This document shows, one piece after another, positions 1-32,000 of a DNA stretch of 32,000 nt. How positions within the stretch are numbered: position 1 is the stretch's first letter; every line of letters starts with the position of its first letter. The notes under the pieces are model-generated. The model was not told the origin of the DNA. It did not search any database and saw nothing but the letters and a program-made list of their open reading frames with translations. Position numbers and translations under genes: made by a program. Location of the stretch: contig SFIM01000013.1 in assembly GCA_004556155.1 (NCBI GenBank), forward strand, positions 18,603 to 50,602. The letters run 5' to 3'. Source of the DNA: Clostridiales bacterium. GTDB lineage: Bacteria > Bacillota > Clostridia > Christensenellales > Aristaeellaceae.

Positions 1-1
1 C

Positions 2-1120
2 GTGCCTGCGGGCACATACATGGAAAACGTGGTGATCGCAGGCTTCTGGGGCGAGGCGCTGACGCTGGCCTTCGCGCCGGGCGTATACCTGCGCGGCACG
101 GTGGAAATCCGCCACTGCGGCGAGGTATCGCTGCAAGCCGCCAGCCTGGGCGACGCCTGCGTCTATCCCACCGGCGCGCAAACGCCCGTAACCGCGCGAG
201 CCGTGCAGCGGCTGAGGCTTAAAAGCCTGTATCTTTCGGGATATCGCGGACGTTCTACCGCGACCGACGGCAGCGAATACTGCGTGCAGGCGCAGGGCTG
301 CAACACGGTGATCGACGGCTGCGGCATGGAGTATTCCCGCAATGCCTGCCTGTACGCGGCGGGCGGCACGGCCAGCATGCATGCCTGCCTGGGCGGGTGC
401 ACGGGCGATAACCCCGCCACCAACGCCAACCTGGGCTATGCCGCCCGCGGCGCGGAGGGCGCGCACATCGCGCTGGAGGATACCTACCCCCTGGCCTTTA
501 TCGCCCATTACTGCGGCAGCGGCATGGCCACCTATCGGGTGGGCACGGGCTGCGTGGACACGGCGGGAGGCATGAGCGAACCGGGCAGCGCGCGGGTGAC
601 GCGCACCTTCCTGCCCAGCTTCCACTGCACCTACACGGGCAGCAGCCGCAAGGCTTATCCCAACAACAAGGTGATCTGGCAGGGCGTGTACGGCCAGTAC
701 CGCGCGGGCTACAATAATTTCAATACCGGCACGCTGTGGTTTGACGAGGCTTCGGCGGCGCTGGCGGGCAAGACCGTCCATCAGGCCACCCTGAGCCTGC
801 GCCGCTCCAACGGCGGCTCCTCCGCCGCGCGCAATGTGTATCTGGGCGCGGTGGCGCTGCGGCAGGCGGACTGGGCCACTACCTATCGCCCGGCCTTTAC
901 CGCGCCCTCGGCGCTGCCTGCTTATCCGGCGGGGCAGCTGAGCCGCGAGTGCGAGGGCGTGTACGATATAACCAGTCTGATGGCCGCCGTGCAGCAGGGC
1001 TATGGCATCGGCGTATACGAGCCCTGCGCGGCCTACAGCGGCAGCTATTCGCCGCACTACACCATGTTTTACGGCCTGGGCAGCGATTTTGTGCCCGTGC
1101 TGACCGTTACTTACAGCTGA
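2..1120 (+). CDS. 5'-truncated hypothetical structural protein (beta-helix / tail-fibre-like, prophage context)
   Basis: The open frame runs from the window edge to the stop at 1118-1120. The N-part is Gly/Ala/Cys-rich and repetitive, compatible with a parallel beta-helix. It lies directly upstream of a phage-type holin. No family was recognised by eye. Confidence 0.5.
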   Translation: MPAGTYMENVVIAGFWGEALTLAFAPGVYLRGTVEIRHCGEVSLQAASLGDACVYPTGAQTPVTARAVQRLRLKSLYLSGYRGRSTATDGSEYCVQAQGCNTVIDGCGMEYSRNACLYAAGGTASMHACLGGCTGDNPATNANLGYAARGAEGAHIALEDTYPLAFIAHYCGSGMATYRVGTGCVDTAGGMSEPGSARVTRTFLPSFHCTYTGSSRKAYPNNKVIWQGVYGQYRAGYNNFNTGTLWFDEASAALAGKTVHQATLSLRRSNGGSSAARNVYLGAVALRQADWATTYRPAFTAPSALPAYPAGQLSRECEGVYDITSLMAAVQQGYGIGVYEPCAAYSGSYSPHYTMFYGLGSDFVPVLTVTYS

Positions 1121-1178
1121 GCATAGGATAAAACAGGGCGCGTGCGCCCTGCTCAGGGTGAGAAAGGAGCTGTTCCAT

Positions 1179-1592
1179 ATGAATCATTTTTTCAAGGGCC
1201 TTGCCGGTGCGCTCAGCACGGTGGGGGCGTATCTTGTGTATCTGCTGGGCGGCTGGGACGCGGCGCTGACGGTGATGTTTGTGCTGATGGGGCTGGACTA
1301 TGCCACGGGGCTGCTGACGGCCTTTATGGGCAAAAGCCCCAAGACGCAGGGCGGCGGCTTTCGCTCCTCGGTGGCCTTTATTGGCATCAGCAAGAAGCTG
1401 ATGATGGTGGCCATCGTGATGCTGGCCGCGGCGCTGGATCGTCTGACGGGCGACAGCAATATCTGCCGCAGCGCGGCCATTGGCTTTTACGCGGCCAACG
1501 AGGGCTTATCCATCATGGAAAACGCCGCCGCGCTGGGCGTGCCGCTGCCCAAGGCGCTCAAGGACGTGATGGAGCGCCTGGACGAAAAATAA
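1179..1592 (+). CDS. phage_holin_4_1 / TcdE-type holin
   Basis: AAAGGAG (1163-1169) lies 9 nt before the ATG at 1179. The product MNHFFKGLAGALSTVGAYLVYLLGGWD...GLDYATGLL...ANEGLSIMENAA has the three-TM layout and motifs of the toxin-secretion/phage-lysis holin family. Confidence 0.85.
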   Translation: MNHFFKGLAGALSTVGAYLVYLLGGWDAALTVMFVLMGLDYATGLLTAFMGKSPKTQGGGFRSSVAFIGISKKLMMVAIVMLAAALDRLTGDSNICRSAAIGFYAANEGLSIMENAAALGVPLPKALKDVMERLDEK

Positions 1593-1614
1593 TTTTTAAG
1601 CGCGCCTGAGCCGC

Positions 1615-1660
1615 GCCGCCGCCGCGAGCTGCCGATCTTGCCGTTCGCGGCGGTTTTTTG
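1615..1660 (+). terminator. intrinsic terminator after the holin
   Basis: GC-rich stem GCCGCCGCGA...TCGCGGCGG followed by TTTTTT (1654-1659). Confidence 0.7.
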
Positions 1661-1760
1661 CCGGATAGCCTGCCGGTTCGCTTTCTTTTTTTACGCAATC
1701 CGCAGCGTAACGGGGAATTTGATGTGTTTTCGCATCAAATGATGATTTTTTGCACCGTTG

Positions 1761-1789
1761 TTGACAACTGAACGCAAAGCGGCTATACT
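1761..1789 (+). promoter_or_regulatory. sigma-A-type promoter
   Basis: TTGACA (1761-1766), 17-nt spacer, TATACT (1784-1789), about 50 nt upstream of the 1840 CDS. Confidence 0.55.
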
Positions 1790-1839
1790 AATTCTTGTCG
1801 CTAACGGGAACATATGTTTGCATTAAAGGAGGATGAAGC

Positions 1840-2118
1840 ATGAGCAAACGCACGATTATATACCGCAATGTGGCGGCGCGCATGGCGCTGCTGGGCATCA
1901 AGAAAACCGAGCTGGCCAAGCTGCTGGATATGAACTATTCCACCCTGCAGGGCAAGCTGCGCGGGCGCTCGTCCTTCTCGCTGGAGGAGGCCATCGAGAT
2001 CAAGGATATCCTGTGCTCGGGCGCGGCGCTGGAGGATTTCTTTGCCCGCACCGAGGCCGATTGCCCGCCCCTGCCCAATCAGGAGAGAATCTATGCCAGC
2101 AGCAAACCAACGGCCTGA
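1840..2118 (+). CDS. small helix-turn-helix DNA-binding protein (phage-type)
   Basis: AAAGGAGGA RBS at 1826-1834. The segment LLGIKKTELAKLLDMNYSTLQGKLRG is HTH-like. Confidence 0.6.
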   Translation: MSKRTIIYRNVAARMALLGIKKTELAKLLDMNYSTLQGKLRGRSSFSLEEAIEIKDILCSGAALEDFFARTEADCPPLPNQERIYASSKPTA

Positions 2119-2515
2119 AAACGAGCTGCGCGCCGAGGCGTATCTAAGCCGGGTAAGCGCGCTGCAAAGCGAGCTGACCTGCCAATTGCAGCACTTGCGG
2201 GCGCTGCGGGCGCATGGCCGCGCGGCCTCGGGCGCACAGGATGTGCTTACGCCCCTGCGCTTGCGGCAGGTGCAGCGGCGCGTGAAGCAATTGCGCGCAG
2301 ACCTTTCCCGCGCGCAGCGGGAGGTAGCCTGGGCTGTCGGCCGCCTGCCCAATCCCCGCGCGCGCACGCTGATGGAGATGCGCTACCTGTCCTGCCTGAC
2401 CTGGGATGAAATTGCCCAGGCGCTCTATGCTTCGCCCCGCGCGGCGCTGCGCATGCATCAGCGCGCGCTGCGGCAGGTGGATATCCTGCTGGCCGAGCGC
2501 GAGGATTGCCGCTGA
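2093..2515 (+). CDS. DUF1492 / sigma-70 region-4-like phage transcriptional regulator
   Basis: AGGAGAG (2081-2087) precedes the ATG at 2093. The N-part is coiled-coil. The C-terminal RARTLMEMRYLSCLTWDEIAQALYASPRAALRMHQRALRQV fits the DUF1492/sigma r4 pattern. The gene overlaps the previous CDS by 26 nt. Confidence 0.6.
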   Translation: MPAANQRPENELRAEAYLSRVSALQSELTCQLQHLRALRAHGRAASGAQDVLTPLRLRQVQRRVKQLRADLSRAQREVAWAVGRLPNPRARTLMEMRYLSCLTWDEIAQALYASPRAALRMHQRALRQVDILLAEREDCR

Positions 2516-2624
2516 AGGGCTGGACGCACTTTTTTGCCACAATCGGCGCGCGCGGCGACTTGACGGCGGAGCGGAAATAATAGTAAGATAAAGCGTTGAA
2601 CCAACCCAAAGGAGGATTTTCCCC

Positions 2625-3221
2625 TTGACCGAAGCCGAACTGCGCCCTATCGTGGCGCGCAACATCGCCGCCTGCCGCAAGCAAGCGGGCATGACGCAGG
2701 CCGAGCTGGCGGAAAAGCTGAACTATTCCGATAAAACGATTTCCAAGTGGGAGCGGGCGGAAGGCTTGCCCGATCTGGTGGTCAGCCAGAATATCGCGGA
2801 GCTGTTCGGCGTGCCGCTGGACGCGCTGCTGCGCGATGATACGCCCAAGCCCGTGGACGATGCGCGAAGCGCGCGCCAGCTCAACGCCCGCCGCAGGATG
2901 ATCCTGCTGATGTCGGTGAGCTTGTGCTGGCTGGTCGCCACCATCGCTTACTTTGCCCTCAAGCTCGCCGTGCCCACGCTGCCGCGCGTGTGGCTGGCCT
3001 TCATCTATGCCATGCCCGCCAGCTTTATCGTGTGCACGGTGTTCACCTGCATCTGGTGGAAAAAGCTCTGGCGGCTGCTGTCGATCAGCGGCATTATCTG
3101 GACGCTGGCCGTGGCTGTGCATATCAGCATCCGCCTGCCGGCCATCTACCTGATCTATGTGGTGGCTGCCGTGGTGCAGGCGCTGTTTTTGATGTTCTTC
3201 CATTTTTTGCGCATCAAGTGA
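2625..3221 (+). CDS. XRE-family HTH regulator with four C-terminal transmembrane helices
   Basis: TTG start after AAAGGAGGA (2609-2617). The HTH_3 signature is AGMTQAELAEKLNYSDKTISKWERAEGLPD. The C-terminal half is hydrophobic (LLMSVSLCWLVATIAYF..., IYLIYVVAAVVQALFLMFF). Confidence 0.75.
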   Translation: MTEAELRPIVARNIAACRKQAGMTQAELAEKLNYSDKTISKWERAEGLPDLVVSQNIAELFGVPLDALLRDDTPKPVDDARSARQLNARRRMILLMSVSLCWLVATIAYFALKLAVPTLPRVWLAFIYAMPASFIVCTVFTCIWWKKLWRLLSISGIIWTLAVAVHISIRLPAIYLIYVVAAVVQALFLMFFHFLRIK

Positions 3222-3231
3222 GGAGCCAGCC

Positions 3232-3909
3232 ATGACCAAAGCCGTGTATGAGATGCTGCTGGGCTATATGCAATCCTGCGTGGCCGACCGCGCGCACGAT
3301 GAAAACCATGTGCTGCGCGTGCTGTCCAACGCCCTGCAAATCGCCCGCGAGGAGCCGCAGGCTGACCTGGATATCCTGATGGCGGCCTGCCTGCTGCACG
3401 ATGTGGCCCGGCGCGAGGAGATGGAAACGCCCGGCGTGCGCCATGCGGAGGCTGGAGCTGGAAAGGCGCGCGCGTTCCTGCAGCGCCAGGGCTTTTCAGC
3501 CGAATTTTGCAGCCGTGTGGCGGATTGCATCGCCGCGCACAGCTTTGGCAGCGGCCCTGCGCCTGCGCGCATCGAGGAAAAAATCCTCTTTGACGCGGAC
3601 AAGCTGGACGCCGCCGGGGCGCTGGGTACGGCGCGGATGCTGCTGTATCACGGCGCGGCGGGCGATCCGATTTATGAGGTGCGCGCGGACGGGCAGGTAA
3701 GCGACGGCGTTGGGGATGCGCAGCGGAATTATTTTTATGAGTATCACGGCATGATTGCCCAAATGGCCGGCAGCATGCTCACCCCGGCAGGCCGCCGCAT
3801 GGCGCAGGCGCGCGCCCAGACCGCGCGGCAGCTGTATCAGGCCATCTATGATGAGGCGCAGGGCTGCCATCTGGCTTTGCGGCAGGCGCTTGACGGCGCG
3901 TTTTCCTGA
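3232..3909 (+). CDS. HD-domain metal-dependent phosphohydrolase
   Basis: GAGGAG RBS. The H...HD motif is present (ENHVLRVL...ACLLHDVARRE) together with a later DADKLD. The gene starts 10 nt after the previous stop, so it is probably operonic. Confidence 0.8.
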   Translation: MTKAVYEMLLGYMQSCVADRAHDENHVLRVLSNALQIAREEPQADLDILMAACLLHDVARREEMETPGVRHAEAGAGKARAFLQRQGFSAEFCSRVADCIAAHSFGSGPAPARIEEKILFDADKLDAAGALGTARMLLYHGAAGDPIYEVRADGQVSDGVGDAQRNYFYEYHGMIAQMAGSMLTPAGRRMAQARAQTARQLYQAIYDEAQGCHLALRQALDGAFS

Positions 3910-3948
3910 TGCGGAAAAATTATTTTCAAAAATATTTGCAAAAAACAC

Positions 3949-3977
3949 TTGCCTTTTTGCCCAAACCGCCATATAAT
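3949..3977 (+). promoter_or_regulatory. sigma-A-type promoter
   Basis: TTGCCT (3949-3954), 17-nt spacer, TATAAT (3972-3977). Confidence 0.55.
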
Positions 3978-3983
3978 GATTTC

Positions 3984-4224
3984 GGTTAAGGTTCGGGTCT
4001 GTGGTTGAAAACCGATGCCAGTCGCAGGCAAAGCGGTCCACGTAAGCCTGGAGAATTTCCGGGTGAGCATGGTGCGGTTTAGACGTAAGTCCGGCCGGAT
4101 GAAAATCCGAGAGAGCGGCGTGGGGGCCAAGATGCTATGAGCAATGCTCCTGCCGGCGAGTGTGGGGTCAAAGACCAGGTCAGCCTTCCTTAAACCGGAA
4201 AAATTATCAGGGGGTTTACCATCC
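3984..4224 (+). promoter_or_regulatory. long structured 5' leader (unclassified) of the zinc-ribbon gene
   Basis: About 240 nt separate the predicted TSS from the ATG at 4225, with no credible ORF. Local hairpins include CGGAU-GAAA-AUCCG (4096-4109), CCUGGA-GAAUU-UCCGGG (4047-4063), GGUC-AAA-GACC (4166-4176) and GAGC-AAU-GCUC (4140-4150). The ends GGUUAAGG (3984-3991) and CCUUAAACC (4187-4195) can pair. Confidence 0.35.
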
Positions 4225-4506
4225 ATGTACGAAGACAAGACGCTGGTATGCCGCGACTGTGGGCAGGAATTCGTGTTCACCGCTGGCGAACAGGAATTCT
4301 ACGCTGAAAAGGGCTTCCAGAACGAGCCCACCCGCTGCAAGGCTTGCCGTCAGGCTCGCAAGGCCAGCCGTCCGGCTCCTGGCGCTCCCCGCGAGACTTA
4401 CACCACCACGTGTGCGAATTGCGGCGCCGAGACCACTGTTCCCTTCATTCCCAAGAACGACCGCCCCATCTACTGCAGCGAGTGCTTCGCCGCGATGCGT
4501 CGGTAA
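4225..4506 (+). CDS. double zinc-ribbon protein (CxxC...CxxC plus CxxC-x17-CxxC)
   Basis: MYEDKTLVCRDCGQEFVFTAGEQEFYAEKGFQNEPTRCKACR carries the first Cys pair set. CANCGAETTVPFIPKNDRPIYCSEC is an exact CxxC-x17-CxxC. The ATG is at 4225. Confidence 0.85.
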   Translation: MYEDKTLVCRDCGQEFVFTAGEQEFYAEKGFQNEPTRCKACRQARKASRPAPGAPRETYTTTCANCGAETTVPFIPKNDRPIYCSECFAAMRR

Positions 4507-4571
4507 TCATACCGTCACAGCGAAGCCTGCGTCCCTCGCAAGAGATGGGCAGGCTATAAGATGAGTGCAAT

Positions 4572-4605
4572 GCGGAAGGCTGCGAAAGCAGTCTTCCGTT
4601 TTTCT
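4572..4605 (+). terminator. intrinsic terminator
   Basis: Stem GCGGAAGGCUGC / GCAGUCUUCCG with a GAAA loop, followed by UUUUUCU. Confidence 0.75.
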
Positions 4606-4680
4606 GTGGCTTCAAGCACCGTAGGGCATGGCATCATGCCGTTTTTTCGTGCGCGCGCTCCGGCTTTTGCGCTGAAATCA

Positions 4681-4709
4681 TTGACGGATAGCCCGCCATG
4701 TGCTATAAT
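4681..4709 (+). promoter_or_regulatory. sigma-A promoter with extended -10
   Basis: TTGACG (4681-4686), 17-nt spacer, TGC-TATAAT (4701-4709). Confidence 0.65.
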
Positions 4710-4747
4710 TTTTTAGTACTACGATACGAGTTTCTGGAGGGATTTGT

Positions 4748-5497
4748 ATGTCCGGTCATTCCAAATGGCATAATATTCAGGCGAAAAAGGGCAAGGCGGA
4801 CGCCGCGCGCGGCAAGATCTTTACCAAGATCGGCCGTGAAATCGCCATCGCTGTGCGCGAGGGCGGCGCGAACCCGGAAAGCAACGGCAAGCTGCGCGAT
4901 ATCATCGCCAAGGCCAAGGCCAATAACATGCCCAACGATAACATTCAGCGCTCCATCAAAAAGGCCGCGGGCGAAGGCAGCGGCATCAACTACGAAGAAA
5001 TCGTTTATGAAGGCTATGCCCCCGGCGGCGTGGCTGTCATTTGCAATATCGTAACCGATAACCGCAACCGCACCAGCGCGGATGTGCGCCACATCTTTGA
5101 TAAGTGCGGCGGCAACCTGGGCGCTCCCGGCTCGGTTAGCTACATGTTTGATAACAAGGGTCAGATCGTCGTTGAGCGCGAGCCCGGCATGGACGAGGAC
5201 GAAATGATGATGATCGCCCTGGATGCGGGCGCCGAGGATATGAAGGCGCTGGACGATGTGTTTGAAATCTACACCGCGCCCAACGATTTCTCCGCCGTGC
5301 GCGAGGCGCTGGAGCAGCAGGGTCTGTCCTTCCTGTCCGCGGACGTGAAGATGATCCCGCAGAACACCGTCTCCATCACCGATGAGGAAACCGCCGCCAA
5401 GATCGAAAAGCTGCTGGACATGCTGGATGATAATGACGACGTGGCCGACGTGTATCACAACGCCGAGCTGCCCGAATCCGACGAAGAGGACGAATAA
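4748..5497 (+). CDS. yebC: YebC/PmpR-family DNA-binding regulator
   Basis: [46 protein letters not shown]... is the canonical YebC N-terminus. GGAGGG RBS. Confidence 0.95.
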
Positions 5498-5566
5498 GCC
5501 CAGCGATGCGCTGAGCGCTTCATGGCTCGATGCGCTGAGCGCCATCATGGATATGCGATTGAACGG

Positions 5567-5600
5567 GAAAGCCCGGGCAGAAAACCGCCCGGGCTTTTTC
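5567..5600 (+). terminator. intrinsic terminator after yebC
   Basis: GAAAGCCCGGGC ... GCCCGGGCUUU followed by UUCC. Confidence 0.8.
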
Positions 5601-5633
5601 CATAGCCTTTCCCATCCTTCACAGAAGCCGCAG

Positions 5634-5662
5634 TGGAAATGCTCATGCCCTTATGGTATAAT
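5634..5662 (+). promoter_or_regulatory. possible extended -10 promoter
   Basis: TGG-TATAAT (5654-5662) with a weak -35 TGGAAA (5634-5639). Confidence 0.35.
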
Positions 5663-5710
5663 CAGAGCATGCCCATGGGGACGGCAAATCAGGGCTTGCG
5701 AGGGTTGATT

Positions 5711-6088
5711 ATGGACAAGCGGGAAATTCTAAATTGCCTATCTGAATTCCCTTATGATCGAAATGAGTATTGGGTCATCACTGGCGGAGCCATGGTGCTA
5801 TATGATATTCGTGAGCAGACTGCTGACATTGATCTTGGATGCAGCGAGCGATTAGCTGATCGTCTGGAAGCAGACGGCTGTCTGTTCCGGCGAACGGAGC
5901 ATGGGAAAAGATGGTTCAAATACGGCAGGAATATAGAGATTTTTGAGGAATGGCTGATGGACGGCACGGAATCAGTCCATGGCTTCAAGGTCATATCCAT
6001 CAAGGGATTGATTGAAATGAAACAGGAGCTTGGACGGGAAAAGGATAAAAAGGATATGGAATTGATTCAGGCATTTCTGAACCGATAA
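5711..6088 (+). CDS. small nucleotidyltransferase-fold protein (hypothetical)
   Basis: GAGGG RBS (5699-5703) precedes the ATG at 5711. WVITGGAMVLYDIREQTADIDLG looks like the GG...DxD minimal NTase motif. Composition is clearly AT-richer than the flanks. Confidence 0.55.
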   Translation: MDKREILNCLSEFPYDRNEYWVITGGAMVLYDIREQTADIDLGCSERLADRLEADGCLFRRTEHGKRWFKYGRNIEIFEEWLMDGTESVHGFKVISIKGLIEMKQELGREKDKKDMELIQAFLNR

Positions 6089-6198
6089 CCGCCAGCCTGC
6101 CGAACGGCCCCCTTGGCGCGGCGATGCTGCGGGCGCGCCCATTGCAGACGCCCCTGCGCCTTGTCCGCTGCCAGGGCGGCCTCATGATGAACAGCAAT

Positions 6199-6246
6199 GG
6201 CCCTCCGTATGACGCGGCAGATACGGAGGGCCAGTTGTTTTATTTG
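6199..6246. terminator. hairpin shared by convergent genes (NTase and sigG)
   Basis: 12-bp stem GGCCCTCCGTAT / ATACGGAGGGCC (6199-6210 / 6221-6232) with a T-rich tail on the + strand. Confidence 0.55.
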
Positions 6247-6274
6247 CTGGATGCGCCCGCCGGGGGCGTGGCGC

Positions 6275-7057
6275 TCAGCTTTCCGACACATACTTGCGCA
6301 TGTGCTGCAGGGCGTTCTTTTCCAGCCGCGATACCTGCGCCTGGGAGATGCCGATCTCGCCGGCGACCTCCATCTGCGTGCGCCCCTCGAAAAAGCGCAT
6401 GCGCAGGATACTCTGCTCGCGCTCGGTCAGGCGGCGCAGCGCCTCGCTGACGGCCAGATTTTCCAGCCACTGGCTGTCCGTATGGCGCGGATCCTTGACC
6501 TGATCGATGATGTAGATGGCGTCGCCGCCGTCGTTATAGATCGGCTCAAACAGGGATACGGGATCCTGGATGGCCTCCAGCGCCAGCACCACGTCCTCCT
6601 CGGGCACGTCCAGCGCCTTGGCGATTTCGCCCACGCTGGGCTCACGGTTCATCTCGGCCACCAGGCGGTCGCGCGCTTGCAGGGCTTTATAGGCCGTATC
6701 GCGCAGGCTGCGGCTGACGCGGATGGGGTTGTTATCCCGCAGGTAGCGGCGGATTTCGCCGATGATCATCGGCACGGCATAGGTGGAAAAGCGCACGTTC
6801 TGCGTCACGTCAAAGTTATCAAGCGCTTTGATCAGCCCGATGCAGCCCACCTGAAACAGGTCGTCCGCGTTTTCCCCGCGATTGCTGAAGCGCTGCACCA
6901 CGCTGAGCACCAGCCTGAGATTGCCGCGGATAAACTCCTCCCGCGCCGCGCGGTCGCCGCCATGTACCAGCGGAAACAGCTCGCGCATGCGCTCATTGGT
7001 AAGCACGGGCAGGGTGGAGGTTTCCACCCCGCAGATCTCTACCTTGCTGCTTGCCAT
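6275..7057 (-). CDS. sigG: sporulation sigma factor SigG (forespore, SigF/G clade)
   Basis: Sigma-70 regions 2-4 are present (RGNLRLVLSVVQRF, DLFQVGCIGLIKALDNFD, STYAVPMIIGEIRRYLRDNNPIRVSRS, ISQAQVSRLEK). The gene lies downstream of sigE, as in the canonical spoIIGA-sigE-sigG cluster. Confidence 0.93.
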   Translation of the reverse strand: MASSKVEICGVETSTLPVLTNERMRELFPLVHGGDRAAREEFIRGNLRLVLSVVQRFSNRGENADDLFQVGCIGLIKALDNFDVTQNVRFSTYAVPMIIGEIRRYLRDNNPIRVSRSLRDTAYKALQARDRLVAEMNREPSVGEIAKALDVPEEDVVLALEAIQDPVSLFEPIYNDGGDAIYIIDQVKDPRHTDSQWLENLAVSEALRRLTEREQSILRMRFFEGRTQMEVAGEIGISQAQVSRLEKNALQHMRKYVSES

Positions 7058-7082
7058 ACCGATTTTTACCTCCGATGAAATC

Positions 7083-7111
7083 AGTATGGCTTTTCGCGCC
7101 CGCCTTTATGC
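7083..7111 (-). promoter_or_regulatory. forespore-type (sigma-F/sigma-G) promoter of sigG
   Basis: The minus strand reads GCATA (7107-7111), 18-nt spacer, CATACTG (7082-7088). This is close to the GHATR-N18-CATxHTA consensus and lies ~25 nt upstream of the sigG ATG. Confidence 0.5.
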
Positions 7112-7130
7112 GCGCGGGGCGAACTTTTGT

Positions 7131-7799
7131 GGGGGAAGACGGGGACGAGGAGACGAAGGGAACGGGGAAAACGGGGGAAACGTTACTTTCTTCAGTGAAG
7201 AAAGTAACAAAGAACCGGTATTGTAGACGAAAAAGCTGTTGGAATAAAACTGGAAGGCGGCACCGCCGCCCCCGTGGCAGGGAAAAACTTGAATCGCTCG
7301 GTTCGGAGTAAACTCCAACCGGACGATTCTTCATTTTTCCCCTTCGGGCGTGCTGCGCACGCCCTGCGCTGATCTGCGATCAGCGTGCCGCGGGAGCGAT
7401 AGTTGGGTGCAGGAATCCTGTATGGCGGTTGGCAATAGATTTAATGGAACGGGCAACGGAAGGCTTCTCCTCAAGGAGAAGCCTTTTGGTGAGTGCACTC
7501 ACCAACTATCGTTACCCGCCACGTCTGATTTCTGCCCCAACCACGCCCCCGTGGCAGCGGACAGCGCAGCTGGACGCGAGGGCGTGCGTAGCACGACCAT
7601 GGGGGAAAGCAGGAAACGAACGGAGGAAAGCTTGCTTTCATCCGGGCGGTTCAGGCTTTCTCCTGCCACGGGGTGGCCAGGGCCACTCCCAGTTTTATTC
7701 AATCGACTTTCATGTCACAAACAGGTTCTTTGTTTCTTTCTTGACTCAAGAAAGAAACGTACCCCCTTCGTCCCCCTCGTCCCCCTCGTTCCTGCCCCC
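7131..7799. repeat. element A: 669-bp nested-palindromic modular intergenic element (unclassified family)
   Basis: Left arm from 7131 and right arm up to 7799 are inverted copies. Each carries an ACG-purine tract, a 27-bp palindrome (7182-7208, 7732-7758), AAAGAACC, a GAATAAAACTGG block, and a CCCCGTGGCA...GCCACGGGG stem enclosing hairpins. The centre is a 20-bp perfect palindrome at 7486-7505. The element is homologous to 17626-17868 and 21056-21898. Confidence 0.85.
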
Positions 7800-8504
7800 T
7801 TAGCTGCTCATCCGGGTCAGCTCCACGTTCAGGCGCGAAAGGATGCGCTTTTCCAGCCGGGAGATGTAGCTTTGCGATATCCCCAGCGCGTCGGCAACCT
7901 CCTTTTGCGTCATCTCCCGCGCGCCGCCCAGACCAAAGCGAAGCTGCATGATCTGCTGCTCGCGCAGGGGCAAGCGCGCCAGCGCCGCGCGCAATAGCTG
8001 CTTTTCCACCTTGTCGTCCATGCGGCGGTAAACCAGATCGCTCTCCGTGCCCAGGATATCGCTTAGCAGCAGCTCGTTGCCATCCCAATCCTTGCGCAGC
8101 GGCTCATCCAGGGAGATTTCATAGCGAATCCGCGCCGTGTGGCGCAGATGCATCAGCATTTCGTTTTCGATGCAGCGCGAGGCGTAGGTGGCCAGCTTGT
8201 TCTTCTTTTCGGGGTCAAAGGTGTTGACTGCCTTGATCAGCCCGATCGTGCCGATGGAGATGAGATCCTCCAGCCCCACGCCCGAGCTTTCAAACTTGCG
8301 GGCAATGAACACCACCAGCCGCAGATTGCGCTCAATCAGGATGGAGCGCACCGTGCCGTCATCCGTGGGCAGCTTTTGCAAAAGCTCCGCTTCTTCCTCG
8401 CGCGTAAGCGGCTGGGGAAGCGGGTCCGCCCCGCCGATGTAATCCAGCGAACCCGCGCAGAGCCGCGCCCAGATTGCGTATAGCTGCCGTCGCATATCAA
8501 TCAT
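7800..8504 (-). CDS. sigE: sporulation sigma factor SigE (pro-sigma-E)
   Basis: The pro-sequence is followed by the [12 protein letters not shown] signature of SigE/SigK. It also has [13 protein letters not shown] and [13 protein letters not shown]. It lies immediately downstream of spoIIGA. Confidence 0.93.
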
Positions 8505-8531
8505 CTATGTCATCCCCCTCGGCAATTGATT

Positions 8532-9293
8532 TTATAAATTCAGCGTGGGCGGCAGCAGCGCGCGCCGCCCGTGCAGGCAGGGCGATACCGCCACAACCGC
8601 GTCCGCCGCGCGCCATACGCGGCCGTCGCGCACATATAGCCCCCGCGGGCGAAAGCACATCATCAGCTGCTTGCCGCTGGCCGTGCGCACGCAGATCAGC
8701 CGAAATCCGCGCGGCAGCGTGCTTAGCTGCTCGCAGCGCGTGCCGGGCGGCAGATAGGCGCGGATGGCCTGATAGGGCACCACCACCACGGGCAATTCGG
8801 TGACGGGATCGCGCAGGCAGTTGCCGCTGTCCACCAGCCCGTCCAGCGATACGCCGCCGCGCTCGAACAGCAGGCGGACGTCCGCGCGCTCCCCCGCGCG
8901 CGATTGCCAGCGCAGCAGCAGATGCACGGCGTAAAGCACGCCCGGCGCGCAGGCCAGCGCGGCCGCCCAGCCGCCCAGACCCAACCGGTGCATATACTGC
9001 GCCATGCCCGCGGACAAAAGCCCGGCAATCAGCAGCCGGGCGCTGCCGCCCGGCGCGCGGCGCAGACCAAAGGCCAGCAGCGCCATCAGCACGGCGATGG
9101 GCAGCGCGGCATAGGCGCTGGCGTGCAGCCCCCACAGGGATAGGGCGATCATGGACAGAAGGGCGCCTGCCAGCGCGGAAAGCAGCACGCGCCCCGGCCG
9201 CGCGCGCAGGGAGGATAGCCGCATGGCCGCCGTCAGGCACAGCGTATCCATCAGCAGGTTCATCAGCAGATATTCCTCGCCTATGACGACCAT
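8532..9293 (-). CDS. spoIIGA: sigma-E processing aspartic peptidase SpoIIGA
   Basis: Polytopic N-half, with LVDSGNCLRDPVTELPVVVV matching the D-[ST]-G-N active-site motif of SpoIIGA. Start chosen at the ATG at 9293, after GGAGGGAG; the ORF extends to 9416. Confidence 0.85.
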   Translation of the reverse strand: MVVIGEEYLLMNLLMDTLCLTAAMRLSSLRARPGRVLLSALAGALLSMIALSLWGLHASAYAALPIAVLMALLAFGLRRAPGGSARLLIAGLLSAGMAQYMHRLGLGGWAAALACAPGVLYAVHLLLRWQSRAGERADVRLLFERGGVSLDGLVDSGNCLRDPVTELPVVVVPYQAIRAYLPPGTRCEQLSTLPRGFRLICVRTASGKQLMMCFRPRGLYVRDGRVWRAADAVVAVSPCLHGRRALLPPTLNL

Positions 9294-9315
9294 AACGCTC
9301 CCTCCTACGCTGCCT

Positions 9316-9349
9316 ATGATAGCGCGTTCACCGGGCAAGGGCCGTCGAT
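9316..9349 (-). promoter_or_regulatory. possible spoIIG-type promoter (long spacer)
   Basis: The minus strand reads ATCGAC (9344-9349), 22-nt spacer, TATCAT (9316-9321). This resembles the 22-bp-spaced Spo0A-dependent spoIIG promoter architecture. The 0A-box match is weak. Confidence 0.3.
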
Positions 9350-9412
9350 ACGGAGCGCGTAAAAAAGCGAAATAGCGCGGGAAAGAGAAGATGAAGGGGA
9401 AGCTTTTTGCAT

Positions 9413-9447
9413 GCAAAAAGGCGGCAGATCGTTTGACCTGCCGCCTT
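9413..9447 (-). terminator. intrinsic terminator after rny
   Basis: The minus strand reads AAGGCGGCAG ... CUGCCGCCUU followed by UUUGCAUGC. Confidence 0.75.
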
Positions 9448-9461
9448 GATAGGCTGCTTTA

Positions 9462-11003
9462 TTATTTGGCGTATTCCGTGCTGCGGGTTTCGCGGATCAC
9501 GTTTACGCGGATCTGGCCGGGATACTCCAGCTCACGCTCGATGCGCTTGGCAATTTCCTTGGCCATCACCTTGGTGCCCTCGTCGGTTACATCCTCGGGC
9601 TTGACCATGATGCGGATCTCGCGGCCGGACTGGATGGCGAAGGACTTTTCAACGCCGGCAAAGTCGTTGGCGATGGCCTCCAGCTTCTCCAGACGCTTGA
9701 TGTAGTTCTCCAGCGATTCGCGGCGCGCGCCGGGACGGGCGGCGCTGATGGCGTCGGCGGCCTGCACCAGCACGGCCTCCACCGTCTGCGGCTCCACATC
9801 GTTGTGGTGCGCCAGGATGCAGTGGATCACGTCGTTGCTCTCGTGATACTTGCGGGCCAGTTCGCCGCCCAGCTGCACATGCGTGCCTTCCTGCTCATGG
9901 TCGACAGCCTTGCCGATATCATGCAGCAGACCCGCGCGCTTGGCCAGATGAACGTCCGCGCCCAGCTCGGCGGCCATCAGGCCGGCCAGATGGCTGACCT
10001 CGATGGAGTGCTTGAGCACGTTCTGGCCATAGGAGGTGCGGTAGCGCATGCGGCCCAGCAGCTTGACCAGCTCGGGATGCAGGCCGTGCTGACCCGTCTC
10101 GAAGATGGCCTGTTCGCCAGCCTCGCGGATCTGGTTATCCACTTCCTTCTTGGCCTTTTCCACCATTTCCTCGATGCGGGCGGGGTGGATGCGGCCATCC
10201 TGAATCAGCTTTTCGATGGCGATGCGCGCAATCTCGCGGCGCACGGGATCGAAGGCGGATACGATGACGGCTTCGGGGGTATCGTCGATGATCAGATCGA
10301 CGCCCGTGGCGGTTTCCAGGGCGCGGATGTTGCGGCCCTCGCGGCCGATGATGCGGCCCTTCATATCGTCGTTTGGCAGGTTAATGACGGACACCGTGGT
10401 TTCGGCCACATGGTCGGCGGCGCACTTCTGGATGGCCAGGGCGATGATGTTGCGGGCCTTCTTTTCGCCCTCGTCCTTGGCCTTGGCCTCGATATCGCGC
10501 ACCATGGCGGCGGCGTCGTGGTAGGCTTCCTTCTGCACGCGGCTGATGATCATCTGCTCGGCCTCATCCTGGGTCATGCCGGCGATGCGTTCCAGCTCCT
10601 TCACCTGCTTGTCGCGCAGCTGCTCGGCCTCGTCGTAGAGGGCCTGCGTCTGCTCGGACTTTTGGTTGATGGCCTCCTCGCGCTTTTCGAGGTTATCCAT
10701 CTTTTTATCCAGCATTTCCTCACGCTGGTTCACGCGGCGCTCGCTGCGCTGCATTTCGGCGCGGCGGGTGCGGATCTCGTCGTCCAGCTTGGTTTTGAGG
10801 CGAAGGACCTCCTCCTTGGCCTCGATTTCCATTTCTTTTTTCGTTTCCGCCGCCTTGCGGGTAGCGTCGTCCAACAGTTTTTTCGCGTATTCCTCGGTTC
10901 GGCCGATGCGCTTTTCGGCCATGTTCTTGCGATAAAAATAGCCGCCGCCCGCGCCGACCAGCGCGAAGACGACCATGAGTGCGATTGCGAGAATTAAGTC
11001 CAC
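9462..11003 (-). CDS. rny: ribonuclease Y
   Basis: N-terminal TM helix, Glu/Lys-rich coiled coil, KH domain ([15 protein letters not shown]) and HD domain ([17 protein letters not shown]...LLHDIGKA). GTG start at 11003, 7 nt after GGAGG; the upstream in-frame ATG at 11057 has no RBS. Confidence 0.93.
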
Positions 11004-11060
11004 CTGGCTGCCTCCTTCTTTCTTGTTTTTCCAAATTTCAATATGTAATCTTGCCAATTG

Positions 11061-11090
11061 AAAAAACCGTGCGGGTTAAAAACCCCACGG
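11061..11090 (-). terminator. terminator-like hairpin inside the rny leader
   Basis: The minus strand reads CCGUGGGGUU-UUU-AACC(C)GCACGG followed by UUUUUU, ending ~58 nt upstream of the rny GTG. Confidence 0.45.
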
Positions 11091-11279
11091 CTATATGCTG
11101 AATTTGGGCACAACATGAAGCCTCGGTTTGCACACAACAAAACAGCAATGCCAAAACAGCTTGCTTTATCATGCAAGAGCAGGCGCCCACGCCCACTCGC
11201 AAAGAGCGAAAAGACATGTGTATCGAAAAACAGCATAGCCGCCGTGCTTACGCGCGGCCGCTTTTCAGCCGGTCATGCT

Positions 11280-11309
11280 ATTGTATACATACAGCGGGGC
11301 ATTTGTCAA
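11280..11309 (-). promoter_or_regulatory. sigma-A-type promoter facing rny
   Basis: The minus strand reads TTGACA (11304-11309), 18-nt spacer, TACAAT (11280-11285). Confidence 0.45.
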
Positions 11310-11411
11310 GCGTTTTCTGGCCATTCGCGCCAATTTATACCTATTATTAACTCGACCCAATACGACGGCTTCCGCGCCCGCCGCGCGATTGCCGAAGAAG
11401 CAAAAATTCTG

Positions 11412-11441
11412 CTTGACTTTTTGCCCGTATCCCGGTATAAT
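11412..11441 (+). promoter_or_regulatory. promoter of tRNA-Trp
   Basis: TTGACT (11412-11417), 18-nt spacer, TATAAT (11436-11441), 13 nt before the tRNA 5' end. Confidence 0.6.
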
Positions 11442-11454
11442 AATGCGTGTTCGT

Positions 11455-11528
11455 AGGGGCATGGTGTAATGGTAACACGTGGGTCTCCAAAACCTTTGTT
11501 GTGAGTTCGAGTCTTACTGCCCCTGCCA
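11455..11528 (+). tRNA. trnW: tRNA-Trp (anticodon CCA), CCA end encoded
   Basis: Hand-folded cloverleaf. Acceptor stem AGGGGCA/TGCCCCT, D stem GTGT/ACAC, anticodon loop CTCCAAA, T arm GTGAG-TTCGAGT-CTTAC, discriminator G followed by CCA. Confidence 0.92.
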
Positions 11529-11570
11529 AGAGAGCCTTTTCTGAAAAGAGAAGGCTCTCTTTCTATTTTG
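11529..11570 (+). terminator. intrinsic terminator after tRNA-Trp
   Basis: AGAGAGCCUU ... AAGGCUCUCU followed by UUCUAUUUU. Confidence 0.8.
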
Positions 11571-11685
11571 GATTGTTCACGCCGGCGCAGGCAAATATTG
11601 CGCCCCTGCAAGGGCGGCGCATGCACGCTATGCCTTGCAGGAGCGCAGTGAGGGCAATTATGCTTAAAGCGTTACGGAAGACGCA

Positions 11686-12078
11686 TCAGGCTTCTTTGGA
11701 GACGTCCGCGTCGATATAGAGGATATCGTGGCGGTTATACTCAATGGTAAATTGAAGATGGCTGCCCTCGCTGAAGCCGTCGGGATAGCAGAAAGCGCCG
11801 GGGAAATCGCTGATGAGGCGCTTATCCTCAAAGGTTTGCAGCTCGTCGCTGCTTAGCCAGATGCTCAGCGGGTTGCGTCCCTTGAAGCCTTGAACGGCGC
11901 AGGGCGTATGGATCAGCGCGCAACCAGTGGCTTTTTTGCTTATTGATTTGTTCTTTATCCCTTCGCCCTTCGCATATCCTCCCGGACGGATTGCAGCTGG
12001 CGCAGGATATCCAGGATGCGCGCGTCGGTGCGCTCCACCTGCTCCTTGGCCTCGCTGATCTGGCTCAGGGCTGTCCAA
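11686..12078 (-). CDS. hypothetical; C-terminal ~85 aa look coding but lack their own start codon (possible frameshifted continuation of the upstream gene)
   Basis: Between 11954 and 11689 the frame has no ATG, GTG or TTG. The only in-frame start (12078) overlaps the upstream CDS by 124 nt, and that overlap translates to Arg/Gly/Pro/Ala-rich low-complexity sequence. Confidence 0.3.
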   Translation of the reverse strand: MDSPEPDQRGQGAGGAHRRAHPGYPAPAAIRPGGYAKGEGIKNKSISKKATGCALIHTPCAVQGFKGRNPLSIWLSSDELQTFEDKRLISDFPGAFCYPDGFSEGSHLQFTIEYNRHDILYIDADVSKEA

Positions 12079-12410
12079 TCGCTGAAAAGGTTATCCCACA
12101 CGATGTCGGTTACGCGCCAGAAGGCGGATAGCTCGGTGGTTGCGTCGCAGCGCACGCGCACATCGCGCAGCTCGCGGTTAAAGCGATCCAGCGCGCGGCG
12201 AAGCTGCGCGATTTCCTGCTCGGCTTTATCCATGCGGCTGTGCTTGATCAGCCCCGACAGCAGGCCGCCGCCCAGCAGATCATACACGCCCCAGCCCTTG
12301 GCACTGCGCAGGGTGGATAGCGCCTGCTGCGCCTGCACGTGGGCTGCCTGACCCGCCTGGATGGCCTGGTCGGTTTCGTATATCAAGGATTGGAGATTGC
12401 TTTGTTCCAT
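11955..12410 (-). CDS. hypothetical coiled-coil protein
   Basis: GAAGGAG RBS. Heptad-like helical sequence flanks a Gly-rich hydrophobic patch (GWGVYDLLGGGLLSGLIK). No family was recognised. Confidence 0.7.
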   Translation of the reverse strand: MEQSNLQSLIYETDQAIQAGQAAHVQAQQALSTLRSAKGWGVYDLLGGGLLSGLIKHSRMDKAEQEIAQLRRALDRFNRELRDVRVRCDATTELSAFWRVTDIVWDNLFSDWTALSQISEAKEQVERTDARILDILRQLQSVREDMRRAKG

Positions 12411-12452
12411 ATTAGCTCCTTCTGGGCGGCGGTTCCTGCACCGTCCAAAGGC

Positions 12453-12481
12453 AGTATAGCAAGCATGCCCTGCCCGCGCAA
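12453..12481 (-). promoter_or_regulatory. sigma-A promoter with extended -10
   Basis: The minus strand reads TTGCGC (12476-12481), 17-nt spacer, TGC-TATACT (12453-12461). Confidence 0.5.
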
Positions 12482-12525
12482 GCCAAAATGGATGAAAGAT
12501 ACGTTTTGCCGTCCGAAAGCAGCCG

Positions 12526-13923
12526 TCAGGCGTATGCCTTCAGCGTGAAGGAAGCGCGCACCAGAGCTCGCCCCTCGGCCAGGGTGTGGATTTCCCCCGC
12601 GTGCAGCAGCTGGGACAGGAGGTTGCCAATCGCCGTGGCTTCGGCCGGGCCCGCGGTCAGCGGACGCGCAAGCGCGCGGGCAGTCAGGCGGTTCAGATAA
12701 TCGTTGCGGCAGCCGCCGCCCACCACGCGCAGACAGGCGATGCGGCGGCCGGTCAGCGCTTCCAGCTCGTCCACCGCCGCGCGGTAGCAATCCGCCAGGC
12801 TATGGCACACGCACGCGGTCAGGTCGCCCACATCCGCAGGCGCGGGATAGCCGCCCTCGGCCAGGGCGCTGCGCAGCTCCGCCGCCATGGAGACGGGGGC
12901 CAGAAAGCGCACGGCGTTGCAGTCCACCCGGCCTGGATAGCCGTCGTGCCGCTCGGCCAGCGCTGCCAGCTCGGCAAAGGAGGTCTGCGGGCACAGCTCG
13001 CGCCGCAGCTCCTGCAGCATCCAAAGGCCCATGATGTTTTTGAGATAGCGAATCGTGCCCTGCGCGCCGCCCTCGTTGGTCAGGTTGCGCGCACGGCTTT
13101 CCGGGGTCAGGATGGGCGCGGGCAGCTCCATGCCCAGCAGGCTCCATGTGCCGCTGGAAAGATATGCGTCGTTTGCCTCCAGCGGCGCGGCCATCACGGC
13201 GGCGGCGGTATCGTGCGTGGGAGCCAGGAGAATTTGGGTATCAAAGCCCACGGCCTGGGCAATTTCAGGCAGCAGCGCGCCTACCCGCGTGCCGGGCTGC
13301 GACAGGGGGCCGAACAGCCGCCGCGGAAAGCCGCAGCGGTCGATCAGCTCCCAGTCCCAAGCGCGCGCGCGCGCGTCCAGCAGCCCCGTGGTGGAGGCGT
13401 TGGTATACTCATGCACGCGCTGGCCGGTGAGCAGATAGTTCAGATATTCGGGCAGCAGCAGCATTTCCTGCGCGGCATCCAGCTCTCCTGCTTCGCGCAG
13501 GGCGGTCAGCTGATAGATGGTATTAAACGGCTGCTTTTGGATACCTGTGCGGGCATACAGCGCTTCCTCATCGATGACGCGGCGGACGATTTCATCCATG
13601 CCCTGCGTGCGGCCGTCGCGATAGCTTACCGCGTCGCCCAGCATGCGTCCCTGCGCGTCCAGCAGCACAAAGTCCACGCCCCAGGTGTCGATGGCTACGC
13701 TGCGCGGGGTGATTCCCTGCGCCCTCGCTGTGCGCAGGCCGTTCAGGATTTCGGCAAACAGCCGGTCGATATCCCAGCATAAGCGCCCGTTTTTTCGCTG
13801 CGCGCCGTTGGAAAAGCGATAAAGCTCGGTCAGCTCCAGCCGGCCGTTTTTTACCTGTCCCAGCATGTGCCGGCCGCTGGACGCGCCGATATCGATGGCG
13901 ATCATGGCGTTGTTCATAGGCAT
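12526..13923 (-). CDS. rhaB: rhamnulokinase (FGGY family)
   Basis: AIDIGASSGRHMLG N-terminal ATPase motif, with overall RhaB-like sequence. It is the last gene of the rhamnose block. Confidence 0.9.
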   Translation of the reverse strand: MPMNNAMIAIDIGASSGRHMLGQVKNGRLELTELYRFSNGAQRKNGRLCWDIDRLFAEILNGLRTARAQGITPRSVAIDTWGVDFVLLDAQGRMLGDAVSYRDGRTQGMDEIVRRVIDEEALYARTGIQKQPFNTIYQLTALREAGELDAAQEMLLLPEYLNYLLTGQRVHEYTNASTTGLLDARARAWDWELIDRCGFPRRLFGPLSQPGTRVGALLPEIAQAVGFDTQILLAPTHDTAAAVMAAPLEANDAYLSSGTWSLLGMELPAPILTPESRARNLTNEGGAQGTIRYLKNIMGLWMLQELRRELCPQTSFAELAALAERHDGYPGRVDCNAVRFLAPVSMAAELRSALAEGGYPAPADVGDLTACVCHSLADCYRAAVDELEALTGRRIACLRVVGGGCRNDYLNRLTARALARPLTAGPAEATAIGNLLSQLLHAGEIHTLAEGRALVRASFTLKAYA

Positions 13924-13926
13924 TCC

Positions 13927-16719
13927 TCAGCCAAAGGCGCGGGCGTTGAGGGCCTGCTCCAGGCGCTTTAGCTTCCAGGGAGCCAGGGGCGAGAAGGGGA
14001 AGGAGCGCAGCTGGCGCAATGACATCTTTTGGATATCCTTGACGGCCTTCAATTCGGTCAGCTCGGGTGCGATGGTCAATATCTCCTCGCGCAGATCATC
14101 GTGCTTGAGCAGCTGCTCAAAGGGCACGTCCAGCAGCAGCCTTCCCGAATAGGGCGCGGCGCACACGCAATGGAAGGCATAGCTGCCGCTTTCCAGCACA
14201 GCGTGCAGGCAGCCGTCGGCCTGCTCCTGCCAGTCCGCGTCGCTGCCCGTCACCGTGCCCAGGGGCAGCACGGCCTCGGCCTGCGCGCCAAAGGGCACCT
14301 CGAGCTCCCAATCGAAGGTCGTTTCATCCACCGTTTTCCAGTGGGTGCGGTACCGTCCCATGGCGGATTCATAGCTGAAATCGATTTCACCCAGGCGCGT
14401 ATCGGGATGCGGATGCATCAGCGCCTTGCGGAAGCCCGGCGCATCCTCCATGGGAGCCAGCCCCGCCGCGTCGCGGCACACCCACTCCATCACCGCGCCG
14501 TAGGCGTAATGGTTGAGCGAGTTCATGCCGGTGCTGGACATATGGCCGTCAGGCATCACGGAGTTCCAGCGCTCCCACACGGTGGTAGCGCCCATGTTCA
14601 CCTCATACAGCCAGCCGGGGTAGCTTTCATTCAGAAACAGCGTGTAGGCCAGGTGGTTAAAGCCCGCCTGCGTGAGCACGCTGCACAGATAGGCCGTGCC
14701 CACAAAGCCCGTGCGCAGCTCGTTCCGGGCGTTTTCAAACAGGCGATCCAGCGCGGCCTTGAGGATGGGCGTGTCGGACTCGGGCATCAGCCCCAGGAAC
14801 AGCGACAGGATGTGCGCCGTCTGGGTGTTGACGGTCAGCCCGCCCTTAGGGGCGCGGTAGGTTTGGCGGATGGCGGCAAGAATCTCCTGCTCCAGGGCGG
14901 CGTAGCGTGCAGCGTCGGGCGCGTAGCCCAGGATGGCGGCGGCCTTGCGCGTCAGGCGCGTGGAGTACAGATAGAAGGCCGAGGCGATGAAATCGGGATC
15001 GGTGCCGCCCGTGCAGGAGGCTGGGAAGGCCGCATCCAGCGCCAGCCAGTCGGCAAAGTGGAAGCCCGCCTGCCACAGGCGATGGTCGCCCGTCTCGTGA
15101 TCGACGCGATGAATCCACTCCACCCACAGCTTCATATTGTCGTATTGCTCGCGCAGCAGGGCGGTATCGCCGAAGAACTGATATACCGTCCAGGGGATGA
15201 TGCTGCCCGCGTCCGCCCAGGCGCAGGCAGGGGAGCCCTGCATGCCAAAGGAGGGCACCACGTGCGGCACGCCGCCGCCGCGCTCGCGCTGCTCAAAGGC
15301 CATATCGCGCATGAACTTGGCGTAGAAGGCCGCGCTGCTCATCTGGTAGCAGGCGGTGGCGCAGAACACCTGCGCGTCGCCCGTCCAGCCCATGCGCTCG
15401 TCGCGCTGGGGGCAATCGGTGGGCACATCCACAAAGTTGCCGCGCTGCCCCCACAGGGCGTTTTCGCACAGGCGGTTCACCTTGTCGCTGGCGGTGCGGA
15501 TGAAGGCCGTCTGCTCCATATCGGAATAGAGCACGCAGCCCACAAAGTCATGCAGGTCGATTTCCTCCCCAAAGCCCTCCAGCTGGATATACCGGAAGCC
15601 GAAGAAGGTGAAGTGCGGCCGCGCCCAGGCCTCCTGCCCATCGCAGATGTAGGTAAAGGTCTGCCTGGCGGTGCGCAGGTTATCGGTATAGAAGCAGCCG
15701 TCCTGCAGGATTTCGCCATAGCGCAGGGTGTAGGTATGGCCGCGCTCGGCGGCTGCGCGGAAGGTGACAAAGCCCGTGATTTCCTGCCCCATATCCAGCA
15801 CGGTTTCGCCTGCGGGCGTATGCAGCACGGCGGCGGGGCGCAACGTCAGCATGGCGCGCACAGGCGGGCTCATGCGCGGGCGCAGCAGGCCTGTATCCAT
15901 ATCGGGCAGCAGGCGCGCGGGCAGAGCGGCGGACAGGGGCTTGGAGGCGTCCCAGGTTTCGCCGTCATAAATATTGGAAAACAGCACGGGCGATTCGCCG
16001 CAGCGCCAGGTATCGTCCGAGGGAATGATGATCTCCGCGCCGTTATCCAGCGCCGCGTGCAATTCGCAGATCAGCGCCTGCGTATTGCCGAAGATTTCCT
16101 TCTGCCCCTGGAAGCCAAAGCGCCCCTTGTACCAGCCGTCGCCCAGCAGCACGGCGATTTCATTGTCCTCCGCCAGCAGGTCGGTCACATCGTAGGTTTG
16201 ATATTGCAGCCAGCTGTCGTATTTGTTGCAGCCGGGGGCCAGGTATTCGTCGCCTGCCTTCTGGCCGTTGATAAAGGCCTCGTACAGACCCAGGCCGCAG
16301 ATATACAGCCGCGCGGAGAGCACCCGCCCGGGCAGGGCAAAGCGCTTGACCAGCCGCGCGTTGGCAATCTCCCTGGGCGCGGCGATCCACTGCCCCAGCC
16401 AGGGCTCCTGCTGCTTGGCGGTTTCAAACCACGCGCGCGGGCTGAGCGCCGTTTCGCCGGTATCGGCGGTTACGGCGACGTCCCAGGTATAGCGCGTACG
16501 CGGGGACAGCGGAATATCGGGCGCAAAGCACAGGCTGTCGATATCCTGCCGCGTGCCCGAATCGTAAACCACGCTTTCATCCGGGCCGTACACCCGCACA
16601 CGGGCGGACTGCTGGCGCTTGCCGCCCTCGCAGGCGACCTTATAGGAAAAGCGCAGGGGGGTCAGATCAAAGCCCAGCGGGCGCGCGATGTGATTGACCT
16701 GCATGCCGTATACTCGCAT
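13927..16719 (-). CDS. alpha-L-rhamnosidase (GH78)
   Basis: 930-aa protein with the typical GH78 N-terminal beta-sandwich and six-hairpin catalytic-region sequence (e.g. DVPTDCPQRDERMGWTGDAQVF). Rhamnose-gene context. Confidence 0.9.
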   Translation of the reverse strand: MRVYGMQVNHIARPLGFDLTPLRFSYKVACEGGKRQQSARVRVYGPDESVVYDSGTRQDIDSLCFAPDIPLSPRTRYTWDVAVTADTGETALSPRAWFETAKQQEPWLGQWIAAPREIANARLVKRFALPGRVLSARLYICGLGLYEAFINGQKAGDEYLAPGCNKYDSWLQYQTYDVTDLLAEDNEIAVLLGDGWYKGRFGFQGQKEIFGNTQALICELHAALDNGAEIIIPSDDTWRCGESPVLFSNIYDGETWDASKPLSAALPARLLPDMDTGLLRPRMSPPVRAMLTLRPAAVLHTPAGETVLDMGQEITGFVTFRAAAERGHTYTLRYGEILQDGCFYTDNLRTARQTFTYICDGQEAWARPHFTFFGFRYIQLEGFGEEIDLHDFVGCVLYSDMEQTAFIRTASDKVNRLCENALWGQRGNFVDVPTDCPQRDERMGWTGDAQVFCATACYQMSSAAFYAKFMRDMAFEQRERGGGVPHVVPSFGMQGSPACAWADAGSIIPWTVYQFFGDTALLREQYDNMKLWVEWIHRVDHETGDHRLWQAGFHFADWLALDAAFPASCTGGTDPDFIASAFYLYSTRLTRKAAAILGYAPDAARYAALEQEILAAIRQTYRAPKGGLTVNTQTAHILSLFLGLMPESDTPILKAALDRLFENARNELRTGFVGTAYLCSVLTQAGFNHLAYTLFLNESYPGWLYEVNMGATTVWERWNSVMPDGHMSSTGMNSLNHYAYGAVMEWVCRDAAGLAPMEDAPGFRKALMHPHPDTRLGEIDFSYESAMGRYRTHWKTVDETTFDWELEVPFGAQAEAVLPLGTVTGSDADWQEQADGCLHAVLESGSYAFHCVCAAPYSGRLLLDVPFEQLLKHDDLREEILTIAPELTELKAVKDIQKMSLRQLRSFPFSPLAPWKLKRLEQALNARAFG

Positions 16720-16734
16720 GGTGATGCCTCCTTA

Positions 16735-17601
16735 TTATTGCGCGGCAAAGGGATCCGCGCAGAAAATATCAATGTTGCCACCATCCAGGGTGATGCGGTA
16801 GGTGCCGTCCTTCGCAATTACGTGGCGGCGCACGCCCAGGCGGCGCATCTCCTCCCGCACGCGCAGAATATCCCAGACGCCCGAATCGTAGCCCCGGCGA
16901 CCCTGGTTGTTATCCCACAGCCATTTGGGCGCGCACCACAGGCACACCTGCGGGCGGATGGCATGGTACACATCCATGCGCACGGCGCTTTGCCCATGAT
17001 GACCCATCTGCACGATATCGCTTTGCAGCGCGTCCCCATGCATGCGCAGCAGCTTTTCGCCGCCCTCCACGCCCAGATCGCCCAGAAACAGCGTGCGCAC
17101 GCCCTCGCTGGTCATGCGCAGCACGCAGGAGGAATTGTTGGAGGCGTTGCGGGTAAAGGCAGGATCGCTGGTATAGAGCACATCCCAGGCCGTGCCGTCG
17201 ATGTCCAGATGCTCGCCCTCGCGCAGGATATGCTCCCGGCTGCCGATCTGCGATCGCAGCGCCTGATAGCCGTCCCAGGCGGGCAGGCTGCGCGGCTCGC
17301 CGATTTCCAGCACCCGGCGCTCGGGATAGTGCAGGTACAGCGCGTCCAGCGAAAAGGCTTCGTGGCGATTTTGCAATAGATCGTAGAGCGCGTACACATG
17401 GTCGGAGTGCGGGTGGGTGAGAAACCACGCCTTCACCCTGGGACGATTGCCGCCCAGGCGGCGCAGCAGATACAGCAGGTAATCCGCGTCCCCCGCCGTG
17501 CCGCCGTCAATGACGATCAGCGAATCGCCGGGGGTTTTGATCACATAGCCCATCATCTGCGTGTGCGTCTGCGGGGCCAGCTGATAGATTTCACAGGGCA
17601 T
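16735..17601 (-). CDS. MBL-fold metallo-hydrolase
   Basis: HPHSDHVYAL (HxHxDH) together with a later MGHHG motif. AAAGGAG RBS. The stop lies 15 nt upstream of the rhamnosidase start. Confidence 0.85.
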   Translation of the reverse strand: MPCEIYQLAPQTHTQMMGYVIKTPGDSLIVIDGGTAGDADYLLYLLRRLGGNRPRVKAWFLTHPHSDHVYALYDLLQNRHEAFSLDALYLHYPERRVLEIGEPRSLPAWDGYQALRSQIGSREHILREGEHLDIDGTAWDVLYTSDPAFTRNASNNSSCVLRMTSEGVRTLFLGDLGVEGGEKLLRMHGDALQSDIVQMGHHGQSAVRMDVYHAIRPQVCLWCAPKWLWDNNQGRRGYDSGVWDILRVREEMRRLGVRRHVIAKDGTYRITLDGGNIDIFCADPFAAQ

Positions 17602-17625
17602 GGTAAAGCTCCTTTATGATAGATT

Positions 17626-17868
17626 GGCGGGGATGGGAGGACGGCAACTCATTCGTCTCGCGTTTGGGAGAAGGCTTTTATGGTTGTGCGGTTTTCATGC
17701 TGGTTGCCGTTCTATTCAACAATCGCAAATAGATACGAACAACCAATGCATCCAAGCATGCCCCCGTGGCACGCCGATGCAATCGACTTTCACGTCACAC
17801 ATAGGTTCTTTGTTACTTTCTTCACTGAAGAAAGTAACGTATCCCTCGTCCCCCGTCTCCTATCCTTC
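17626..17868. repeat. element C: 243-bp internally deleted member of the same repeat family
   Basis: The right part (17775-17868) matches the terminal module of A and B: the GTGTGACGTGAAAGTCGATTG block, AAAGAACC, the 27-bp palindrome 17811-17837, and the C-rich/ACG-purine tract. GCCCCCGTGGCAC (17759-17771) matches the core stem. The left end keeps the G-rich tract GGGGATGGGAGGACGG. Confidence 0.7.
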
Positions 17869-17870
17869 AT

Positions 17871-17904
17871 CAGAAAATGGGGACGCCGCCAGGTGCCGCG
17901 CCCC
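17871..17904 (-). terminator. terminator-like hairpin just after rhaD
   Basis: The minus strand reads GGGGGCGC...GCGUCCCC followed by AUUUUCU, 9 nt after the rhaD stop. Confidence 0.5.
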
Positions 17905-17912
17905 CAATCAAA

Positions 17913-18737
17913 TCAATCCAGAAACTCCTCGCGCAGCGTTACGCCAAATTCCTTGGCGATGGCGCGCAGATCATCGTCCGTGATGGTCTGCAGCACAGGC
18001 TTGCCGCTGGCAAGCACCAGCATGTAAATCTGCGCCGCCTTTTCAATGGTGTGCATCAGGCCAAAGGCCGTGTCAAAGTCCGGCCCGGATACAAACAGCC
18101 CGTGGTGCGCCCATACCGCCGCGTCATACTCGCGCATCAGCCTGCTGGTGGCCAGGGCGATATCGCGCCCGCCGGGCACCATCCAGGGCACCGCGCCCAC
18201 GCCGCCGGGGAAAACCACAGGGCACTCGGTGGCGCTTTGCCAGAGCGCGCGGGTGAAATCGCGCGCCGTCAGGGGCAGGATGTAGGTCATGGCGATTACA
18301 TTGGCCGGGTGCGCGTGATAGATCACGCGGCACGCGCCGCCCGTGGCCGCCTTGCGCACGGAATGGTTGAGAAAATGGCTGGGGAACTCGCTGGTGGGGC
18401 GGCCGCCCTTTTCCAGCCCCCATACAATGCGCCAGGCGTCGCCCGCCGCGTTGATTTCCACAATGCAGCAGGTATCCTGCATAGCGCGCTGCACATGGCG
18501 GAAATACTTGCCGCTGCCGGTGGCGATGAAATACTCGCCGCGCAGGTTATCGGCCTGCACGTCCATCTGTACCCATTTGCCGGGCACGGCGCGGAAGAAG
18601 GGGCGCAGCTGATCCACCTCCTCAGCCGTCATGCGATAGGTGAGGTTGCCGCCGTTGCGCTCGTGCCAGCCCTGCTGCCAGCCATCGTCGCACACGCGGG
18701 CAAAGGACTGCATCACTTCAAAATCGGTTGCTTTCAT
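17913..18737 (-). CDS. rhaD: rhamnulose-1-phosphate aldolase
   Basis: GWHERNGGNLTYRM and the class II aldolase His ligands (HAHP...HHG) align with RhaD. Confidence 0.92.
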   Translation of the reverse strand: MKATDFEVMQSFARVCDDGWQQGWHERNGGNLTYRMTAEEVDQLRPFFRAVPGKWVQMDVQADNLRGEYFIATGSGKYFRHVQRAMQDTCCIVEINAAGDAWRIVWGLEKGGRPTSEFPSHFLNHSVRKAATGGACRVIYHAHPANVIAMTYILPLTARDFTRALWQSATECPVVFPGGVGAVPWMVPGGRDIALATSRLMREYDAAVWAHHGLFVSGPDFDTAFGLMHTIEKAAQIYMLVLASGKPVLQTITDDDLRAIAKEFGVTLREEFLD

Positions 18738-18743
18738 CTGTGC

Positions 18744-19985
18744 TTACTTCCTTTCGGCAAGAGCCTGCCGTTCATATTGCTGCACGGCGGACAGCCATTT
18801 TTCATTTTCGGGCACATCCTGGCGGCGGCAGTATTCCGCCCACACCTCGCCCCAGGGCAAGGATTTGTATTCCTCCTGCAGAGCCAGCAGCTCGGTAAAG
18901 CGGCAGGCGTTTTGCAATTCGGCCAGCGCCTGATGCGGGGTCAGCAGGGCCAGCAGCAGCGCCTTTTGCATATTGCGCGTGCCGATCACCCATGCGGCCA
19001 CGCGGTTGATGGAGCCGTCAAAGAAATCCAGGCCGATCAGCGCCTTATCGCAGGCGTTGCAGCGCACGATTTCATCGGCAATGCCGCGCAGGTCGTCCGT
19101 CAGCGTGACCACATGGTCGCTGTCCCAGTGCATGGGGCGGGTTACGTGCAGCGGCAGCTTATCGTAGAAGGCCAGCTGCGCGGGGATTTTGTCCGCGATG
19201 GACTCCTCAGGGTGGTAATGGCCGCTGTCCATCAGGTTATATACGCCGGGATGCGTGGCGGCGTAGTTGGCGTAAAACTCCGCCGAGCCCACGGTGTAGG
19301 CCTCCAGGCCGATGCCGAAGAATTTGCTTTCCACGCTGTCGATCACGCCGGGCAGGGGCTCGGCAAAGATCTGATCCAGGCTGTCGCGCAGGCGCAGGCG
19401 CGGGGATAGCCGGTCGGCGGGCACGTCCTTGTAGCCGTCGGGAATCCAGATATTGCACAGGCAGTGCGTGCCCAGCTCGCGCGCAAAATACGCGGCGATA
19501 CGGCGGCAGGCCACAGCATGGCGGATCCAGTAGGCGCGCACCGCCTCATCGGGGCTGGACAGGGTAAGGTTATCCTTGACCATCGGGTGGGAGAAGAACG
19601 TGGGGTTAAAATCCAGGCCGATCTGATGCGCCTTGGCAAACGCCACCCAGGGGACGAAGTGCTCGGGGCGCAGCTGATCGCGCTTGCCCTCGCCGCCGAT
19701 GGCGTAGCTGGCGTGCAGGTTCAGCCGCTTGCAGCCGGGAATCAGCGACAGCGCGGTTTCAAAATCGCGCGTCAGCTCCTCAAACGTGCGGGCGCGGCCG
19801 GGATAATTGCCCGTCACCTGGATGCCGCCGTCCAGCGCGCCGCCCAGGCTTTCCAGGCCGGTCACGTCGTCGCCCTGCCAGCAGTGAATGCTCACGGGAA
19901 TGGACGCGAGCGTTTGCAGGGCCTTTTCCGTATCTATGCCAATGTCCGCGTAGCGGCGCAGGGCCAGCTGATAGCCTTCGTTCAT
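18744..19985 (-). CDS. rhaA: L-rhamnose isomerase
   Basis: ALQTLASIPVSIHCWQGDDVTG and WDSDHVV are RhaA hallmarks. Confidence 0.93.
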   Translation of the reverse strand: MNEGYQLALRRYADIGIDTEKALQTLASIPVSIHCWQGDDVTGLESLGGALDGGIQVTGNYPGRARTFEELTRDFETALSLIPGCKRLNLHASYAIGGEGKRDQLRPEHFVPWVAFAKAHQIGLDFNPTFFSHPMVKDNLTLSSPDEAVRAYWIRHAVACRRIAAYFARELGTHCLCNIWIPDGYKDVPADRLSPRLRLRDSLDQIFAEPLPGVIDSVESKFFGIGLEAYTVGSAEFYANYAATHPGVYNLMDSGHYHPEESIADKIPAQLAFYDKLPLHVTRPMHWDSDHVVTLTDDLRGIADEIVRCNACDKALIGLDFFDGSINRVAAWVIGTRNMQKALLLALLTPHQALAELQNACRFTELLALQEEYKSLPWGEVWAEYCRRQDVPENEKWLSAVQQYERQALAERK

Positions 19986-20062
19986 GGGAAATCTCTCCTT
20001 TAGTCAAAGCTGAGGTTCGCTATCCTTTATTGTACAGAAAACAGCGCGGCGGGAAAGGACGT

Positions 20063-21040
20063 TTATCGCCTTTCGTCGCAACCTGAATTAACCCGCCAGG
20101 CGCTGGGAGACATGCCCGTGGCCGACTCGAAGATGCGGTAAAAATAGCTGCTGTTGCTGTAGCCCACCGCCGCGCAGATTTCCATCACGCTCAGGTCGGT
20201 TTCGCGCAGCATGCGCTTGGCCTTTTCAATGCGCCGCTCCTGCAGCAGCGCGGTGCAGTTTTTGCCGGTAGCCTCCTTGAGCACCTTGCACAGATAGGCG
20301 GAGGACACATGCTTGCGCCGGGCGAAATCGCGCAGCACAAAATCAGCATAGTTCTGGCGGATTTCCTGCAGCAGCTCGATGACCACCAGGTTTTCCTGAT
20401 GCGTGGCGGCGGGCATACGCATGCATTCCGGCCGGCTGAGCAGGTGCAGAAACAGCAGCCCCATCTCGGTGCGGCGAATTTGCAGGCCGGCGGCCTTGGG
20501 CGCGATGAGCGAATGCACAATGCTTTGCAGCAGCCACTGGATCTCGCTGATCTCGGCCACGCGGAAGTGCAGGTAGGCCATGTCCTGCTCATAATTGCGC
20601 AGCGCGTCCAGCAGGAATCTGCCCAGCACGTTATGGGTGCCGATCATATCGGGCACAAAATCCAGAAACTCCTGCTGGATCAGGAAGTTGACCGCGATGT
20701 CGTTTTCCCCGCACCGGGCGATGCTGTGCGCGCTGTGGCGGTTGATCAGCAGCAGCTCGCCCGCCTGCAGGCGCACCGTGCTGCCGTCGGGCATGCCGTG
20801 CAGCGTTTCGCCCTGCAGCATATACATCATTTCCACATAGTCGTGCCAGTGCATGGGAAAATCGGCAAAGCGCGTATGCGGCCGTAGCGAGATCATCTGC
20901 CGCGAGGGCACAAAGCGCTCGCCCTCCACGATGAAGGCGCTGCGGTCGGTATAGCGTCCCTGCGCCAGGGGTTCGCCGCGCAGCAGGCTTTCTTCCTCCT
21001 GCGTATGGGGCGCGAAAAAGCGAATCAGGCTGTCGTCCAT
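20063..21040 (-). CDS. AraC-family regulator with N-terminal cupin (RhaR/RhaS-like)
   Basis: Cupin segment (FADFPMHWHDYVEMMYMLQGE) plus a C-terminal double HTH (ICAAVGYSNSSYFYRIFESATGMSPSAWR). It is adjacent to rhaA. Confidence 0.9.
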   Translation of the reverse strand: MDDSLIRFFAPHTQEEESLLRGEPLAQGRYTDRSAFIVEGERFVPSRQMISLRPHTRFADFPMHWHDYVEMMYMLQGETLHGMPDGSTVRLQAGELLLINRHSAHSIARCGENDIAVNFLIQQEFLDFVPDMIGTHNVLGRFLLDALRNYEQDMAYLHFRVAEISEIQWLLQSIVHSLIAPKAAGLQIRRTEMGLLFLHLLSRPECMRMPAATHQENLVVIELLQEIRQNYADFVLRDFARRKHVSSAYLCKVLKEATGKNCTALLQERRIEKAKRMLRETDLSVMEICAAVGYSNSSYFYRIFESATGMSPSAWRVNSGCDERR

Positions 21041-21055
21041 GCGTGGGCTCCTTTC

Positions 21056-21898
21056 GGGGAGGGGATGGGGAACGAGTGGGGAGGACGAAAGGGAACGTTC
21101 CTTTCTTCAGTGAAGAAAGGAACAAAGAACCGATGTGTGACGTGAAAGCCGATTGAATAAAACTGAAAGGCAGGACTGCTACCCCGCCCCCATGGTCGTG
21201 CTGCGCACGACCTGCGCTGATCTGCGATCAGCGTGCCACGGGGGCGTGGTTGGGTGCGGGAAGTCTTGCGCAGCGATTGACGTCTGTTGGAAAAACGCGC
21301 TCACCAAAAGGCTTCTCCTTGAGGAGAGGCTCCGCCGCAGGCGGTGGTGAGGTGTAGGCTGCGAAGCAGCCGTTATCAAAACAATATAAGGACTACGCCG
21401 CTGCGGCGGCTACGACCCTCACAATTCGGCATAATCGTTTTGCAACGCTGACGCTTGCAAAACTCGTTGCCTCATTGGCGCTGCATCTGGCACAGAGGCG
21501 GATTACGCGCCTCATCAGTCAGGACAAGCCTGACAGCTTCCCCTCCAAGGGGAAGCCTTTTGGTGGCCGCGCTCTCTATATGTAAAAAACTGCGTTTCCC
21601 TTCATCCGCTTCGCTATGCTCAGCACCAGTCGCCCAACCGCCGTCTGCGGGGCAGCAGACAGCGCAGCTGGATGCCAGGGCTGGCGAAGCCAGACCAAGG
21701 GGGAAAGCGAAGGGATGACTGGGCGGAGCTTGCTCCAGACCAGGCAGCGCAAGCTTTTCCCTGCCCCGCAGAAACCTGCGTCCCCTTCCAGTTTTATTTC
21801 AGCAGCTTTCACGTCACACGCAGCTTTCTTTGGTACTTTCTTGGGCTCCAAGAAAGTACCGTCCTCTTCGTCCTTTTCGTCTCCTCGTCTCCCCGTCC
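21056..21898. repeat. element B: 843-bp full-length member of the repeat family
   Basis: The termini are inverted: a G-rich tract from 21056 and a C-rich tract to 21898. The palindromes are at 21097-21123 and 21832-21860. The 44-nt core block 21199-21242 differs at only 2 positions from 7351-7394. Each arm carries a CACCAAAAGGCTTC-hairpin module (21301-21331 and 21537-21567). The central ~200 bp is a string of tri-loop hairpins. Confidence 0.85.
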
Positions 21899-22366
21899 TT
21901 ACCCCGGATACTCCGTCCGCGCGTGCTCGGTCAGCTCGCGCAGATAGCGGGCGATGTAGAACTTGGCCATGTCCAGGTTCTGCTCCTGATAGTTGCCGCA
22001 TTCCTCGGGGCGCGCGCCGGGGATATCGCCCGAAAAGCCCAGGATGAAACGGCACATGTCGATCACCAGCGGCAGCGCTTCCTGCGCGCTGACCTCGCCG
22101 AAAAGAATCAGATAAAAGCCCGTGCGGCAGCCCATGGGGCCAAAATAAACAATCCGATCCCTTTGCGCGCCCGAGCGCAGAAAGGTTGCCCCCAGGTGCT
22201 CGATGGTGTGAATGGCCGGGGTATCCATCACCGGCTCGCGGTTGGGCGCGGTCAGGCGCAGATCAAAGGTGGTTACGCGCCCATCCCCCTGCCCGTCGCG
22301 GCGCGATACGTATACGCCGGGCAGCAGGCGGGTGTGATCAATGGTGAAGCTGGCGATCTTTTCCAT
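21899..22366 (-). CDS. luxS: S-ribosylhomocysteine lyase
   Basis: The HTIEHL metal motif and GCRTGFY are present. GGAGGA RBS inside the end of the upstream gene. Confidence 0.95.
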   Translation of the reverse strand: MEKIASFTIDHTRLLPGVYVSRRDGQGDGRVTTFDLRLTAPNREPVMDTPAIHTIEHLGATFLRSGAQRDRIVYFGPMGCRTGFYLILFGEVSAQEALPLVIDMCRFILGFSGDIPGARPEECGNYQEQNLDMAKFYIARYLRELTEHARTEYPG

Positions 22367-22367
22367 C

Positions 22368-23153
22368 TTATTTGTCCTCCAGATGGAAGGCCGCGCGCAT
22401 GTTGGCCAGGTTGGCCTGCGCGCCAGCCATGATGTATTTCACATCGTAGCCCGAGGACAGCATGCGTACCCCGCGATCATACCAGGAGCGCATGGCTTTT
22501 TCATCCGCCAGGCCCAGCGATACGCCCGCCACCTTGCCCGCGGCGTTGATCTTGGCAATGGCCTCGTCTATCACCGCGCGCACCTCGGGATCGTTGGTCT
22601 GCCCCAGCTTGCCCATGGAGCCGGATAGATCGTTGGGGCCAAAGATGAATGCGTCGATCGCGTCGATGGTCAAAATCTTGTCCAGCTCGCGGATGGCGCC
22701 CATTTCCTCAATCTGGATAAAGCGCAGCAGGGTATCGTCCACCGTGGCGCGGTAATCCGCCCCGTTGATGGTGCCAAAGCGATAGGCGCGCCAGGGGCCG
22801 TAGCCGCGCACCCCGCGCGGGGGATACATGCACGCCTCCATGGCGCGCGCCGCATCGTCATAGCCGCAGATCATGGGAAAAATAATGCCGTCTGCGCCCG
22901 CGTCCAGCACGGGCTTGGCCAGGATGGGATCGTTGGCCGGGATGCGCACGATGGCGTTAATTCCGGACGCGCGCGCGGCGATCAGCTGACCCAGCAGCCG
23001 CTCGGTGTTGATGACCGAGTGCTCCATATCAATCCACAGATAATCATAGGGCAGATACCCCATCATTTCGGTAACAACAGCCTCGTTGAGGGATACATGG
23101 GTGCCAATGCACATTTCATGGCGGCACAGCTTGGCTTTCATATCGGTTTTCAT
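22368..23153 (-). CDS. HpcH/HpaI-family aldolase (2-keto-3-deoxy-sugar-acid aldolase-like)
   Basis: YLWIDMEHS, AIVRIP and GADGIIFPMI are typical of HpcH/YfaU aldolases. Start chosen at the ATG at 23153, after AAGGAG. Confidence 0.85.
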   Translation of the reverse strand: MKTDMKAKLCRHEMCIGTHVSLNEAVVTEMMGYLPYDYLWIDMEHSVINTERLLGQLIAARASGINAIVRIPANDPILAKPVLDAGADGIIFPMICGYDDAARAMEACMYPPRGVRGYGPWRAYRFGTINGADYRATVDDTLLRFIQIEEMGAIRELDKILTIDAIDAFIFGPNDLSGSMGKLGQTNDPEVRAVIDEAIAKINAAGKVAGVSLGLADEKAMRSWYDRGVRMLSSGYDVKYIMAGAQANLANMRAAFHLEDK

Positions 23154-23348
23154 GGCGCGGTTCTCCTTTGGTATATTCAAGCAAAATGATCAACTGCATT
23201 ATATCACAGCGCCGGACGTTGTCAAGAAAGCAGGTAAACTCAGGTTGCGGCGCGCGGCAACCCGCGTCCTTGCGGGAAAAGGAAAAGCCTGCTATACTGA
23301 TAATCTGGTATAAAAATGCGAATGATTTTATACATAACGGAGGGCCTT

Positions 23349-24431
23349 ATGCGCTTTGCAGACTATGATATCACCCCCTCGCCCCTGCCCAACGACGGGC
23401 TGATGTTTGCCGATCTGGTTGCCAAAGGTCGCAGCGGGCACCTGGGGCACGCGCTGGTGGAGTACGCGCCGGGGTGCGTGCTGGCCTTTTATTCCAATTG
23501 CTCGGGCGTGCGCAACGACGGCCATAACGGCTTTGGCTGGATGGAATACCGCCGCTCCCTGGACGCGGGCCAGACCTGGGATGATCCCCGCCCGCTGCCC
23601 TTCTCGGTGGATACCTTTCTGGATGGGCTGTATACCGTCAGCTGTGAAAAGGCCGCCTGCGCGCCGGACGGCACGATTGTGCTGTTCGCCACCATGAACG
23701 ACAGCCGGGGCAAGTATTGGGGGCCATGGGTGGAGCCACGCTGGCTGGTCAGCCGCGACGGCGGCGACAGCTTTGCCGTGGCCGGGCAGTTTCCCTTCAA
23801 GGGGCGCATTTTTGACTGCGCCTGCCGCGACGGCATGATCTATGCGCTGGAATTTTGCAACGACGGCATAAACGGCGACGAGGGCTGCCTGCCCGAGCAT
23901 GTGTACCGGCTGTATCGCAGCGCGGACTGCGGGCGCAGCTTTGAGGAAGTGAGCGTGCTGCCCTTTGATACCCATGAAAAGGTGTACGGTACCATGGATT
24001 TTGCCCCGGACGGCGCGCTGATCGTATACATCTACGATAAGCTGGACGAAGGCCATCCGCCCTATACCATCAGCCGCGATGGAGGCAAAACCTGGTGCGC
24101 GCCCCGGCGGGCGGCGCTGGAAAAGCGCATCCGCAACCCGCAGCTGCGCTTTTACGATGGGTGGTTTCTGATGTACGGCCGCTCAGGCCACTATACCCCG
24201 CCGCAGAATTTTGTGCTCTATACCTCGCCCGACGGCGAAAACTGGGATGAGGGAACCTATATCTGCGAGCGCAAGGCGGGCAATTGCTTTTATTCCAACA
24301 GCGTGATCGTGCATACGCCCCAGGGCGGCACGCGGCTGCTGATTCAGGCCTCGGACGCGCTGTGGAAGCACCGCGCCAATGTGAAGCACTGGTGGCTGGA
24401 AAACCTGCGCCCGCATGAAGCGCGCGAATAA
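23349..24431 (+). CDS. BNR/Asp-box repeat (sialidase-fold) protein, no signal peptide
   Basis: Asp-boxes SLDAGQTW, SRDGGDSF, SADCGRSF, SRDGGKTW and SPDGENW. GGAGGG RBS precedes the ATG at 23349. Confidence 0.75.
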   Translation: MRFADYDITPSPLPNDGLMFADLVAKGRSGHLGHALVEYAPGCVLAFYSNCSGVRNDGHNGFGWMEYRRSLDAGQTWDDPRPLPFSVDTFLDGLYTVSCEKAACAPDGTIVLFATMNDSRGKYWGPWVEPRWLVSRDGGDSFAVAGQFPFKGRIFDCACRDGMIYALEFCNDGINGDEGCLPEHVYRLYRSADCGRSFEEVSVLPFDTHEKVYGTMDFAPDGALIVYIYDKLDEGHPPYTISRDGGKTWCAPRRAALEKRIRNPQLRFYDGWFLMYGRSGHYTPPQNFVLYTSPDGENWDEGTYICERKAGNCFYSNSVIVHTPQGGTRLLIQASDALWKHRANVKHWWLENLRPHEARE

Positions 24432-24639
24432 GCGCCGCCGGATTGTCACATCTGGCGCATAAAAGGACAGGGTCAGGTTAATTCAGGTTGCGGGAAAACG
24501 CAATGTGCGTCCTTTTTCCTGATCATGCCATTCAGTATAATAAATATGATATCGATACCGTGCAGCTTGAACATCGCATAACGCATCATTTATTATCTGC
24601 GTAAAATTCATCCCTGGAAAAACGAAAGGAGGAGCTTTC

Positions 24640-25581
24640 GTGCAGACGGATACGCCCCGCGTAATCAGGCCCCGCCGCAAATCTCCGCTGGTGCGGCTGG
24701 CGCAGTCCTGGCAATTGTATGTGCTGCTGCTGCCCGCCGTGGCCTATTTGATTATCTTCCATTATATTCCCCTGTACGGCGTGCAGATCGCCTTCCGCGA
24801 TTATCGCCCGCGCAACGGCTTTTTGGGCTCCACATGGGTGGGGCTGAAGCACTTTAAGTACTTCCTTCATTCCCCCCAGTTTCCCCAGCTGATGCGCAAC
24901 ACCGTGCTGCTGAGCCTGTATTCGCTGATTTTCACCTTCCCTTTGCCCATCCTGCTGGCTCTGCTGCTCAACGAGTGCGGCAGCGTCGGCTATAAAAAGT
25001 TTGTGCAGAACGTCACCTACGCCCCGCACTTTATCTCCACCGTGGTGCTGTGCGGCATGGTCATCGCCTTCACCGCGCCCGATACGGGCATCATCAACAG
25101 CCTGGTGGTGCTGCTGGGCGGCAAAAGCGTGGATTACATGACGCAGGAAAGCTCCTGGCGCGCCATCTATGTGATCTCCGACATCTGGAAAAACACCGGC
25201 TGGTCGTCCATCATCTATCTGGCCGCGCTGTCGGGCATCGACCCGCAGCTGCACGAATCGGCGCAGATTGACGGCGCAAGCCGCCTGCAGCGCGTGTGGC
25301 ACATTAACCTTCCCGGCATCCGGCAGACCATCATCCTGCTGTTCATCCTGGATTGCGGCAAGATCATGAGCGTGGGCTTTGAGAAGGCGTATCTGCTCCA
25401 GAACGCGCTTAACCTGCCGGTATCGGAGATCATCTCCACCTATGTGTACAAGACCGGCGTGCAGGGCGCCAAGTTCTCCTACACCACGGCCATCGGCCTG
25501 TTCAACTCGCTGGTTAACGTGATGATGCTGCTGATTGTCAACCGCATCTCCCGCGCGCTGAGCGATACCAGCCTGTTCTGA
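24640..25581 (+). CDS. carbohydrate ABC transporter permease (LplB-type)
   Basis: GTG start after AAAGGAGGA. LplB-like N-terminus (LLLPAVAYLIIFHYIPLYGVQIAFRDY) and EAA loop (LSGIDPQLHESAQIDGASRLQRVWHINLP). Confidence 0.9.
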   Translation: MQTDTPRVIRPRRKSPLVRLAQSWQLYVLLLPAVAYLIIFHYIPLYGVQIAFRDYRPRNGFLGSTWVGLKHFKYFLHSPQFPQLMRNTVLLSLYSLIFTFPLPILLALLLNECGSVGYKKFVQNVTYAPHFISTVVLCGMVIAFTAPDTGIINSLVVLLGGKSVDYMTQESSWRAIYVISDIWKNTGWSSIIYLAALSGIDPQLHESAQIDGASRLQRVWHINLPGIRQTIILLFILDCGKIMSVGFEKAYLLQNALNLPVSEIISTYVYKTGVQGAKFSYTTAIGLFNSLVNVMMLLIVNRISRALSDTSLF

Positions 25582-25596
25582 GAAGGGGGGAGGACA

Positions 25597-26520
25597 ATGA
25601 GCATTTCCGCGCGCAAGGCGAAGGGCACGCGCATCCGCGACAGCCGCGGCGACCGCGTGTTCACCGTCGTCAATTATATCATCCTCACCCTGTTTGGCCT
25701 GGCGGCGCTGTATCCGCTGATCTACGTGCTTTCCGCCTCCATCAGCGAGCCGCTGGCCGTCAACAGCGGCCGGATGAAGCTGTGGCCTGTGGGCTTTAAC
25801 ATCGAGGGCTACAAGTCCATCCTGTCCAACAAATGGATCCTGACCGGCTATGGCAACTCGCTGTTCTACACCGTGGTGGGCACGTTCCTGAACGTGCTGG
25901 TCACCTTCATGGCCAGCTATTCGCTTTCCCGCAAGGATATGTACGGCCACGGGCTGATCACCTTCTTTATGGTGTTCACCATGTGGTTTGGCGGCGGCCT
26001 GATCCCCACCTTCCTGGTGGTCAAAAAGCTGGGCCTGATCAACACCCGCATGGTATTGCTGCTGCTGGGCCTGGTGTCGGTGTATAACTGCATCATCTGC
26101 CGCTCCTTCATTTCCTCCTCCATTCCCTATGAATTGCAGGAGGCCGCGCGCATCGACGGCTGCAACGATTTCCAGATCGTCTGGCGCATCATCTTCCCCC
26201 TGTCCGGCCCCGTGCTGGCCATCCTGGCGCTGTACTACGCCCTGGGGCACTGGAACGGCTACTTCAACGCCCTGATGTACATTGAGGATCGCAACCTGCA
26301 GCCGCTGCAAATCTTCCTGCGCGAGATCCTGGTGCTAAACCAGAAGATCGACATGAACGCCGATATCGAGGAGCTGGAGGCCATGGTGGCGCGCGTGCAG
26401 ATGGCCCAGACGATGAAATATTCCCTGATCGTGGTGGCGTCCGTGCCCATGCTGATCATCTATCCCTTCGTGCAGAAGTTCTTCGTCAAGGGCGTAATGA
26501 TCGGCTCGGTCAAGGGCTAA
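25597..26520 (+). CDS. carbohydrate ABC transporter permease (LplC-type)
   Basis: Six-TM MalG-like protein with EAA loop (PYELQEAARIDGCNDFQIVWRIIFP). Confidence 0.9.
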   Translation: MSISARKAKGTRIRDSRGDRVFTVVNYIILTLFGLAALYPLIYVLSASISEPLAVNSGRMKLWPVGFNIEGYKSILSNKWILTGYGNSLFYTVVGTFLNVLVTFMASYSLSRKDMYGHGLITFFMVFTMWFGGGLIPTFLVVKKLGLINTRMVLLLLGLVSVYNCIICRSFISSSIPYELQEAARIDGCNDFQIVWRIIFPLSGPVLAILALYYALGHWNGYFNALMYIEDRNLQPLQIFLREILVLNQKIDMNADIEELEAMVARVQMAQTMKYSLIVVASVPMLIIYPFVQKFFVKGVMIGSVKG

Positions 26521-26571
26521 GGCAAAACATTCGGGGCAAGTCCCCTGAATAAAAACAAGGAGGTTTCACCC

Positions 26572-28185
26572 ATGAAAAGACTATTGGCTTTGCTTCTGGC
26601 GGCAATCCTCACGCTGTCCTGCTGCTCCGTCGTGCTGGCGGAGGAAGCGGCGGCGCAGGACGTCGTCACGGTTGAACTGGCGCTGGCCGCCAAGGTAGAT
26701 CACGGCGACTGGAACGATTTCTGGTGCCTGGATCTGATTGAAAAGGAATGCGGCATCCGCTTCCATGTTACCCAGTACAGCGAGGACGCCTGGGCTGAAA
26801 AGAAGGGCACCATGTTCGCGCTGGATACCTATCCCGAGGTGTTCCTCAACGACCTGAACGATATCGATCTGGCCAACTACGGCACGCAGGGCTACCTGCT
26901 GCCGCTGGAGGATTACATCACCCCCGAAAACATGCCCAACGTGTTCAAAGTGATGGAAGAAGGCTATCCGGATATCCTCAAGGGCATGACCTTCCCTGAC
27001 GGCCACATCTACTCCTTCCGCGGCGTAAACGGCTCCACCCGCGAGTACGCGCTGTCCCGCTACTTCGTCAACGTCTCCTGGGCCGAAAAGCTGAACGTGA
27101 AGGTTCCCGAAAACCTGGAAGAGTTCTATACCTATCTGTGCGCCGTGCGCGACGGCGACCCGAACGGCAACGGCGATACCACCGACGAGTTCCCCATCAG
27201 CGGCCGTTACGGCAAGGATAGCTATACCGACCACTTCATCCCGATTCTGGTGGCCTTCGGCTTCCTGGATCGCCGCGTGCAGGCCAACGACGACGGCGCC
27301 GTCATGTACGTTCCCGTGCAGGAAAACTACAAGGAATTCCTCAAGTACATGAACCGCCTGTGGTCCGAAAACCTGATCGACCCCGGCTATTTCAGCCAGA
27401 CCAAGGAGCAGTTCAACGCCAAGGAAGCCTCCGGTCTGATCGGCTCCTTCACCAACCACGCGCAGTGGATGAACAACTCCGACCCCGAATTCTACCTGCA
27501 GTATGAATCCGTGGATCCCTACACCAGCGAGTTCAACAGCGTCAAGATGTGGCCCGCCAAGGACGCCATCTTCTACGGCGGCCTGACCATCACCGATAAG
27601 CTGGCCGACAAGCCCGAGGTTATCGAGCGCCTGATCAAGTTCTGCGATTGGTGCTACTCCGATTACGGCACTGAGATGCTGTGGCGCGGCCCCATGCTGG
27701 GCACCAACGAGGAATGGCCCAACACCGGCTGGTACTTTGTGCCCTTCTCCCTGGATAACCTGGATTACCTGGTGCGCAAGTATCTGTATCCTACCGATCT
27801 GTATAAGAGCAACGGCGCTTTCCAGACCGATAAGATCAAGCCCGGCAACAACTACTGGCCCTATGCCACCATCGCCTCCCGCGATGACAACGCCAACCCC
27901 ACCAGCACCAGCTATAACCTGACCCAGAACATCGTTACCCACATGGCGCCCTACTACAAGGTTGGCTTCCCCGCCACCCTCAAGTACACCCCCGAAGAGG
28001 CCGAGGAGCTGAGCCTGCTGGAGCTGGATCTGGATACCTACATCGCCACCATGGAATCCAAGATGATCCGCGGCGACCTGAAGATCGACGAGACCTGGGA
28101 TGAGTTTGTCAAGGGCTGCGAAAGCCGCAACCTGGGCCGCTACCTGGAAATCGTGCAGGCTGCCTACGACCGCTACGCCAAATAA
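26572..28185 (+). CDS. extracellular solute-binding lipoprotein (LplA-type)
   Basis: Signal peptide with lipobox LTLS-C (Cys17). The large ~540-aa SBP is typical of LplABC oligosaccharide importers. Confidence 0.9.
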   Translation: MKRLLALLLAAILTLSCCSVVLAEEAAAQDVVTVELALAAKVDHGDWNDFWCLDLIEKECGIRFHVTQYSEDAWAEKKGTMFALDTYPEVFLNDLNDIDLANYGTQGYLLPLEDYITPENMPNVFKVMEEGYPDILKGMTFPDGHIYSFRGVNGSTREYALSRYFVNVSWAEKLNVKVPENLEEFYTYLCAVRDGDPNGNGDTTDEFPISGRYGKDSYTDHFIPILVAFGFLDRRVQANDDGAVMYVPVQENYKEFLKYMNRLWSENLIDPGYFSQTKEQFNAKEASGLIGSFTNHAQWMNNSDPEFYLQYESVDPYTSEFNSVKMWPAKDAIFYGGLTITDKLADKPEVIERLIKFCDWCYSDYGTEMLWRGPMLGTNEEWPNTGWYFVPFSLDNLDYLVRKYLYPTDLYKSNGAFQTDKIKPGNNYWPYATIASRDDNANPTSTSYNLTQNIVTHMAPYYKVGFPATLKYTPEEAEELSLLELDLDTYIATMESKMIRGDLKIDETWDEFVKGCESRNLGRYLEIVQAAYDRYAK

Positions 28186-28207
28186 TCAATCGCAATGCCC
28201 ATTTGCG

Positions 28208-28238
28208 CGCCGGGAGAAGCTTCTCCCGGCGTTTTTTT
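28208..28238 (+). terminator. intrinsic terminator
   Basis: Perfect 24-nt palindrome CGCCGGGAGAAGCTTCTCCCGGCG followed by T7. Confidence 0.85.
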
Positions 28239-28268
28239 CGCAGATAAAATATAGCTGATTTTTATTGC

Positions 28269-28298
28269 TTGACATTCTTCGAGCCCTTGTGCTATAAT
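28269..28298 (+). promoter_or_regulatory. sigma-A promoter of the metK leader
   Basis: TTGACA (28269-28274), 18-nt spacer, TGC-TATAAT (28290-28298). Confidence 0.7.
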
Positions 28299-28317
28299 AT
28301 CTGCCGACAATTGAATA

Positions 28318-28418
28318 CCTTATCAAGAGTGGCGGAGGGAACGGCCCGATGATGCCCGGCAACCGGCGCAAGGCGTGCGGTGCTAATTCCGGCGGCGCGA
28401 TTGCGCCGGCAGATAAGG
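28318..28418 (+). promoter_or_regulatory. SAM-I (S-box) riboswitch aptamer
   Basis: CCTTATCAAGAGTGGCGGAGGGAACGGCCCGATGATGCCCGGCAACC...GGTGCTAATTCC...AGATAAGG matches the S-box consensus. The P1 helix is CCTTATC/GATAAGG. It lies upstream of metK. Confidence 0.92.
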
Positions 28419-28438
28419 CGTAAAGGAAACACCATCTC

Positions 28439-28474
28439 AAACCGCTTGTCTGCAAGGACCAGCGGTTTTCTTTT
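28439..28474 (+). terminator. riboswitch expression-platform terminator
   Basis: AAACCGCU...AGCGGUUU followed by UCUUUU, between the aptamer and the metK start. Confidence 0.8.
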
Positions 28475-28502
28475 ACGCATGGATACAGAAAGGACAGACA
28501 GA

Positions 28503-29660
28503 ATGAGAAAGCTCTTTACCTCTGAAAGCGTGACCGAAGGACATCCCGACAAGGTGTGCGACCAGATTTCCGACGCCATCCTGGACGAAATGCTGCGCCA
28601 GGATCCCGCCGCCCGCGTGGCCTGCGAGTGCTGCGCCACCACCGGCCTGGTGATGATCATGGGCGAAATCACCGCCAACGGCGAGTGCAACATGGAAAAG
28701 ATCGCCCGCCAGGTGATTCGCGATATCGGCTATAACGACCCCGCGCTGGGCTTCGATGCGGATTCCTGCGCCGTCATCACCGCCGTGCATGGCCAGAGCC
28801 CCGATATCTCCCAGGGCGTTACTGCCACTGCCGATCATGAGCAGGGCGCGGGCGACCAGGGCATGATGTTTGGCTTTGCCTGCAATGAAACCGAGGAAAT
28901 GACCCCCATGGCGCTGGCACTGTCCCAGCGGCTGACCCGCCGCATGGCCCAGGTGCGCAAGGACGGCACCCTGCCCTGGATGCGTCCGGACGGCAAGGCG
29001 CAGGTGACCGTCGCCTATGAGGACGGCGTGCCCGTGGCCGTGGACGCGGTGGTGATCTCCACCCAGCATGACGAAACCGTCAGCCAGCAGGAGATCGCCC
29101 GCGCCATGCGCGAGGAAGTGATCGATCAGGTGATCCCGGCGCGGCTGCTGCACAAGGACACCCGCTATTATATCAACCCCACCGGCCGCTTTGTGCTGGG
29201 CGGGCCTGCGGGCGACAGCGGCCTGACCGGGCGCAAGATCATTGTGGATACCTACGGCGGCTACTGCCCCCACGGCGGCGGCGCCTTCAGCGGCAAGGAT
29301 CCCAGCAAGGTGGATCGCAGCGCGGCCTACGCCGCCCGCCATGCCGCCAAGAACCTGGTGGCCGCCGGCCTGTGCGATCGCTGCCAGATCGCCGTATCCT
29401 ATGCCATCGGCGTGGCGCGCCCCGTCAGCCTGACGGTGGATACCTTCGGCACCGGCAAGCTGCCCGAGGATGTGCTGGCCAGGCTGGTGGACAAGGTGTT
29501 TGATATGCGTCCCGCCGCCATCATCGACCGGCTGGATCTGCGCCGCCCCATCTACCGCGCCACCGCCGCCTACGGGCACTTCGGCCGCACGGACGTGGAT
29601 CTGCCCTGGGAGCGTCTGGATATGGTGGACGCCCTGCGCGCCGAGGCCGCCGCGCTGTAA
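28503..29660 (+). CDS. metK: S-adenosylmethionine synthetase
   Basis: [28 protein letters not shown] is the canonical MetK N-terminus. [10 protein letters not shown] and [16 protein letters not shown] are also present. Confidence 0.96.
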
Positions 29661-29693
29661 GCGAGCGATAAAGGGGACAAGCAAATAACTGAT

Positions 29694-29731
29694 GCGGGAA
29701 ACGGCGGCGCTGTTTCCCGCTCTTTTCTTTT
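29694..29731 (+). terminator. intrinsic terminator after metK
   Basis: GCGGGAAAC...GUUUCCCGC followed by UCUUUUCUUUU. Confidence 0.8.
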
Positions 29732-29848
29732 ATTTATAATTTTCCGATGAAAGCGTATTGATTTGCTCCCATATCCTGCCCTTGCGCGCGGTGCGGCGTT
29801 CGGTGTATACTGTTGGGGTATTCTTTCCGCAAAGGAGCATGATAAACA

Positions 29849-30397
29849 ATGGTAACAAAAAAATCCCTCTCCGCGCTGAAGATGGCTTATATTTCGCTGG
29901 GCGCGGTGCTTATTGCCCTGTGCTCGTGGATCAGCGTGCCGGCGACCGTGCCCTTTACGCTGCAAACCTTTGCCGTGCTGCTGGTGTGCGATCTGCTGGG
30001 CGGGCGCTGGGGGCTGGTATCGGTGCTGCTGTATCTGCTGCTGGGCGCGGTGGGCTTTCCGGTGTTTTCGGGCTTTTCCGGAGGGCTGGGACATCTGCTG
30101 GGCATGACGGGCGGCTACATTCTGGGCTTTGTGCTCTCCGCCCTGGTGATGGCGCTGATGCAGCGGCTGCTGCCGCGGCGGCGCGTGTTTACGCTGCTTA
30201 GCATGGCGCTGGGCCTGCTGGCCTGCTATGCCGCGGGCTCTGTATGGTTTATGCGGGTATATACCCAGACCAAGGGCGCTATCTCGCTGGGCGCGGTGCT
30301 GAGCATCTGTGTGGTGCCCTACCTGATCCCCGATGCGATCAAGATTGTGCTGGCCTGCCTGATCTCCGAGCGGCTGCGCGCCGCGCTGCACCTGTAA
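29849..30397 (+). CDS. bioY: biotin transporter BioY (ECF S component)
   Basis: PFTLQTFAVLL...GLGHLLGMTGGYILGF is the BioY signature. The protein is ~180 aa with 5-6 TM helices. Confidence 0.9.
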   Translation: MVTKKSLSALKMAYISLGAVLIALCSWISVPATVPFTLQTFAVLLVCDLLGGRWGLVSVLLYLLLGAVGFPVFSGFSGGLGHLLGMTGGYILGFVLSALVMALMQRLLPRRRVFTLLSMALGLLACYAAGSVWFMRVYTQTKGAISLGAVLSICVVPYLIPDAIKIVLACLISERLRAALHL

Positions 30398-30412
30398 AAG
30401 GAGGCGTTATTC

Positions 30413-31363
30413 ATGAAAATCGCGCTGCTTGAGCCCTTGAACGTAAGCGAAGAAATGCTGCGGGAGATGGCCGCGCCCGTGCTGGAGCGCGGGCATGAGC
30501 TGACCGTATATGATACCAAGGCGGATTCCCCGCAGGAGGTGATCCGCCGCGCGCAGGGCATGGACGCGGTGATCATCGCCAACACGCCCTTTCCCGCCGA
30601 GGCGGTGACGGAAAATCCCGCGCTCAAGTACATCGACGTGGCCTTTACGGGCGTGGATCATGTGCCCATGGAGGCTTGCCGCGCGCGCGGCGTGCTGGTG
30701 AGCAACGCGGCCAACTATTCCAATCAAAGCGTGGCCGAGCTGACGGTGGGCATGGCCATTGCACTGCTGCGCAGGCTGCCTGATTGCGACGCCGCGGTGC
30801 GCGCGCATCAGGGCAGCGCGGGGCTGATCGGCCGCGAGATTGCCGAGCGCACGGTGGGCATCGTGGGGCTGGGGCGCATCGGGCTGCGCGTGGCGCGGCT
30901 GATGCTGGCCTTCGGCGCGCGGGTGGTGGCCTATGATCCCAAGCCCATGGAGCAGGCGCGCCAGTTAGGCGTGCAGTATGCCTCGCTGTGCGAGGTGCTG
31001 GAAAGCAGCGACATCGTTACCCTGCATGCGCCCGCCTGCGCGCAGACGCATAAAATGATCGGCGAAGCTGAGCTTGCCCAGATGAAGCCCGGCGCGCTGT
31101 TTATCAACTGCGCCCGCGGCGCGCTGGTGGATTCGCAGGCGCTGTGCGACGCGCTGCGTAGCGGCCATCTGGCTGGCGCGGCGGTGGATGTGTATGATCG
31201 AGAGCCGCCGCTGGACGACAGCGAGCCCCTGCTGCACGCGCCCAACATCATCCTGACCCCGCACATCGCCTTTGCCAGCGAGGAAAGCATGCTGCGCCGC
31301 GCGCGGATTGTATTCCAAAATCTCTATGCCTGGCTGGACGGCGAACCGATAAATCTGTGCTGA
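30413..31363 (+). CDS. D-isomer-specific 2-hydroxyacid dehydrogenase (NAD-binding)
   Basis: Rossmann motif GIVGLGRIGLRVA, catalytic-region sequences INCARG and TPHIAF, and a PGDH/GyaR-like overall layout. Confidence 0.88.
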   Translation: MKIALLEPLNVSEEMLREMAAPVLERGHELTVYDTKADSPQEVIRRAQGMDAVIIANTPFPAEAVTENPALKYIDVAFTGVDHVPMEACRARGVLVSNAANYSNQSVAELTVGMAIALLRRLPDCDAAVRAHQGSAGLIGREIAERTVGIVGLGRIGLRVARLMLAFGARVVAYDPKPMEQARQLGVQYASLCEVLESSDIVTLHAPACAQTHKMIGEAELAQMKPGALFINCARGALVDSQALCDALRSGHLAGAAVDVYDREPPLDDSEPLLHAPNIILTPHIAFASEESMLRRARIVFQNLYAWLDGEPINLC

Positions 31364-31374
31364 CGCTATGAAAC

Positions 31375-31422
31375 AACGCGCTGCTTTTCAACAGAAAGGC
31401 AGCGCGTTTAAATTTCTTTTTT
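31375..31422 (+). terminator. intrinsic terminator
   Basis: AACGCGCUGC...GCAGCGCGUU followed by UAAAUUUCUUUUUU. Confidence 0.75.
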
Positions 31423-31445
31423 GACTATATCACCCTTAAAAGGTG

Positions 31446-31474
31446 TTGATGATATTGTTTCCTTATGTTATGCT
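31446..31474 (+). promoter_or_regulatory. possible promoter of the small-ORF unit
   Basis: TTGATG (31446-31451), 17-nt spacer, TGT-TATGCT (31466-31474). Confidence 0.4.
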
Positions 31475-31569
31475 ATTGCCGTGCTTACGGGAAACCGACG
31501 GCACGGGGATGCGGATAGGCTAACACGCTACCAACCGCGCGGACAGCGCAGGAAGGGAGGTGAAAGCCT

Positions 31570-31698
31570 ATGCGTGCAAAAGAAACGGAGACGATCACGA
31601 TCCGGCAGACAATTACATTGACTGTCAAGATCGAGAGAACGTCGGAAAACGAAGAAAGCACCACGATGCCAGAAATCATCGTAGTGCTCAAGCGCTAA
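31570..31698 (+). CDS. 42-aa Thr/Ile-rich small protein (hypothetical)
   Basis: Strong RBS GGGAGGTG (31555-31562) 7 nt before the ATG. The product is MRAKETETITIRQTITLTVKIERTSENEESTTMPEIIVVLKR. It is too short for the supplied ORF track. Confidence 0.4.
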   Translation: MRAKETETITIRQTITLTVKIERTSENEESTTMPEIIVVLKR

Positions 31699-31798
31699 GG
31701 CTCCAACCACAAAGCCTTCCGCATCCCTATCATATCACATAAGGCCAGCGCAGTCAATGGAAAGAGAACGAAAAAATGGATATGGATTCATCAAGCAG

Positions 31799-31823
31799 GG
31801 CTGTCTCGGACAGCCGCTTTTTT
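31799..31823 (+). terminator. intrinsic terminator (+ strand) overlapping the stop of the convergent gene
   Basis: GGCUGUC-UCG-GACAGCC followed by GC and U6. Confidence 0.65.
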
Positions 31824-32000
31824 AATACTTGTGATCCTTGCGCAGGTAGATCTTCTGGCTGTCGTCCAGCTGGGTGTCAAAGCTGATGTACTCGCCGGCA
31901 AAGAACATGGCCTTGATGATCTCATAGCGGTCGTGCGTGCGCCAGCCGCCCTCGGTGGGGTACTTGGTGGTAAAGTTGTAGGCTTCCAGCGTGTCGCCCT
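31822..32000 (-). CDS. 3' end of an unidentified CDS running off the window
   Basis: Hand translation of the minus strand gives ...GDTLEAYNFTTKYPTEGGWRTHDRYEIIKAMFFAGEYISFDTQLDDSQKIYLRKDHKY, then the stop (TAA at 31822-31824). Composition is protein-like. Confidence 0.5.
   Translation of the reverse strand, partial: GDTLEAYNFTTKYPTEGGWRTHDRYEIIKAMFFAGEYISFDTQLDDSQKIYLRKDHKY

Follow-up and report, generated by a model that had tools for sequence, protein, structure and literature searches.

A probably selfish, MITE/BOX/BIME-like foldback element at the sigE-sigG junction of an uncultured human-gut Clostridiales bacterium

The window, by which we mean the whole 32,000-nucleotide stretch of DNA that was analysed, carries spoIIGA (8532-9416; Pfam Peptidase_U4), sigE (7800-8504) and sigG (6275-7057), all three on the minus strand. 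The NCBI SigE and SigG proteins that sigE and sigG match exactly come from an uncultured 'Clostridiales bacterium' MAG. The TAA stop codon of sigE occupies positions 7802-7800 of the minus strand, and at the adjoining base (7799) begins a 669-bp element (7131-7799), here called copy A, which lies within the 742 nt that separate sigE from sigG. The features of this locus, together with two further copies of the element elsewhere in the window, are as follows.

6275-7057, minus strand: sigG, an exact match to NCBI proteins named SigG
7053-7089, minus strand: local 12-bp hairpin, -10 region against sigG start codon, not part of the element, from the predicted fold of read-through RNA
7081-7111, minus strand: sigG promoter-like site of the sigma-F/G type, outside copy A, read from the sequence
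7131-7799, unstranded: copy A, the whole foldback element, with two inverted arms of ~330 nt flanking a residual centre hairpin
7131-7181, plus strand: left-arm outer tail, a G/A-rich tandem repeat of 9-nt period, GGGGACGAG-like (TRF period 9 at 7161-7182)
7182-7208, unstranded: end hairpin H1 of alpha type, GTTACTTTCTTCA-G-TGAAGAAAGTAAC, with perfect 13-bp arms
7243-7273, minus strand: terminator-like hairpin with CAGTTTTATT, outward-facing, on the sigE-sense strand, from a consensus scan
about 7460-7487, plus strand: centre hairpin GGCTTCTCC-TCAA-GGAGAAGCC, then TTTT, antisense to sigE and sigG, from a repeat search
7486-7505, unstranded: perfect 20-bp palindrome TTGGTGAGTGCACTCACCAA, read directly from the sequence
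7670-7699, plus strand: right-arm terminator-like hairpin with CAGTTTTATT, outward-facing, from a consensus scan
7732-7758, unstranded: end hairpin H1 of beta type, GTTTCTTTCTTGA-C-TCAAGAAAGAAAC, with perfect 13-bp arms
7759-7799, minus strand: right-arm outer tail, (GGGGACGAG)n (TRF period 9, 3.0 copies, 7763-7789)
7800-8504, minus strand: sigE, an exact match to NCBI SigE proteins, with Pfam Sigma70_r2/r4 and spoIIGA as neighbour
about 17627-17866, unstranded: copy C, left over after deletion and consisting of one alpha arm, both tails and a scrap of cassette
21056-21898, unstranded: copy B, a full element with the luxS stop codon on one side and the RBS of an AraC-family gene on the other

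Aligned with its own reverse complement, copy A is 69.5% identical over 662 nt (7148-7793; E = 2e-52), and a repeat search returns nested inverted pairs throughout 7131-7799. As sigE-sense RNA it is predicted to fold at -380.8 kcal/mol, compared with -232 +/- 5 kcal/mol for 20 shuffled sequences (z = -27). ORFs within the region have neither a Pfam match nor coding-type GC3, and a search of copy A against Rfam 15 yields no family at gathering thresholds and, up to E <= 10, microRNA-type noise only. The original prediction, which had described a 669-bp non-coding nested palindrome starting right after the sigE stop and ending 20 nt from a forespore-type sigG promoter, thus had its coordinates right, and both boundaries can be read in the sequence. 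It had named arms that fail to align, or a coding gene or known RNA family covering the region, as grounds for giving the idea up; the arms do align computationally, and neither a coding gene nor an Rfam family was found. Its two inverted halves are real as well, although the similarity is not mainly confined to the outer ~125 nt, as had been proposed, but extends along the full length of the arms. The 20-bp palindrome (7486-7505) and the hairpin next to it (7462-7487) are present as described, and the two further copies that had been announced correspond to the full element at 21056-21898 and to the remnant at ~17627-17866. The stretch homologous to the palindrome at another locus, L183 (TTGGTGAGTGCATCTGCCAA), is imperfect, so its perfection in copy A is a local matter.

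Comparison of copies shows that the true repeat unit is the half of ~330 nt, which runs from the outside inwards through a tail, H1, AAAGAACC, GTGACGTGAAAG..GATTGAATAAAACTGG and several GC-rich hairpins to the centre; whole elements of the family measure about 0.2-1.1 kb. Tails consist of degenerate 9-nt repeats (e.g. GGGGACGAG) and, over at least 76 ends, contain 59% G and 28% A. H1, 27 nt long, comes in two types that differ by two flipped base pairs: alpha (GTTAC... with loop CAGTG) and beta (GTTTC... with loop GAGTC, or a GGAGCCC variant). Its stem is kept by covariation, since variable stem positions are paired in 99% of cases among 127 copies, one free-stem position being A-T in 77, T-A in 43, C-G in 3 and G-T in 3, while a second shows four pair types; more distant genomes have H1 variants with double compensatory changes. 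Inverted H1 pairs number at least 36 with H1-to-H1 spans of 129-1025 nt, and none among the listed loci lies farther apart than 1025 nt. At roughly 17 distinct sites where both ends could be typed, about 15 elements are alpha/beta, 2 are beta/beta and none is alpha/alpha, a split with a calculated probability of ~0.001 under random assortment. As the ends are heterotypic as a rule, it appears that whole two-ended units are copied.

The centre holds between zero and two cassettes of ~165 nt each, full-size elements carrying one or two. A cassette consists of a 5' hairpin (GGAAGCCTTCTCC TTGA GGAGAAGG), a four-way junction closed by GAGGTGTAG/CTACACCTC and a terminator-like hairpin that is followed by TTTTGG. 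Copy B has one of them on the minus strand (~21296-21460). Copy A retains only the last cassette hairpin: its centre hairpin is the remnant 3' end of the cassette (positions 135-164 of the cassette model), with the T-run antisense to sigE, and the sister lineage L021 has a whole cassette in this very place. Two further resemblances in the cassette were tried and rejected, namely a hammerhead-like core (CUGAUGAG), of which only GATGAGG is conserved and for which Rfam is blank, and a tRNA-like cloverleaf, for which Rfam is likewise without a match.

Copy C lies inside a rhamnose-utilisation cluster, and the family reaches far beyond the three copies of the window. Human-gut metagenomes contain at least 117 loci with the exact 31-nt H1 pattern, which amount to at least 136 H1 occurrences, at least 63 flank clusters and at least 76 distinct ends, or at least about 50-60 distinct and unrelated intergenic sites. 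Many of these H1 matches fall at contig ends, as is usual for repeats, which break assemblies. In a genome collection, a degenerate pattern (AAAGNNGNTKRAATAAAACTG) gave 114 chance matches and two real loci (one related MAG), and the H1 profile found no match in 114 unrelated genome loci (~0.83 Mb). Among the at least 76 distinct ends, 51 face a stop codon (18 of them within +/-14 nt), and the 25 listed ends that face a start codon leave at the closest an RBS-sized room of 16-26 nt; divergent gaps, which would hold promoters, are rare (2 of 26 element contexts). The usual spacers of this genome often measure just 2-50 nt, so tails that abut stop codons and RBSs need no special targeting. Elements occur in both orientations relative to the flanking genes; a candidate bias in tandem gene pairs (beta upstream at ~6 sites, alpha at ~2) is not significant and was dropped. 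One contig, identified as phage by matches to terminase, portal, major head, neck and tail proteins, carries two copies within its structural-gene region or late operon, the first between the stop codon of the terminase large-subunit gene (terL) and the portal RBS, the second adjoining the neck-protein gene. Plasmid and phage databases searched with blastn in distant mode returned no match, and a literature search by element sequence strings found no paper. With Rfam and Pfam blank too, the repeat family is apparently undescribed.

Close relatives share the element at the sigE-sigG junction. Each of the 8 same-species contigs examined has a spacer of ~733-742 nt and keeps the element, L246 (SigE 97% identical) also carries an element between sigE and sigG, and L021, a close relative MAG with genes 93-96% identical, has the element plus an extra centre of ~278 nt that includes a cassette pointing from sigE to sigG. 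In L243, L244 and L245 (SigE 85-87% identical), however, the spacer is only 103-108 nt long, which indicates that the sigE-sigG copy was inserted. Here the sequence from ACAAAAGT through -35, -10 and RBS is homologous to window positions 7125-7058, and in the part that separates the sigE stop codon from ACAAAAGT the element has replaced ~35 nt of ancestral spacer. In the same three relatives a related element follows immediately on the sigG stop, and both of its tails abut stop codons, the genes on its two sides being convergent; this suggests that the family is older than these lineages while occupancy of individual sites differs between them. Spacer comparison had been put forward at the outset as a way to reveal an empty site, a target-site duplication and exact ends. 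It delivered the first of these, but no target-site duplication is visible against the empty sites of L243 and L244, and exact ends did not emerge; nor do roughly 60 ends have a flank motif in common.

The window and L021 are 77-87% identical in the element, as against 87-91% at third codon positions of the flanking genes. From this sequence comparison the element appears to change faster than the neighbouring synonymous sites, and no purifying selection on it is apparent. Identity is distributed as a mosaic, with blocks of 93-100% alternating with blocks of 33-65%. A centre that inverts like a phase switch was considered and rejected, as the window and L021 align poorly in their inner segments in either orientation; the inner blocks concerned appear to have been replaced from other copies rather than inverted. 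Orthologous sites also differ in size, measuring 950 vs 709 nt at sigE-sigG and 888 vs 613 nt at the copy B site, where the left arm of copy B is absent from the relative; the copy C site spans ~918 nt in a close relative and only an 84-nt remnant segment in the window, and further sites vary in size as well. Finally, the number of tail repeats varies among samples at one and the same site, and this includes the right-arm tail of copy A. These comparisons show that elements turn over through deletions, through replacement of blocks and through slippage in the tails. Among close strains we saw no presence/absence polymorphism, only such changes in size, and the family may therefore be immobile now. 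Selection on an RNA of one particular strand was rejected: by folding energy one strand is the more stable in 14 elements and the opposite strand in 10, with G-U pair counts alike, so there is no consistent difference between strands.

We consider it likely, with a probability of roughly 80%, that copy A is one member of a high-copy, selfish and non-coding foldback family of MITE/BOX/BIME-like kind. It would have inserted between the sigE stop and a pre-existing sigG promoter in the ancestor of the species group, and would since then have lost its cassette save for the last hairpin. It may be that a trans-acting enzyme, by recognising the hairpin ends, has spread copies as whole units, and that these persist because they land only where they are harmless. 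RNA that reads through from spoIIG would fold the element into an imperfect duplex of ~300 bp, and so long a duplex may, as a side effect, slow the transcript, lead to its processing or make it more stable. A selfish MITE-like element in a tolerated site was also among the options of the original prediction, and this option has fared well in the light of the many unrelated sites, the empty relatives and a rate of change above the synonymous one. The mobilisation step is one that we purely infer. No transposase or other recurrent multi-context gene turned up in ~780 kb of element-bearing loci, where 635 proteins clustered by context gave housekeeping paralogues only, and no sharp terminus can be defined, the ends being variable tandem tails. 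Conserved H1 and motifs such as AATAAAACTGG could have a host-level function rather than serve as transposition signals. Somewhat farther along this line, it may be envisaged, as an unlikely twist, that we are dealing with a previously unrecognised mobile or host-maintained element, whose alpha/beta ends would act as ssDNA for a HUH/RAYT-like or RNA-guided enzyme, whose tails would be made or extended by integration, and whose cassettes would act either as functional small RNAs or as portable terminators; the host would use copies, that of sigE-sigG included, as movable modules for transcription or RNA processing.

The sigG promoter-like site itself is separate from copy A, 20 nt from its end, and is composed of a -35 GCATA (7111-7107) and a -10 CATACTGA (7088-7081) that are 18 nt apart; the empty-site relatives keep the homologous block ACAAAAGT...GTATAA...CCATACTGA...GGAGG. 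In B. subtilis, read-through from spoIIG into sigG is documented, and a hairpin blocks translation of such read-through transcripts but cannot form in those started from PsigG (PMC5942855). Copy A and the B. subtilis hairpin share the gene junction and the same problem, namely that sigG must stay silent on read-through RNA. They differ in that the latter is short (20+ bp) and pairs with the sigG RBS region, whereas copy A comprises 669 nt and has no RBS complementarity above chance: its best duplex with the sigG RBS scores -27.8 kcal/mol against -28.7 +/- 2.7 kcal/mol in 200 shuffles, of which 105 are equally good. A closer likeness to the B. subtilis read-through hairpin (PMC5942855) is offered by the local hairpin at 7053-7089, which is predicted to pair 7078-7089 with 7053-7064 and would be possible only in read-through RNA. 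By analogy, this 12-bp hairpin rather than copy A is the likelier counterpart of the B. subtilis structure.

Could copy A nevertheless have been co-opted as an insulator, one that stops or processes spoIIG read-through so that sigG depends on its own promoter only? Its position, precisely in the gap from the sigE stop codon to the sigG promoter, invites the idea, but the same promoter architecture works with a spacer of 103-108 nt in relatives, and elements of the same type, in both orientations, occupy at least about 50-60 unrelated sites. Extreme stability is predicted for the RNA structure, and one terminator-like hairpin with a T-run does lie on the sigE-sense strand (7273-7243, where a CAG spacer precedes the T-run), yet terminator-like sites number 2 in copy A as against 1.2 +/- 1.1 in shuffles, and the T-run of the centre hairpin is on the antisense strand. 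While the cassette terminator of L021 is directed the same way as sigE, the centre differs between these sister lineages, which does not suit a device purpose-built for sigE and sigG. Other members of the family argue that transcription can pass: the tail of copy B runs into the RBS of the AraC-family gene with no promoter detected in B, and late transcription presumably crosses both phage copies, including that between terL and portal. Read-through from spoIIG, documented in B. subtilis (PMC5942855), would give an insulator something to do, but a separate local hairpin already covers the sigG start codon in read-through RNA, and what complementarity copy A has to the sigG RBS is no more than chance would give. 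Retention of the element in the window, 8/8 same-species contigs, L021 and L246 would be in keeping with co-option, which to our minds is nonetheless improbable. An insulator, processing site or stabiliser as the reason for the element's presence, as had also been suggested for this locus, is not supported, for relatives that lack the element keep the sigG promoter, and other members abut RBSs or sit in a phage operon. Any insulating, processing or stabilising effect at sigE-sigG, for instance of a long duplex or RNase III substrate in read-through RNA, would in our view be incidental.

Part of the same evidence bears on the idea that the family, or its ~165-nt cassette, represents structured small RNA genes with an intrinsic terminator for which the arms are a mere carrier. 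That the cassette ends in a hairpin and TTTTGG, and that its junction (GAGGTGTAG...CTACACCTC) is closed by three hairpins with compensatory changes, would fit an RNA product, but the cassette is itself palindromic and scores on both strands, folding is without strand asymmetry, and no Rfam family matches. Cassettes are also found >3 kb from any H1, L183 has two direct copies, and an 85-nt part of the copy B cassette is 96.5% identical to its relative; on the other hand, many elements, copy A among them, have no cassette, and a search for an outward, sigma-70-like promoter detected no promoter-like site in copies A or B. We therefore regard small RNA genes as a very unlikely explanation. Hardly credible at all is a decayed protein-coding gene, an IS remnant or an assembly artefact. 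Gene callers have indeed placed ORFs of 191 aa (L235-L239) and an extended 'SigG' of 348 aa (L246) in this region; these ORFs, however, are without Pfam match and without coding-type GC3, and the two arms share no consistent reading frame. An artefact is at odds with the same spacer length in 8 independent assemblies and with related copies in >100 contigs.

How, then, does the selfish foldback family that we favour compare with known repeats? Prokaryotic MITEs are typically <500 bp long and AT-rich, with TIRs of 4-30 bp, target duplications, stable stem-loop transcripts and a cognate IS (PMC10969869). RNase III cuts Correia-containing RNA, which can change how neighbouring genes are expressed, and the pneumococcal BOX, RUP and SPRITE repeats, of which SPRITE is terminator-like, cluster and insert into one another (PMC10969869). 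With MITEs such as Correia/CREE of Neisseria and ERIC, our family has in common that it is non-coding, multi-copy and intergenic, with terminal inverted repeats, stable stem-loops and internal deletion variants. Non-coding sequence, inverted repeats and many unrelated loci with empty sites in relatives are all found here. Unlike MITEs, however, the whole element is an inverted repeat, its termini are fuzzy and tandem, no target-site duplication is visible and no cognate IS was found in ~780 kb; in size the family (about 0.2-1.1 kb; copy A, 669 bp) falls on both sides of 500 bp. Strict MITE membership fails, given that there are neither target duplications nor sharp termini. BOX (boxA-boxBn-boxC), SPRITE and RUP are similar in being Firmicute, intergenic and modular repeats with partly complementary ends, variable middle modules (some of them terminator-like), clustering and structured transcripts, a likeness drawn from their description and not from sequence (PMC10969869). 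Different from BOX are sizes of up to 1.1 kb, arms of ~300 nt, variable G-rich tails and heterotypic 13-bp end hairpins, and the host here is a high-GC uncultured Clostridiales. REP/BIME/REPIN sequences provide a third parallel, as they too feature a short palindrome (H1, 27 nt, in our case) kept by compensatory change, inverted doublets and mosaics with other motifs, and are extragenic, biased to the 3' ends of genes and stable in position across strains. REPINs, which are found in Proteobacteria, are about 100 nt long and tied to a RAYT (Y1 HUH) gene. Long arms, cassettes and tails set our elements apart from REPs, and no RAYT gene occurs within the ~780 kb of element loci examined. With no target-site duplication, no sharp termini and no cognate IS seen in the loci examined, the family is best filed under interspersed palindromic repeats, with no named family to which it belongs.

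For sporulation, our findings take away an appealing idea that lacks support, since the giant hairpin does not constitute a conserved means of keeping sigma-E and sigma-G expression apart. To genome biology they bring an abundant and apparently undescribed repeat family of a common uncultured human-gut Clostridiales, which is distinctive for its foldbacks of up to ~1 kb, heterotypic hairpin ends, hypervariable G-rich tails and nested terminator-like cassettes. Such elements break and probably chimerise metagenome assemblies and attract spurious gene calls, while their tail repeat numbers and element sizes offer markers for strain typing. Beyond that, they may shape the expression of operons in this lineage.

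Directly at the sigG start, we find a predicted hairpin whose arrangement resembles that behind the B. subtilis read-through translation block at sigG:

7053-7089, minus strand: 12-bp hairpin pairing the sigG -10 region (CCATACTGATTT) with AAATCGGTATGG

The AAATCGGTATGG arm includes the sigG start codon and the sigG RBS lies in the loop. To judge from this pairing model, the structure could form only in RNAs initiated upstream of PsigG. The predicted B. subtilis-like block is independent of the foldback element between sigE and sigG. A weaker counterpart (6 bp, by eye) is present in L243, one of the relatives with a short, element-free sigE-sigG spacer.

Such relatives, albeit empty at sigE-sigG, bear a related element beyond sigG, both tails of which touch stop codons:

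L243 4598-5189 and L244 4594-4952: related element between sigG and a convergent gene (uvrA or hisS)

One of its ends carries a hairpin of a different kind (GAGGGGCCGCTTTTAAGGTAAAAGCGCCCCTC), the opposite end a variant of the H1 end hairpin with double compensatory changes. Contig L225 (1-5184) is 98.7% identical to window 5757-7347 and departs from the window midway through the left arm of the sigE-sigG element, where a different beta arm takes over, with an unrelated gene downstream. This switch reflects either chimeric assembly via the repeat or a genuine element-mediated rearrangement.

Gene callers place a spurious 191-aa ORF on the element (3061-3636 in contigs L235-L239), and the 348-aa 'SigG' called in a close relative (L246, 3100-4146) owes its N-terminal extension over the element to an equally spurious call. 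P0050, a 396-aa protein containing SigE sequence, may be another mis-call of similar kind, and spurious element-derived products are probably present in public protein collections. Over the whole window, Rfam matched nothing beyond three RNAs:

3987-4192: raiA RNA (173.7 bits)
28317-28419: SAM riboswitch (84.4 bits)
11455-11525: one tRNA

The palindromic centre module of ~165 nt is also found by itself, with no H1 hairpin within 3 kb (L169 6966-7118; L218 7778-7930), and may be a distinct small palindromic element nested in the larger foldback element. As for the G-rich tails, 76 family ends among the matches listed were examined, for example:

7759-7799, minus strand: family tail

A canonical four-run G-quadruplex motif is found in 14 of them, in every case on the strand that reads inward from the tail; the G-runs of the two element ends therefore lie on opposite strands.

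Elsewhere in the window, family members adjoin or interrupt sugar-utilisation genes:

12526-21040, minus strand: rhamnose-utilisation cluster (AraC regulator, rhaA, class II aldolase, MBL-fold hydrolase, alpha-L-rhamnosidase, FGGY kinase)
20063-21040, minus strand: AraC-family regulator gene, its RBS GAAAGGAG directly abutted, within 21040-21100, by the tail of copy B

The cluster is broken by the remnant copy C, 3' of the aldolase gene's own terminator, and luxS lies upstream of copy B. Because no sigma-70-like promoter was detected in copy B, expression of the AraC-family gene seems, on sequence grounds, to rely on transcription crossing or leaving this copy.

Family copies also reside in the structural-gene region of a phage:

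L242 (IMG/VR contig) 6400-6620 and 10560-10820: two family copies

One is a complete short element adjoining a neck-protein gene; the other is flanked by the stop codon of the terminase large subunit on one side and the portal RBS on the other. The family may be transferred from host to host by phages.

Follow-up and report, generated by a model that had tools for sequence, protein, structure and literature searches.

The closest known systems to the repeats described here are the REP, BIME and REPIN families. REP palindromes are single-stranded DNA substrates of TnpA_REP and insertion targets of five IS families (PMC8266576, PMC1525189), and RAYT Group 1 has been reported in Clostridia (PMC5581495). 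Repeated extragenic palindromes and their domesticated transposases have been well studied in Proteobacteria and are all but uncharted in the uncultured Clostridia predominating in the human gut.

Here we consider five palindromes in a gut Clostridiales chromosome, which are end-pieces of an undescribed family of small non-coding repeats residing between genes in an uncultured human-gut Clostridia lineage. The likeness of this family to REP/BIME is extensive: short extragenic palindromes are present in high copy, mostly at gene 3' ends; stem changes are compensated and fixed nucleotides lie beside the hairpin; group 3 REPs are likewise perfect palindromes with a 3-4-nt centre; inverted doublets are predicted to fold into a larger hairpin, with two alternating classes like the Y and Z units; and arrangements are mosaic and variable in length, persist vertically at the same loci over long periods and serve as targets into which other mobile DNA inserts (PMC8266576, PMC3116915, PMC1525189). 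There are, however, clear differences. The REP hallmark GTAG 5' of the palindrome is absent here, with ACG and AAAGAA in its place. REP is GC-rich, whereas these palindromes are AT-rich; a REPIN doublet spans ~70-110 bp, whereas these elements span 155-955 bp, have ~190 nt of homology beyond the palindrome and carry different variants at their two ends. Also unlike REP are the purine/pyrimidine minisatellite flanks, the built-in predicted terminators and the Firmicute host, and no RAYT gene was found in the loci examined here. On these grounds together we do not file the family as a member of REP/RAYT.

Results

Five perfect palindromes in the window

The window, as we call the whole analysed stretch, comprises 32,000 nucleotides (positions 18,603 to 50,602 of contig SFIM01000013.1, assembly GCA_004556155.1). 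It is ordinary chromosome of a 61% GC Firmicute, and also carries a raiA RNA motif, a SAM-I riboswitch, RNase Y, spoIIGA-sigE-sigG, rhamnose genes and luxS. The original prediction for this DNA held that it contains five 27-29-bp palindromes whose symmetry is preserved in every copy by compensatory changes. All five are present with the predicted sequences, read inward from the element ends; four lie exactly where they had been placed, and the copy we call C, at 17812-17838, is shifted rightward by 1 nt from the predicted 17811-17837. A-left (7182-7208; variant T1, C-closed class) reads GTTACTTTCTTC-AGT-GAAGAAAGTAAC, A-right (7732-7758; variant T2, G-closed class) reads GTTTCTTTCTTG-AGT-CAAGAAAGAAAC in the inward direction, B-left (21097-21123; variant T3) reads GTTCCTTTCTTC-AGT-GAAGAAAGGAAC, and C, again variant T1, forms the terminus of a one-armed (truncated) element. 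These four have a perfect 12-3-12 geometry, and B-right (21832-21860; variant T4, with 13-bp arms), whose inward reading is GGTACTTTCTTGG-AGC-CCAAGAAAGTACC, is 13-3-13.

The pattern CTTTCTT-N5-7-AAGAAAG occurs five times in the window against zero expected, and a perfect 12-3-12 palindrome was seen in 0 of 200 shuffled controls. As had been claimed, every substitution that distinguishes the five copies is mirrored in the opposite arm: T>G at position 2, A>C and A>T at position 4, C>G at position 12, and an inserted G:C pair. Folded as single-stranded DNA of 27-29 nt, the palindromes are predicted to form 12-13-bp hairpins with dG of -10 to -12.8 kcal/mol and z of -4.9 to -7.4 (A-left: 12 bp, dG -10.0, z -5.6). 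Their GC content is only 30-48% within the 61% GC genome, which would make them easy to melt. This composition, together with the AAAGAA that follows when reading inward, bears out the view that the palindrome is not a standard terminator.

The palindromes terminate non-coding foldback elements

Each palindrome lies within a terminal inverted repeat of 60-190 nt, of which it is the best conserved segment, and these repeats bound non-coding foldback elements of 155-955 bp in intergenic spacers of a gut Clostridia/Oscillospiraceae genome. Homology among the five window ends extends outward into G/A-rich tracts and inward for ~160 nt, and family ends can be aligned over ~190 nt. The general layout is a purine-rich minisatellite, ACG, the 27-29-bp AT-rich palindrome, ~30 nt of conserved sequence, an outward-facing predicted intrinsic terminator, a variable core, and then the mirror image of all these.

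Element A (7131-7799) lies between the sigE stop codon (7800-7802) and the sigG promoter region, and consists of a purine tract (7131-7179), AC, palindrome, the two arms, palindrome, GT and a pyrimidine tract (7761-7799); its delineation is based on inverted repeats I3, I11 and I19 and on end-profile matches at 7135-7316(+) and 7628-7808(-). The whole element is predicted to fold end to end (dG -216 kcal/mol, z -16.6), and it was found in 8 of 8 strain contigs. Element B (21048-21902), delineated by inverted repeats I1 and I7 and end-profile matches, occupies the luxS-AraC spacer and is composed of a purine tract (~21056-21094), T3, an arm, a core we call K (~21330-21600), an arm, T4 and a pyrimidine tract (21863-21898). 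The partial element C (17719-17873; inverted repeats I2, I4 and I15 and the end profile) sits between a class II aldolase gene and an MBL-fold gene and retains one terminal arm, the palindrome and a pyrimidine tract (17841-17873).

Adjoining the palindrome on its inner side is a subterminal motif, AAAGAACC...GTGAC/GTAGAC..AAAAG...TTGGAATAAAACTGG (7209-7252, + strand, in the left arm of A), which is mirrored at the other ends. Next come terminator-like GC hairpins, facing outward and followed by CAGTTTTATT, at 7253-7273 (- strand) in the left arm of A and 7670-7689 (+ strand) in its right arm; a similar outward-facing hairpin, again followed by CAGTTTTATT, lies at 21166-21191 (- strand) in the left arm of B. 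The arm hairpin and its T-run have the make-up of an intrinsic terminator; they are separate from the palindrome and lie 45-60 nt farther inside. Since both arms carry an outward-facing predicted terminator, a transcript entering from either side would reach one in the far arm. In the outer tracts, units of 9-10 nt such as GGGGGACGA are repeated as minisatellites, in copy numbers that vary among strains. About 70% of ends have the terminus of a gene immediately on their outer side, and the median distance from stop codon to ACG is the same as the median length of the tract (~30 nt). Gene orientation was not associated with end class (Fisher p = 0.79).

Extent of the family

An end profile identified 219 ends at at least 94 loci in ~1.1 Mb of related contigs, and every one falls in a gap between called genes or ORFs; of 192 palindrome cores, only 1 lay outside the profile. 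The ends form 51 convergent pairs, and paired ends enclose 155-955 bp in a continuous range of sizes without coding capacity. A scan of one genome per species, anchored on the subterminal motif alone and therefore blind to the palindrome, returned family members in two MAGs, one of Hadza-gut Clostridia (CAKUFG01, whose flanks share ~95% identity with the window) and one of Oscillospiraceae; its remaining matches were chance matches. A metagenome scan anchored on the inner half-site yielded mostly human-gut contigs among the matches listed. The IMG/VR scan contained one true member (L185), and ~13 AT-rich look-alikes there, with no Rfam matches, were judged to be natural hairpins drawn by the palindromic query and not relatives. 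When the window was searched against Rfam 15 at the gathering threshold, no family matched the elements, A and B reaching only chance-level E values of 0.1-0.7; BLASTN in distant mode gave no match to the element among sequenced plasmids and phages; and exact element sequences were not found in the searchable literature.

Symmetry is local to the palindrome and very strong

In one retrieval, which left the outer arm and positions 2-4 free, the two arms agreed at positions 2-4 in 93 of 97 loci, compared with 27.4 ± 4.1 after shuffling (maximum 45 in 10,000). In a profile-based retrieval, which constrained neither arm, 87 of 94 loci had a perfect palindrome, three had one mismatch and four had two; non-Watson-Crick pairs made up 11 of 1,156 stem pairs (0.95%), four of the 11 being T.G. 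For covariation we used 24 distinct sequences, including every imperfect variant found. In this set 96.5% of the cells pair, against 86.4% when shuffled and 45-57% when the register is slid, and three of the 12 pairs change on both arms: position 2 (four pair types), position 4 (three) and position 12 (two). The position 2 types are U-A, G-C, C-G and A-U, with a covariation score of 0.236 against 0.072 ± 0.016 for shuffled alignments, none of 500 of which scored as high. The covariation is thus genuine and extends well beyond the window. Because the copies are termini of one transposon-like repeat family and share descent, these data correspond to only ~6 independent double changes, alongside ~8 one-sided variants.

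The nine variants present at two or more loci are all symmetric, and asymmetric variants, with orthology checked, are confined to single loci. Symmetry, complete for the five copies of the window, is very strong but not absolute in the larger sample. Half-site changes that lack compensation, the observation that would count against the original prediction, do exist (L056, L059, L089, L090, L117, L123, L153, L155, L156) and go part of the way towards refuting it, but they are rare, restricted to single loci and in part recombinant chimeras. Variant T3 is confined to the B-left locus, where strain L056 has a half-changed intermediate, GTTAC...GGAAC; palindrome C is unchanged in 8 of 9 strains, with a one-sided change (GTAGC) in the ninth.

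The stems of the two ends of one element are much less alike than the two arms of one palindrome. In 23 of 24 complete non-redundant elements the ends have different stems, with 23% of stem positions differing, against the 0.95% mispairing between palindrome arms, which indicates that the constraint is local.

Conserved core, flanks and an oriented loop

Conservation is highest at ACG, in the palindrome (1.68 bits per position) and in the first 30 nt inside (1.40), compared with 0.35 in the outer purine tract and 0.84 further inside. Within the stem, nine of the 12 positions (1, 3 and 5-11) show no compensated change and are fixed save for rare one-sided variants; six pairs are invariant, and the CTTTCTT/AAGAAAG core is constant. 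So are the flanks, ACG outside and AAAGAA inside. The loop, read inward, is AGT, AGG, GGT, AGC or CGT, always in one orientation (inverted in 0 of 94 intact loci). Invariant pairs, constant flanks and constant loop orientation make recognition by a sequence-specific protein likely as well. The prediction had read the covariation as selection on a hairpin instead of a fixed protein-recognition sequence; the covariation is real and a hairpin is plausible, but the two forms of recognition probably coexist. Of the RNA and single-stranded DNA hairpins that had been put forward, DNA is the likelier, because wobble pairs are nearly absent; RNA is less likely, with T.G at 4 of 1,156 stem pairs and both DNA strands perfectly paired.

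The palindrome centre is a joining point

Across ten strain contigs, chosen by luxS identity alone, the luxS-AraC spacer occupied by element B ranges from 358 to 957 nt through gain and loss of modules. One such module, of 100 nt, was found inside a palindrome in 27 of 27 copies, in ~20 contexts and with five outer-arm variants as recipients; it splits B-right at its centre in strains L057 and L065. Its junctions are constant: the outer arm and the recipient's own loop are followed by CA|TAGCGCC...GGCGTA|CA(A/G)GG-AAAG, and the palindrome halves can still pair around the inserted module. At the right junction, 4-5 nt of the recipient arm have been replaced, a sign of conversion or recombination instead of clean transposition. 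The same central point is where the K core of element B is attached, and this core shares the first 18 nt of the 100-nt module.

Other rearrangements have their breakpoints in the same place. L089 and L090 are reciprocal chimeras with different arms at an orthologous locus, L128 and L153 have contiguous conversion tracts that end inside the palindrome, and one-sided variants at truly orthologous loci are often recombinants. Solo palindromes at L161:1993 and L076:4924 have the purine and pyrimidine tracts directly adjoining and halves derived from different variants, as expected of the leftover from recombination between the two terminal palindromes of one element. The locus L046:1618 holds a perfect palindrome of 63 bp whose 19-nt centre is the same. 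A C-closed end is paired with a G-closed end in 21 of 24 elements against 47% expected (p ~5e-5, a value that ignores kinship), and this excess of unlike ends fits sites whose centre sets which partners recombine. We also considered swapping of whole palindromes between strains, but the apparent cases mostly came from different loci that had been wrongly clustered together.

Partner enzyme and mobility

Within the collected loci (~1.1 Mb), approximate query sequences found no match to a Y1/RAYT-like gene, and an all-against-all ORF search of the same ~1.1 Mb found no paralogous transposase family. Pfam assigned only housekeeping functions to 19 genes in the three element-densest loci. The largest end-to-end interval considered as an autonomous copy (2,465 bp, L125) had a weak partial match at its boundary and contained ORFs without a Pfam match. 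Flank-to-flank BLAST of all loci and the ten luxS contigs found neither empty sites nor insertion polymorphism, only length variants, and elements occupy the same positions across ~95% flank identity. We found no target-site duplication: the purine tract on one flank and the pyrimidine tract on the other are complementary in inverted orientation, and are not direct repeats.

Discussion

A proposed DNA hairpin processed near its loop

Our preferred reading, which we hold with moderate confidence, is that the palindrome forms a REP/BIME-like hairpin or cruciform of DNA, a site for recombination or transposition that is read by both its shape and its sequence and is processed close to the loop, and that it serves as the terminal unit of non-autonomous, lineage-specific foldback repeats. 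TnpA_REP deals with REP in this manner, and hairpin-dependent sites such as attC offer a parallel (PMC8266576). Let us assume that the palindrome acts as DNA, either extruded from a single strand as a hairpin or driven into a cruciform by supercoiling. A putative trans-acting DNA-processing enzyme would then read the shape together with the fixed bases, namely the CTTTCTT/AAGAAAG core, ACG, AAAGAA and the oriented loop with its central G. Breakage and joining of the DNA at or next to the loop would allow elements to spread and modules to be shuffled, and if only fully paired arms stay competent, the variants that multiplied would all be symmetric. The observed features from which we draw the hairpin/cruciform reading are membership of a repeat family with a terminal position in it, the conserved core with its fixed flanks, the symmetric changes, the oriented loop, the scarcity of wobble pairs, the AT-richness and the central breakpoints; from these we infer that the hairpin or cruciform forms in vivo, that an enzyme of the supposed type exists, and that propagation requires symmetry. 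Standing against the hairpin are the lack of a candidate enzyme, of an empty site and of GTAG, the ability of template switching to generate symmetry without function, and the small number, ~6, of double changes.

Possible symmetry from mutation alone

The alternative that survives best, which we regard as possible though decidedly not probable, is that symmetry is mutational: intramolecular template switching or short-tract gene conversion would copy one arm onto the other with no selection on a hairpin, and the palindrome would be no more than the inward portion of a terminal inverted repeat, which an ordinary transposase might bind as duplex. A single template-switching event can generate a perfect stem or keep one perfect (PMC8794818), and inverted-repeat arms are homogenised by the process (PMC8604942); the geometry here, 12-13-bp arms around a 3-nt loop, suits it ideally. 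Selection, which the original prediction took as the source of the symmetry, may thus not be needed to produce it. One-sided intermediates at orthologous loci (L056, L059) look as if the second change was copied later, the conversion tracts of L128 and L153 are direct observations of such an event ending inside a palindrome, and the loci examined yielded no enzyme. However, mutational copying leaves unexplained why nine stem positions (apart from rare one-sided variants), ACG, AAAGAA and the loop do not change when the sequence around them drifts, why all 27 copies of a second module target the centre, and why unlike end classes are in excess. Template switching also sometimes inverts loops (PMC8794818), which was seen at none of the 94 intact loci. 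The two explanations are compatible, and template switching or gene conversion may act as the proximate repair of symmetry even where the hairpin is functional.

A possible Firmicute counterpart of REP/RAYT

A more specific version of the hairpin reading, which we offer as speculation and consider doubtful, is that the family constitutes the Firmicute counterpart of REP/RAYT in gut Clostridia, operating under different rules: an AT-rich perfect hairpin would be cut at its loop by a putative structure-specific enzyme, driving cassette exchange between unlike sites, with the 100-nt module as a hyperparasite and the purine repeats as irregular telomere-like sequence. ACG and AAAGAA would then be guide-like flanks, exchange would take place between C-closed and G-closed sites, and the hyperparasitic module would be restricted to the hairpin centre. 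The purine repeats would be left next to the hairpin, beginning right after stop codons.

RNA, operator and terminator

We think it unlikely that selection acts on pairing in RNA, with the palindrome forming a hairpin in transcripts as a 3'-UTR stabiliser, an RNase III/RNase Y processing site or a translational element. Being located between genes of the same orientation, the elements must often be transcribed, ~70% of ends come right after a stop codon, and the purine tract may resemble Shine-Dalgarno-like stabiliser sequences. REPs are known to affect mRNA stability (PMC8266576). On the other hand, G.U pairs would be neutral in an RNA stem but account for only the four pairs noted above, end class is unrelated to gene orientation, and a palindrome located past the predicted terminator of the far arm would often be untranscribed, yet is equally perfect. 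There is no Rfam family match, and the evidence from insertions, chimeras and solo palindromes is at the level of DNA.

That the palindrome is an operator, two inverted CTTTCTT half-sites bound as duplex by a dimeric regulator, we regard as very improbable. The invariant inverted core with its N5-7 spacer does resemble a two-fold symmetric binding site, but a duplex-binding dimer gives the non-contacted positions 2, 4 and 12 no cause to stay complementary, the core spacing varies between 5 and 7 nt, and the sites are always ends of repeat elements, beside genes as unrelated as sigE/sigG, the rhamnose genes and luxS. An intrinsic terminator at the palindrome itself is hardly credible: a simple scan flagged B-left, where a T/C-rich stretch comes next in the outward direction, but it did not flag the other four window copies, the AT-rich stem has only 2-4 G:C among 12-13 pairs, AAAGAA follows inward and a mainly C-rich tract outward, and the canonical GC hairpin and T-run 45-60 nt farther inside each arm is the better candidate.

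Relation to other repeat and recombination systems

Several other systems invite comparison. Like the bacterial MITEs (Correia/NEMIS, ERIC, bcr1), the elements are non-coding, intergenic, multi-copy foldback structures of <1 kb with terminal inverted repeats, and can carry terminators. Unlike MITEs, this family has yielded neither a target-site duplication, an empty site nor a parent IS; its termini are self-complementary, with a symmetry better conserved than the end-to-end match, and its internal length is continuous instead of having a defined size. The 100-nt module recalls IS1397 and ISKpn1 (IS3 family) and IS621 and ISPpu9/10 (IS110 family), which insert into REP palindromes, in occupying a fixed position, but it is 100 nt long and has no gene.

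In Acinetobacter plasmids, pdif (XerC/XerD-site) modules are bounded by inversely oriented ~28-bp near-palindromic sites and are known for hybrid sites, module exchange and unlike sites at their ends. Inverse sites, hybrids, module exchange and unlike ends are traits that the present elements have in common with pdif and heterospecific recombinase sites. A tyrosine-recombinase core site of the dif/pdif type has two ~11-bp binding arms and a 6-8-bp central region; the sites here can be read as 11-5-11 or 11-7-11, with arms that are identical and not specific to XerC and XerD. Unlike pdif modules, the elements are chromosomal and intergenic and carry no cargo genes, and no recombinase was linked to them in the loci examined.

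In attC and IS200/IS605, as here, structure and not sequence is conserved in part of the site, and a protein reads a hairpin on one strand, as would be the case here under the hairpin reading. Those hairpins are imperfect, however, with functional bulges or extrahelical bases, whereas the hairpins here are perfect; IS200/IS605 elements lack terminal inverted repeats, which are long here, and no integrase or TnpA gene lies nearby. We thus rejected identity with an IS200/IS605-type element or PATE, given the long terminal inverted repeats and the lack of a Y1 match with our approximate queries.

Implications

The family offers a natural experiment on palindrome symmetry, with dozens of loci, several symmetric variants and half-changed or chimeric intermediates distributed over many metagenomes. 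A dedicated enzyme, if it exists, would be a new structure-specific DNA tool. The strain-specific reshaping of intergenic regions, as in the 358-957-nt luxS-AraC spacer, is relevant to strain typing and to breaks in MAG assembly. For the host, the outward-facing predicted terminator in each arm could provide operon insulation, and the elements may have been co-opted as bidirectional terminator cassettes.

Palindrome centres and the core of element B

A GC-rich module of 100 nt, TAGCGCCGCCGCAGGCGG...GCGCGGGGCGTACA, is found in related loci, for example at L057:4514-4620 and likewise in L033, L035, L053, L083, L125 and L180, and is not present in the window. Every one of its copies (27 of 27) lies in the centre of a palindrome and nowhere else, with constant junctions; the module contains three hairpins, of which one has a GTAA tetraloop. 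It has the look of a very small non-autonomous element that is specific to the palindrome-centre site.

Its first 18 nt are shared with the beginning of what we call the K core of element B (21330-21600), the foldback element in the luxS-AraC spacer. This core is kept in all ten strains chosen by luxS identity, regardless of what else has been gained or lost, and it is rich in hairpins, with a terminator-like hairpin on the + strand at its end (21536-21556). The K core may encode a small RNA that runs antisense to luxS-AraC; it matches no Rfam family. Elsewhere in the window, a raiA RNA motif (3987-4192, 173.7 bits) and a SAM-I riboswitch (28317-28419, 84.4 bits) are present, both full length and on the + strand.

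Palindromes outside the elements

A perfect palindrome of 63 bp with 30-bp arms (L046:1588-1650) has the same 19-nt centre, CTTTCTTCAGTGAAGAAAG, as the family palindromes, whereas its outer arms differ from theirs; ...ACG and CGT... adjoin it immediately on the two sides, without element arms. Three copies of a hairpin of the form NNN-CTTTCTT-loop-AAGAAAG-N'N'N' occur in AT-rich IMG/VR contigs of an unrelated organism (L184:11949-11977; L190:7039-7067 and 7714-7744); after each come CAAAGAACCCGGG... and then a terminator that is strong. The whole unit of ~100 nt, for which Rfam gave no match, may be a phage-encoded small RNA.

A strain-variable island

Beside the RNase Y gene and a tRNA gene, L001, L006, L007 and L008 carry an island (at 250-5500) with integrase, resolvase, helicase-like and SHOCT-domain genes, at a position where the window (11500-14000) and L002-L005 have rhamnose-utilisation genes instead. 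The island is an integrated element that varies from strain to strain. In each of the eight contigs, the HD and HTH genes are followed by prophage genes for tail and holin proteins.

Element boundaries and transcription

Tracts adjoining the palindromes, purine on one side and pyrimidine on the other, are made of irregular tandem units of 9-10 nt (GGGGGACGA and similar), whose number varies among strains; they lie at 7131-7179, 7761-7799, 17841-17873, 21056-21094 and 21863-21898, and in the related loci L161 (8872) and L104, often starting 0-3 nt past a stop codon. Further inside, every arm of an element contains a GC hairpin that faces outward and has CAGTTTTATT after it (7253-7273, - strand; 7670-7689, + strand; 21166-21191, - strand), so that transcription arriving from either side would be terminated by the element as a whole. 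In the stretch that separates element A from the start codon of sigG, the - strand carries GCATA-18 nt-CATACTG (7081-7111), which resembles the forespore sigma-F/sigma-G promoter consensus, and element A thus occupies precisely the interval from the stop codon of sigE to a likely sigG promoter.

Follow-up and report, generated by a model that had tools for sequence, protein, structure and literature searches.

The locus belongs to an uncultured member of the Clostridiales from the human gut, of whose high-GC DNA a stretch of 32,000 nucleotides (the window) was analysed; features are on its minus strand unless stated otherwise. The luxS gene (21899-22366; PF02664, E 5e-55; stop codon 21899-21901) has an HpcH-type aldolase gene upstream and is followed by the ORF of an AraC-family regulator (20063-21040, start codon 21038-21040), 3' of which are found rhaA, a class II aldolase gene, a metallo-beta-lactamase-fold gene and a rhamnosidase gene. 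The spacer between luxS and AraC is filled by element B, 843 non-coding and hairpin-rich bases at 21056-21898. Its G/C-rich ends extend to 21898, the base directly after the luxS stop codon, and to 21056, 1 nt from the native AraC ribosome-binding site (RBS) AAAGGAG at 21048-21054, which together with the start codon spans 21038-21054. Once luxS, the AraC ORF and AAAGGAG had been placed, these borders agreed with those given in a first-pass annotation of the window. The AraC start codon, whose misassignment was named there as the only way in which a promoter could come to lie outside the element, is supported by homologues 324-325 aa in length with matches across 100% of the protein.

Read in the direction of transcription, element B can be divided into six parts. 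A G-rich, Shine-Dalgarno-like leader of 23 nt (GGACGGGGAGACGAGGAGACGAA, 21876-21898) directly follows the luxS stop codon and occurs in all alleles. The proximal arm (21601-21875, 275 nt) is found in 9 of 15 contigs and carries a terminal hairpin at 21832-21860, followed by CAAAGAA. The inner segment (21536-21600), again in all alleles, contains apex hairpin copy 1 (21536-21556); on the plus strand CTTTTGGTG comes next, and the whole resembles a terminator for antisense transcription. The centre (21332-21535, 204 nt), likewise common to all alleles, strings together short triloop hairpins and is polymorphic between alleles for a 10-nt tandem duplication. It is followed by distal arm R1 (21071-21331, 261 nt), which carries apex hairpin copy 2 (21302-21331) and a terminal hairpin at 21097-21123; 5 of 15 contigs have a 36-nt alternative, R2, in place of R1. 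A C-rich, anti-Shine-Dalgarno-like trailer of 15 nt (CCCCATCCCCTCCCC, 21056-21070), present in all alleles and predicted to pair with the leader, completes the element.

Both copies of the CACCAAAAGGCTTC-hairpin module that had been proposed for each arm were found, one as CACCAAAAGGCTTCTCC-TTGA-GGAGAGGC at 21302-21331 and the other inverted, as GCTTCCCCT-CCA-AGGGGAAGC and then CTTTTGGTG, at 21536-21565. The hairpin listing also contained the central chain of short stems with the 3-nt loops GCA, GAA and TGC that had been described before. Triloop stems are located in the centre at 21332-21344 (GCA), 21357-21371 (GAA) and 21396-21410, and in the arms at 21194-21212 (TGC), 21215-21233 (TGC) and 21681-21693 (GAA). 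Modules of the centre recur within family copies elsewhere (L062, L105, L112, L116 and L164) and the centre is thus not native spacer either.

The insertion site and its alleles

In a related species (L144, L145), luxS and an AraC gene whose product is 81% identical are joined as TGA-GCGCGAAAGGAGAGCCTC-ATG, a spacer of 18 nt compared with 858 nt in the window. LuxS is of equal length in both species and the C-termini stop at the same residue, while the RBS and start codon of AraC in the window match GAAAGGAG...ATG within the 18-nt spacer of the relative. Judged by this comparison, element B sits precisely between the native luxS stop codon and the native GAAAGGAG. Given the 18-nt junction in the relative, the element therefore represents an insertion into an operon junction. 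The spacer from the aldolase gene to the lactamase-fold gene measures 24 nt in the relative and 311 nt in the window, where it holds a further copy of the repeat (copy C); other operon spacers are unchanged between window and relative (81 versus 77, 4 versus 6 and 19 versus 15 nt). The comparison with DNA lacking the insertion that had been called for could thus be made across species, the sole empty site seen being that of the relative with its 81% identical AraC. A completely empty allele was not seen within the species among 15 contigs.

These 15 contigs comprise ten metagenome contigs with identical LuxS, four found by a metagenome scan and the window itself. Some of the contig names resemble those given by long-read assemblers. 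The luxS-AraC spacer ranges from 358 to 957 nt, with nine lengths in the 15 contigs. In the ten contigs with identical LuxS it measures 358, 368, 537, 583, 592, 643, 858 (three contigs) and 957 nt. Over the whole set the 858-nt form of the window is the commonest allele (6 contigs), followed by forms of 583-593 nt (4 contigs) and 358 or 368 nt (2 contigs), and one contig each has a spacer of 643, 537 and 957 nt. The alleles recur across independent assemblies, and an assembly artefact was rejected on this ground.

Alignment of the alleles showed that the proximal (275 nt) and distal (261 nt) arms come and go independently and with clean module boundaries. The proximal arm is bordered by the imperfect direct repeats GGGGACGAA and GCGGATGAA, and one contig has a 185-nt deletion between ACGCAGGTTT and ACGCAGTTTT. 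R2, despite its 36 nt, includes sequence that is not in R1. Two contigs carry a 94-nt insert within the loop of the proximal terminal hairpin. The same insert was found in terminal-hairpin loops at no fewer than four loci, including copy A (described below) of some strains, and it brings co-converted flanks with it: the loop GGAGCC becomes GAGTC, and at L002 about 25 nt more are converted. Insert and converted flanks together bear the signature of ectopic gene conversion between copies. The spacer element is a nested mosaic of independently varying modules and not a single 843-bp unit. Since insertion it has been remodelled at the DNA level by deletions between short direct repeats, by replacement of an arm, by a 10-nt duplication and by transfer of the 94-nt insert with its conversion tracts.

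The element does not appear to encode a conserved protein, a finding that would have overturned the first-pass description, because none of eight internal ORFs matched Pfam and the indels between alleles (10, 94, 261 and 275 nt), taken as a group, are not multiples of three.

Hairpins, further copies and the repeat family

The element has 24.5 perfect hairpins per kb, whereas the remainder of the window has 5.2 and shuffled sequence 3.1. Folding of the whole spacer gave z scores of -19.5 for the sense and -22.0 for the antisense strand, and the fold energies of the two strands were similar for B (-432.5 versus -434.8 kcal/mol) and for copy A (-380.8 versus -384.8 kcal/mol). A closing stem between leader and trailer was predicted in every allele, with 19-30 of the first 40 nt paired with the last 70 nt. 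In most alleles GGAG of the RBS is also predicted to pair weakly with CUCC of the trailer.

To assess stem conservation, nine arms from five loci were aligned, yielding 44 consensus pairs in six local helices. Two-sided changes were found in 18 of the 44 pairs, and 40 cells were changed on both sides compared with 7 on one side, counts that are inflated since several of the nine arms are close relatives. Paired cells amounted to 97.8% versus 85.0% in shuffles, a value reached by 0 of 500 shuffles, and slid controls gave at most 5 pairs with two-sided changes. The changes are nearly all from one Watson-Crick pair to another, including flips between A-T and T-A and between G-C and C-G, with very few G-U intermediates. 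Many stems have a C-G closing pair around GNA-type triloops; C-G-closed GNA triloops are especially stable in single-stranded DNA. The Watson-Crick nature of the compensatory changes and the equal folding of both strands favour hairpins that are kept at the DNA level, or a copy-correction process, rather than a strand-specific RNA.

Two further copies lie in the window. Copy A (7131-7799) is a near-complete palindrome of 669 bp located between the sigE stop codon and the sigG promoter region. The sigE-sigG spacer that contains it measures 733-742 nt in 10 strains, which differ mainly by one G-rich repeat unit of 9-10 nt, and a related species has copy A in the same position, where the arms agree and the centre differs. 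Copy C (17627-17865, 239 bp), in the aldolase to metallo-beta-lactamase-fold spacer, is made up of a leader, a single terminal hairpin, part of an arm and a C-rich trailer. As in a MITE (miniature inverted-repeat transposable element), terminal inverted repeats are present: the arms are inverted copies that share 72.6% identity across 124 nt where B ends, and for A the value is 69.5% across 676 nt. The arms of B match copy A at 71-76% identity and so B does belong to the family, as first annotated; as one 843-bp member it does not hold up, being a composite of modules that vary independently.

The 5' module of the family begins close behind the stop codon of a co-oriented gene, at a distance of a few bases, and consists of short G-rich repeats ending in ACG, an 11-13-bp hairpin CTTTCTT/AAGAAAG and then CAAAGAA. 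The corresponding terminal pattern, CTTTCTT-N5-7-AAGAAAG-NNN-CAAAGAA, occurs five times in the window (0.00 expected) and in at least 117 stretches of species-representative genomes. Among the matches listed, the hairpin is preceded by 2-4 of the short G-rich ACG repeats, and various Oscillospiraceae and Clostridiales MAGs have several copies each. A long ORF on the same strand ends within 150 nt upstream of the module in 25 of 28 matches listed, typically 13-45 nt from the hairpin, with the module starting 0-45 nt past the stop codon. For the ACGCG subfamily a co-oriented ORF end was found upstream in 19 of 21 matches listed. The retention of copy A in two species, its stable length and the orientation bias of the 5' module would also be expected of a functional RNA or another selected element. 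Relatives in low-GC genomes are about 800 nt long, non-palindromic and all co-oriented with genes, three of them within 8 kb; one such relative folds better on the antisense strand. In other genomes, an automated search for the C-rich trailer beside downstream start codons gave too much noise in high-GC DNA to be of use. The hairpin is adjoined by a conserved purine mirror repeat, AAGAAAG-NNNC-AAAGAA, a motif that also heads repeats in other phyla.

A subfamily-specific pattern matched 28 stretches in gut metagenomes, corresponding to about ten distinct loci, and had 0 matches in viral contigs. Many of the metagenome loci lie at contig ends, as expected of repeats that break assemblies. The general hairpin pattern had 14 matches in viral contigs, with true family copies only in L175. 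When 2191 ORFs from the 117 loci listed were clustered, no recurrent neighbour protein such as a transposase was found, only housekeeping families. BLAST of the spacer against plasmids and phages gave no match. By eye, no target-site duplication could be seen at the flanks of A, B and C, whose ends differ in the number of short G-rich repeats. A search of Rfam with 21000-21950 yielded no match nearing a gathering score, even at E<=10, and none was obtained for the element regions when the window and six related loci were searched. A hammerhead-like string in the centre, CUGAUGAG, was matched by no ribozyme model. An integron attC site or gene cassette was also rejected, for the elements measure 239-957 bp compared with 57-141 bp, RYYYAAC...GTTRRRY cores are absent and the flanking genes are chromosomal operon genes that are syntenic in relatives free of the element.

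We read the spacer repeat as kin of the palindromic, mosaic intergenic repeats of the REP/BIME, BOX and Correia type. A literature search on such repeats in Clostridia or Oscillospiraceae returned nothing relevant, which does not by itself prove the family undescribed. Like the REP/BIME/REPIN sequences of proteobacteria, which are served by the RAYT Y1 HUH transposase, it is built of intergenic hairpin units with compensatory changes, forms mosaic clusters and inverted doublets that give long hairpins, has no target-site duplication and is often found just past stop codons in operons, co-transcribed and variable between strains. REP units, however, have a GTAG head and a length of 20-40 nt, REPINs one of about 100 nt, whereas the composites described here reach 0.36-0.96 kb, are nested, have no GTAG head, carry G-rich ACG repeats and CTTTCTT/AAGAAAG hairpin termini and reside in a Firmicute host. 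The Correia (NEMIS) elements of Neisseria are similarly non-coding inverted repeats near genes that are co-transcribed and present in some strains only. Correia hairpins are cut by RNase III, which changes the stability of the downstream mRNA, and an effect of this sort is also the likeliest consequence of the present element. Correia elements measure 100-155 bp and have 26-bp terminal repeats, a TA duplication, a promoter and IHF sites, while the present elements are much larger, modular and nested, without duplication and with no promoter predicted. Pneumococcal BOX (boxA-boxB(n)-boxC) and enterobacterial ERIC/IRU elements share the modular build or the size variants that arise by insertion at fixed internal sites of an imperfect palindrome, as well as highly structured, transcribed intergenic regions whose module number varies between strains; their sequences are unrelated, their length is 127-300 bp and they lack a G-rich leader abutting the stop codon and a C-rich trailer.

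Two further comparisons concern mode of insertion and location. PATEs derived from IS200/IS605 also have conserved subterminal hairpins, no target-site duplication and a logic of single-stranded DNA, and their strand-specific insertion would explain an orientation bias relative to genes. In the present family, by contrast, the two ends are inverted copies of each other, none of the 117 loci listed has a TnpA or TnpB gene with these ends, and no tetra- or pentanucleotide target was identified. Mycobacterial MIRUs occupy intercistronic operon spacers, tight against the stop codon and the start region, in the same way, but they are not palindromes and consist of direct repeats of 40-100 bp in tandem, with small overlapping ORFs.

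Expression of the AraC regulator

With the entire spacer taken up by the element, expression of AraC has to start within it or depend on read-through, the two options named in the first-pass annotation. Using a strict sigma-70 consensus scan, which leaves weak or alternative-sigma sites outside its reach, no promoter-like site was found in 20900-22000 or in the 358-nt allele. A sigma-70 promoter matching at 12 of 12 positions (TTGACA-16-TATAAT, with TG) lies at 23225->23198, just upstream of aldolase-luxS. With a perfect promoter there and none predicted in the spacer, read-through from aldolase-luxS seems the likeliest source of AraC transcripts. The 18-nt spacer of the relative marks the site as ancestrally an operon junction, at which AraC was co-transcribed with luxS and read-through was the ancestral mode. 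In two further relatives, where AraC follows other genes, the regulator gene has its own, obvious sigma-70 promoter.

A terminator scan returned five terminator-like sites, with 1.1 expected. The module at about 21301-21331 had been proposed to stop minus-strand transcription ahead of the regulator gene, a role that we could not uphold. In the window strain the sense hairpin at 21302-21331 has a C.A mismatch in its stem, is not part of the minimum-energy fold, is followed by only four U (UUUUGG) and was not flagged by the terminator scan. On the grounds of stem mismatch, four U and silence of the scan, the hairpin does not qualify as an intrinsic terminator on the sense strand. In other strains the hairpin has a perfect 8-bp stem and still only UUUUGG after it. 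The better-formed apex copy, at 21536-21556, is in antisense direction.

Downstream of AraC, rhaA has its own promoter and an AraC-type operator in the AraC-rhaA spacer, an arrangement that is conserved in relatives. A motif of about 40 nt ending in (A/G)CGTCCTT is located there at 20054-20093, about 20 nt upstream of the -10 hexamer, and recurs at 23231-23271, at 24474-24515 and in the AraC-rhaA spacers of relatives. Since rhaA has a regulator-type promoter of its own, the element can act on regulator supply only and not directly on transcription of the catabolic genes. The suggestion that it could rewire regulation of the rhamnose operon was accordingly too broad, with the separate rhaA promoter leaving only the supply of regulator open to influence.

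Origin and possible roles of the element

Taken together, we consider it fairly probable that the luxS-AraC spacer is a nested mosaic of modules from a repeat family of uncultured gut Clostridiales that is multi-copy, non-coding and rich in hairpins. The family may be selfish or neutral DNA, maintained in the form of DNA hairpins or cruciforms and spread by a hairpin-dependent mechanism, either of single-strand type or recombinational. A single-strand mechanism of the Y1/HUH type would account for both the missing duplication and the orientation bias. Mobility is something we infer rather than show, because no recurrent transposase or other protein and no visible target-site duplication accompany the copies. 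A transcript begun upstream of the aldolase gene would cross the element to reach AraC, and within it the insert would fold as a rod closed by pairing of the G-rich leader with the C-rich trailer. As a result of this pairing, the luxS stop codon and the AraC RBS would end up adjacent. The rod may also expose the transcript to RNases specific for double strands. If Correia elements are a guide, such rods are likely substrates of RNase III, and alleles may therefore differ in their AraC mRNA level. Any effect of the element would then be one on regulator dosage, variable between strains and incidental rather than designed.

In the foremost alternative, selection would have kept the element as a cis-acting RNA within the polycistronic transcript. 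The rod would then be a determinant of processing or stability (for example as RNase III site, barrier to 3' exonucleases or Rho shield) and would couple or uncouple luxS and AraC expression, and through its Shine-Dalgarno-like and anti-Shine-Dalgarno-like ends it would influence ribosomes both at the stop codon and at the AraC RBS. The position of the 5' module 0-45 nt past a co-oriented stop codon (19 of 21 and 25 of 28 matches listed) is in line with this idea, as are the conservation of copy A at sigE-sigG in two species, the co-orientation of the non-palindromic low-GC relatives with their flanking genes, and the leader-trailer stem kept in all alleles together with the predicted pairing of RBS GGAG with trailer CUCC. 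However, both strands fold equally well, the compensatory changes run nearly all from Watson-Crick to Watson-Crick pairs with very few G-U intermediates, a low-GC relative folds better in antisense, and Rfam offers no match. Further, strains with identical LuxS lack either arm or both, and the full rod is thus dispensable. We therefore rate a selected RNA element as unlikely, if still worth entertaining.

More speculative, and in our estimation quite doubtful, is the view of the family as a novel class of mobile DNA that is built on hairpins and suited to life within operons by insertion between stop codon and RBS, nesting, zipping ends and a core of hairpin plus mirror repeat. Such an element would grow by nesting new palindromic modules into existing hairpin loops. 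Its Shine-Dalgarno-like and anti-Shine-Dalgarno-like ends would zip up the rod, so that transcription, protection from Rho and RNases, and translation of the gene downstream would continue across 0.3-1 kb of foreign DNA. Recognition or structure would centre on the conserved hairpin with AAGAAAG-NNNC-AAAGAA, which might form a triplex.

It is improbable that a single 843-bp mobile element was inserted once, with terminators insulating AraC from luxS and an internal AraC promoter. The mutually inverted ends, the exactly filled spacer, the 858-nt form as commonest allele (6 of 15 contigs) and the excess of terminator-like sites could be read in its favor. Against it speak the independent presence or absence of the arms, one with an alternative form, and the occurrence of centre and loop insert as separate family modules elsewhere, while the R2 sequence absent from R1 argues against all forms being simple deletions. 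Promoter and insulating terminators fare no better, given the lack of a promoter-like site in the spacer under the strict sigma-70 scan and the mismatched sense hairpin of the window strain with only four U after it.

A DNA-structural host function, with cruciform or hairpin sites for chromosome organisation, replication priming or recombination much as suggested for REP sequences and their binding of gyrase, IHF and DNA polymerase I, would fit the symmetric conservation of the hairpins at the DNA level, the many C-G-closed GNA-type triloops and the triplex that the conserved AAGAAAG-NNNC-AAAGAA by the hairpin could form, but against it stand a relative that is without the element at both sites compared, an element content that varies greatly between strains and the lack of a known binding protein or regular spacing; it is very unlikely in our view.

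Returning to the favored account of a mosaic from a repeat family, the family is unusual for its composites of about 1 kb, the nesting in loops, the placement at stop codons and the conservation of hairpins at the DNA level. It breaks short-read assemblies, and a structured RNA or a gene could be annotated in its place by mistake. In a common human-gut species, the structured DNA ahead of a sugar-regulator gene varies by as much as 600 nt among strains whose LuxS proteins are identical. The luxS-AraC alleles thus represent a testable case of repeat-driven regulatory variation between strains of an uncultured organism.

Terminal hairpin and mirror repeat

The terminal hairpin of the family (stem CTTTCTT/AAGAAAG) is followed by CAAAGAA, and its purine arm together with this motif constitutes the mirror repeat AAGAAAG-NNNC-AAAGAA. 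Hairpin and mirror repeat are located at 21832-21871 and 21086-21123 in element B (the repeat filling the luxS-to-AraC spacer), at 7182-7221 and 7719-7758 in copy A (the family member between sigE and sigG) and at 17799-17838 in copy C. The mirror repeat is kept in all family copies, including those obtained with an independent search pattern. Mirror repeats of this type are able to fold as intramolecular purine-motif triplexes and, judged by its sequence, the family version can be regarded as a candidate for such a structure.

Among the matches listed, multi-copy repeats headed by hairpin and CAAAGAA were also found in Bacteroidia, Selenomonadaceae, Ignavibacteria/Chitinophagaceae and Paceibacterota as well as in some viral contigs (L013, L020, L034, L040, L044, L060, L064, L070, L086, L127 and others; L174, L178, L180, L183). 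Apart from this motif, these repeats are unrelated to the window family. This wider occurrence could be due to chance, given a low-complexity pattern and 596 Gb of sequence, or could point towards a recognition motif in common.

Relatives and viral-classed copies

Two true family copies, with the G-rich leader and GTGTGACGTGAAAG, are present at 6423-6451 and 10609-10637 of L175, a 12-kb contig of 66% GC classed as viral, which may represent a prophage region or a wrongly classified piece of chromosome. In a Clostridiales MAG, a tandem unit with a period of 131 nt holding the hairpin motif was observed in L068 (3232-3524; also L088 and L099). L031, from a low-GC Clostridiales MAG (CAKSEL01), carries three non-palindromic intergenic elements of ca. 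800 nt within 8 kb (364-1150, 2555-3426 and 7429-8000), all beginning at stop codons and co-oriented with the genes. They share blocks of 30 nt with 97-100% conservation, and folding yielded z = -2.8 for the sense strand vs -6.0 for the antisense strand.

Surroundings of copy A

GCATA-N18-CATACTG (7082-7111, minus strand) lies within the ca. 75 nt separating the end of copy A from the sigG start codon and is also kept in a related species (L062). This sequence is similar to the forespore sigma-F/sigma-G promoter consensus; copy A would then be flanked by the stop codon of sigE on one side and an intact promoter of sigG on the other. Immediately after that stop codon, the copy A leader (7763-7799, minus strand) contains four G5 runs (GGGGG-N9-GGGGG-ACGA-GGGGG-ACGAA-GGGGG), which could form a G-quadruplex. 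The number of ca. 9-nt G-rich units in this leader differs from strain to strain.

The window further contains a raiA RNA (3987-4192, 173.7 bits), a tRNA-Trp gene (11455-11528) and a SAM-I riboswitch (28317-28419, 84.4 bits) ahead of ORF 28380-29660.

Candidate operator of the rhamnose regulator

A motif of ca. 40 nt with the 3' end (A/G)CGTCCTT occurs three times in the window, with a -10-like hexamer ca. 20 nt downstream of each copy: ahead of rhaA (20054-20093, TACAAT), ahead of a BNR-repeat gene (23231-23271, TATACT) and ahead of ABC transporter genes (24474-24515, TATAAT). The rhaA-side copy is kept in three related species. The AraC-family regulator probably uses this motif as its operator, and the three putative sites would then define a small rhamnose regulon.
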